A stretch of 64,000 bases of DNA, taken from assembly GCA_017499595.2 (NCBI GenBank), contig CM039002.1:62001-126000 (forward strand). Direction: 5' to 3'. Shown one piece after another: positions 1 through 64,000 of this stretch. The position numbers and the translations under genes are program-made. The notes beneath the pieces are model-generated. The model was given only the letters and a program-made list of their open reading frames with translations. It was not told the origin of the DNA and ran no database searches. Source of the DNA: Psilocybe cubensis (lineage: Eukaryota). Every line of letters begins with the position of its first letter. Within the stretch, counting starts at the first letter, position 1.

Positions 1-3000
1 TGTCGCCATTCCATGCCAAGTAAGATTCGATTGGGGGAAGGGATTGGGATGCGTGAGGGTCTTCAGGGTCTGGGTGAGGGGGAGAGGGAGGGGCATCTTG
101 TGTATGTTTCGTCTTCTGTGTGTTACATCCCATTCTTTACCAGTAATCGGCACCTAGCTTCTTTGTTTCGCCCATCTTTGGTTCTCTTTTTTAACTATTT
201 ATCATACAGGGCCGTTAAACAACAACAGAAGATCATTGTGAATGCGAACACAAACAACAAACGCAATCAGGCAAAGGCGCCCACCACGTGGGGAATGATG
301 TTTCGTAGCTTAACAATGACTGATTGTATGTGGCGCTGGTATCGACCTGTTACGCTCGGCTGTTCTCGTCGAGCCACCATGTATGCGCATACGGGGAGTT
401 GGGTTTAGTGTGTTCATGACCCCCTGTTTATGCCCCCCTCTCTCAGGGATCAGGATACTGATATTCCTCTGCACAATATCTCTGAAGCACAGAGTGCAGT
501 ATTGTTTGGGATGGGACCGTACTAAAATGAAATAATGGGGTGGTTTGTTACGTTCTCCGTAGTATAACGTCTTTACTTGAATCATACACAAAGAAACCTT
601 TGTAATATAGAATTTATATACTCGAGCACCGCATCAATGTCAATACCTCATTCTCAATGTTCCGCATTATCATTCCCGACAAGGGGACACGGACACTCAT
701 GCCACTGTGGCATGGACGCAGCCGCCGTATTCTCAACTTTGTGTCTCACACCCCATACACCCCTCCGTCGACCTCGAACCCTCCCTCGATCTCATCACAG
801 ATATCGTTCGACGATCATCCATTATCTGTCTATTGCTACATTCGATCTCTTGATCCACAATACCTAATTGTGGTAGAACCGCCACGCCAGTAATCTCGAA
901 AGCCAACCAACGCCGGCAGAATACTAGCACAGAATTCCAGGAACCCGGAGGTTCGTTTTGGTGAAGGGGAAACAAAATAGACTTTTTATGAAGCTGTGCC
1001 TCTTCGATATCCAATTCGGCTATTTCATTGTGAGAGCGGTAAGTCGCGTTGTAACACATCATCTTCCTTGCTTTATGTTTTTCCAGCGCTTACGAGTATT
1101 GTAGTGATTTGGAAGATGACGGCGAATTACCCCACGATCAGAGCAGGAACACCGAATTTCTAGTGACTCAACGTGCACCGTTCGAGAACAAATATCTCGG
1201 CCCAACCCTTCGTTACACGGTCGTGCAGTACGAATATGTGAGTAAAAAATTCCCAAGTATCATTTCGTTGTCTTGAATGTGCGCTAACCACTGCTAGCCA
1301 GTTCTTTCTCTGTTCACTCTCCGGGTACATCAATGATAGGGTACTCCCCCGTCGACACATCGTCTTCGAAAAGACGAACTTGGGAGTACCATCACTAGCT
1401 TGTCGCCCTAAGCAACAACAAAGCGATTCAAATTGCCTAACACTCCCAGCTAGGAATACGAGTCGGACACAGGCCAGCAGAATAAGAGGAATAGGCGAGA
1501 AGTGATCAGAAAGATTGGAGCGGGTAGACGTGTGATATCGCGGGTAAGCGACTTTGGTTGACTGTGGCTTTGACCTGCTGTGCTGCAATTCAATCCGCGT
1601 GCTTGTAATTCAATCTTGAACGTTAAGGCCTAAGGTGCACACAGATGGTTTTGGATCATAGTCGTAATTTTATATCTTAATCTTAATGAGTTACCCACAA
1701 AATCACATTTGATCGCTGAGAAACGATACAATTTCACTATGCAAATACACTTATTATTATCATTAATCACCATAAATGAACATGTGAGCTAGGCCGATGA
1801 AGTACAGGTGAATATCGATGTCGCCGTACTCGCAGGAAGTCCGTTGTACAGGCCATCATCCGCAGGTAGTTCAATTGAACTATGGCGCGAAGGACTGCCA
1901 CCAAATCAACAAGAACAGCCACACCACCCACATGTGTAGACTAAACACCCTAAAAGAGGGTGTGCGTATAGGGTGTATACGAAACCACACCTGCTTTGAC
2001 GATACCCGGACAGCGTGAGTGATAGGAAATGTAAAACAATATTAAGTATCGTGCAACACATCACCCAGAGAGGTTGGACGATGAGGCACCTACACACGCA
2101 ATGGACACAGACGTAAATAGGCTCTGAGCGATGGATGAGTCTGCACACGGGAATACACTCTTGCACAAAGTCACAAGTGCCGCGGCGCGTCGACATGCCC
2201 GCTAGGATCGAGGGATAGACCTCCCCCCATGAATGCATATGTGGGTTTGCGAGTCAAAATCAGACCGTGGAATATATGGGAAGGAACAGGTGAGAGTGTA
2301 GTGGCGCAGCAAGACGGTATGAGGTACGCACATGCACCGTGCGATTGCAGCGCAATACTGGGATGTTTCAGATGTTAAGCAGAGAAAGAAGGAGTTGACA
2401 GAGAGAGTAGAGCGGAAGAGGCGGAGAAACATGGTAGTCATATGCAATTAACGAGCTGCACAGAGTCGAGTGGAATCGGGATAAGATGTGAAATTAAGAC
2501 TCACTCAAACGACGGTTCAACAACACCTTCGCCAAGCGACGCTGTACATGATGCTCAGTTTGTCCGATACCGACCATACAATACCACAGTGGAAAATGGT
2601 GCGATGATTTATCAATGTGGGGGTGGAATGGTTAGGATGTGAGCATGAAGGCGGTGGTAGATTCTATGCAGAGGAAACAGTGAGGATATGAATCACAGAA
2701 GAAGACTCACTCGGCTTACACACACGCGCGCACATCCAACACATCCACCCACACCGTCGTTCCGCTTCTCATAGTACCCAATGCATCTACACCAATTACC
2801 CAAATTTGCCGATCACACGCCAACAAAGCACGTATGTGTGCAGATGACACCCTCTTGATCTCGCTCTTGTTCCATACCGGAGTCCGATTTGTAAAGGACA
2901 ATAGTGACGCGGGTTCGACGCCGATACGTGGCTTCTCAAGCAACATACCACCAGTACACAGAAGCGAGGATGCACCAGACGAAGAGGACGGAGACTGCAA

Positions 3001-5930
3001 CGTGGAATCGACAGGTACGAGTGGTGGCTTAAATCTTGAGTCTCAAAGGATTCATTAAGCAGAGTGTGATTGCGAGTGGTGGGGTATCGGGGTGGGCGTA
3101 GATGGCAAGGTTAAAAGTCGGAACCGAGATGAGGAGAGACCGTGTCGATAGCAAAGCGTGTTGATTCGTACTGCCTGTTACGGTGTTTAGCCGTGTTGTT
3201 TGGCGTGTTCGGCCAGCTACATACCCCACGCGATGCCGCAGGCAAAGCAGAATACACCGCCTATGTGTATCGACCAATGACTGTCTCTCCAACTGCTTTT
3301 TCCAAACTCTGCCATTCCAATACAATCTATGAAGTTTTGGATATCACTATGGTATGCCTTATGGATTTTTCCTATGTTACGCTAAACTGATTTTCTCCAT
3401 CTGGGATTCGCTCCAACAGTCATGGTTCCGCAACTGGTCTTGGCTTCTCCAATACATATGGAGATACATAGTCCTGTTTTACGTTCACAATGCACTTGAT
3501 ATTTGGATTAATCGACTTACAATAAGACGGCCTCGGGAGTGTTTCGGTAGGCCATTTACAAGAAGCTTACTGGGAGCCTACACAATGGTTATAAACATGA
3601 ATTTCGTTAGATCATAAATCCAGCACGGCTGACCTTGTCGGTGATGATCCGTCCATGACCAGTATTCTCCACAGGGCCTGCAGCACTCGGAATAAGGCCT
3701 TTAACCGTTGGTGAGAAAATCATTGTTTTGAAGAGCAGTTTACAGTGTTTTCATAATTAACAAAGCCACGGTTCCTCACCGATATACAGAGCACAGCAGC
3801 CTTGAGTTATACGTAGCTATAGACAGATATCGAGCGTTAGGTTGATGCTGCATAGATAAACAAAAGGGCATCCTGGACGTCATTGTTGACAATGCCAGGG
3901 TACTAGTATATGGGAGAATAGAAACAGGATATGACGGTGGTTTAAGCTGTGTACAGTACCGTACGTCTTATATATCAATACGTTGTGTGTAGGTATTTTT
4001 ATGACTCGATATCCGCAGCTTGATTGTGTGTATGGACCCTATGGACGGTATGGACTTGGCAGTCCATTGTCTTGGGCGTTGTCTAAATTAGTAACTAGAG
4101 ATACACACGCACATCTACATCGGGCAATAAAACAGTGGAACTCTTTCTGTTGGACACTAACCTCAGCTACTTTGGTATATAATTCTCAGTTGGTTTCAAA
4201 GAATATGGGACACGAGGAGGATTGATCGTTATTCGACAATCTATAAGCAATATCGTTCAGGTAATCTATAAGAAATATGGTTCAGCTTGATGTAACGTAT
4301 CAGATAGGACACACCATCGGGCAACATTATAAATTATGGGTTTGTTCAGTCCCGAGAAATTGTTGCTAATGTTCATCGGATTCAAACCAGGGCAAACAGC
4401 GTTCTGATCTGACCGCAATCAATAAACACTCTCACCAACGGCGAAGTCTTTCAATCGGAGATCAAACAATGTTGATTTGTGGCTGTGCCGTGAGGCCCAG
4501 ACCGTTTGAACCCTTGCACTTTGTGCTGACGCGCCGCGCCCGATGGCGACTCTTCGACAAGGCTCATTCAAGTTCATATTTCCTTGCGGTTTACACCACT
4601 TACTTGCTTCAATCACCTTTTCTCACGCCTACCAAATGTTTTTTTGTCCGACAATGCGTGTTCGAAAGTCATTGCGAAAGTCAAAGAACTTGAACGGTTA
4701 TAGGCAGAAGAAAGATCGGTCCGGTATACCTTGTATCAAGGAAGGGTGCATGTGGAAAGGAGGTTACTGAGATTTCTTTGTCACTGGTGCGTTGACTCTG
4801 GTATACCACCGATGTGCTGAGATTATGTCCTGGCCGTAGATTTGGAAGTCGTCGATCTCGATCTAAAATCTCATCTGCCCCCTTTTGAACCAAAACAAAC
4901 TGCATGTGCCGCCAACTCGGTCAAGGACTCCTCGTAGATGGCGCCTTGCTTCAGACAGCCACTCGCACAGGCAGCCTCCGTGTATGTCCATCTGCACATC
5001 TGCAATTGAAGGACGCTATACTCCCCCGACCACCATCCGCATTGAGTGGCACACTCGCCGCCTTTCAGTTAAGAATATAATGTATCTGAGGTATCCACTC
5101 GCACACCACGTTCCCAATCACCCACATTGACCGTAGAGCACGTGTCAGCGCAGGAGGTGTAATCTGGGTTTAATACAACGTTAAAAACTACAGCGGACAC
5201 ACACAAAACTGGTCCCGGTGTCTGTTTCTGAGTATCTAGGCCATGAGTAATGCTATGCAGTCTCAGAACAGAGTCACTGACTAATTTATTAGACAAGTAC
5301 ATATGCTGGTATCAAACAACTCACCTAGAGAACACCAAAGTATTCCTATCAAATTCTATATGGATCCTTTGTAGCTGATGCATCGTAAAGAATGTACCAG
5401 CACTATAGCGTTAACAAGACGCACGTTAACGTAGAAGATATTCTGGACTCTGTAAATGAAACTACGTCCGGACCTTTCAAAAATATTTACAAGTGTTTGT
5501 GCTTTACAATTCTTAACGACATTTCAATAGGGATCCGTACCGGTAACTCGAATTCGTTGGAATATGTCGTGGGGTGCCCATGGCTAGATATCGGTGAAAG
5601 GATATTGCATACCTCTCAAGCATCAGTGCTGATTGCTATATCGAATATGTTCAGTTGATCTGACCCGGTCTTGCGTGATAACACATTAATTTGATTAAAT
5701 GGTGAGAATTATGCCTAGATATTGCATGACCTCTATCATATTTCTTTTTCTATTTACCTCGAGAACCTATCTATTCTATCAGGCGACAAATATTCCCTCA
5801 GATGATTTTTCAAGGTGTTTTTTAGACTCTTTCTCGTTGAACAAAAATGTTTTTGAAACTCGGCGAAGCTTGCCGATCATGCCGTGACCAAATCGATACA
5901 AACTGAACAGATGTACCGATAAGATAAATA
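1..5930 (+). repeat. Segmental duplication unit, copy A
   Basis: About 190-1750 matches 18110-19420 and 51360-52890; 1910-3200 is near-identical to 19435-20742; 3200-4990 matches 25744-27550 and 53330-57200 (minus insertions); 5240-5925 matches 58580-59192. Confidence 0.9.
657..893 (+). CDS. Family Y small hypothetical ORF (copies at 10084-10299, 18583-18804 and 51810-52016)
   Basis: All four copies keep the frame M..I.P..G.R.L.PLWH....LSVY.Y from an ATG about 40 bp after a TATA-like TATATA/TTATAAA; the 18583 copy has an in-frame 18-nt deletion. Confidence 0.35.
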   Translation: MFRIIIPDKGTRTLMPLWHGRSRRILNFVSHTPYTPPSTSNPPSISSQISFDDHPLSVYCYIRSLDPQYLIVVEPPRQ

Positions 5931-7361
5931 TTATGTCTGATTCCTTCTACCCAACGTCAGTCCTCCGCTCCCCAACCTCCCTACAAATCACAGGTGCGTC
6001 AGTTTGTTGTTTGTAGATCTGTGATTGGAGTGCTTACTGTTCTATTTCCCTCGCTGTGCGTACGTCGGGCCTCATTCCTTTATACACCACATTTCCATAC
6101 TTGTCTATACGCACTATGCGCTCCGCCCGTTTCCTTCCTTGATTGGCGCCCCCGCTGGATGATCTGGGCGCTCTTTTCCGTATCAAGCTGACATGATGTA
6201 GAAGAATGTCAGATTAAAACAGTCGGTATGTGATTTTTTGAACATGCGCACCATCCACTCCCTGCCTTCCTTTGACACTCGGATCTGCAACCGTTTGTGT
6301 CAGTCCTACAAATTTCGAGAGATGGGAAATCAGAATATACCTTCGAGAATTGCCTGATGATCCGGCATTCCTTGTGGATGTTGGCTCAACGGGCGTGGAC
6401 CCGGAGCCATATAGCTCGTTGCGTCCTTGGTTCTCGGACATTCCATTTTGATGTCTTGTCTCTCCAAAAGCTGGACTCGGCAAGATTGAGGTGTCTTGAA
6501 TACTGTATGCGCCTCCCAAGTACCCCAGACCATCATCTTGCCCATGGTGTGGTACCGGGTTAGGTAGACTCCAGATGGCCCTGTATGGGGTGCCCCTCTG
6601 ATGAGGCAGATTGGTTTGCCGCCTTGATGTGCCCACAGACATATGCTGCTGGAAGGGGAATATTGGTGCAGAAATTGCACCCATTGTGGGCTCGTATACG
6701 ATGTCAAAACTATTGATCGGGGCGTGACTCATTGTGCGCCCGATATTGGAGTCGTTAAAAGACTCCTGACAGGCCACAGAGGAGCTCGCAAACGGTGCAG
6801 CGAGCTCACCCTGAATATTATCCATCTGCACGGAAGTCGGCGGGTGATAAGGAGGATTATCCCATGACATCGCCGCGGGATCGTTAAAATACTCGTTCAT
6901 CAACGTAAGATCGATGTCCCCGAGCTTCGTCCAATCCAACGATAGGTCTGTGACGGGCATTGGTGTCTCTTGTGCGGCTGATTCATGGTTCTATGGATGA
7001 GAGGTGGTTAAGTTGATATACCACATTGAAGTGGGGGTTAGGACACGTACGAGTGGACCATGTGTAACCCCCAGTGTTGGGGACACTGCGTTCCCGTCCT
7101 GCAAACGTTTATCTACAACGTTTGAAATGTCATTTCTTGGAGTAATCCCCCAATATTCAAACATATCGGGGATTAATGGTTGTCGGATATCTGCTGTAGT
7201 ACCATCTACTCCGCTCAGAGGGTAATGGTTTACTGGCAGATTAATGATGTGTATTAGAGTAATGTACATACAACGAGAGTCGCGATCTCACCGGCCTCAG
7301 TCTCATCAGCACCGTTCTGAGCAAGCATGATCTTGGAAGAAATAGAGGTGTTATAGGACAT
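5878..7361 (-). pseudogene. Family X copy 1 (close paralogue of 43763-45307; frameshift in the basic exon)
   Basis: Same exon structure (ORFs 6991-7269 and 6214-6960; intron 6285-6340). One base is missing relative to the 44 kb copy in the KRAPRS..GA exon, giving an early TAG. TATAAA at 7465-7470. Confidence 0.6.
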
Positions 7362-7698
7362 TGTGGGTTTGAATTCGAAGAGGAGAACTGATGGTTCAGA
7401 GATAAAATTCAGTGGGAGCGGATCGAAGTGGGAACTTTTGAGGTGAACAATGGACTGTCAAATCTTTATAACATGAGAAAAAACCCTGAACACGCCTTCT
7501 TCGAGTCATTCCTCAGTGCTGGAATGTCGCTGTGGGAAACAGTACGGTCGGTATCTTTTCATTACACTTCTCAGCTATCTTCTCGTTAAATTGGATGGCA
7601 CGACAGCGAGGATGCCAGACCCAATGACCTCAAGGTATAGACATTTATTAAAAGCTGAGATCATTATGGGTTTGAACATCATTATTTACCTCTAAGCT

Positions 7699-7765
7699 AA
7701 GTTGCGCAGGCATCGAGTATGGAGCACGCGGCAGCCGCGATGTGTACTACACCGGGTAGATCATA
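7699..7765. promoter_or_regulatory. Conserved double-palindrome module about 260-290 bp upstream of the family X TATA box
   Basis: AAGTTGCGCAGGCAT...CA-CGCGGCAGCCGCG-AT-GTGTACTACAC-CGGGTAGATCA. The first palindrome recurs at 14093, 40701 and 45673; the module is degenerate at 49054 and about 30560. Confidence 0.45.
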
Positions 7766-10700
7766 GCGGATAGACAACACACAATACGTATACAGTATGT
7801 CTTTCCCACTGAATCGATAACCTGAAAGCTGTACGGTCCGCCACTTTGTTCACACATATAGTCTCCCACTTTTTCATGTCAAATCCACAACCAAAAATCC
7901 TATTAATACATCATGAGATACTGTAACTCGCGTGAAACTCTACTCACATTTTACCAAAATTCGAGAAAGGTTCATGGCTCACATCGTATTGACCGTGTAT
8001 TCTTTCTAGGACGGCGGTGTCTGCGGAGGCATACATGAATTTGGTTCAAAAATCCACGCCAAATTTACAAGATAGATACACTCATCTCAAAGTTGAGGCC
8101 TGTCCGTCTACACGAGCTCGACCTTTGTGGCGCATTTTGATAAAATACGGCGTTGTTCCATTCCAGCTGCAGATATCCATCCAAAATATAGTAAATACGC
8201 ACCGTGTTACTCAGAGGGGCCATGGTTCAGATCTTCGAGTCGATAAGAAAATTGGACATGTTCCAGTGGACGTGTGGGAGAAATGTTGCGTACCTAATCA
8301 TTTTAAAGCGGCGATTAAACGTCTTTGGCTTCACCATCGACGATAGCTCCCTGCTCGAAACCCACAGCGGTGTTGTCTTTGGGCAGCGCAAGATTTGATC
8401 CACATGGCAGAGCCATATTTCATCTACCCTATGACAGCTATGAGCTCATATCCAACACTTCAGCCACACTGTGTGACTCAATGACTCCAAATGCTCGCAG
8501 CACATACAAAAACCTCCCATCGGCTCCCGTCACCCTTTCGCCTACCTCATCTATTTAAGGCATGTATACATCGAGGTGAGCTGATGTCTTTGAAAAACGT
8601 ATGGTGAGTTGCAATGGCATATATGTAGTGATGCGTTATCCCGTCACCACATTCATCTTACTCCTACTAGCCATCGATCACGTCCTCCTACCAGAGCATG
8701 CACAAGACTTATACATTTAAATCATCTACCTCCTCATAGTCCAAATCAACACACTCTCCCCGGAATCTTCCCCACTCACTTCCCCTCCCGACTCTTTCGT
8801 CAATGACCTGGAAGACCACCACACGCACCTCCCCCAGAGTTCTCTACAGACTCGCCAGCACGACGCGCCATCCGTTTGATTACTTTCTCGACGGATTTAA
8901 ACGTGAGCATGGGGATGCTTGAACGCTTGTGAGCCGGATACGGGGAGGGTTGTGGAGATGGATAGCGTTTGTTGACGTGCAGAGAGAATCATGTCCCTTC
9001 CGGATGTTGTAGCTGGGCTTTTCTCCTTCGGTTAATCTGGTACGTCTGCCTTAATGTCCCTACTATTTATACCCCCGCATCTTTTTTCGACCCCTTCACC
9101 AATGCCCTACAACCTCCGCCTCATTGTAGTTATCAAGGCTCATTGTGACGCCTACACAGTTCCCTACCAAGCCTCCGCTCGACTCCACATTCCCAACACT
9201 TCCATTCCGCTCGACTCCTTGCTGCCTAGGACTCCCCCTTCATCCGCTGCGGCCTCAACATTAGGTATATACGGCCTTACCATTAGATATGTGCTGTGGG
9301 TTGTCAGATATACCGTCTACCAGTTGTATGCAGTCCGTTTCTTCTTTGTTATCTCCGTCTTTGTGTTTCGGGTTGATTTATATATCATGCAGGGCCGTTG
9401 AACGAAAAACAAAATACCAACATGAACGCGAATACAAATACGAGAAGGTAAAGCAGCACACCACGTATGGAGTGAGACTCCCTAGCTAACACCAATCCAT
9501 TGTATGCGGTGTAGGAATCTCCCACGAGGCAGACGAATACGAAATATGGGCGCAGTCAGTGCAGATTATGCACATGTCGTTGAACTCTCGTCGAAACGTG
9601 GAAAAGGAAAGGGAGGGTTGGATGACGGGTTTGACAAAGGCCGTTTCAATTGGCGCGCTTGTGGGAGGTTGATCATGAATGAGTGATTATGGACTATGGA
9701 CACCGTGTCAATGGAAACTCAAACGGATTACTTGTGAGTCGACTAGATGTCTGTAAGCTTCACCACGGCCCTTGAACGATTGCGTCTACAGAACCTGTTA
9801 CGCTCGCCTGCTTCTCGTCAAGGTGGTCATATATGCGCACATATAAACTCAGCCCGTACACTCAGAGACAGGAACACTGTTCTGATTGCGGAGATCAAAG
9901 AGACTTTTATGGACACCTTTGATTGTGGGATGGAAAATGAAAGAGACAATCGGGAGGTTTGTTACGTTTGTTACAGCTTTATGTAAGAAATTTTCAACTT
10001 CGCATGAATTGTAGATAAAGAGACGTTTGTTTTATAAAATTCATAAATTTGATCACACAGTCAATTGCAATCCCCGACTCTCAATGCTCTGCACAATCAC
10101 CCCATACTCGGGGAACCGGAGGCTTACTCCACTGTGGCATGGAGGCAGACACTGGACTCTCAATATGTCCCACGTACACCTCACCCTCGCCCTCGCCCTC
10201 ACCATGGATCTGGAGCTGGTTCAATCACCATCATTATCTGTCTATAGCTACTATCGATACCTCGACACCGCCACTATTCTAGCGACACATCGACGCTAGC
10301 ACCGTAGCAAGTCTTTCCAGTCTACCAATACCTCCACAAAACCCGAGGAACTTGGACGTATATTTGCTGAATAGGCAGAAATCTTGTGGTCAAACACGAT
10401 CCGTTCGTTCTTGGCTGAGTGTAAGTCGTTTGTATCTTCCTTTGTAGAGACATTTAATTGATTGTATTGGGATGAATCATTTTTATCGCCTTTCTTTTAC
10501 AGTGTCTACGTACGAACCTCATTGAGAGATAGCAGACGATGCTGAGCCCACTTGCACCCCCTGCTCCGCGGCCTCAAAACCAGAAACATGGAAAACAAGA
10601 TCGATAGTTACACCACATATTGAACGGCGACATCGCACCACAATCTAACATGATTGGCAAAGCTACCGCGACAATATCCTCATCCATTATCTGCTCTTCT

Positions 10701-12239
10701 CATAGAGGTCAAGCTTCAAGATGCACTCAACGAAAATCAAAGAGGATGGAGAGAAAGAGAATACCTCTACAGCGTGCGATACAAAACGTGAGTACTCTGA
10801 AATTATTTTTGAGTGACCTTTTTGCTGTCCTGTGTGTCTGATCGGATATCGCTATGTCCAGACGCTGTGTTATCTTAATGAGAGGTGGTTGAATCTGACT
10901 AATAACTCTTGATCTGTCAAGGTTTAATACTATGCTGAGCTCGATAATAAGAAGTAGAAGGTTTTATCTTCCTGTTATTGGTATTCACTCGATGCAACAT
11001 GGAAATATGCACAGTTAGTTTGGGATTGTAATACCTATAATCATTCGTCTTATTGAAATTCATTCTGAGTTAAATGGCGCACAAAATCAGCCTTGGAATC
11101 TGAGTGACGTTACAATTTCAAGATGCCGATACACATATTATTATCACCTTTGGATGAACACATGCGCTAAAATGAGGCATGGAGACATATCATACTCACG
11201 GTTCTCAGAGGATGTCCGTTGTACAGGGGTACCGTATCGGACATCAACCACAGGGTCAGATTACAAGTAATTTCATTGAAATACGACGCAATGGATGGCC
11301 ACCAACGAACAAATCACCCTCTATATCTATGCAACACCCGCATGCGTAGAAGAAAAATGGCCTACGTATGCGGTGTGCATGAGATCACAGATGAGATACT
11401 ATGCGCACACGTTAGTGAAGTTACATTGAAACTGAACAACAGGCGCCCGAGCTGATTAGGCTGGATATCAATGACATGGGTGATAGAAAACACTGCCCAT
11501 ATCATATCACACGAAGAGGATAGACGGAGAGGCCTCCGGAATAAGACTGTGCATACACAGACACGTATCTGAAGGGACTGAGCAATCTCGGCACGCATTG
11601 CTTTGACTTTGTCCCAGTAGCTGTCTTTTGAGCTCTGAACATCCAGAGGTCACGGACAGTCGGAGTCAAGAAGAGGCGGAAATCGAGGAGTATTCATTAG
11701 CATTGGGATAATATATTACATTATGAGTTACCCAACCGAGGGTTTAAAGATGGTACTCTCAAAACTACATCGTACCCTGATGCTCAACCTGAGGCATATT
11801 CTGCGTGGAGGGATACGGAGGGGATACGAATCAAAGAATGAAATTCACATGGCTTATGCACACGCACACATACAATTCCTCCATCCGCCCTCTCGCTCTG
11901 CATCTCAACGGGCTCAGAACACATAAATCCTCACACAAATATACAAACCTCACAGCCCAACTATGCACGTTTATGCACTGATATAAGTATTCGTGAGTCT
12001 CTAACGCTTAGTATCACCCTCTTTTGCTTGATGCTGTTTCCGACGGATAATGCGGCGGGTTCGATTCCAATATATCCCATCACGGGAAACATATAACCGG
12101 TAGGCACAAGCGGTACTGCACCACATGAAGAGGACTGGGAACTTAAAGCAGGATATGAGGGTTCGATATTGAGCCTTAAAAGATTCACTAAGTCAGAGTG
12201 CGCACTGCAATGCTTTTTTCCCACACTCAATCCAGCTTG

Positions 12240-13734
12240 CCGACAGTGCCGTGACCAAATCGATACAAATTGAAAAGATGCTACGATAAGATAAATATTT
12301 TCTCTCTGATGATCATTCTATCCGACGGTGGTCCCCCGCTCCCCAACCGCTTTGTTCTATGCCCTACGAATTACAGGAATCACTGGTACTGTCAGGATAA
12401 AAGGTGCGCGAGTCAGTTCATTATTTGTAGACCTGTGATAGGAGCGCTTACTTTTCTGTTTGTTGTTTTGTGTCGGGTCTCATGCCTTGATACACCGGCT
12501 TTCCAGTGACTCGGTCTATGCGTACTTTACGTACGAAGGCCCTGTGTACAACCCGGGGACCCCTTTTGGGTGCCACTCTGCCATCATACGAAAACATGTC
12601 AAATCCATCCTTGGTGCGTGAATTTCAAACATACTCACCTTCTATTTCCTTGTTCTTGTTGAGGCTCGGATCTGCAACATTTGGCATCAGTCCCACAAAT
12701 TTCGAGAGATGAAAAATCGGATATACCTTCGAGCATTACGTGATCCAGAGGCCCCTTTGGAAGTCTGCTCTACGGGAATAATCCCGGAGCCTTCCACGCC
12801 TTGGAATTGCCCTTGCTCGGACATTGATATTTGATTTATCATCTCTCCAGATGGAGGGATGCGCCAGGTTGGATTGGATTGTAGATTGGGAGCGCACTCT
12901 ATGTGGTGTGATGCTGGGTTATGTTGGGTCTCTATGAGACTGTACGGGGTATACGTGTGATGAGACATGCCCCTTGGCTGTCTTGATGGGCCAACAGAAA
13001 GGCATCGCGGGAAAGGGGTCATCAATACAGGATTTCGACTAAGTTGGGTCTTGTGTTCCGGTTCAAAAGTGTTAACCGGCCTCTGAAACTCATTCCTGGA
13101 CATGGAGCTGAAATGTAATCCTGATGACTCTCCGTATGCACGGTGTGCAAAATCTGAGTATACAGCATGGGGAGCCTCATTAGTTGAGCTGCTCATAGTC
13201 ATAGCAGCCGGTGTGCGATAGGAAGCTGTGTTCAAAACGCCCTCCGTAGGATTGACCAGATATTCATTTAGAGAGGAAAAGTCAGAGTCCCATATTTGCG
13301 CTAAATCCTGGGACGTGTACGGGACCGCAGATGGTACACCTGGTGCCGCGGAATGGTAAACAACATCCAACGCGGCATTATCGAGACTCAGTAGTCCTTC
13401 CTGCAAATTGTCGTTACCGCCATGGGTTTGGGGAATTGAGTTAAACACCTGAATATCTTGTTCTGCAGAATTTTGTGAACACAGGCTGTGAGGAAAGGGA
13501 TAGAAATCCGTACCAGGCATGTAATATTCTTGGAAAACTGAGGGGAGTAACAGTTCATTGATTCCTCCTTCGAAACCGTGGAATGCGTCTAGATGTTCAC
13601 GGCAGCTATCTATTCATCCGTTAGCCCAATGCACTTGTACTGACCATAACGGTCTCACCAGTGGTACTGGTTCCTTCAGATTCGCTCTGACTGAGCAAAA
13701 TATTTGAAAAATTGAAGATGTTGGACTGGGACAT
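12240..13734 (-). pseudogene. Family X copy 2 (variant N-terminus MSQSNIFNFS; 277-aa ORF 12687-13520)
   Basis: Shares the ..NARR|gtat splice junction, the 3' CCGTGACCAAATCGATACAAA..GATAAGATAAATA block and the upstream module; 3' exons degenerate. Confidence 0.5.
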
Positions 13735-14989
13735 TGAGAAAACAGTGAGGGGCTCTGAAGCGAAGATTAGGGATGGGTCAAGGTGATAAGAAACTGGGAG
13801 AGAACAATGGATGGTCAGATCTTTATAACATGAGAAAAAAACCCTGAACACGCCTTCTTCGAGTCATCCCTCAGCGCTGGATTTTGGCTGTGGGAAAGCG
13901 TGCTAACGCCACCTTTTGGTGTTTGATCACCACGCTTCCTAGTACTCTCTTCCATTGCGCTGGATGGGACGAGAAATGGACTCCAGACATTAACCTCAAG
14001 GTGAAGAAATTAACAATCCTCTGCGATTATCCCTCGTTTGAACAGCATTTTCTACCTCTAGGCTAAGTTGTGCAGGCATCAAGTACTGGGCACGCGGCAG
14101 CCGCGATGTGTACTACACCGGGTAGATCACAACGGATAAACAACACACAATATGCATAATAGTAGTACTTTTTCCCACCAGACCGACACCCTTAGTACGG
14201 TCAGTCGCCTGTTTGTACCTATCCGCACCGCTCACACGGTAACACAATACTTGACTTGGCATGTTTTGCTAGGTGGTTTTGCCTAATGCATCTTAAGAGT
14301 CACAGTAATGCACTCAATCAAAATCACACTTAAAGACTTTATTTCTAATATTGCGCTTCTTTACAATTGCAGGAACACGATATTAGGGAATAAGATGAAG
14401 GTCGGAAACGCTAAGCCAGTGTACAAACATCTACTGGAGAAGGACACAACGCACAATATGTCTGTGAGCGTCTTTTCTGTCTGGTATTTAAAAACCCCAC
14501 GTAAACGACAGGTTCATGACTTGCCGTTCGCCGTTTGACGTTCAACGGTTTGGCAAACCAGACCAGGACTTTGCTAGCCACAACAAAATTACCTTCACGT
14601 GATAGACGCGCGTCATGCAACGGCGGGTCCACGTCCCCTTGCCCTTTTCATCTTACATCCAACATCTATCCGTTCAAACTTCTACGCCCTTGACACATCC
14701 TTAGACACAAGTTTAACTACATTTCGTTCTGCTTTGATGTCTGTTGAGAAGTATGCAGACTCTGCACGAGAGACTCTCCCTGGAGGTAAGAAATCCCATG
14801 CTCAGCAAAGTGCGGATTTCCATATTGATTACCTTTAGAGACGACGCCAGCCTGGTCTCAGGAGTCTCGCCACAATTTTTACACATTCAAGAGACACACA
14901 AAGAAATTTCTATGCACCTTAAAGTCGACTGTATTAGCATTTCAGGCGAAGATGGAGCAGTCGATTACTTTAATCTCACACTCATTGAA

Positions 14990-16270
14990 GCTTGCCGATT
15001 ATGCCATGACCAAACTCATACAAATTGATAAGATGCAATGATAAGATAAATAAAATATTGGACTACTTCTGCCATCCAACGTTAGTCCCCCGCTCCCCAA
15101 CCGCTTTGTACTATGGCCTACGAACTACAGGTGTCAAGGATTAGGGGGGAAAGAAGGTGCAAGAATTAGCTGTCTGTCTGTATATCTACTATTGAAGTGC
15201 TTACTGTGCTATTTGCTTCGGCTAGTCCAAGTCGGGCCTCATTCCTTTATACACCATGTTCCATTCTTGTTTATACGCACTATGTGTTCCGCCTGTTCCC
15301 TACCCGATTGGCGCCCCTGTTGTACGATTGGGGCACTCCTTTCCGTCTCAAGCTGACATGAAGTACAAAAATGTCAAATCAAAACACTCGGTATGTGATT
15401 TTTCAAACACTTGCCCCTTCCATTTCCTTGTGTGTCTCGAGGCTCGGATCTGCAACCTTTGCATCAGTCCCCTCTATTACGAGAGACGGAGAATCAAATA
15501 TACCTTTGAGTATCATCTAGTGATCCGGCACTCCTCGTCAATGTTGGCTCAACATGTGGGAATGCGGAGGCTGAGTCTTCGTGTTCTTGGTTCTCAGACA
15601 AAGTATTGCGATTATCTGTCTCTCCAAAAGGAGGATTGAGCAAGGTGAAATTGAAATAAACACTGTACGCACCTCGTATGAATACTAAACCCTCATTGCT
15701 GTGGTGTGGTACTGCGTTGGTCTGGGTCCAGATGACCCTGTACGGGGTGTTTCTGCTATGAGGCAGGTCCGTTTTCTGTCTTGACGGGGCCTAGAAATAG
15801 GCAGGGCATCCAATGGGGTTCCAAATGTCGCCCGCACGGGGCCCTTTTATCTCCTTGCTCGTTTTGCGGCACCAACCTACAACCATTCGCGTCAGTCCCA
15901 AAATTTTTGAGAGATAGGAAATCAAAACATACCTTCGAGCATCTCCTGACGAGTCAGTTATCCATTCGGATATCTGCTCAATGGGTGTGAACCCGGGGCT
16001 TTCTTGCTGGTGATGTTCTATATGCTTGAATGTAGCGCTTTGCTTACTTGTCTCTCCAGATGGAGGACTCGGCAAGTTGTATTGTCGTGCAGTATTTAAA
16101 CATATCAGGGATTACCGCCGACGGGATATCCTCTAAATCACCCTCTACTCCACTCAGAGGGTAGCGGTTAACTATTACATCGATCATGCATATTTTAGAA
16201 CAAAATTCATACAGTAACAAATCAAGATCTCACCTATGGTACCCGTTTCATCCCATTCATTCCGACCAAG
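14990..16270 (-). pseudogene. Family X, two fused partial copies
   Basis: 3' block at 14990-15050; ..DARR|YVLISYLSK junction at about 15930; YPLSGVEG exon at about 16100-16170; 15730-16270 is paralogous to 48020-48660. Confidence 0.5.
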
Positions 16271-19200
16271 GGTAATTAAATGAACTCATTAATATGCAGA
16301 TGTTAAATGACGCACCTAGCGGCATGTTTCATTCTTTGTGCCGGAACGCTGCAGTGTTTGTTGATTCTCACAGTCACAATGTACACACAATTTAGCAAAC
16401 AATTTTGTAAAACTCATCGCAACGCCTGGTACTTGGTGGAGAGTGTTAAAATCGACGACAGGAGGAGAGAGTCGATAAAGTTGGGACAAAAAAGACAAGA
16501 ACTTCGCACCGATTTACTGAAGATAATTGGGTACTATGGTCAAGATCTTCAAATCTACAAGAGCCACGATGAATCCTCCGAGTGGATGCATACTGAACAG
16601 ATGAAAGCGCTCCATCAGAGTCGCGCTCGGTGCTGTGGCTAAAGTTGGACAGGGGTGTGGGAGAAATGGGGCTGACGTGATCAAGTTTCGAGCGGAGATT
16701 AAACGTCTTCGGCTCACACGACAAACACAACGGTGTTGGCTTTGGGCGACGCGAAATTTAATCCACCAGGGCCTTCTTCACCTACGTTAGACAGCTATGA
16801 TCTTACATCCAAAGGTTCTTCCACACACTCCACACCGACTCCACATCCGCGTAGCACACAGGCGTAAACCACCCGCCGGCCGGATACTTTCACGGCACCT
16901 CGTCCTGCATTAAAGGTTAAAGAAGGTTGCTGATACGTTTGAAAACCTATATTACGTCGCAACGACACCCCTTCTGTTCCACTCTAATTAGCAGTCGATC
17001 CCACCCTCAAGCATGGGACCTGCACATATTCGATTTTCATGCATTTTTTACTACGTCACGAACACTCGCATCCTCTCCATCTCCTTCCCTTTTTAGATGG
17101 GACCACCGTAAGTTCCTCTCTCCTCGTTCTCGTCACAAGGCTCAACTGCAAAATACCGGGTGTATCCCATCACTTCCTCGACGGTTTTGAGCGTGAGAAT
17201 CGGGATGTTTACCAACGGAGGTCGATGTTGGGCTTTCAGTTTCTCTTTCCATTTCTCTGGTACGTCTCCCCTTCTGTTCTTTGCTGTACATCTTCCTCTA
17301 TTCTCCATGATATGTATTCCCCTGCCTCTTTCCTTGACTCCCTCACTGATTCTCTAAGCTTCCCTCCTCATTGTAGTTGTCAAGGCTCAATTTGATTTTC
17401 GCACAAGCTCCCGCCCGACTCCTCGCTCCCCAGCACATCCCCCTCCTCTTATCCTGTAGCTTACAACCCACGACTTCCGTTCATAAGGGTGATTTACGGT
17501 TTGTGAGCGGGACCCTCGCGGGGTCAGGAAGAGTGATAGAGTTGTCAAACGTGTGGAGGCGACCGTGCCGCTTCCGGAGGTCGATGCGAAGGTCTTCTCA
17601 TCACTGGGTTTTGTGGTCCGTATCTCCACCATTGTCTATGTTTTGGGTGCTCACTGCTTATGTCTCGATTCTTTCGTTTACTACCCATACTTTTGCTTCA
17701 TTAGAGTTTCCAACGCTGAACTCTCCGTTCATACAATCCCCCCAAGCTCCCGCTTGACTCAACGCTCCTCAACACACGCTCCCCCTCGTCTTCTACGGCC
17801 TACCCTTCATATATGCATTGCCCACTGCACCGTACACCCTGTTTTGGCAGTGCGTACCCTGCTTGTTTGTTATACCCGTATTTCTCTTTCTTTTTGACTT
17901 ATTTACCATACAGGGCGGATAAACGAAAACAAAAGAAGATTGTGAAAATGAAGACAAACAACAAACACGAATAGGCAACGGCGCTCACCACAGAGAAAAT
18001 AAGACACTGCGGCCTCACCTTCACGTATGTTTGGTCCTCTGTGCGTTACATCCCATCCTTGACCAGTAATCGGCACCCAGATACTTTGGTTCGCCCATCT
18101 TTGGTTCTCTTTTGTGACTAATTTACCATACAGGGCTGTTAAACGAAAACAAAAGAACATTGTGAATGCGAACACAAACAACAAACGCAACCAGGCAAAG
18201 GCGCCCACCGCGTGGGGAATGAGGCTCCCTAGTTTAACAACGATTGATTGTATGCGGCGTTGGCATCAACCTGTTACACTCGGCATTATCTCGTCGTAAC
18301 CGCGGTGTATGCGCATACGGGGAGTTGGGTTTAGTGTGTTCATGTCCCCCTGTTTATGCCCCCCTCTCTCAGGGATCGGGATACTGATATTCCTCTGCAT
18401 AATATCTGTGAAGCACAGAGTGCAGTATTGTTTGGGATGAGACCGTACTAAAATGAAATAATGGGGTGGTTTGTTACGTTCTCCGTAGAATAACGTCTTT
18501 ACTTGAATCATACGCAAAGAGACCTTTGCTTTATACAATATATATACTCGGACACCGCGTCAATGTCAATACCTAATTATCAATGTTCCACATTATCACT
18601 CCAGACAAGGGGACTCGGACACTGATGCCACTGTGGCATGGACGTAAACACCGTACTCTCAACTTTGTGTCTCACACCCCATACACCCCTCCCTCAATCT
18701 CAACATATCAATCGTTCGACGATCATCCATTATCTGTCTATAGCTACACCCGATCCCCCGTGGCCAATGATCCCACGATCAGAGCAGGAACACCGAATTT
18801 CTAGCTCCTCAACGTGAACCCTTTGAGGACGCACAATTTGGCTTCACCCTTCGTAACACTTCGTAACTGTCGTGCAGTACGAATATGTGAGTGAATTCCC
18901 GAGTATCATTTCGTTGTTTTGAATGTGCGCTAACCACTGCTGTTACTATTACTAACCAGTTCTTGCGCTGTTCATTCTCCAGGTACATCAATGATATGGT
19001 ACTCCCCCTTCGACACATCGTCTTCGAAAAGACGAACTTGGGAGTACCATCACTAGCCTGTCGCCCTAAGCAACAACAAAGCGATTCATATCGCCTAACA
19101 CTCCCAGCTAGGAATACGAGTCGGACACAGGCCAACAGAATAAGAGGAATAGGGGAGAAGTGATCAGAAAGATTGGAGCGGGTAGACGTGTGATATCGCG

Positions 19201-21723
19201 GGTAAGCGACTTTGGTTGACTGTGGCTTTGACCTGCTGTGCTGCAATTCAATCCGCGTGCTTGTAATTCAATCTTGAACGTTAAGGCCTAAGGTGCACAC
19301 AGATGGTTTTGGATCATAGTCGTAATTTTATATCTTAATCTTAATGAGTTACCCACAAAATCACATTTGATCGCTGAGAAACGATACAATTTCACTATGC
19401 AAATACACTTATTATTATCATTAATCAACCATAAAGAACAGCCACACCACCCACATGTGTAGACTAAACACCCTAAACAAGGGTGTGCGTATAGGGTGTA
19501 TACGAAACCACACCTGCTTTGACGAGACCCGGACAGCGTGAGTGATAGGAAATGTAAAACAATATTAAGTATCGTGCAACACATCACCCAGAGAGGTTGG
19601 ACGATGAGGCACCTACACACGCAATGGACACAGACGTAAATACGCTCTGAGCGATGGATGATTCTGCACACGGGAATACACTCTTGCACAAAGTCACAAG
19701 TGCCGCGTCGCGTCGACATGCCCGCTAGGATCGAGGGATAGACCTCCCCCCATGAATGCATATGTGGGTTTGCGAGTCAAAATCAGACCGTGGAATATAT
19801 GGGAAGGAACAGGTGAGAGTGTAGTGGCGCAGCAAGACGGTATGAGGTACGCACATGCACCGTGCGATTGCAGTACAATACTGGGATGTTTCAGATGTTA
19901 AGCAGAGAAAGAAGGAGTTGACAGAGAGAGTAGAGCGGAAGAGGCAGAGAAACATGGTAGTCATATGCAATTAACGAGCTGCACAGAGTCGAGTGGAATC
20001 GGGATAAGATGTGAAATTAAGACTCACTCAAACGACGGTTCAACAACACCTTCGCCAAGCGACGCTGTACATGATGCTCAGTTTGTCCGATACCGACCAT
20101 ACAATACCACAGTGGAAAATGGTGCGATGATTTATCAATGTGGGGGTGGAATGGTTAGGATGTGAGCATGAAGGCGGTGGTAGATTCTATGCAGAGGAAA
20201 CAGTGAGGATATGAATCACAGAAGAAGACTCACTCGGCTTACACACACGCGCGCACATCCAACACATCCACCCACACCGTCGTTACGCTTCTCATAGTAC
20301 CCAATGCATCTACATCAAACACCCAAATTTGCCGCGACCCTATACGTACCCGATCACACGCCAACAAAGCACGTATGTGTGCAGATGACACCCTCTTGAT
20401 CTCGCTCTTGTTCCATACGGGAGTCCGATTTGTAAAGGACAATAGTGACGCGGGTTCGACGTCGATACGTGGCTTCTCAAGCAACATACCACCAGTACAC
20501 AGAAGCGAGGATGCACCAGACGAAAAGGACGTGGACTGGAACGTCAAATTGACGGGTATGAGTGGTGGTTTCGATGTTGCGCATCAGAAGGTTCATTGAG
20601 CCAGAGTGTGAGTGCGAGTGGTGGGGTATCGGGGTGGGCGTAGATGGCAAGGTTAAGGGTCGGAACCGAGATGAGGAGAGACCGTGTCGATAGCAAAGCG
20701 TGTTGATCCGTACTGCCTGTTACGGTGTTTAGCCGTGTTGTTACGAGTCTTTACGTAAGTAAAGATGAGTTCTTTTATCCCCACAACCCAGCGAGCAAAA
20801 ATGTCCTCGCCAATTGTCCCCATCAAAATATTATTGATGCGATCAATGTCGTTACCGCTATCGGTATTTTCCTTAAGCGGTCACCGGACCCCCTAAGCAA
20901 CCCCTTTCCAATTCATTCTACAACTTCTTTTTACCATTGGTTACTTTAAAGGTTGTTTTTGATTTGTTTTGATCGCAATGTGAATGTGCGTTTCCATAAA
21001 ATTAATTATACCCAACAACAATAGTCCTACTCAATTCACTTTTTTGTGTTGTTGTTTAATTTTTAAAACCATGTGGAACCGTCTAGCCAACGTGCTTATA
21101 TATTGTACTAATACTTAGAGATGGAACAAATGCACTCTTTGAACTATGGGTCTGAAAGGTTGGAAATAGAACTGTGCAGGCACACACGTTCCTTGATATC
21201 GGTAGCTTCATCAATCAGAGTTCAAATAGAAATAATTACGTGTTCTTGGGTTCTGGGCGTTCTGTACTATTTGAATTTGATTTTCTGATTCATGATCATT
21301 TCTCACGCATACCAATTTGTTCTTCCCCTACGTCGGGCGTCTATCGGCTTACGGTTAATATATTTATTGACGTAGTATAGACAATGCACTTTTCTCCGCA
21401 CTGTTTTACCCATGGCTTCCGCGTTATCCCCCCGTTTCCAACAGTATGTTCACTGTTTTATCTCATTTGGTTATTACTTATTTTTTAGAGTCTTTCCGCC
21501 TCCCATGGACGATGTGTACATGGATCAGATGGATCTGAAAACCCTCTACCGTTTCTCTTGGACTTGCAAGGAGCTAAACGACCGTGTTTTGGGCTATATG
21601 CGCCGCGCCTTCTGTCCCAAAAATTTATTTGCTCCTATCTTCAAACCCAATGAACATTTGCTGTTTCGTCTTCTCCAGTTCAAGACTGGCCTGGTTATTT
21701 CAGGTTCCACCGTTTTGCATTTT

Positions 21724-23286
21724 ACTTGTTTTAGTGGTCCAACGCAAAGCGTGGCATGACAAGACTTTACATCTTACAATTATATAAAATATTTTTTAAT
21801 CTAGATTTATATAACATAGTTAATATATATTAATATGTTCTGAATGCACAGCCAGATACTGGGCAAGGTTATGATTAATTACTATGACTTAGGTCTACTA
21901 CAAGCTTAGTTGTGTCAGACACAAAAAATAGCTGCACAGGTTATAAGGCCTAATTGTAAGGAAGAACTTGTCTATTATAATTTTCATACCTGCTAAATAT
22001 TGAAGAATTCCAGATCTGCTGGGAGAATCCCGTATGGAAAACTGATGGAAGAATGCTCATGTGTATGGCTGCCCAAGTGGGGACATATTTCCCATAAATA
22101 TAATTTTCTTATTTTTGAAAAGTGCATCAAGAGTTAAACAATATTGTGTGCAAAAACATTTGTTTGGTGCGCATATTTCTTTTTGGTATAGTTTGATGTT
22201 GCTGTGAACACAATTGGCTGTGTGGAAACATATTTCAAGCATAATTTGCAAGTGTTAGTGCATTATTTCTTCCCCAAAATACATTCAATGCATGGAAAAC
22301 ATTATTCAAAATGACCATCTCTTGACCAAAGTGGCCAGTGCTCAATGCAAATTGAGTGTAGTGACCGTGGGAATATCCTGCGTACAGTGTGCGCAGGATA
22401 TTCCCACGACCTGCTTATTAATTCACGGCCAGTACAAACACCACAGCAAGTAAAATATAATAAGATCATCTAAACTAGGACTGAAAATAATTATTATTGC
22501 CAAAAATACTTGTATTTTACCTAAAGTATATGCAATGCATCTCAGTAATATATCAGGAATTACCAGAGAAGTTCAAGTTGCTCAATGCAAAGTGCGGCAA
22601 CCGTGAGAATAACTTGCATACACTATATGCAAGTTATTCCCACAGTCTGCTTATTAATTCATGGCCAGTATGAACAGCACAACAAGTTTAATATGACAAG
22701 TTATTTGAAGTGGCATTAAAGATAATAGCTAGATACATAATGTTTATTATTCTTTATTCTATGCCACCACAGTCTGCTAGTCATTCATGCTAATTTTTTT
22801 TGATAACAATAAAGCATTCTATTTACCTCTACTTGCCGTTAGAGGTGTATAAAGCATGCAAAACAGTTGGTATGTAATTGATTGTGACTAATTAATGGCC
22901 TTAAATCAGTTGAATGAGGTCATTATTATAAAATTTTTGGTTATGAGCGATGATTATCTGCGTCAAAATGTTTAACTTGCAATTAAAAAGTCATAATGTA
23001 ATAGTATCTAATTTTGTTTTCTACCATATGGCAGCTAACCTATCTACCTAGCTAATATCTAGTATTTTAATTTCCATATCCCCTTGGTAGGAACAAAAAC
23101 TAACAGAAATTCTATGATAGTAACCGATTATTAAGTCAAGCATACCGGTTAAGTAAAAAACCGGTATTAATCACGCAATTTTGATGGCATCAATGATTTA
23201 CTGATGGGGACAATTGGCAAGGACATATTTTTGTACAGTGGGTTGTGGGGATAAAAGAACTTGCTTTACTTACATAAAGTTTCATA
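21724..23286 (-). mobile_element. Nested, inverted, AT-rich relative of the same Helentron-like family (about 1.56 kb)
   Basis: 21725-21770 matches the reverse complement of the outer 3' end (CTTGTTTTAGTGG...GCGTGGCATGAC.AG.CTTTAC). 23160-23286 matches the reverse complement of the outer 5' end (TAAGTAAAG..AGTTCTTTTATCCCCACAACCC..GCCAATTGTCCCCATCA). Removing it restores the cargo reading frame HF-INRANIWIPGDMDMYV. Confidence 0.85.
22339..22690. repeat. Two copies of the same 41-43 bp palindrome within an approximately 237-bp-period duplication in the nested element
   Basis: Palindromes at 22366-22408 and 22603-22643, each preceded by TGCTCAATGCAAA and followed by CTGCTTATTAATTCA.GGCCAGTA. 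Confidence 0.9.
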
Positions 23287-24343
23287 ATCAATCGTGCTAA
23301 TATATGGATTCCGGGTGACATGGACATGTATGTCGAGCACAGATAAACATCCTCTTCATCGACATTACAATACCACTGGAGTGGTCGTTAACCTATGGTG
23401 CCAAGGTTCTTTTGTCCAACTGATTACGACTTGTCAATCGGTGGTAGAGTGCATTTTGGGGTATCATAGCAGTATGTCCCCAATGTCATGTGTCAAAACA
23501 ATGTTAACTTCAATTTTGTTCTACTGCAGCCGGCGTCATGAATTTTGTTACCTTTGAGAAGGTGTACAGCTTGTATCCAAATGCTACCTTTGGACATCAA
23601 GTCTCTCTGTTGCAACCTTCTGCCGACCTCAAGCGCGCGCAAAAATTTCTTGCAAAATATCATTCCCGTGGCTTGAAATTTGATCTTTCCATTCCATCGC
23701 AAACTTTGAAAATGGACCGCCATATCCAAAGCAGAATACAGTCTATCAGGGACAATGTAAATGTTGGGTATAGTTCATCTCGTGGTCATGTTCTCGTTGT
23801 GCTGGATTACGATCCTTATCCAGAGTTGTTCTCTCCTGGGATTAGACGGGTTGGCGATAGGCATTGTTGGGTTTATTCTTTGCCTCTTTTACCCAAAGCA
23901 AATCAGACTTTCTTTGTTGAAGCCAATTCATGGGCATTGTTGCTCAATGAATTTGATTGTTTGCATTTTGGTGTCCGTCGCATCAACAGTATCGCATTAG
24001 ATTTTCACTACACAGCGGCAGATGTTTACCAATTACACAAGTGTGTCAAAAAAGCTATCAAATCCTGGGAAAGGGGTATAAGGTGTGTGCTCTTTAGTTT
24101 TAGTATTTGTCAATTTAATTCCTGTAATGTAGGCAAAAAGATGACCGTGTACATGCAACTGTTTTGTATTTGCTATCCAGAAAGGCAGATATTTTTTGGT
24201 TGCATCGCCCTCAACCACAAAGCCTCTTGTGGAATGGATATTTGTAATTTCTTCCATCCTTAGTCAAATTTTTGTTCGAAATAAACTTGTGTTCTCATCC
24301 TCATTCTTTTTGTCTTAATTTGTAAGTTTGACTTGCGGATGAG

Positions 24344-24524
24344 CGTGGGAATATCCTGCGTACAGTGTACGCAGAATATTCCCACGGTCAACCTCTCCCA
24401 ATATTCAGCCGAGTGTGGGAATATTCTGCGTACACTGTACGCAGAATTCTCCCACGGACTTCCTCGCCGATATTCAGCTGAGTGTGGGAATATTCTGCGT
24501 ACAGTGTACGCAGGATTCTCCCAT
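24344..24524. repeat. Tandem array of three 41-43 bp palindromes (period 69-70 bp)
   Basis: CGTGGGAATATCCTGCGTACA-G-TGTACGCAGAATATTCCCACG at 24344-24386, with copies at 24415-24455 and 24484-24524. Confidence 0.95.
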
Positions 24525-24669
24525 GGGGTGCCAACTAACACCTTCAGATAATTTCTGTCATGAAAACGACTTGACAAATTATTCCTTGTTATTTACAATG
24601 TTCACACAAATGGATTGATTGTTCGTTCAGCACATTTATGATATCCTTGTCTTTCTATGTACATATGTA

Positions 24670-25644
24670 TTAATCTTGGGACATAGTATTGCTATTGTGG
24701 ACTGTGTCCTCATTTAAGCGCATACGTGCCATCCTCTGTTGCGTGTCTTCAATGTCAATCTGACCTTTGTACAGCTGCCTCTTTGTCCTACACAAAACAG
24801 CAACCTGTCTTTTCGCTGGAGTATAGCGCGACCGCATTCTGAGAATATCAGCTTTCTGTTGGAAGTTATAAATGGCTATGAGACTGTTTAATGTAACATT
24901 GCTTACCTCTCTTGCCTCCTGGTCCAAGGCAAGTATTCCGCGAAGAGCGACAACAAATTTGTACTTGTTTCCTTGGGCAGGAAATGCAACAAAGGCAACA
25001 CTGATCTCGACAATGTTTCCAATTTGTATGGAGGCAGGATTATAAGAATAATATCTGTTGCAACATGATATTAGTTTGGTTGTGATGTGTTGTTGGTATT
25101 TTCTAAACATACCTGGCTGTTCCGTCAGGAAGTATCTCCCGACGAAGAAACTGTACCTTGTTATCGATTGCGTGGATGAAACTATCCCCTACCATGGACG
25201 CCAACACGTTATCAGGGTTGACCAGGGGATGAAAACCTATGTTGTCAGATTAGTCTTAATATGCGGATACCTTCGTGAAATATTGGCTATGCGCATGGAA
25301 AACATTGAAACCCGTGTCTTTGTGAAGAACTGGGTCATAGCCGCTGACGCTGTCCGCGGGAAAATTGTTTGCAAAACGGAGGAAAACTTCTTCTAGCTTT
25401 TCCATCACCTTATTGAACACAATGTCTCCGAGTCCCGTGATAGCAATGGCGGTACGTAAATATGGTTGTTGCTTGACCGTTCTGTCGCGGCTGTAACAGT
25501 CCTCATTTGTAATTAATTCACCTCAATGGAGTGGACGTACGAAGCAGGCTTTGCCATTGGTGGTAGCATCTTGTCGCTAACTATGCCTTGGAGTCTGAAT
25601 ATCACTTCGTCCATTGCACCGATATCCACGTCAAAGTTGGACAT
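24670..25644 (-). pseudogene. Helentron cargo gene 2: uncharacterised, possibly OB-fold ssDNA-binding-like; two in-frame TAA stops
   Basis: Spliced reading MSNFDVDIGAMDEVIFRLQGIVSDKMLPP...YLRTAIAITGLGD...HSQYFTKVSAY*D*SDNIGFHPLVNPDNVL...FIHAIDNKVQF...NPASIQIGNIVEISVAFVAFP..KYKFVVALRGILALD, with canonical introns. The fold assignment is inference only. Confidence 0.6.
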
Positions 25645-28350
25645 ATTTATATTATATTATATATATATTATATTATTACAAAGCGTGACGCTGAATCGTA
25701 AAGACTCGTCATGCCACGCTCCGCGGTGGCCCACTAAAACAAGTTTGCCGTGTTCGGCCACCTACATACCCCACGCGATGCCCCAAACAGAACAGAATAC
25801 ACCTCCTATGTGTATCGACCAAAGACTGTCTCTCCAACTGCTTTTTCCAAACTCTGCTGTTCCAATACAATCTATGAAGTTTTGGATATCACTACGGTAT
25901 GCCTTATGAAATTTTCCTATGTTACGCTAAACTGATTTTCTCCATCTGGGATTCGCTCCAACAGTCATGGTTCCGCAACTGGTTCTGGCTTCTCCAATAC
26001 ATACGGAGATGTATAGAGACCCTGAGTGGCATGTGTCGAAGAGAGACTTTTGGATTAATCGACTTACAATAAGACGGCCTCGGGAGTGCTTCGGGAGGCC
26101 ATTCACAAGAAGCTTACTTGGAGCCTATGCAATGATTATAGACATGAATTTCGGTAGATCATGAATCCAGCACGGCTGACCTTGTCGGTGATGATACGTC
26201 CATGACCAGTATTCTCCACAGGTCCTGCATCACTCGGAATAAGCCTCTAACCGTTGGTGAGCAAATTGTTGTTTCGATGAGCAGTGTACAGTGTTTTCAT
26301 ACCTAAGGGGACCACGGTTCCTCACCGCTTTCCAGAGCATAGTATCCTGAAGTAAGACGTAGCTATATACAGATATTGATGGACAAGTAAAGGACATCCT
26401 CGACGTCATTCTTGACAATGCCAGAGTACTAGAGGGTGAGAGAAGAGAAACAACTTACCTATGGTGGACTAAACTATGTACAGGTGTGTCCGTCTTATAT
26501 ATCAATGTGTGTGTGTGTCTCGCTGTCAATGACTCAGTTTCCGCAGCTTGATTGTGTGCATGGACGTTATGGACTTGTCAGTCCGTCTGTAAATTAGGTG
26601 TTGGCTAAAATGAGAAACCAGATATACACACGCACATCTACATCGCCCAGTAAGACGAGTGGAGTTCTTGGTGTGAGGAAACTAGGCGCCGTCATTACAC
26701 AAGGAGGATCGCTGGTGTGGCAATTCAATTTAAACAATCTATAAGCAATATGGGTCAGGGACTTGACGTAAAGTATCAGACAGAACACACCACAGGCAAT
26801 GTTATAAATCAAGGGATTTTCCAATTTTGTATAATCTCTGCTAACATTTATCGGATTCTAACCAGGGTGCAGAGTTATCTGACCTGACCACAGTCGATAA
26901 GTAACTAACGGTGAAGTCTTTCAATCGGAGATTGAACGATCTCGATTTGTGGCTGTGCCCGTGGGAGACCCGTTTGAACCTTGCACTTTGTGTGCACTTT
27001 GTGTGCACTTTGTGCCGACGGGCGATGGAGAATCTTCGACAAGGCTCATTCAAGATCATAGCTCACTACGCTCTACTCCGCTTATTTTTACTACAGTGTT
27101 CTATTACATCCTCCCTCGCACCCCTTTCCCCCAACATTCAACTCAATCAAGACAGGCCTAGCAGACGGTTTTTTGTCCGGCAACGCGTGCGTTCAAAAGC
27201 CATTGCAACAGACGGAGAACTAAAAGAGTTATAGGCAGGGTAGCGATCGGTCTGAGTAGACCTTGCATGAAGGGAGTGTACATGTCCGAAAGAGTTTAAG
27301 GAGATACTTCTGTCACCGGTGCGTTGAGTCTGGTATACGACCGATTTGCTGAGATTCTGTCCTTGCCGCAGATTTACAAGTCGTCGATCTCGATCTGGGT
27401 TCTTACCTACCCTATTTTTGACGAGAACTATTTCTACGTGCCCCTCATTACCTCGTTCAAGAACTCCGTGGAGATTGGGCCTTACTTCAGACAGCCACTC
27501 GCACGCCCATACATAACGCGCTGTGCACATCCATCCCCACGGTCTGCAAGTCAAAGACGTTCAAATTTCTCATGATGCAAGTTGCGTTGCGTAAACGGTG
27601 AGTACCGTATGATTACACTTGACCCTGGCTACAGTGTCTCTGCGTCTCCATCACACCGTTCCCCACCCTCCCCCTTCCTTCCCCTCGTGATTGAGACAAT
27701 AAATATGGCCTCCACCCATGCACCCGATACATAGCTTGTTTCTGCGCCTGTCGTGCAGCGAGTTTGAGCCACACCTCTCTTTATTATCATCTCAAACATT
27801 CCCTCCCGTTCAGTCTAATCATGTGTTCTACCGTTTGCCGGCAAGGTCAATTTCCTCGCATATACGCATTGCCGCATTGTACTAGGGATTCCTCCTGTCG
27901 CGTAGATATTCTAAGGTATGCATCATTACTTATCGGTCGACGCTCACTGATGTTGGTACGATATACTAAAGATACTGTCATCAAACAGCGCCGCCGCTCA
28001 GGAACAAGTCGAGTCTATGCGCAGTCACCATATCCAGTTGAGCATTCATACGGGCGCACGCCGGAAGCTCGAGGCAACGCTAACGGGAACTCGGTGGCGC
28101 TTGTCTGAAAATGGTTTTTCTTTCAAGTACATGTTACGAGTAAGCAACCCTGCGTTATGTTTATTTCATTTACACAATATATCTTCCTAGGCTTTTCATT
28201 CGATTTCCCTCCATCCCCATCCGCATAGATTCGCACAGTCACCACTTCAGTTGCAAAGTATAAAGTAGGATAAACAAAGTGCTCGCATCTAAAAGATATC
28301 AAGCTAATTACTTACTAATTATCAAATAACTACGCTACACATGGGAGGCT

Positions 28351-28520
28351 TCATTCATTCATTCATTCATTCATTTATCAATCGGGACATTCTTTTTCGT
28401 TATTTTCTTTTTTTTGGATTCTTTCATAGGATTCTGCTACTACAACTACACAGTCATAGTCATAGTCAAAATCAGTCAAAATCATAGTCAAAGTCAAAAT
28501 TAAAGCTAAAGTTAAAGTCG
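28351..28520. repeat. Microsatellites: (TCAT)n and degenerate hexamer (TCATAG/TCAAAA)n
   Basis: tcattcattcattcattcattcat at 28351-28374; gtcatagtcatagtcaaaatcagtcaaaatcatagtcaaagtcaaaa at about 28453-28500. Confidence 0.9.
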
Positions 28521-29099
28521 ACACTCGAAATCCATAACTTTACAGTTGGAGAGTAACGACAACAATAACCAGCGCCTCTACGTACGATGCCAATCATGGG
28601 TGGGGTAATTGGAATCCCAGGCATTGATTTAGATTCGAAGACATATCTTGGGCCATCTACACTGTACACCGAATCACCGTCACATTAACGTGGCTAACGG
28701 TTGGTTTATTGACCTTCCATGTTGCTTCGATGTCCACGTCCAGCCCTCGTTTGCTACAGCGACATACGTCAGTTATACCTTTTAAACGCCTCCGCTCTCC
28801 GTTCTACACCGCATTCCCATATACGAGTATACTCGACTCGTTTCAACTATGCTTTCGCGAATAGGGTGAGTATTACGATCTTTGATACTAGATCCTTCAC
28901 TGCTCTAGACTCTGGTCGAGCCATCCGCGATGCGCAATACCCCTGAATCAACAATGCTCCCCCTGTACTTATATCACATTCCATATGGCTGCATTTTCGG
29001 TCTGGACAATGGATCAGGTGGAACAATAAAATGATCATCCGTCCTGAGGTGAACCGGGGACGGTTAATAAGTACTTTTTTGTCACTCAACGAAGCAATC

Positions 29100-32000
29100 C
29101 AATCACACCGCGCGCAAATCGATACAAATAACGACAGATCGATAAGATAAATATACAGAAATACACTGTTTGACGATTCCTATTCCCCTATCCTTGACCC
29201 TTTTGCCTTTCAACGCATAACCTGCAACCACTGGCATCAGACCCTCAGACTTCGAGAGATACGAAATCAAATATATACCTTCAAACATTACCTAACGAGT
29301 CGCTTATCCCTGCTCGACGGGCGTGAACCCGGAGCATTCAAGTTGTTGCTTGTGGTGTTGTGCTTGAACAAGTATGTTTGATACTCATATCTCTCCATGT
29401 GGAGGTAGGACTGTGCTTGCTCTACAGAATCTCATGAGCACAGAATAAACAAAAAAGGTGTACAAATCCATACTAGGAATCTGAAGTCCTATCCTATGAT
29501 ACCCAATCCATCAGCCGCACCTTGACCGGGCGTGACATTTGAAGAACTAGGAATGTTGAGGGACATTGAGTTCTTGAATGTGAAGAGAAAGAGAGAATTT
29601 CAACCTTTAATGTGATTGTTAGCAGTGAGCTGCAACTAACATTTTAGGTGAATAATGCTTACTGAAAAACACTCGCATCGCGGTCTCTGTAGTCTCCCAA
29701 TATTCGAACGTGGCATGGATCCCTTGGTGCATATTCGTGCTGGATTTCGGGATGGATACGGAACATAAGGTGTCGGACTCGCTTGGCCCGTGGATCTGTC
29801 TGGGATGACATCAATACGTGGTTCTGTAAATGATAAATTTTGTGAACAAAGGTAGAGGTTGAAAATGTCAAACGATACAAATCGTACCATGACCACCAAC
29901 GTGAAATCCGTTGCCTATGATGATGAAGCGACGGAGTAGACTCTGAACATGACCACCTCCTTCGAAATCATCCAATCCATTTGGAGGTACACGGTAGCTG
30001 TTTATTCCTGTAAACAATTAGTATCAATGTTAGATCAAAGCACATATAGTCCGAATCATGATTACGAGCTCACCAGTGATATCGAATTGATTAGCTCGAT
30101 TCATACCCTGACTAAGGGCCACCGTTGCATTATAAGAGATGTCAGAGGGCGACATCGAGTACTGAGTACTTGAATGTGAAGAGAAAGCGAGAGGCTCTGA
30201 TGCGAAGCTGGGTATTGGGAATCTGGGTAACGGGCAAAAGTGAGCAATTGGAGGAGGAGGATGGAGAGTGGGATCTCTTTATAAGATGAGAACAAAGAGC
30301 GCAATTAGGGCCGGTGGGGAGAAGCGTCTTTCACCGCTGGCTTTTGTCTGTGGGAATGTGTGATAGCGGTATCTTTATTGTCAAATCGTTAAACTTTTCT
30401 TTGAATCCTATTGCGTTGGGCGGGACGAGACAGGATCCCAGATGATAACCTCAAAGTAAACAAATCCAATATCACCTCCAATCATACTACTTTGAACTCC
30501 AATTTCCCTATTTCTCCGGGATATGTTGCGCAGGTGTATATTATGGACTACATTGTAACCACAATGTACAATGTACGATATATGGTGTTTTCTACGACGG
30601 GTAGATCAGCGGATAAACAAAGGATCTTTTGTCCCGCTGAATACTTAGGCCGATAGTTTTGCAGTCATTTCTTTGAATCTAGTAATGGTAAGCAAAATCA
30701 CACGCTCACCGAGATGTTACCTGGAACCAACCTCAAAAATTGTCATAACGAAATTACGAATCGAAATGCATTCTATACGAAGATGCGAATGATGAGAGCA
30801 GCGGTTCGGAGAATCGAGATGCAGGTTAACCATTGCCAGGGATGTGGCAGCTCTCTCTTCACATCGGACCTTCTACTCATCTCTCTGTGTTTATATTCAT
30901 GAAGCAGTGTTGTTTGGGACATATGTAAATTACGAGGTCTGGTATTTCTCTATCTCAAGTGATTTATTCAACAAAGTGTTTTTTAACCCGTTTCTAACAG
31001 TTTCTAATGCATAGTAACCATATTCATTTTTTCTCATACTACCAGGTGAAGCTTGCCGATTGCGCCGCGACCAAATCGATACAAATTAAATAGATCCACC
31101 GATAAGATAAATACATTTTCCCATCCGTCCAACGTTGAAACGTTGTTCCAACATTTCCCAACCGGTTTTGAACCAATCTCCACTAATATCACAGCGACTG
31201 GGAAGCAACAAGGTGCCTAAATCAGTTCGTCGTTTGTAGATATGTGATTGGAGTGCTTACTTATCGCTTCATTGTTGCGTGTCTGGCCTCATTCCTTTGT
31301 ACACCATTCTTCCATGATAGAGGTCTATACGCACTATTTTCTCAGCGCGTTTGACCCCTCGACTAGCGTCCTTGTTGCACACACCGGCCACTTTTCAGGG
31401 TGCCCGACTGAAACTCATGCACAAACATGTTAAATTGAGACTCGGTATGTGATTTTTCAAATACACGCACCTTCTACGTCCTTGCGCATTTTGAGATTTG
31501 GATCTGCGACCATTTGCATCAGTCCCTCAACCTTCGAGAGATAGGACTTCGAAAAATACCTTCGAGCACTAGTTGATCCAGTAATCCCTTTCGGATTCTG
31601 CTCAACGGGTGTACACCCGGAGCATCTTGCTTCGTTGTGTCCTCCATGCTCGGAGTTTGCTTTTTGAATTCCTTTCTCTCCAACGTTAGACTGGGCAAAG
31701 TTGAATTTCTATGAAGAATGTGCGCACCTCCCATGAATGCCATACCGTCCTCCCTGAGGTGAGATTGTGCCGCATCATCCAAGGGGACATCGCTGTGGCG
31801 CTGTGTTCCTCCCTGGAGATAATTAATGCCCCCCTGGGGTCGGGGAATTGCATTGACGTCCGGGATACGTAGAAAAGACGAAGATATCCATACCAGGCGC
31901 AATAAATCCTTGTATCATGAGTTGGAATAGTGGGTTTTGAAAACCTCCTTTGAAATTGCTCAATTCGTTTAGAGATGCACGGTAGCCCTGTATTCCAACT

Positions 32001-32420
32001 GACATTATCAAAGTTAGGCTAATGGACCTTTAGTGATGGTTACGATCGCACCACTGATATAAATCCCATTATATTCGCTCTGACTGGAAAAATCAAAGAG
32101 GTTGGACATCGACATTGCGTACTTGAATGTGAAGAGAAAGAGAGGGTCCAGAGGCGTACTGAGACGAAACATGGCAATGGGTCAAGGTGAGAAAATTGAG
32201 GGGGAACAATGGATATCCAGATCTTTATAAAATGAGAACACCAGTTGGACACGCCTTATTCGATTCATCTCTCGATTCTGGCTGTGGGAAACAGTGATAA
32301 CGGTATCTTTTGATGTTAGATTACCACGCCTCTTAGTCCCCTCTCCGATTTCAATGGATGGGATAAGAATGCGGATGCTAGATGTTGACCACAAGGTATA
32401 GGTCATGAGGGATGATTCTG
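29100..32420 (-). pseudogene. Family X, strongly decayed copies (29.1-30.6 kb and 31.05-32.4 kb)
   Basis: 3' block at 29100-29155 and 31050-31112; TCTTTATAA TATA at about 30275 and 32222; (G/T)CTGTGGGAA and CTCAA(G/A)GT-like upstream motifs recur. Confidence 0.45.
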
Positions 32421-35062
32421 GTTGGTAGCGGGACCAGAATTGTGGTATCACTCTCCGTTTCACATTGACCACAAGGTTTGAAGTGTACGTGATTCTGCTC
32501 CCTTCAGTGACGGTACTGTTGTAGAAAACTATCTACACAGAGATCATCAAGCACAGTCCTGCGACGTTAAATGGTGCTAACTGGAGGGCAGAAAGCCTGG
32601 ACATCGCTACCCGCCGCCCGGTCATCCATCGTATTTGCGAATATCGAATGTCTTTGGCTCACATGAAGGATGTTACTTACCCTGTGCGACATATACAACA
32701 GCGTTGTCCGTGTACGTCGCGATTTAATTTCCACATACCAACACTATCCATCATCGATCCGGTATGAGCTCACATCCAACACTTGTGCCACACTTTATAG
32801 CTCACCGACTTATCCACCTCCACGCAGCACACGAACCCCAAACACCCGTCCGCTCCTAATTCATAATGCAACTTTTCGTTTCCTCAAGGATGCAAGTAAT
32901 CGGTTGAGCTCTTCTACAAGTGTCGGACGCACCATGTACCTTGTTTAACGCTGTTAAACCCGACACCTACCTCTATTTTGACCACTCGCAACCAATGATC
33001 CTCCCTTGGGACTCTGCACAAATGCATTGAACAAGAATGCGAGGGTTCAAACGGTATTCACATATTCCGTGCGCAGGAACTTTCAAAACCAGCGCAAAAC
33101 TCACAGAGAATTTCTTATCTCCTCCTCGATGACAACGGTCAACCATATCTCGCGTTCCAAGGTTTTCGGCGAAAAGGATAGCATATATCTGAACAGTCTT
33201 TGAATACTCGGCCTTTGGGTTGCAGGCAGAGGGTGATGTAAGAGAAAAGGACACCTTACCGCTTCAGTTTCAAAACCAGAAGAAACGGCAGGCATAAAAA
33301 AGTCGCGAACGAGATTTCTTCAAAAAAGCCGTGGTTTAACCATCCGGCAATCGGTTGTTCTTCATTTATTCATCCGTTCCGCATGGCGACCCCCCATTTT
33401 CCGAGGCCAGCGCCCATCAACTAATGGCCGGTTTTCGAGAACCAGATCGAGCGCATTGTAACCATGGAGCAGATGGAAAGTTACTTCCTGCGTGGCGCTG
33501 CCTCGGACATAGGGAAGAAAGATGGGTAGTCAGTCACATAAGTAGGGGAGCGAGTGGCGGGGTGAACGCGAGCTTGAGGGTATTGTGTTCGCGTGAATGT
33601 CAATGACGTGGTTGTGGAGAGTTGTCAAGATCTATATTTTTGGAAGGCGGGATCAGGGAGGATAAGACGGTTGTGCGAGATAACCTAACTCACCAGTACT
33701 GATATAACCGCAAATTCAACCGAGCGGGTAAAGTGGTGCTTGGCGTCCATGTCGAGTTTGATGTTGTACTCCTTCATCTCCCATAATCACGAACGGGGTA
33801 GCATATAACGCACAAATTTCGGTATAAATGTATATAGAGAATAGCATAAAGAGCTTGAGACAGCGTAACTGACAATTTCCACTGCACTGGAGAGCAGACG
33901 TTTGTCATCAAATACAACGCAGACAGCACACCAACTGTCATATATATCTATATGGCCCTGGTGTAGCTGCAGTAGCGTCGATGTTGAGTGTGTGCCAGAG
34001 CAGAGGTAAATCGGAAAAATAAGGGTCATAGCGATAGCGAGGTGGTGTGAGAGGGGTCGCAGGTCTCCTCGAGAGTCTGCTATGTGCCAAAGCGAAAAAG
34101 AAAGGAAAGAAAAAAACAAGCGAGGCACTCACCTAGTTGCTCCTGCTCCACCATTCCTCAACCTGTATATCCCTCATCCCCGCCAACTGGTCACACGTTT
34201 CTGATGTTCTGAAATTTTTTCGTTCTGGTTCGAGTGGCTGGGGAAGAGATTCCGATGGTGGTGGGGGACAAGTATCGCGTTGTTTGTCCTTGCTGTTGTC
34301 AAGGTCATTCAAACTCCGCTTTGACTCCTGACACCCACGCACCGCACGGTGACCTTGCTACCCCCTCTCAACTGTTTGCTCAAGAAATATGGATGTCAAA
34401 GTAAATATTTCTGCCGCGTAAAGTCAGTAATGAAAGTTATCGAGACTCTTGTGCCAGTTCAAAAGGGGTTACTGTAGAACCGGAGAGTGCGGGCACGACT
34501 CGGAACAAGGCGGGATAATTGGGCTGGTGAGCGTATTGCTTAAAGACTCTTGCCTTGCTTTCTCCCACCACTTATAACCAAGTGGAACATTTCATGAAAC
34601 TGGAAAACTTCTTTTGTGAGTTTTGTAGCAGGAGGTTACTTGTGAAACACATGTTGAACGCGAGTGTTTCTGGACCGAGCATGTTTATTGCGGGTATTCA
34701 GGATCCAGATATAAGCGACGCACCAGCGCAGCAGCACAGAAGCCGGTCAGGTAGTGTTTGGTGATGGCGAGGCGGTCTGGACCAGGAGATATACGAGACG
34801 ACGAGGTATGTGGACTTATTTTGGGATGTGCTGTGTTGTAAGCATTTGGGATGACACACGAGTAGAGTCTACAGCGAGTGTGGAGTGCAAGATTAGGGGG
34901 GGAGGGTAATTCTTGCATGTGAAACAGTTTTACGCTGCATATATATGTTTTCAAAAGTTGTTCATGAGATGTTATTCCATGAAACGATACAGGCGCTGTT
35001 TTCTCGCTCTATGTGTATAAAGACATTCTTAGGATCTCACTATATTACGGCTTTGCACAAGA

Positions 35063-35688
35063 TTACACCCAATTGACGTTGTAAACTCCAACAACCAAAT
35101 CCCCATTCCCAAACGCTGCATCGGCGCCTACAACGGATTAAGTATCAGCCCAAATTATAGAAGGATTTTGTAGACGCAACCTACCACCAACTCTTCCATT
35201 GCCATCCACACAGTTCGTGAATATCCACTGGACAGCGTACGACACGTCCACGCAAGGCGAAGATGCCGCACCGGCCGTTTGGTGGAGGTTCGACCCGCCG
35301 ATAGACGCGTCGCCTGCGGTGCAGAATACGACGTTGTCCCCTGGAACGGTGCATGCGTTGTTGGGGATGCTCGCGAGGTAATTATAGCATGCTATGGTGT
35401 TGGAGATGTCTGCTGTGGTAAAAGTGAAGCTGTTTATGGTGACATTAGTTATTGATTCGATAGTACTTTTGTCAGAATGTACCATTCGGCGTCAAAGTTT
35501 GCGCTGCGTGCATTGAGAGACGAGTTGAATGGGGGCTTCATTGTGTAGAGATCCTTTGATGTGAGGTTGAGGGACTCTAGGGTAGGGAACCCCGGTCCTG
35601 GAATGACATCTGGATAGATGGTTGGACTAGACTGGACGAAGGTAATGGTAGTGGCCACAAGGGAGAAGACAGTGGTAAAGGCAAACAT
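35063..35688 (-). CDS. Small secreted cysteine-rich protein (171 aa, 3 exons), uncharacterised fungal family
   Basis: Exons 35688-35483, 35429-35185 and 35127-35063 join through canonical GT-AG introns (53 and 57 bp) to give 516 nt in frame. Hydrophobic N-terminal signal-like peptide MFAFTTVFSLVATTITFVQS, then IPGPGFPTLESLNLTSKDLY, 6 Cys, and C-terminus GADAAFGNGDLVVGVYNVNWV. TATA-like TATAAG about 45 bp upstream. Confidence 0.85.
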
Positions 35689-36299
35689 ATTGGAATACTG
35701 GTGACTCAATGTAGGCCGTTATTTGAGCTTATATGCACGCATAAGCTGCCCGCCATGAACGCATGTTGGTCATGGAAGTATAGCTAACGAAAGGTCTCAA
35801 CTCAATGTGTATGAGGCGTACGGTTTCAGCGAGATATGATCCATTATCATCGAACGTTCGGATGCTCATTTGATTTGTCAACAGTTCAAAATTTGTGCCG
35901 ATGAAGATGATATCAAAGTTCCTTTCGCGACTACAACAACATTCTGTTTATGAGGAACTCACAAGCTAGAGTTGTCAATGTTAGTCATGTTTCCCCTCAT
36001 CGTAAACCAAACAAAGTAAACAATCACATCGCAAAAATCTCCAGTCATTTATTTGGCATCAGGTGCCGAAACCAACTCTTTTTACCTTGCATAGCGAGAT
36101 TCCTCCGAGGTACTTTAATTACATAAAAGAAGTCGACAGGCACAGATGAAAATAGGCGCATGTGCTCTGTGTAGCGAGTGTATTGTGTTTATCTCAATCC
36201 ATTAACATGATATGTTGTGATATTTTCTGACCACATACCAAGAACCATTGCATTGTGACTTGAGCTGTAGCCGGAATAAATGGCCAATACGGAATCATC

Positions 36300-37080
36300 G
36301 ATTAACCTTGATACTTCAATCAATACCTAATCGACTCACAATGCACAAGGAATTTGCTCACACTCTATGTCGACCCCGGCACTTACGGAAATGGGTGATA
36401 CTTGAACATCGCTCCCTTGACTTCCGGAGGAGTCTCCTCGAGAACATTATTAGACTAGGAAAACCGGTATTCGATCCGATAAGAAACAATGCTTTATTGC
36501 AGCGAAGGGCCAGGTGGCGGAAGAATAGGGATGTGATATCACAGTGCTTCGGCGGCGTGAGGGAAGCGTAACAAGTCTTGGAAAGGGTACGACAAGTTAA
36601 TTTAGGGTTGCAATGGGTAGAGGTGGTGATATACTCTGCGGAGAGGGAAAGAGCAGGAATACAAATCATAGGAGACTCACTTGGCTGACGCACACGCGCG
36701 CATATCCAGCTCCTCTACCCACATAGTTGCCCCGCTCCTCGATAGTACCCAACACATCTGCATCAACACCCCACGCGCCAACGATAACGAAGCATGTATA
36801 AGCGCCGATATCGAGTCTCGTGAGACTTTAACGCCTGGCATTGCCCTCTTGATCTCGCCCATGTTTGATGCCTATAGCTACACAAGTCATAGTCACAGTT
36901 AAAATTAGCACTCGAAATCGAAACTTTACATTTCGAGAGTATCCAACATGTATTCCACTTTCTTTCCACTACCGTCTTGATTTGGATGTTCGCTGTATGT
37001 GGGGTAATCCCAGATTCGACGTGTGCTATGTCCCCTGAGTAAAAGCGAGACGCCAAGAAATGGTTGATAAGCCACATATC
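36300..37080 (-). pseudogene. Decayed multi-exon gene of unknown function; homologous fragments at about 2600-2950, 20130-20480 and 52900-53060
   Basis: Shared EIKR...GVDA(D)(V)LGT..YARV segment and an identically placed gtgagtct..ag intron in the 2.7, 20.2 and 36.7 kb copies; multiple stops and frameshifts. Confidence 0.4.
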
Positions 37081-37709
37081 TTATTAATGAATAACACCCA
37101 ATATCACAATTAGTCAGTGCTATCCCACCCAACACGCACCACCGACGCACCCGTAAAACGACTTAAGCGATCGTTTATGTGCTTAGCAATGCGATAAGCC
37201 ATCCTTAACATTCGCTATCTCGACATAACTGTGCATTTTGTGATGTATTATCGGTTAGCAATTGTGGCATTTTTCGGGATTACGAAAAATGACGAATTGA
37301 TTATAGGCGCCGTGCGGGAATAGGAATGGGTGGGATTGATGGACACTGGTTCAGATGCATAGGATTCCCGAATTCATAGGGAAATGGATGGAGGGAATGA
37401 TTATTGGTAAATACAACTGTGGTGACCAGAATAGGGAATAGCTGCACCGTGCACAGACGAAATGAAAGTAAAGTATTTACTAAACGAAGCGCGCCTAGAA
37501 GCATAGCTCGAACTCTAGCTTTGCTTGATTGGACACGCCTAGTATCCAATTTCACAACACGGGAGTTGTACCTTACAGACGTCGTGGTTACATGTCCCTG
37601 AACACAAGATGTGGATTAATCATCCGTGTCTTCTTGTTGTCCAATAACGGTATCAATATGACACAACTGTGGACTAGAACATACAGAACATACAAGGTTC
37701 GTTGGCGCG

Positions 37710-37717
37710 TATAAATA
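37710..37717 (+). promoter_or_regulatory. TATA box of the GST gene
   Basis: TATAAATA 85 bp upstream of the GST ATG, followed by a C/A-rich leader. Confidence 0.7.
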
Positions 37718-37794
37718 CAGGTCAAATCCAAGCAGTTGACACATATCCAAATTCCTCACCCGCAGTTTTCGAATCCCAACCCAATCAATTCAAC

Positions 37795-38702
37795 ATGGTT
37801 CTCACTCTAGTTGGCAGCACATCCTCCACTTGCTCTCTGCGCGTTGCGATGGTTCTCCACGAGAAGAAAGTCCCCTTCGAGTTCATACCCATCGACCTGG
37901 CCAAGGGCGAACACAAAGCACCCCCGTACATGGAAAAGCAGCCCTTCGGCGTCGTCCCATACATCGTACGCACGCATATAACACCAACTAAATTGACTTC
38001 TCACTCTCACACTCACCGTGCACCAACAGGACGACGACGGGTTCATTTTGTATGAAAGCCGTGCGATCTGTCATTACATCGCATCCAAGTACGCCGGACA
38101 AGGCAACGATACGTTGATCCCGTCCTCTGATCTCAAAGCCATCGCGCTGTTCCATCAAGCCGCGTCCACCGAGCTCTGCCACTTCAACGACTTTGCAGAG
38201 AAGATCGTCGTCGAGAGGGTCTTCAAGCCGTTCGTGCCGCCATTCATTGATCAATATCCAATTTAATTTCCCAATGCTAATGAACAATTATGCAGGATGA
38301 ATGGACTCGCTACGGACGAAGAGCACGTCAAGCGCCTTCTTGCGACGTTGGAGTACAAGCTCGATGCGTATGACAAGATCCTGGGAAAGCAAAAGTATCT
38401 TGCTGGAAATGTACGTATACTCCTTACCTCAACCGTGCGTTTTCTGGTTCTGATGGGTACTACAGACATTCACTTTGGCGGATTTATTCCACATTCCGTA
38501 TGGCGCCCTCCTTCCTGTTGCAGGCGCCCCTGCTCTTGATCTTGACAAGAGGCCCAATGTTGCTAGGTGAGATTCTGAAACACTGTTAACGTATTAGCAA
38601 AACCCAATGATAAATTAAAATAGGTGGTGGAAGGATATCACCTCCCGCCCTACCTGGAACGCGGTCAAGGACGGTGTTAAAGCACACACCGGCGCTTATT
38701 AA
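37795..38702 (+). CDS. Glutathione S-transferase (Phi-like fungal class), 221 aa, 5 exons
   Basis: Exons 37795-37965, 38030-38229, 38296-38410, 38466-38566 and 38624-38702 total 666 nt in frame. GST motifs: STCSLRV, KGEHK, QPFGVVPYI-DDDGFILYESRAI, YLAGNTFTLADLFHIPYG, RPNVARWWKDITSRPTW. Confidence 0.95.
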
Positions 38703-39366
38703 TCTTTCTCTGATGGTATCTTCTCCTCTTGGAGGAAGTCTGCGTACTTTCAGATGTAGATTATTTTCCCCTTGTGGCTACATATCAGTTAAACGCTCAT
38801 GAAATAGAATAGCTTACGTTATTATTCAAGACGTCAATAGGCCTCAACGAAATGTTCTTTGGAATCAAATTTTGTCTAACATCAAGAAGGTAGTGATGAT
38901 GAGAACGTGGATTATTGCAACAACGAGGAATCGTTAAGAATAAATATCCAACGAGTAATAGCCCTGTCCCACACAAGATGAGCAGCATATAGCGGATATG
39001 TGAACGTAGTACGGCGCTTGACGCACCTTCTCCGGGTCAAGCGTCATATTGTAACAGGACAAGCGAGAAATGATGCTGGTGATTTTCGGTATATGGTTCA
39101 GCTTGGATAAATACTTGGATATTGCGATGCATGAAAAATGCGATAACAATGTCAGTGCTAGTCAGTGTCTTCGAGCGGACATTGAAGGTCTTTGGCTCAG
39201 AATCTGAGCCTAGATGCGCGCTTTTCCTGTGCACCGCCATTTAATTATCCACATTCCTGAGCGTGTATGTAGATTAGGAGACTATCTCAAGCGATATATT
39301 CGAAGGTTTTTTTAAAATCTGTTTCTAATAGGAACCATATTCATTTTTTTCTCACACTCGGTACAA

Positions 39367-40273
39367 CTTGCCGATCATGCCGTGACCAGATTGATACAAA
39401 TTAAAGAGATGTAGCGATAAGATGAATAATGCTTTGTCTGACGACCATCCAACATCGATCCCTTGGGCCCCACTCCCCATCGCTTTGAACTATGCCCTAC
39501 AAGGTACAAATAACTGGGAGGGAATAAGGTGCGCAAATTAGTTTGTTTGTTGTGGACACCTATGATTATAGTGCTTACTTTTCTATTCATTAATCAAGTC
39601 GGGTCTTATTCCTGGATAGACCACCCTGCCATAGGTGTCTATACGAAATTTTTGGACAGCGAAGTTCCCCCCTCGCTTAGCGCCCCCTTTCTGCACGCGC
39701 AGCTCTCTTTTACCGCTGACATGAGGTACAAACATGTCAGATCCAGACTCGGTATGACCAGTATATATACTTGTTTAATCTAACTGCCTAAGATCGGTTA
39801 ATCTACCAGAGATTAATCTATCAGGAGCACTTGGCTGCCCAGTAGATTAATCAAAGTCGATATGGTTTTTTTCCTGTGTGGGCTATTCTTGACGTTGCGG
39901 AACGTGATACACCGCATCCTAGACTCTATTGCTGGAGCTTGAATGATCTGCGAGTGGACCATACATATTTTCCAGAGGCTGTGAAACTGGGGTTTCGTCC
40001 TGAACGTCTGGGCTCAGCGCCATCTGCAGGACAATCCATACGGGTAGTGCCCCAGTATTTGTATATATCGGGGAGCAATAGTGGCTGTATGTCGTCTAAA
40101 GCACCCTGTACACCGCTCGGAGGGTAATGGTCATCTGGTACGTTAATCGTGTTTGTTAAAATCATGTACAAGGAACGACATGTCGCGATCTCACATATAG
40201 TACCCGAGGCATCAATCATGTCCTGCCCATTGACACGGGTGATCTTTGGAGAACCAGAAAAGTTGAAAGACAT
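39367..40273 (-). pseudogene. Family X internally deleted copy
   Basis: MSFNFSGSPKITRVNGQDMIDASGTI | ..DHYPPSGVQGALDDIQPLLLPDIYKYWG matches family exons 1-2; 3' block at 39367-39430; upstream module at 40370-40740. Confidence 0.5.
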
Positions 40274-41173
40274 TGCGAGTATGAATTTAAAGAGAAATAT
40301 AAATGTTCAGATACGAAAAATTGGGAGAAAGTTACATTCGTGAATTTCGAGGTGAACAATGGACGGCCGGGTCTTTATAACCCTTATTTGAGTCACCCCT
40401 CAGCCCTGACCAAGATTTTTTTTTACACATTGCTAATTATAAATGTTTTGCTTCGTTTCTTTTTTTTTTTTGTAAACCGCAAAGCGACGCAAATTTGGCT
40501 GTGGCAAACAGTGCCAACGGCATCTTTTGGTGTTATATCACCATTTTAGTCCTCTCTCCAAATTTCTAGGACGGGATGAGTGTGAGGATGCAGGTCAATA
40601 ACCTCAAGGTGGAGAAATTAACTATCTTCTGCTATTATCACTTGTTTGAACATAATTCTGCACCTCTAGGCAAAGTTGCGCAGGCATCGAGTATAGAGCA
40701 CGCGGTAGCCGCGATGTGTACTACACCGGGTAGATCAGAATAGATAAATAACACACGACACAACAAGGGCTTCGGCTCGCGACATTTAATACAACTCAAC
40801 ATCCACAATCAACTGAAAATTTTATATTGCTTAATCGAGGTGCACAAAAAAAAGACGAGGCATATTCCCGGTGCTATGCCCGGCTGTAAAGAATTGAAGG
40901 TACACCTTTAATCGTGACCCGTAGGAAACTTTGCAAACGATATAAATGAGATGCTTGTAATTGAAAGTGTTTTTTTAGGGTCATTGAGGCTGCGCGCTAT
41001 TTATTCATTGAGTTCGGAGTTTGAAATAGTAGTTCCGGTGTCCATCAGCCACGATGTTGCGTATACCAGAACGATAATGAAGTGGCAACCAAATTACCTC
41101 ATGCTCAGAGGCCATGAGGTTGTCAGTATTTAGTTAACGTTAAAGGCGTCACTTCTCATCATCAACAACTATC

Positions 41174-42532
41174 ATGCCCGCAATACTGAAGGTGAGATTC
41201 TACCTGCTCTCCCAACCCAGCAATGCTACCAGATACCATATAGGCCATACGATACAACCAACGCATGTTGGCTTATCCCGCAGGCTTTAAACCATATCCA
41301 CGCTGTGCGTTCACGTTTTTTGTCAAATCTTCCTCTTTCAGAATCTATTTACACATTCGTCGCATCCCAAAGATGTGCCTACCCCGGACCGATACAATAT
41401 GCAATACGAAAACGTTGAGCTCATTACCGAAGACAAAGTGAAGCTTCGTTGCTTTCTTGTGAGGAGATTCGGAAATCTTGTAAGTATAAGCTAAGCTTTG
41501 AGCGCCACTGCTGACTCAATTTGACTTTGATCTAATCCAGAAAAATGCAAGAGGGACCGTTATTTTCTTCCATGGGATTGCGGTGAATCATGGGGAAATG
41601 CTATCTCAAGTGAAGGAACTGTATGAGTTTAATCTTGCCACGCTCACAGTTGACTATCGAGGGTTAGTTCTGAATTCACGGCACATACACACACATATAT
41701 ATATATGTAAACTGATGATGGATATGTAGCTACGGACATAGCGAAGGCGTACCGTCTGAAAATGGTGAGTTGCACTCGACGGTTTCTACCTGATCTATTC
41801 AACTCAATTCACTTTTCAGGTATCCGCCTCGACGCTCAGGCCGCCATAGACTATGTAAAGAACCACCACATCCTGTGCAAACTCCCAATCGTACGTCAAT
41901 GGTCTGAGAATATAGGCGCTCATATTAAGCTTTCCACGCGTCCTCAGATTCTATTCGGTCACGGTCTGGGTGGGGCTGTAGCTATCTATACTGCAAGTAA
42001 AAACCCAAACACGGTGCGTAATCAAGGATGATTTGTGATTATGCATTCTGTCTCAACCGAAATCTATCTCCAGGTATCCGCTGTAATAGTTGAAAACACC
42101 TATACATCAATTCCAGATCTCCTCAAAAGCATGCCTGTCATCCGCTATTTCTCCTGGATGTCTACACAGAAATGGAGGTCATCAACCGCATTATCCCGTC
42201 TTCCTACATCATTGCCCATTTTGATTCTGAGCGGGCGTATGGATGAGTACATACCGTACACGTACATGGAGAAACTGTGGAAAATAGCGATGAATAGAGG
42301 TCGTTCGGAAAGCAAAAATAGTGTACCAAATGAAGAATATAGACCTCCTATGAACGACATGTTTCGGGTCTTTCCTGATGGAATGCACTGTGAGTGGACT
42401 TCGCACATTGCTTCACTATTTTTCTCTCATTGTGCGCCACTGGTAGATTATACGTCCCACGAACCCTACTATTGGGAGACCGTTTTTGAATTTCTTGACC
42501 CTTTAATTCGTATTTCTCATACAGAAACGTAG
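41174..42532 (+). CDS. BEM46/ABHD13-like alpha/beta-hydrolase fold protein, multi-exon; nucleophile Ser replaced by Gly
   Basis: Spliced reading gives VPTPD..YENVELITEDKVKL, TVIFFHG, VDYRGYGHSEGVPSENGIRLDAQAAIDY, ILFGHGLGGAVAI, VIVENTYTSIPD, LPILILSGRMDEYIP and FPDGMH, the motif order of the BEM46/ABHD13 family. About 8 short GT-AG introns; the second acceptor is uncertain. Confidence 0.85.
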
Positions 42533-43762
42533 AAAATTTTTGCTTTGTTTTCATTTACTCGCAAAACATTTCAACCAACATTTTCATTCTATTTATCGCG
42601 TTGCTAATTCTATTTGCTCGTGTGGATATTTTGTACACGTATGCCAGTAGATTACTGCTGTTTTCTCAGACTATTACCAGCAGAGTCTGATCTCATTATC
42701 CTGTGTACCACCAAATAAATTACAACGGACATCGCTGATATTCTGATTTTACGCTATATCTATGGTCAATATGTAGCTTTTACTCATGCATTATTGTAGC
42801 ATATGCCCTTCTTGGATATTTACCACTATTCATGCATTTCTGACCCTTCAGATGCACGAATACACACAAAGATGCTCTATTTCATTCTTTTCACGATTCA
42901 TAGTGTTTGCACAGTGCCAGAGATATCTGAAATGGTGCACAAGCTGTACTACGAAAATGTTTAGTCGCTCAAATGGCCAAATTCGACTGCAACGATGATG
43001 CTCAAGCTCAAGGTCTGCGTGCTACATTTTAGTAACATTTCTCGTTCATCAATAAACTCAATTCCAAAGTAACTACAAGTAGAGTCCCTGAGTGGCACGT
43101 GTCGAAGAGAGCCTTGAATCCAAAAATTGCAATTTTATCTTCATAATGCACTTGAAGTTTGTACGGCGTACACCATCCGCATAGACTTACACAGTCACCG
43201 GCTCAGATGCAAAGGGTAGACCCGAGGTATCCACCATCGCCACTGCTCTCAAAATTACCCACGTCGAACGTCGAACACGCGTCAACGCAGAAGGAGTAGT
43301 GATCTATCGGACATGAAGAGCATGCAGGCTTCTTGGACCTTACAAAGAATGCGCTAAAACACCGCCAAAAACAACAAATCACAAAGAAAAGACAGTCGAA
43401 GTTGTGAATGAAGCAACAGATCAGGCCAGTGATAGTCACTTTGAGAAGGTAGGGGTGACCTGGGTGGGAGTGGACATGGCGAGGAGGGCGGGGCCCAAAA
43501 TGAAAGAGGCGGCGAGGACGAGTGAGTGTCGAGAAAACTCACATCTTCTTTGATATCCGAATGAGTGCTTGATGTAATGCGGCGTGGTTGCGATTTTTGC
43601 AGAGGATACAATCTACAACCAATATTATTTTATATATACTTTTTCCACATTGTATTTGTTGGAACAAAGATTAAATCATCCACGAACATTGAAAATCAAC
43701 AGAAAGCTCCAATACACCGCTCCTTCTATGTGCTTAGGATCATTTATTCAAGGTAGCTGTTT

Positions 43763-45307
43763 TCAAGCAGTGCTTCGGAGTAATAGAGGCCGTGAAGCTT
43801 GCCGATCATGCCGTGACCAAACAGATACAAGCTGAAAAGATGTAGCGATAAGATAAATACATATCTGACGATTCCTTCCAACAGTAGTCCCCCGCTTCCC
43901 AACCGCTTTTCACCATTCCCGACAAATTACAGATGCTGCGTGCTGATAAGCTGCAATTAATTTTTTGTTTGTAGATCTGTGATTGGAGTGCTTACTTTTC
44001 CGTCCACAGATCAGGCCTCATTCCTCTATACACCACATTTCCATGCTTGTCTATACGCACTATGCGTTCCGCCCGTTTCCCTCCTCTCTTAGCGCCCCTG
44101 TTGTACGAGCGGGGCCCTCTTTTCTTTATTAAGCTGACAGGATGAACAAAAAAGTCAAATCCAAACACTGGGTATGTCATTTTTCACAAACACTCACCTT
44201 CTACTTCCTTGCTCCGTTTGGGGCTCGGATCTGCAACTGTTTGCTTCAATTCCACATAATTCGAGAGATGGGAAATCAGAATTTACCTTCGAGCATTGCC
44301 TGATGATCCAGTATTCCTGGTGAATGTTGGCTCGACGGGCGCGAACCCGGAGCCATGTGGCCCGTTGTGCTCTTTGTGCTCCAACGTATTATTTTGATGT
44401 CTTGTCTCTCCAAAAGGTGGACTCGGCAAGGTTGAGGTGTCTTGAATATTGTGTGCGCCTCCCAAGTACCCCAGACCATCATCTGGCCTATGGTATGGTA
44501 CCGGGTTAGGTAGGCTCCGGATGGCCCTGTATGGGGTGCCCCTCTGATGAGGCAGATTGGATTGCCGCGTTGAGGGGCCAACAGATATGTGCTGCTGGGA
44601 GGGGAATATTGGCGCAGACATTGCACCCATTTCGGCCCCGTATACCCTTTCCAAATAATTGATCGGGGCTTGACTCATCGTGCGCCCGATGTTGGAGTCG
44701 TTAGAAGACTCCTGACAGGCTACAGAGGAGCTCGCAAACGTTTCAGCGAGCTCAACCTGAATGTTGCCCATCTGCATGGAAGTCGGCAGGTCATAAGGAG
44801 GGATATCCCATGTCATCGCTGCGGGGTTGTTCAAATACTCATACATCAACAAAAGATCGATCTCCCCAAGCTTTGTCCAATCCAATGATAGGTCAGAGAC
44901 GGAAAATCCAGTCTCTTGTGCCGCTGATTCCTGGTGCTATGGATGAGAGGTGGTTAAGTTGATATACCACTTTGAAGTGGGGGTTAGAACACGTACGAAT
45001 GGACCATGTGTAACCTCCAGTGTTGGGGACACTGCGTTCCCGTCCTGCAAACGTTTATCTACAACGTTTGAAATGTTATTTCTTGGAGTAATCCCCCAAT
45101 ATTCAAACATATCGGGGATTAATGGTTGTCGGATATCTGCTGTAGTACCATCTACTCCGCTCAGAGGGTAATGGTTTACTGTCAGATTAATGATGTGTAT
45201 TAGAGTAATGTACATACAACGAGAGTCGCGATCTCACCGGCCTCAGTCTCATCAGCACCGTTCTGAGCAAGCATGATCTTGGAAAAAACAAAGGTGTTAT
45301 AGGACAT
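43763..45307 (-). CDS. Family X hypothetical protein, best-preserved copy (6 predicted exons); disordered S/P/Q/N-rich body with basic C-terminal region
   Basis: ATG 45307: MSYNTFVFSKIMLAQNGADETEA | VNHYPLSGVDG...HGPF | HQESAAQ...LDWTKLGEIDLLLMYEYLNNP...GNARR | SEPQTEQGSRS | LIKKRGPRSYNRGAKRGGKRAERIVRIDKHGNVVYRGMRPDLWTE |. All junctions are GT-AG and in frame; the last exon is uncertain. TATAAA about 105 bp upstream. Confidence 0.55.
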
Positions 45308-47094
45308 TGTGGGTTTGAAGTCGAAGAGGAGAACTGATGGTTCAGAGATGAAATTCAGTGGGAGCGGATCGAAGTGGGAACTTTCGAGGTGAACAATGGA
45401 CTGTCAAATCTTTATAACATGAGAAAAAACCCTGTACACGCCTTTCAAGCCATCCCTTAGTGCTGGCTTTTTGCGGTGGGAAACAGTGCCATCGGAATCT
45501 TTTCATTACGCTTCTTAGCTATCTCTCTCATTAAATCGGACGGAACGACAGTGAGGATACCCAACAATGACCTCAAGGTGTAGACATTTACTAAAGGCTG
45601 TGATCATCGTGACTGGTTTGAACAGTGTTATTTACCTTCAGGATAAGTTGCGCAGGCATTGAGCGTTGAGCACGCGGCAGCCGCGATGTGTACTACTCCG
45701 GGTAGGTCACAATGGATAAACAACACACAATACTTGAATGGTTTTTTTCCCACTGAATCCATACCCTGAACGCTGTACGTTCAGTTTGATCACACGAAGT
45801 CTCCCATTTTTCTAACTGAAATTTAAAACGAAATCCTCTTAATGAATTAGAGATACTGTAGCGGTGCGTGAAAGTTTACTCAAATTTTACCACAGTTTGA
45901 CAAAAATTTATGGCTCACATCGTATCGACCCTGCATTCTTTCCAGAACGGCGCTGTCATCGTGCAGATAAAGTGGCAGTAGAGCCCTTAACAGTCCTTAC
46001 CGCTCATCCCACGAACCCTGCGGCGCGGGGCGGAGTCAGATGGACTAAACAGAATGGTTGGCTGCTATTCTGCGGCAATGCAAAGGGGGAAATAGAAATA
46101 AATTACTGCAAGAAAACCAGGGCTGGAATCTATACCACAAACCAGGAAACGTTCAGTATTTTTCTCCTAATACGATGCATTAAAATCATGGATGCCGATG
46201 TGCAACCAACGATTTCTATTCCATCCCTTGGGTAAGAGACTCGCTAAATTAACGACATAAAAAGCTTTCAAGCGGGAATACTGGATAGGTGTACAACTGT
46301 TTTACACCGCGAAATCCATCTGTTCAATGTAGCAGGGTCTCGTATGGTTGTGTGTTGCGTTGACTCTCTGCCAGCAGCTGTTTTTTGAACTCTGAACATC
46401 CAGAGATCACGGTCAGTGGGAGTCAAGAAGAGGCGGAACGCAAGGGTATTCATTAGCATTGGGATAAGACAGGACATTACAACTTACCCAAACGAGGGTT
46501 TAAAGATGGTATTCTCAAAGCGACATCGTACCTGATGCTCAACATGAGGAATTCAACGTCGACTATATGATATTATAATCATATTGACTCAGCAGCGTGC
46601 AGGGAGTATGGTAAATCTTGGAGATGTATAAGCTGTGTGGTGTGATATAGAGGGAATACGAATCAAAGAAGGAAACTTAGTCGGCTTGTGCACACGGGCA
46701 CATTCAATTTCTCCTTCCGCCCTCTTGCTCCACATCTCAACAGGCCAACCATGTATAAATCAACGCCCAAATCCCCAACTTCCCCATACGCATCCAAGGA
46801 CACACCATCTCATAACTCAACGATGTGTGTATGCGCTGATATTGCTGTTCGTCAGTCTCTAACAATTGGTATGGCCCTCTGTCTCTTGATTCTGTTTCTG
46901 ACGGATAATGTGGGGGGTTTGATTCCAATATATGCCGTCCCGGGAAACATATAACCAGTAGGTACAGACGAGGCTGCACCACACAAAGCCGGCAGGGAAC
47001 TTAAAAGCAGGATATGAGGGTTCGATATTAAGTCTTAAAAGATTCACTAAGTCAGAGTGCGCACTACAATGCTTTTTCCCACACTCAATTCAGC

Positions 47095-48700
47095 TTGCCG
47101 ACAATACCGTGACCAAATCGATACAAATTGAAAAGATGCTACGATAAGATAAATATTTTCTCTCTGATGATCATTCTATCCAACGTTAGTCCCGCGCCCC
47201 CCAACCGCTATGTCCCATGTCCCACGAATTACAGGAATCTAAGGTGATGAGAGGAAAGAAGGTGCGTAAATCAGTCTGTTGTTTGTAGACCTGTGATAGG
47301 AGCGCTTACTTTTCTGTTCATTTTTCTTTGTCAGCGCATCCCTTGATACACCACCTTTCCAGTGACTCGGTCTATGCGTACTTTACGTACAAAGGGCTTT
47401 TCCCCTCGTTTGGCGCTCCGATTTCCTGCCCGAGGCACTCTTTTGGGTGCCACTCTGACATCATGCGAAAACATGTCAAATCGAGACTCAGTGCGTGAAT
47501 TTTAAACACACTCACTTTCCATTTCCTTGTTCTTGCTGAGGCTCGGATCTGCAATATGGGTATGGGCCTGGAAAGGGTGTGGCGTGCGCCGCAGATTGGG
47601 AGAGATCACTCCAGGCGGCATTGCTGAGACCTAGCGGTCCTTCCTGGAGATAATCCGTGACCCCCAGGGGTTGGGGGATTGAGTTGATGTCCTGCTCTGC
47701 AGCATACGTGAACACAGGGTATGTGGAATAACATATCAGTCCGTACCAGGAATATGAGATCCTTGGAAGGGGGAGGGGAGTAAAAAATCCTCAAAGCCTC
47801 CTTCGAAATTGTCAAATCTGTACGCTGGTTCAAGGTAGCTATCTATTCATCCCCACACGATTGGTATTAGCCCAATGCACTCGTATTGACAATAAAGGTC
47901 TCACCAGTGATACCGGTTGCTTCAGATCCGCTGTGATAGAGCATGATGTTCGAGAAATTGAAGATGTTGGACTGGGACATTGAGAAAACAGCGAGGGGTG
48001 CTGAAGCGAAGATTGGGGAGACCCTGTATGGGGTGTTTCTGCTATGAGGCAGGCCCGTTTGCTGTCTTGACAACCCAACAGGCATGTCTAGCCGGGATGT
48101 AAATGCTGGTGCAGCATGTGAGGTGGATGCGAACTCATGTGTCCTGACAAAGGTGACAATCTTGCTTTCCATTGGCCTAGAAATGGGCAGGGCATCCGAT
48201 AGGGTTCCACATGTCGCCCGCACGGGGTCCTTCCATCTCCTTTCTCGTTTTGCGGCTCCGACCTGCAATCATTTGCGTCAGTCCCAAACATTTCGAGAGA
48301 TAGGAAATCAAAACATACTTTCGAGCATCTCCTGACGAGTCAGTTATCCATTCGGATATCTGCTCAACGGGCATGAACCCGGGGCTTTCTTGCTGGTGAT
48401 GTTCTATATGCTTGAATGTAGTGCTTTGCTTACTTGTCTCTCCAGATGGAAGCCTCGGCAAGGTTGTATTGTCGTGCAGTATTTAAGCAAATCAGGGATT
48501 ACCGCCGACGGGATATCCTCTACATCACCCTCTACTCCGCTCAGAGGGTAGCGGTTAGCTATTGCATCGATCATGCCATATTTTAGAATAGTGTTCATAT
48601 ACCGTAAAATCGCAATCTCACCTACGGTACCCGTTGCATCCCATTCATTCCGACCAAGGGTGATCTTTGAAGATCTAGCGTCGTTTATAGACATCAAGGG
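47095..48700 (-). pseudogene. Family X, two fused partial copies
   Basis: 47095-47555 is paralogous to 12235-12690; 47820-48020 to 13590-13770; 48020-48660 to 15730-16270. Confidence 0.5.
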
Positions 48701-51700
48701 CTTCAATTTGAAGAGAAATCAAAGTATAGACGCAACATTTGGGAGCGGATTGTAGTGGGAATTTTGAAGATGAACAATGGACGGCTCGATCTTTATAACA
48801 TGAGAAAAAAAAACGTTGAAAACGGTCGTCCCCCTGCGCTGGCTTTTGGCTGTGGGAAACCTTGCTAGCGGTATCTTTTGATATTTGATCATTACGCTTT
48901 AAAGTCCTCTCTCACATTGTGCTGGATGTGACACGACCAAAACACCATACAACGACCTCAAAATAAAGAAATTAACTGTGTTATGGGATTATCCCTCGGT
49001 TGAACGGCATTTTATACCTCCAGGCAAAGTTGCGGAGGCAGAAGTGTTGAGCACGCGATGGCCACGATGTGTACTACACCGGGTAGATTATAACTGATTA
49101 ACTACATACAACATGCAAAGTTATCTTTTCCCACCGAATCAATCACCTGAGACTGTACGCTCCGTCACCGTTGTAGATATTAAGTACAGATATAATGATA
49201 CACTGTCTCCCACTCAAAACCAAAATCCTGGTAATGAATAAAGAGAACCTGTAATGGAGAGAAACAATTGCCAACATCCGTACTGAATGTAGATTCAAAT
49301 AAATTAACGATGAAGATGGTGAACCAGGTTAGAAAAAACACGGTTAGAGTGGACTGTAACCCCACAACCTATGAAAACACCTCTCGAGATACGGACTTGT
49401 AGGCCTATTCTAACAACTCATGAAACCGAGGTCCTACATCCTTGGCTATACTGAAGATCGATGAGTGAATGCATTGAGGTGGACTGGGTAATTAAATGAA
49501 CTCATTTGTAGATGTTAACTGACGCACCTAGAGCATTGGTTCATTCTTTGTGCTGGAACGCCGCAGTGTTTCTTGATTATCACGGCCACAATGTACACAC
49601 AATTTAGCAGAAATTTTTTTAAAACTCATCGCAGCGCCTGGTACTTGGTGGACGAGTGTTAAAATGGACAATAGGCGGAAGTTTGAGGAGAGAATCAATA
49701 AAGTTCGGACATAAAAGACAAGAACTTTGCACCGAATTACTCAAGATAATTGGGCACTATGGTCAAGGTTTTCAGTTAGACAAAAGCCAAGATGAATCCT
49801 ACAAGTGGATGATGCATATTGAACAGATGAAAGTGCTCCATCTTGCAAACTTGGTGGTTGTAGCTGAAGCTGAAAGTTTAGAGAGCGGCGTGGGAGAAAA
49901 TAGCGCTGACGTGATCGAGTTTCGAGCGGAGATTGAACGTCTTCGGCTCAAACTGTGCGACAAACACGACGGTGTTGGCTTTGGGCGACGCGAGATTTAA
50001 CCCACCTTCCAGCGCCTACTTCATCTACCCTCGACAGCTATTATATTACAACTTCTGTCACACACTCTATGTCACCGACTCCGCATCCGTGCAGCACACA
50101 AACATAAACCAACCGCCGGATCCTGTCACCCTTTTGGGCACGTCGTTCCTCTAGAACATTAATGCATTGAAGGTCGTTGCTAATGCGTTTGCAAACTTAT
50201 GGTACGTCGCAGCATATGTGTAACACACCCTCTGGTTCACTCTAATTAGCAGTCGATCATATCCTCAAGCATGGGACCTGGACATATTCGATTTTCACCC
50301 ATCTTCTACGATGTCTCGAACACTCGCATCCTCTCCATCTCCTTCCCTTTTTAGATACGACCACCGTGCGCTCCCTCTCCGGGCTCTCATCAAAAGGCTC
50401 AACTGCATAATGCCGGATGCACCACATTACTTTCTCGACGGATTTGAGCGTGAGAATTGGGATGTTTGACAACGGAGGTCGAGGTTGAGCAGTTTTCTAT
50501 CCATATCTCTGGTACATCTCCCATTTTCTCCTTGATATGCATGATTCCGCTTCTTTTCCTGAATCCGTCCCTGACTCCCCAATCTTCCTGTCTCACCTCA
50601 GTCGTCAAGCCTCATTTTGATGTTCTCACAAACTCCCGCCCGACTCCTTGCTCCCCAGCACTTCCCCTCCTCTTGTGCTGTCCCCTGACCTCTCGTATAA
50701 TCGTTTACAACCTGCTCTTTTCGTTCATAAGGATGATTTGTGGCTTGTGAGCGAGACCCGCATGGGGTCGGGAAGCGTGATAAGGTTGGCAGACATGTGG
50801 AGACAACCGTGCCGTTTTCAAAGGTCGATGCGAAGGTCTTCTCATCACAGGGTTTTGTGGTCCGTATCTCCACCATTGTCCATGTTTCGGGTGATCACTG
50901 TTTATGTCTCGATTCTTTCGCTTGCTACTCATACTTTTTGTTTCATTAGAGTTTCCAACGCTGAACTCGCGGTTCATACAATCCCCCCAAGCTCCCGCTC
51001 GACTCAACGCTCCTCAACACACGCTCCCCCTCGTCTTCTACGGCCTACCCTTCATATATGCATTGCCCGCTGCACCGTATACCCTGTTTCCGTAGTGCGC
51101 ACCCTGCTTGTTTGTAACACCCGTCTTTCTCTTTCTTTTTGACTTATTTACCACACAGGGCGGTCAAACGAAAACAAAAGAAGATTATGAACATGAAGAC
51201 AAACAACAAACACGAATAGGCAAAGGCGCCCACCACGGGGAAGATGAGACTCTGCGGCCCCCCTTTCATGTATGATTCGTTTCCTGTGCGTTACATCACA
51301 TCCTCTACCAGTAATCAGCACCAAGTTTCTTTGTCTCGCCTGTCATTGTTTTTCTGTTTTTTGACTATTTACCATACAGGGCCGTTAAACGCCAACAAAC
51401 GAAATTGTGAATACCAACCCAAACATAAGCGGATAAAGGCGCCCACCGCGTGGGGAAAGAGGCTTCCAAACTTAACAATGATTGATTGTATGCAGGGCTG
51501 GCATTGACCTATTACGCTCGGCATATTGTCGTCGCAGCCGCCAGGTATGCGCATATGTGCACTTGGTGTTGAGATGTTCATGTCCCTCTGTTCATGGTCC
51601 ACTCCCTCAGGGATGGGGATACCTACACAATATATCTGAAGCACGGAGCGTAGTGATGTACGGGATGTGACCATATTTCAAGAAACAAACGGGAGGTTTG

Positions 51701-54497
51701 TGACTGCCTCTGTACAATAACGTCTTTACTTCAATCGTACTCAAAGAAACCTTTGTTTTATAAAGTTTATATACTCGAGCACTTCATCGATGTCAATACC
51801 TAATTCTCAATGTTCCGCGTTATCATTCCCGACAAGGGGACTCGGATGCTCATGCCACTGTGGCATGAACGCAACCACCATACTACCGACCTTGCGTTCC
51901 ACACACCATACACCGCTCCGTCGACCTCGACCCCTCCCTCGATCTCAACACATCAATCGTTCGAGCATCATCCATTATCTGTCTATAGCTACACTCAATC
52001 CCCCGTTCCATTATAAGAAACTGTGGAAGAACCGCCACGCCAGTAATCTCGAAAGCCGACCAACGCCGACAGAATACTGGCACAGAATTCCAGGAACCCA
52101 GAGGTTCGTTTTGCTGAAGGGGCAACAAAATAGACTATTGATGACGCTGTGCCTCTTCAATATCCAATTCGGCCATTTCATTGTGAGAGCGGTAAGTCGC
52201 GTTGTAACACATAATCTTCCTTGCTTTATGTTTTTCCAGCGCTTACGAGTATTGTAGTGATTTGGAAGATGACGGCGAATTACCCCACGATCAGAGCAGG
52301 AACACCGAATTTCTAGTGACTCAACGTGCACCGTTCGAGAACAAATATCTCGGCCCAACCCTTCGTTACACGGTCGTGCAGTACGAATATGTGAGTAAAA
52401 AATTCCCAAGTATCATTTCGTTGTCTTGAATGTGCGCTAACCACTGCTAGCCAGTTCTTTCTCTGTTCACTCTCCGGGTACATCAATAATAGGGTACTCC
52501 ACCTTCGACACATCGTCTTCGAACAGACGAACTTGGGGAGTACCATCACTAGCTTGTCGCCCTAAGCAACAACAAAGAGATTCAAATTGCCTAACACTCC
52601 CAGCTAGGAATACGAGTCGGACACAGGCCAACAGAATAAGAGGATTAGGTGAGAAATGATGAGAAAGATTGGAGCGGCTAGATGTGTGATATTGCGGGTA
52701 AGCGACTTTGGTTGATTGTGGCCTTGGTTGTATTTCAATCCGCGTGCTCGTAATTTAATCTGGAGCGCTAAGGCCTAAGGTGTACACAGATGGTTTTGGA
52801 TTATAGTGGTAATTTTATATCTTAATCTTAATGAGTTACCAACAAAATCACATTTGATCTCTGAGAAACGATACAATTTCACTATGTAAACCAAATTTGC
52901 CGTAACCCTATACTTATCCCATGCCACGCCAACGACGCTCCTCTAACACCTGGTATTGTCCTTCTGATCTCGCTCTAATTTGATACCGGCGTCCGACTTC
53001 TGAAAGAAAATAATTATGCGTGTTCGACGCCGATACGTGGCGTCTCAAGCAACACACCACCAACACGCAGAAGCGAGGATGCACCAGACGAAGAGGACGG
53101 AGACTGCAACGTGGAATCGACAGGTACGAGTGGTGGCTTAAATCTTGAGTCTCAAAGGATTCATTAAGCAGAGTGTGAGTGCGAGTGGTGGGGGTATCGG
53201 GTGGGTGTAGATGGCAAGGTTAAGGGTCAGAACCTAGATGAGGAGAGACCGTGTCGATGGCAAAGCGTGTTGATCCGTACTGCCTGTTACGGTGTTTAGC
53301 CGTGTTTTTTTGCCATGCTCGGCCACCTATTACACACCCCACGCGATGCCGTAGGGAAAGCAGAATGCACCGCCTATGTGTATCGACCAAAGGCTGCCTC
53401 TCGAAATGCTTTCTCCAAACTCTGCCGTTCCAATACAAGCTATGAAGTTTTGGATATCTATGTTAGGGTAAACTGATTTTCTCCATCTGGGATTCGCTCC
53501 AACAGTCATGGTTCCGCAACTGGTCTTGGCTTCTCCAATACATATGGAGATACATAGTCCTGTTTTACGTTCACAATGCACTTGATATTTGGATTAATCG
53601 ACTTACAATAAGACGGCCTCGGGAGTGTTTTGGTAGGCCATTTACAAGAAGCTTACTTGAAGTCTACGCAATGATTATAAACATGAATTTCGGTAGATCA
53701 GAAATCCGCTACGGCTGACCTTGTCGGTGATGATCCGTCCATGACCAGTATTCTCCACAGGTCTTGCATCACTCGGAATAAGGCCTTTAACCGTTGGTGA
53801 GCAAATTATTGTTTTGAAGATCAGTGTGCAGTGTTTTCATACCTAAGGAAACCACGGTTCCTCACCGCTTTCCAGAGCATAGTAGCCTGAAATGAGACGT
53901 AGCTATACACAGATATGGATGGACAAGCAATGGACATCCTGGACGTCATTCTTGACAATGCCAGAGTACTAGAGGGTGGGAGAAGAGAAACAACTTACGA
54001 TGGTGGACTAAACTGTGTACAGGTGTGTCCGTCTTATATATCGATGAGTGTGTGTGTCTCGCGGACTCAGTCTCCGCAGCTTGATTGTGTGCATGGACGA
54101 TATGGACTTGTCAGTCCGTCTGTAAATTAGGTGTTGGCTAAATTAGAAACCAGATATACACACGCACATCTACATCGCCCAGTAAAACGAGTGGAGTTTT
54201 TGGTGTGGGGAAACTAGGCGCCGTCATTACACGAGGAGGATCGCTGGTGTGGCAATTCAATTTAAACGATCTATAAGCAATATGGTTCAGGGACTTGACG
54301 TAATGTATCAGACAGAACACACCACAGGCAATGTTACAAATCAAGGGATTTTCCAATCTCGTATAATCTCTGCTAACGTTTATCGGATTCTAACCAGGGC
54401 GCAGGGTTTTCTGACCTGACCACAATCGATAACCAACGGTGAAGTCTTTCAATCGGAGATTGAACGATCTTGATTTGTGGCTGTACCCGTGAGAGAC

Positions 54498-56645
54498 GGG
54501 CACCAGGAAATCAGCGTGGTTAGCCCGCGTGCGACCTATTTTTGCGTGCCGCGCATAAATGCAAATCAGTAAATTTGCGTGTCTTTCACATGAATTTGCG
54601 TGCGAAATGCTACATGTTGCGTGTGCATGATATGTAAACGCGTGCAGCTTTGTTGAGGTACCGTGCTATTTGCGTGCAAAATTCTGTATGAAATTCATAT
54701 GAAGATCAGTGTATATTAAGCTATTCTCTGCAAGGAATGTAGTATGCTACGCATCCAGTTGTACTGAATAATTATTAATTAATGGTCATCCCACTTCCTT
54801 TTCTTTGGAATAGGCCGAGGGTTAGGTCTAGGTCTCTTGGATTGAGCTTCTACCTTCTTTTTGGGTTGATCGATGTAGTTTGGACCCGGATTCATACAAA
54901 TATATCAAATTACGATCATACTATCAAAAGATTGAAATGTACACATACCAGCATCTCATCTTCATTGAAATCTCGTTCACCAATGAACCAATCCCTGCAT
55001 AAATAAGGTTTCCAGTCATCTTGGTGGTTTACCAAATTAAATCATACACAACTCCATCGTTCTTTCCAAGGACCTGCGTATCCGGATATAAAGCAGCTGG
55101 AAAGTTCCAAGATTGAAGTTCCAAACCTTGGGAGTTGGAGTCGTCAACAGTTTCGATTGTAAGAATCAAAGAAATTGAACCAATCAGACGGTTACAATTC
55201 ATGTGTACCTGTACATAAAAGATTTCCTTTTTTGACTCGCTACCAAGTCGACGCCTCAACAGAGGCCATATTGATGCTAATATGATCCTGGTAGAGCAAG
55301 AGAATGCTCCCCTTAGGAGCTCTGTGAGGATGACCAGTGGCTTGCAAGTGTACAGTGCGACGTGGTTGGACAATATGCAGATGTCTTCCTCCAGTATAAT
55401 TGCAACCGGTACAAAATTGTAAGTCAACATACCAGGTGCTGAAGTATGACACTGTTGGAAGGAAGTCCTCAAGGTTGCGCACATTTTGACCAATACGATA
55501 AAACCAGCACTACGGTCATTCATAAGTCAGAGTGTTTACAAAACAGTATAACGTGAAATAAGCACTCACCATGACAGACTCCGGTGATGTGAGTCAATGT
55601 TTGACAAAACACATTTTGATGCAAGACAAGAGTTATAGTAACTGAAGCGTTGTCCAAACTGTTGTCTATTTCAAGTCTAGACTTGATGATATTATAGAAT
55701 TTGTTGAGCGACTAGGATGGAGGAACATTACTGAGATTGTGCATCATGCAGATAAACAGTATTTCAAGGGAAGAGTCAAGCCAACACAAATTAGACATAT
55801 TTTTGCAGTAAAATACTCTGAAACGCATTATTTCCTACTAGCGTGCAGGCTTAAAGTGCTTGCGGGGCCATCGCGTGCAGATCACAACTGTTTGCGTGTC
55901 AATTGCACGCACTTAATTGGGTCGCGTGCTATCGCGTGCCGTCGCGTGCCATCGCGTTCACGTGGGAAAGTGGGTCGCGTGCTGCTTGCGTGGCAAATGC
56001 GTGCTTTTGAGTGCACCTAGCGTGCTGTGGTGTCACGCTGGTAGTCGTTCAACAACCATAATTTGCATGTCGAAAAGACAAAATTGTCTTTTTTCTCCAA
56101 GTTCACCATTTGATCGGATATAACCGATCATAAACCGTTGCCGATTTTATTGTCGACTCTTGGTTGCGGAGTCGGAGATTGTTACGAGGCACACGCCGAG
56201 GGCCACGGCATACCAAGCCATCCCTCGAGTTCATTGTCTGTATGGCCCTTCTAAAACCAAATGGTTTCATTGAAGTTCTACTGGTTCCGAGCCTCAAACA
56301 CCTACAATTACCATGTATTGTAGACTTTTAAAGGAATATATGTTGATTAATTCAAATACAGTATAACCATGCAATAATCACTACATCCTAACTGCTTAAT
56401 TCCCGTGTGGTGGCTGCACATGGAATTAATATAATACAAGGGCATACATTATTACACACCAATTAATTGTAAATGAACGCTAACGACACTGTTGCATTAC
56501 AATCCTACGTGTGACACAGCTGTGACATTGCGTGCAGAACACATTGATATGCGTGCAGAACACAGTTGTTGCGCAAAAATGCGTGTCACGCAGGCACACG
56601 CAAAAACGCACGCACGCAAGCAGCCACGCTGATTTCTGTATGCCC
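54498..56645. mobile_element. Non-autonomous TIR DNA transposon (2148 bp), MULE-like
   Basis: Direct repeat GTGAGAGAC at 54489-54497 and 56646-56654; empty paralogous site at about 26951-26980 (GGCTGTGCCC-GTGGGAGAC-CCGTTTG). Imperfect TIRs GGGCAccagGAAATCAGCGTGG / CCACGCTGATTTCtgtaTGCCC. Dense GCGTG motifs. No recognisable transposase. Confidence 0.8.
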
Positions 56646-59452
56646 GTGAGAGACCCGTTTTAACCTTGCACTTTGCACCGACGCGCAATGGTGAATCTTC
56701 GACAAGGCTCATTCAAGTTCATATCTCACTACGCTCTACTCCGCTTATTTTCACGACAGTCTTCTATTACGTCCTGCACAGCACCCCTTTTTCCCAACAT
56801 TCAAGTCAATTAAGACAGGCCTAGCAGACTGTTTTGCCGGCAACGCGTGCGTTCGAAAGCCATTGCAACAGATGGAAAACTAAAACAGTTATGGACAGGG
56901 TAGCGATCGGTACGAGTAGACATTTCATGAAGGGAGTGTACATGTCCGAAAGAGGTTAATGAGATACTTCTGTCACCGGTGCGTTGAGTCAGGTATACGA
57001 CCGATTTGCTGAGATTCTGTCCTTGCCGTAGATTTACAAGTCGTCGATCTCGATCTGGGTTCTTACCTACCCTATCTTTGACGAGAACTATTTCTACGTG
57101 CCCCTCATTACCTCGTTCAAGAACTCCGTGGAGATTGGGCCTTAGTTCAGACAGCCACTCGCACGCCCATACATAACGCGCTGTGCACATCCATCCCCAC
57201 GGTCTGCAATCCAAAGACGCTCAAGTTTCTCATGATGCAACTTAAACGGTGAGTACCGTATGATTACACTTGACCCTGCCTACAATGTCTCTGCGTCTCT
57301 ATCACACCGTTCCCCACCCTCCCCCTTCCTTCCCCTCGTGATTGAGACCATACATATGGCCTCCACCCATGCACCCGATACAGAGCTTGTTTCTGCGCCT
57401 GTCGGGCAGCGAGTTTGAACTATACCTCTCTCTATTATCATCTCAACCATTCCCTCTTGTTCTGTCTAATCATATGTTCTAACGTTTGCCGGAAAGGTCA
57501 ATTTCCTCGCATATACGCATTTACGCATTGTATTATGGATTCCTCCTGTTGCGTGGATAATCAAAGGTATGCAGCATTGGTTATCGGTTGACGCTCACCG
57601 ATGTTGGTACAATATACTAAAGATACTGCCATCAAACAGCGCCGCCGCTCAGCAACAATTCGAGTCTATGCGCAGTTACCAAATCCAGTTGAGCATTCAT
57701 ATGGGCGCACGCCGTAAACTCGAGGCCACGCTAACGGAAAATCAGTGGCGCTGACATTTGTGCAGGACGGAGAGGGCTCGTATTTAAATATCGGAAAGAG
57801 GACAGGGGTAGGATATCCGCCGGTTCATATATGCACCCTTCTCGACGGTGTGTGTTTTAATGTTTGTAATTTTCGACACTTTTACCCCTTCACACGGCCG
57901 GTAGGACATTTGAGCCCCATTGTTTCCGCTCCTTCAGTATCTCCCTGTGTTTGTACGCTGAACATTCATTTTCGCATGTAGGTCGTTCGTCTCAACACAG
58001 AAAACCGCACGTTTTTCGGCACATTATACATCTTCCTAGACTTTGCATTTCATTTCCCGACGTCCACCAGCCGCATAGATTCACACAGTCGCGGGCACAG
58101 TTGCAGAGGATAGACCCGAGGTATCCATCTTCACCACCGTGCTCGCGATCGTTCCCATCGGGCGAGTGTACTCCGGAGGTGTACTCATCTATCGAACACA
58201 CAGAGCGTCTAGCATTACAAAGCACGCGCTGAAGAACCTTAAAAAGCAACAAATCACAAAGAAAAGACAGTCAAAATGTTGAATGGAGTAGCAGATCAAG
58301 TAAGTGGATCCAAGATGAGAGAGGTGGCGAGGATGAGTGAACGAGTGTTCACAGTATTGATACGTTGCTGAGAGTACTTAATCCAATTCGTGGTTACGAT
58401 TTTTGCAGGGGATACAATCCCTCGACTAATCCCAGTTCATATATCCTTTCCAGATGGTATTTGTTGGAAGTAGAATCATTGGCGAACGTTGAACGTTGAC
58501 ATTGATCTCCACCAGGTATATGAAATTCTTGCAAGATGGTGTGGTTGATACCACGTTAGAAAGTGTCTCTTTCTGGTTCTCTAGGCCATGAGTAGTGTTA
58601 TGCAGTCTGAGACCCGAGTGTCGACACTGGCGTTGACTAGACGCATGTTGAAGTGCAACATATGCTGGATTCTGTAACTATAACTGTGTCCGGGTCTTTC
58701 AGAAATAATTACAAGCATTTGTGCTTGACAACTCTTAATGGCATTTCAATAGCAATCCGGTGTCTCAAATTCTATGGAGTATATCATAGAGTATCAGTGT
58801 CTATATATCAATGAAAGGATTTTGCCTACCTCTCAGGTGATCAGTGCTTACTGATATATCGAATGTTTTCCTCAACGTATTGTGCGTGCAGCGACAATTC
58901 ACGGCCTCACCAATGATGAGGTCTTTTTGATCTGACCCGCTCTTGTTATGCGTGATCACTTTAAATGATGAGAAATATGCTTGGATGTTGCACGCCCTGT
59001 ATCATATTTCTTTTTCTATTTACCTCGATAACCTATGTATTCTATCAGGCAAAAAATCTTCCCTGAGATGATTTTTCAAGGTGTTTTTAGACTGTTTTGA
59101 TCAAAAGAACATATTATTTTTGAAACTCGGCGAAGCTTGCCGATCATGCCGTGACCAAATCGATACAAACTGAACAGATGTACCGATAAGATCTGTGTTC
59201 TGAGTCTAAGGGAAGTGTAACGTAGCGTGACACAGAACCTCGTCTATGTCACGGCTGAGCGAAATTTTGTGAGTGCACCTTGCCTCTCACCTTCGCTCAG
59301 CCGCAATCTGCTTCTACGAGAAATTCCTTCGTACAGCAATTTCTCGCTCGAACAAAATTTTGATTAAGTCATACATTGCACGGTCACTCCGTTTACTCAT
59401 ACCTCAACATTAAAAAAAAAAAAAAAAAAAAGCAACCTACTCTTCATCTCAC

Positions 59453-61439
59453 ATGGCACACACACCTTTGCTAGACCCGCGCAGAGCTGCGTGCCCGGAT
59501 TATTCCTCGGAGGCATATGCCGCGTGCAGGAACACCCTCATCCAGGGCGGCATGGAAGAGGCCGCGGCTGTGGAATTCCTCGTCAAGATGTGGGAAACGC
59601 AAAATGTCGCCGACATCGCCATTTGGGACGCTAGGGAGGCCGAGCGACAGGCGGCGACGGCTGAAAATGACCGCATTTGCCGGGAGGCAGAGGCCGCAGC
59701 CGAGGCGATGCGCGTCCAAGAGATTGAGGCGGCCGACAAGGAAGAGAGGAAGAAGAATAGGGCAAAGTTCTTACCTATTGGGGATGGTCATGTGCCTGAC
59801 ACCATGCCTATCATTGTACCAGCGGCTATTACAGCCAAGCTGCGCGCTGGACACAGAGTTGATTTGTGGCACTACACCAACGCGGGGTTGCTGCACGCCT
59901 CGGCGGACCTCGATGCGGAGTCGAACAGAGCTGGTTCATTTGTGGCCGCACCGGACGGCACTGTGGAGTTTCGTCCTACGCTAGCAGCAGCAAGTTCCTG
60001 CGCTGTCATTCAGGACCGTGATCTTTCTATGGAAGACTTCATGGTGGCGACGTATCGGCTTCTGGCGGCCATGAAGGAGGCAGGGTGGCCGAAGGATCGT
60101 GTACGCATGTTTGCGGACTTTTGGAACAACATCAACAATCACCCTCGTCGTGTCTCGCGCGACCCTCGAGACGTGCGTGCTCTTTTACTCTACCAGGACG
60201 AGCAGCGCACCCAGTGGCACAATATTACCGCGTCAGCCACGGGCGCTACCTATGATCTGTCGGTCATCAATGAGGTTCGCCTTGACGAGGCTTTTAGGAC
60301 CATATGCACCGCTGGCTACGACAGAGAAATTCGGTGAGCAACACAGTTTTCTTCCTTCTCGAGTCGATCGTTGTTTGCTGACTGATGACCCTGTTTCTTC
60401 CTTCCCCTCCCTTCTCTCTGCATCTGGTGGCACAATCTGCGTTGCGGCAATGCTCGCGGCCACGTACTTCTGACATGCAAAACACAACATGCGTTTTCAA
60501 CACACCTCCGCAATGCGTTATGCGTTGTGCGACCCGACATGCGACATGCGTTGCGTTTACACCATGCGAAACATGCAATGTGCGATGCATTATACAACGT
60601 GCAATGTGCAACACGTGTGCGATTATGCGTGCTATGACCTGCGATGTGCGATATGCGTTGTTGTCATCCGATACGCAATGTTCTGCGATATGCGGTGTGC
60701 GTTTTTTTCTGCGATTCTGCGTTCTGCGTTTTGCGTTTTGCGTTGTGCGTTTATGCGTTATGTGTTGCGCGTGGCGCTGGGTGCCCTGGGCGTGGTGCAA
60801 CTCGCGACATGCATTATGCGGCTTCCAACTGGTTTTGTCACTACAAATTGCACATCAAAAAATGTGCCACGTACGTGGCGGCAATATGGTTGGGAATTCT
60901 TTTCTGCATCTGTTTTCCGCGTTGTCAGTGCTGCAGCAGCATTGCTGAGAGACCAAGGTTGGGATCGCCGTGGGGGAGGGCGGGAGCGAGATGAGCGACG
61001 CTACCATGGGAGTGGCCGCGAGCGCGACGAGCGCCGCGGATACGATGCAGATCGGAGAGGACGACACAACGACCGGTACCTGGGGCAACAGAGGCAGCGT
61101 TCAGCTTCCCCACGGCGGTTTCTCCCGCGGGATTTTCACGCGGGCGCAGGTTCCTCCAGCCCCAGAATCTGCGCGGTGTGCCTGGGGCACTCGACACCCC
61201 ACCACCTCAACGAGTGCGCAGCAGAGTTCACGTGGAACAATGCTCACAAAACTCACTCGTTCCGCGGACCAGGGCCCAAGTACGACCTCATGTCCCGCTC
61301 CGACAACGCTGTCTTGTGCCTCGATTGGCAGAGGAGGAATGGATGCAGCCAAACAGGCCACAGTCTGCGGCACCGCTGCTCTGGGTGCGGCTCCGCCTCG
61401 CATGGTGCTCACAGCTGCACTCGAGCGGAGAAGCTCTGA
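59453..61439 (+). CDS. Gag-like protein of the YR retrotransposon (probably spliced: 59453-60333 joined to 60929-61439) with C-terminal Cys/His zinc-binding region
   Basis: Coiled-coil/charged N-terminus with EERKKNRAKFLPI, VDLWHYTNAGL and QDRDLSMEDF. GTGAG donor at 60334 and CAG acceptor at 60928 keep the frame into an RG/RD-rich region and CAVC...H...C and CLDWQRRNGC....H..RHRCSGCGSASHGAHSC. Confidence 0.75.
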
Positions 61440-63441
61440 ACCTTGCACACCGTACATTGCCAGTGCTTGGCAGCAGGCCCTGGCTCGCAGTGGGTTGGCA
61501 GACAGGTATCCCAGCGTAGTGGAGGGCATTAAAAGTGGGTTTCGGATCAGCCTCCCCGAAATTCACTTCACACAGATTCCACCAAATCGCCCCTCGGTGG
61601 CCGAGTATTGTGTGCAGTTTGCCGCCATTGTGCAGAGCGAAGTGGACAAGAAGAGGTACATTGGCCCTGCCACTCGTGGCGAGCTTGAAGCCGTTATTGG
61701 CCCTTTCCAGACATCCCCTTTCTCAATCATCCCTAAGCCAGGCAGGAAGGACAAGTTCCGCATTATCCAGAACTTCTCCTTTCCGCTTACCCCTTCCGCA
61801 TCTTTCCCTCAAGCTTCAATCAATTCATTCATTGATTCCAGCAACTTTCCCTGCACATGGGGGACATTTGCAGTCACTTGTAGCACTATCGGCGACCTCC
61901 CACCTCTGTCACAAATGGCAGTGCGGGATGTTTCCGAGGCCTATCGTACCATTCCCTTACACCGGTCACAATGGCCCGCAGCAGTTGTCCAGACCGATGA
62001 AGGCACCTTTTATGTGGATACATGCCTGGCCTTCGGTGCAAGGCCCTCCGGAGGGGTATTTGGTTTGGTGGCTGACGCGTCGGCGGACCTCTTTCGCGCG
62101 GAGGGAATGGGCCCGCTGGTCAAGTGGGTGGATGACCACAATTTTATGCGGGTTTTGGTGCGGTATCTGGATGAGTACAACGAACGGCGGAGGCGGCGCA
62201 GGCAGCTTGTGGCTGCACATGGTAAGAAACACGAGGGTGGCCGTTTGTGGTTTGGGGAGGGTTTTGCACGGAGTGGAGATGGTTTTGAGGCAGTGGAGGA
62301 CTTTGCATTCCCTGTTCTTGACCTGTCGGAGAGCAGTACACGGTCTGTTGAGGACAGACTGTACGCTTACTGCTTTGAGGATATTGACCGGTTCTCTTCT
62401 GTGCTGGGTATACGGTGGGAGCTGGCAAAGGACAGCCCGTTTGGGTTTCGTGGCGTCTATATTGGTTTGGAATGGGATCTGCGGGATCGCACGGTCGGCA
62501 TTCCTTTGGCGAAGGCGGAAAAATACAGGGCATCCATCGTGGATTGGCGCACGCGTGAAACTCACGTGCTTCAAGATGTTCAAAAGCTTTACGGGCGCTT
62601 GTTGCATGCCTGTCTGGTGGTCATCTCGGGTAGGGCACGTCTGGTGGGGTTGGAGGAGATGCTCGGTGTTTATGGCACCACTCCTTTTGTCCCCCGACAC
62701 GCCGTCCGATCCATTGCCCAGGACCTCGCATGGTGGCAGGAGCGACTTTCTCTCCCGCAGTTGGTACGACCCATCCCCTGTGAGACCCCCGTTTTCGACA
62801 TTGGGGCATTCTCGGATGCCAGCTCAGAGGTCGGCATCGCCATCGTTATCAATGGGCATTGGAGGGCATGGCGCCTGCTTCCCGGATGGAAGACTCTCCA
62901 TGGAGTGCGAGACATTACCTGGGCCGAAGCAATCGGTTTTGAACTGCTTGTCACCGCCGTTATCCGGCTTACACCTGAGTCTCAGCATGTTCGGCTCTAC
63001 GGGGACAACCGAGGTGTCGTCGAGGGTTGGTGGAATGGCCGGAGCAGAAATAGGCAAGTCAATGAGGTTTTCAAGTGCATCCATGACCGACTTGAGGCTG
63101 CCGGCCGGGAAGGGTGCATCCACTCTGCCTATGTGCCCAGCGCCAGTAACCCCGCAGACGCCCCGTCCCGGGGATCATTTCCTTCTTCCTCCCTCCTCCT
63201 CCCACCCATTTCCATCCCTGTTCGGGCAGCTGGTCTCCTCGTGGACGCCCTGGACCCCCTCACACCAGCAGAGCTCAACCTCAAGAGGGCCGGAAAGTGG
63301 CCAGCTGCCCGCCCACGCCAGCAGGTCTCCTCTGAAGAGCGGTTGTCTTTCAATGACTCCCGGTTCAACTCGCTCGGGCCACTGGACCTTCCTGAATGGG
63401 GAGACCACGAATACTCCATCGCGGAAGCGGGGCCAGAGTAG
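60970..63441 (+). CDS. Reverse transcriptase + RNase H (pol) of the YR retrotransposon
   Basis: 823-aa open frame (true start uncertain). RT motifs FQTSPFSIIPKPG, FRIIQNFSFP, DVSEAYRTIP, LAFGARPSGGVFG, KWVDD and YIGLEWD; RNase H motifs FSDASS, WAEAIGFEL, YGDNRGV and SASNPADAPSRG. Confidence 0.95.
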   Translation: MGEGGSEMSDATMGVAASATSAADTMQIGEDDTTTGTWGNRGSVQLPHGGFSRGIFTRAQVPPAPESARCAWGTRHPTTSTSAQQSSRGTMLTKLTRSADQGPSTTSCPAPTTLSCASIGRGGMDAAKQATVCGTAALGAAPPRMVLTAALERRSSEPCTPYIASAWQQALARSGLADRYPSVVEGIKSGFRISLPEIHFTQIPPNRPSVAEYCVQFAAIVQSEVDKKRYIGPATRGELEAVIGPFQTSPFSIIPKPGRKDKFRIIQNFSFPLTPSASFPQASINSFIDSSNFPCTWGTFAVTCSTIGDLPPLSQMAVRDVSEAYRTIPLHRSQWPAAVVQTDEGTFYVDTCLAFGARPSGGVFGLVADASADLFRAEGMGPLVKWVDDHNFMRVLVRYLDEYNERRRRRRQLVAAHGKKHEGGRLWFGEGFARSGDGFEAVEDFAFPVLDLSESSTRSVEDRLYAYCFEDIDRFSSVLGIRWELAKDSPFGFRGVYIGLEWDLRDRTVGIPLAKAEKYRASIVDWRTRETHVLQDVQKLYGRLLHACLVVISGRARLVGLEEMLGVYGTTPFVPRHAVRSIAQDLAWWQERLSLPQLVRPIPCETPVFDIGAFSDASSEVGIAIVINGHWRAWRLLPGWKTLHGVRDITWAEAIGFELLVTAVIRLTPESQHVRLYGDNRGVVEGWWNGRSRNRQVNEVFKCIHDRLEAAGREGCIHSAYVPSASNPADAPSRGSFPSSSLLLPPISIPVRAAGLLVDALDPLTPAELNLKRAGKWPAARPRQQVSSEERLSFNDSRFNSLGPLDLPEWGDHEYSIAEAGPE

Positions 63442-64000
63442 CAGGGCAGAGCTTGTAGCAGTGCAGACGTTCTCCCCTTCTAAGCGTCCGCGGTGTGGTT
63501 TGCTGATTGCGCCTTCAGTCTTGCGGCCTCCCTGTTTGGCTGTTGATCGCCTGCGGCTTTGGAAGCCGTTTCCTGTGTGGTCAGGTGCTGCAGCAGTGCG
63601 TCAGTCCTCGGAGGAAGAGCTAGTGCGGGTTTTGGACTTGCTGAGCTGCACATGGGCGCCGGCAACCAAGGTTGTTTATGGTGCTGGTTTATTGGTTTTT
63701 AACGTCTACTGTGATCAGCGCAACCCGCCTATACCGGAGGGTGACCGCGGGCCCATCTCAACCTCTCTGTTGTTGGAATTCATTGCAGCGTGCGCAGGTT
63801 TGTATGCAGGTTCCACACTCCGCAACTATTTTTACGGTTTGCGTGCTTGGCATACCCTGCATGGGTTGACTTGGGCGGTGGACGAGACACGCGCTTCTGC
63901 CGCTCTCACCGCGGCAGAGCGAGTTGCTCCGCCATCTGCTCGATCACCACGTTTACCCCTGCGTGTGGCGGACATCGAGGCCATGTACACTCGTCTGAAC
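63353..64000 (+). CDS. Tyrosine recombinase, N-terminal part; runs off the window
   Basis: Open frame from ATG 63353 overlapping the end of pol: LRPPCLAVDRLRLW...WAPATKVVYGAGLLVFNVYCD...FIAACAGLYAGSTLRNYFYGLRAWHTLHG, typical of the N-terminal domain of fungal DIRS/Ngaro YR. Absent from the ORF track because it has no stop in the window. Confidence 0.88.
   Translation, partial: MTPGSTRSGHWTFLNGETTNTPSRKRGQSSRAELVAVQTFSPSKRPRCGLLIAPSVLRPPCLAVDRLRLWKPFPVWSGAAAVRQSSEEELVRVLDLLSCTWAPATKVVYGAGLLVFNVYCDQRNPPIPEGDRGPISTSLLLEFIAACAGLYAGSTLRNYFYGLRAWHTLHGLTWAVDETRASAALTAAERVAPPSARSPRLPLRVADIEAMYTRLN

Follow-up and report, generated by a model that had tools for sequence, protein, structure and literature searches.

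Positions 20741..25743 of the window, by which the whole 64-kb stretch of Psilocybe cubensis DNA analysed here is meant, raise two questions: what kind of mobile element they form, and whether the two convergent genes inside it travel as working cargo. The original prediction had described a 5.0-kb insertion lacking in two paralogous copies, and self-BLAST of the window bears this out: an element of 5,003 bp, running from TT to CAAG on the plus strand (TT…CAAG), lies directly before a target T. The first paralog aligns from 1911-3200 up to position 20742 and picks up at 25743 with 3198-4139, and the second (52965-53306 and 53309-53458) aligns likewise on either side of the 20741-25743 insertion. 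Self-BLAST and junction reading place the empty sites on the plus strand at 3198..3201 (G^TTT) and 53305..53311 (a T7 run). At the first site the empty sequence GTTG^TTTGG reads GTTG|TT ACGAG…CAAG|TTTGCC when filled, so two extra Ts are present and a target-site duplication (TSD) is absent, as had been claimed; the T7 run fits the junction more poorly, and there the claim holds less exactly.

The ends have the architecture that had been proposed for them. A 13-bp asymmetric terminal inverted repeat begins 2 bp from the 5' end (20743..20755, plus strand) and its subterminal partner (25697..25709, minus strand) ends 34 bp inside the 3' end; the 13-mer, ACGAGTCTTTACG, has exactly these two exact occurrences within the 64 kb. 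When up to two mismatches are allowed, the 64-kb window holds three matches against 1.1 expected, and three were reached in 11 of 100 shuffles, so the count alone is weak evidence; the case for the inverted repeats stands on their position and on their recurrence across the genome, not on their number. A hairpin with a 7-bp stem and a GTAA loop overlaps the 5' repeat (20748..20765, plus strand, -4.7 kcal/mol) and a GC-rich stem-loop lies 13 bp before the 3' end (25713..25730, plus strand, -5.7 kcal/mol), both as foreseen.

The same ends recur throughout the genome. At least 29 5' ends have at least 96% identity among the best 40 of 56 candidates scored, and at least 28 3' ends have at least 93% among the best 40 of 50; all 30 5' loci start with TT and all 30 3' loci finish with CAAG|T. 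The two ends co-occur as pairs at 27 genome loci, each bounded by TT…CAAG|T and hence inserted beside a T, and 25 of these pairs are without target duplication beyond 1-2 bases, which agrees with the original prediction on all three counts. The other two insertions, the long parental copy described below being one, have flanking duplications of 41-45 bp. The base preceding TT in the 27 pairs is A in 13, G in 11, T in 3 and C in none. Empty sites were located for seven pairs, five of them at 94% identity or more; two Ts have been added at every one, and one has a single target T. The target rule is purine^T with two Ts added. Reads from two other isolates gave about 10-fold depth across the element and mixed flanks exactly at 20741 and 25744. 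The empty-site joint is present in all four sequencing runs and was not counted as an insertion polymorphism, because two paralogous sites could yield the same joint. No circle junction, with the ends joined, was among the joints listed from the four runs.

One long copy in this assembly, of 26.4 kb (G000:C3:3668727-3695134), has the ends of the 5-kb element. Its RepHel gene is a stop-free frame of 2,781 codons in which Pfam recognizes DUF6570 (7.5e-42), Helitron_like_N (3e-31) and PIF1 (2e-28), and motif 1, HUH (VEQQGRLTLHLH), YxxxY and helicase motifs I-III, V and VI can be seen. A long copy encoding HUH-Rep plus PIF1, not a DDE transposase, is what the original prediction had advised looking for. 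Pfam detected no endonuclease family in the 2,781 residues at E<=0.1. The last ~290 residues resemble, by eye, a ubiquitin-protease-type Cys/His domain; Pfam gave no call for this portion and a PDB sequence search no support for such a domain. The 15 non-transposase frames of the parent gave nothing above any Pfam cut-off. A frame at 12.2-13.8 kb of the element may be JmjC-like, judging from an HxD…H pattern spotted by eye, and neither Pfam nor PDB sequence searches lent this support.

These observations bear on a cut-and-paste origin, in which a DDE or tyrosine-recombinase element would have made a 1-bp T duplication. The junction can formally be read as an element between duplicated T, and elements of DDE type are frequent in this genome, where some copies contain them; yet the repeats are asymmetric and non-terminal, symmetric TIRs, a fixed TSD and a DDE transposase in long copies are all absent, the long copy with the same ends carries HUH-Rep/PIF1, and the 15 other parental frames scanned yielded no match to a DDE or recombinase family. 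Such an origin is scarcely credible.

The 5-kb element is an internal-deletion derivative of the 26.4-kb element. It matches parental positions 1-937, 1115-3421 and 26309-26409 at 93, 95 and 99% identity, and at the deletion junction (25643..25644) parental position 3,421 is fused to 26,309, with ~22.9 kb gone, including the RepHel gene. On C6 there are two longer deletion forms, 8.4 and 9.0 kb in size, and both lack the nested element described below. Between the parent and the window copy there are 119 substitutions, 61 of them CpG C>T and 14 T>C; five 5-kb copies have 84 changes in common and 16-29 private ones each, at a pairwise divergence of 1.5-2.0%. The copies decay mainly through CpG C>T.

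Since the parent combines DUF6570, HUH-Rep and PIF1 with no endonuclease match, the family is assigned to HLE2/Helitron2 and not to strict Helentrons. The label Helentron/Helitron2-like given by the original prediction stands in one half: the ends and the long copy identify a basidiomycete rolling-circle element that is non-autonomous and of Helitron2/HLE2 type, and the strict Helentron half falls with the missing endonuclease and the fixed Ts. With a probability of roughly 93%, the window element is a non-autonomous HLE2, a deletion offspring of a 26.4-kb HLE2 that bears a nested insertion and spread from one founder. Asymmetric repeats, hairpins at both ends, no regular TSD, a HUH-Rep/PIF1 partner and DUF6570, all found here, characterize Helitron2, and one study gives DUF6570 as an HLE2 marker (PMC11417382). 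The same hairpin arrangement occurs in the sister subfamily of the nested element and in a second, 24-kb family. Canonical Helitrons (HLE1) have 5' TC and 3' CTRR termini, an A^T target and no inverted repeats, whereas the element has 5' TT, 3' CAAG and asymmetric repeats.

The apurinic endonuclease domain (Pfam), TT target and variable terminal Ts of strict Helentrons are all absent. According to Thomas et al. (PMC4067079), S in Rep motif 2, preceded by F/Y-x-R, is diagnostic of Helentrons; the corresponding region of the parental Rep, YYGTVEQQGRLTLHLH, has T at the S/L position and YYG where Y-x-R would be diagnostic, with no R. Helentrons and HINE/DINE-1, as described there, share with the window family the 12-15-bp subterminal repeats, 3' stem-loop, unchanged target and deletion-derived partners, and differ in the endonuclease domain, not found here, in the number of Ts, fixed here, and in the TT target, unneeded here.

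Counterparts are also found in the Helitron2 group (Bao & Jurka 2013, PMC3627910): 8-15-bp asymmetric repeats, the 5' one 0-2 bp from the end and in a hairpin, the 3' one immediately before a hairpin, a T start, a TSD that is normally absent and at times long (44 and 50 bp reported), and a RepHel orientation reversed in some. The target of that group is TTTT^T/C as against purine^T here, its 3' repeat lies 20-30 bp from the end as against 34 bp, and it differs from the P. cubensis parent, with its 26 kb and many accessory genes. In Fusarium oxysporum, FoHeli1/2 and FoHeliNA1/2 (PMC5148889) are likewise fungal Helitron2 elements with two hairpins, a fixed T number, deletion-derived non-autonomous forms, self-insertion and, in some subgroups, reversed ORFs. 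They measure 5-11 kb, lack an RPA-like gene and carry one additional ORF at the most, whereas the parent, from a basidiomycete, is 26.4 kb long, has internal palindrome arrays and carries several genes, among them an SSB-like one and two that are nucleotidyltransferase-like. HELPO1/2 of Pleurotus ostreatus (PMC4289320) share the basidiomycete host, whole genes of unknown function and non-autonomous members, and differ in being canonical, with an A^T target, T[C/G]…CTRR/CTTG ends and a RepHel of ~1,400 aa.

Gene A is interrupted by a second, nested HLE2 (21725..23287, minus strand, TT…CAAG|T) that is likewise non-autonomous, belongs to a sister subfamily and was inserted at A^T. This element is 1.56 kb long and inverted, its ends are 78-87% similar to those of the outer element, and its 3' end is found at the same position in about 26 outer copies. 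Two ~44-bp palindromes lie inside it (22364..22645) and an array of three between the 3' ends of genes A and B (24342..24526); an Rfam search of 20500-26000 gave 0 matches. The minus-strand nested element, the palindrome array and the disruption of both genes had been overlooked in the original prediction. As a possible parent of the nested element, a 7.9-kb element on C7 was rejected: the helicase piece it carries bears no relation to the RepHel of the long copy (25%, 145 aa, E 0.02) and resembles a canonical-Helitron fragment.

The 5' part of gene A (21412..21724, plus strand), truncated by the nested element, comprises an F-box-like N-terminus and a nucleotidyltransferase-like ISGS motif, and the 3' part (23288..24247, plus strand) runs from the DxD motif on; aligned, they give ISGS…D-x-D, that is, the hG[GS]…DxD motif of Pol-beta-superfamily nucleotidyltransferases. 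A stretch of ~119 bp present in most copies is, in addition, missing at 23345 from the window copy. In a model of moderate confidence (pLDDT 62), CCA-adding/poly(A) polymerase heads lead both structure searches (Z 9-11, rmsd 3.1-4.5 over 154-165), and the parental gene most likely encodes an F-box-linked nucleotidyltransferase. Gene B survives as a remnant (24670..25643, minus strand) with two in-frame stops in the window copy; the deletion removed its promoter and first exons, and ~60 N-terminal residues of full-length homologs are missing. Pfam matches of its 119 homologs do not rise above noise, and a search of the PDB by sequence profile yielded nothing of significance. The model (pLDDT 88) is closest to T7 gp2.5 (1je5; Foldseek 9e-6; Z 11.4, rmsd 4.8 over 170), followed by Enc34 SSB (Z 10.3) and ASFV CP312R, with unrelated OB folds at Z <=5. 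These SSBs resemble gene B in predicted fold, leading two structure searches, at 8-13% identity only. Gene B is most likely a phage/giant-virus-type SSB with a predicted gp2.5-like OB fold.

The claim that the element moves two convergent genes as working cargo is not supported: both were inherited from the parent and both are disrupted in the 5-kb family. Were this family instead a gene-capture vehicle spreading two functional host-derived genes, the public annotation of proteins on the pieces (P0002, 20 members; P0005, 18 members), the open state of gene A exon 3 and part of gene B in most copies, the wide occurrence of both gene families in Basidiomycota and the metagenome record would all be in keeping: among 23 metagenome loci with gene A homologs (1-16 kb, short contigs, ~25-54% identity), RepHel or gene B is nearby in none. 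Against this, the 1.56-kb insertion separates the GS and DxD motifs of gene A in the 5-kb copies, gene B has lost its promoter and N-terminus, stops are present, and pN/pS is near-neutral, at 0.71-1.19 for the largest exon of gene B in the nine 5-kb copies tested. For gene A exon 3 it is 0.33-0.61 in the 5-kb copies, a value below 1 that is based on few changes and tells against the loss of function. In this genome, moreover, three of the five outside gene A loci are within about 11 kb of a Rep gene, and all outside gene B matches are confined to loci of the 24-kb family. A capture vehicle is very improbable; genes A and B belong to the parent's own set of accessory genes instead of having been captured from the host, and in the 5-kb copies they persist as passive remnants.

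The following history accounts for what is established here on the ends and their target rule, the set of copies, the parent, the breakpoints, the gene disruption and the CpG-biased decay. An internal deletion of ~22.9 kb took away the transposase gene as well as the beginning of gene B, a sister non-autonomous element entered gene A in reverse, and a single founder with both changes recently spread to about two dozen sites. By analogy with the Helitron literature, RepHel acting in trans would use its HUH/Y2 site to nick one strand at one of the ends, the PIF1 helicase would peel a single strand away, the repeat/hairpin signal at the opposite end would halt the peeling, and the strand, probably as a circle, would be joined before a T, mostly in purine-T, with no staggered cut. 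The stop hairpin of the nested element is on the other strand, so that element would be copied through. Parental gene B, given its predicted fold, most likely coats the displaced single strand, the role of the RPA gene in other Helitrons.

The RepHel in question might be that of the 24-kb family and not the parent's own, with the element class unchanged. That family has a RepHel of 2,808 codons, seven DUF6570 loci, five with a full frame, and a longer version of the 5' hairpin; its 5' end shares TTACGAGTC, its 3' end reads GACTCGT-hairpin-CAAG|T, and it is younger, two copies being 99.987% identical over 23.4 kb, whereas the parent is single-copy. However, the 5-kb ends are 99% identical to those of the parent and match the second family only in a short terminal motif, with no BLAST match at its ends, and the 5-kb copies, 1.5-2% apart, are older than its burst. 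Mobilization by the second family is a serious though unlikely alternative to mobilization by the parental transposase.

The 5-kb element is an ordinary non-autonomous derivative, and the interest lies in the parent's gene set. The fungal HLE2s described in the papers compared here are ascomycete elements of 5-11 kb that carry hardly any accessory genes. In the P. cubensis family a basidiomycete HLE2 is available whose ends are exactly defined, whose target rule is described and whose intact 26-kb parent is accompanied by graded deletion derivatives, so that a mini-element assay is straightforward. Its modelled gene B suggests that these HLE2s use a phage-type SSB instead of RPA. To our knowledge, HLE2 biochemistry has hardly been studied. 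As a speculation that we consider doubtful taken as a whole, giant mushroom HLE2s may be small replicons with their own DNA-handling module and not bags of captured fragments. A phage-type SSB/annealase would then shield the 20-26-kb displaced strand; the nucleotidyltransferase would finish ends, prime the second strand or, like its viral look-alike Gad2, disarm host defence; the intergenic ~44-bp palindromes would be second-strand origins or protein-loading sites; and the JmjC-like gene would keep the parent unsilenced while offspring stripped of genes decay through CpG mutation. If so, the single intact parent and its deletion forms of 5, 8 and 9 kb would constitute a natural experiment on the requirements in cis and in trans. 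Among the papers listed by the literature searches, none described the family of the 5-kb element, a Psilocybe Helitron2, or a gp2.5-type SSB or JmjC gene in Helitrons; Repbase and the HELIANO supplementary tables may cover relatives. The latter reportedly include an 'Ssb-like_OB' domain among those of HLE2s. A further point concerns annotation: the 'hypothetical proteins' of this genome include dozens of disrupted transposon accessory genes.

The window is made up of old segmental duplicates in a tandem array, as self-comparison reveals, and one of the duplicate copies contains 5,003 extra bases at 20741–25743. The original prediction of a 5.0-kb insertion with two extra Ts and no long duplication is borne out by the comparison with the paralogue at 3198, where the empty site reads GTTG^TTTGG and the filled site GTTG/TT ACGAG…CAAG/TTTGCC, with two added Ts and no duplication; a second paralogue displays a T7 run at the insertion site. 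The predicted termini were likewise all found: a 13-bp repeat at 20743–20755, its asymmetrically placed inverted partner at 25697–25709, 34 bp from the element end, a hairpin with a 7-bp stem sharing bases with the 5' repeat, and, beyond the 3' repeat, a GC stem-loop. In the surroundings, at 1–59200, a segment of several kb that holds short-exon genes is repeated in tandem at least three times, and its copies have diverged. The stretch at 59400–64000, GC-rich with long overlapping frames and only a weak Pfam match, is probably a retroelement.

The 5-kb element behaves as an HLE2/Helitron2 in every feature tested, an assignment that rests on these features; with strict Helentrons and canonical Helitrons it disagrees in the features tested for each. 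In the 46.6-Mb assembly its 5' end has at least 29 matches at ≥96% and its 3' end at least 28 at ≥93%, lower bounds based on the scoring of 40 of 56 and 40 of 50 candidates, respectively. All 30 5' loci start with TT, and at all 30 3' loci CAAG is followed by T. Pairing by coordinates yielded 27 end pairs; one nested end was set aside, as were three 5' ends without a partner (two on contig C14, one on C8) and two such 3' ends, on C18 and C9. The 5-kb type accounts for 23 of the 27, four of which span 10–25 kb through later insertions; the others comprise two pairs of 8.4 and 9.0 kb, one of 26.4 kb and one, on C7, that belongs to a sister subfamily. Copies at C8:201355, C11:2210076 and C1:4540070 have been enlarged to 11–25 kb by other transposons, and the insert at C8 encodes a CxC4 (KDZ-associated) domain. 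At G000:C14:211452-215131 of this genome two 5' halves of the element are joined head-on, inverted and without 3' ends.

The base preceding TT in the 27 pairs is A in 13, G in 11, T in three and never C. Duplication is absent, apart from 1–2 bases, in 25 pairs; the remaining two are flanked by duplications of 45 bp (perfect, at the 26.4-kb copy on C3) and of 41 bp plus 5 extra bases (G000:C5:313161-318230), long target duplications being described for Helitron2 as a minority outcome (PMC3627910). Empty sites were found for seven of the 27 pairs, five at ≥94% identity, and all are consistent with TT…CAAG inserted ahead of a T. At one of them the target is just one T, which makes TT dispensable; whether the two added Ts are both 5' or one at each end looks alike in genomic sequence. 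In reads from two other isolates depth across the element is about 10-fold, with mixed flanks at both boundaries. Near-identical proteins are listed under Psilocybe cubensis at their sources.

The 26.4-kb copy, G000:C3:3668727-3695134, is the parent, present once in the assembly. It has the ends of the 5-kb element and a 2,781-codon frame that is free of stops and, with the element read from TT to hairpin, lies on the opposite strand; such a reversed orientation of the RepHel (HUH-Rep plus PIF1 helicase) transposase is on record for Helitron2 (PMC5148889, PMC4067079, PMC3627910). Pfam detects DUF6570, reported to mark HLE2 (PMC11417382), Helitron_like_N and PIF1 in this frame, and no endonuclease domain. 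None of the HUH, YxxxY and helicase motifs is disrupted, and the structures matched in the PDB belong to PIF1 helicases and Helraiser. The last 290 aa of RepHel (899–1774 (-) of parent segment L081) contain Cys- and His-containing motifs and gave no library match; by eye they resemble a ubiquitin-protease-type domain. At least seven further frames are present, including a JmjC-like one at element 12.2–13.8 kb, with HxD…H by eye and no library support.

The 5-kb element consists of parent 1–937, a nested element, parent 938–3421 and parent 26309–26409, the window copy having lost ~119 bp within its 938–3421 part. Two C6 copies retain parent 1–7969 and 25836–26409 and lack the nested element. 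CpG C>T changes account for 61 of the 119 substitutions in the window copy relative to the parent, and T>C for 14, an excess that places the parent close to the ancestral sequence. Most of the parent is free of CpG depletion, though two dozen decayed copies of its left end exist elsewhere. Five 5-kb copies have 84 changes in common and 16–29 private ones each, lying 1.5–2.0% apart, the mark of a burst from one founder. Genuine, young and non-autonomous, the 5-kb Helitron2 is unremarkable on its own; its source is an unusually large multi-gene parent. Literature searches outside Repbase turned up no paper that describes this family or reports a Helitron carrying a gp2.5-type SSB.

The nested element, at 21725–23287 (-), is itself non-autonomous, with TT…CAAG/T ends 78–87% like the outer ones, and was inserted at A^T. 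Its 3' end recurs at 98–100% in 25 loci and one partial locus, all within 5-kb-type copies, and free relatives at 89–91% reside on C6, C7 and C11. A minority of reads (39 and 40) skip it exactly, as expected from parent-type copies. At G000:C1:4181389-4191566 a 5-kb copy lies inside the nested element of another. Both nestings are inverted, which fits the idea that a same-strand stop signal would truncate the outer element.

The data establish the 5-kb element's structure, target rule, parent and derivation; how it moves is inferred. The peel-and-paste model of transposition reportedly comes from Helraiser. RepHel acting in trans would transfer a single strand of the 5-kb element, and transfer would halt at the repeat/hairpin; pairing of the two repeats was proposed by Bao and Jurka (PMC3627910). 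A circle may be the intermediate, as suggested for FoHeli1 (PMC5148889). Palindromes of ~44 bp number eight in the parent, five in the window and six in the C7 element; a scan of other regions of the family found no further ones. Roles for these palindromes, the JmjC-like frame and genes A and B, discussed below, are hypothetical.

Gene A, F-box-like and nucleotidyltransferase-like, is complete in the parent (P0001), where a second gene A lies head-to-head with RepHel. Its N-terminus is F-box-like (Pfam F-box in two of 13 homologues), it harbours an ISGS…DxD motif, and a moderate-confidence model matches the heads of CCA-adding/poly(A) polymerases. In the Atlas it groups with fungal clusters; one viral cluster that contains Gad2, at 0.91, offers a lead. 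Copies of the 5-kb family have gene A split between GS and DxD by the nested element. Besides the second parental gene, it recurs on C5 in a decayed family and on C4/C9 in one of 18.6 kb; two further loci, on C6 and C8, have no Rep within ~15 kb, the C8 locus adjoining a gene B homologue. Neither RepHel nor gene B was found near distant gene A homologues at 23 metagenome loci, all short, which counts against a general link.

Gene B, predicted to have an SSB fold, is a member of a large family in basidiomycetes, with 605 representatives at E≤0.001, and its confident model scores clearly higher against T7 gp2.5, Enc34 SSB and ASFV CP312R than against other OB folds. The 5-kb family version lacks promoter and first exons, its homologues being ~60 residues longer at the N-terminus; two stops interrupt the window copy, and pN/pS lies close to 1. 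Genes A and B accompany other HLE2s of this genome, and this presence, together with their broken state, identifies them as accessory genes of the parent lineage that are dead in the 5-kb derivative. In Agaricus, a Helitron2 carrying TET is described (PMC12730594).

A second, related HLE2 family of ~24.2 kb (C5:2.90-2.93 Mb and six other loci; two copies 99.99% identical) has the same terminal motifs as the parent but a 2,808-codon RepHel in forward orientation, and carries a gene B homologue and an Spt5 NGN/KOW-like gene. The 18.6-kb HLE2 pair at C4:0.33 Mb and C9:2.74 Mb, 99.93% identical, harbours several gene A family members. The 7.9-kb sister-subfamily element at C7:3335822-3343760 contains a helicase fragment unrelated to that of the parent and a KH-domain frame. 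Homologues of the JmjC-like frame occur in a multi-copy 17-kb Plavaka-type transposon (C7:2692974 and ~20 other loci) that also has, by eye, a frame like Spt5, so this genome may have a pool of accessory genes common to different classes of transposon.
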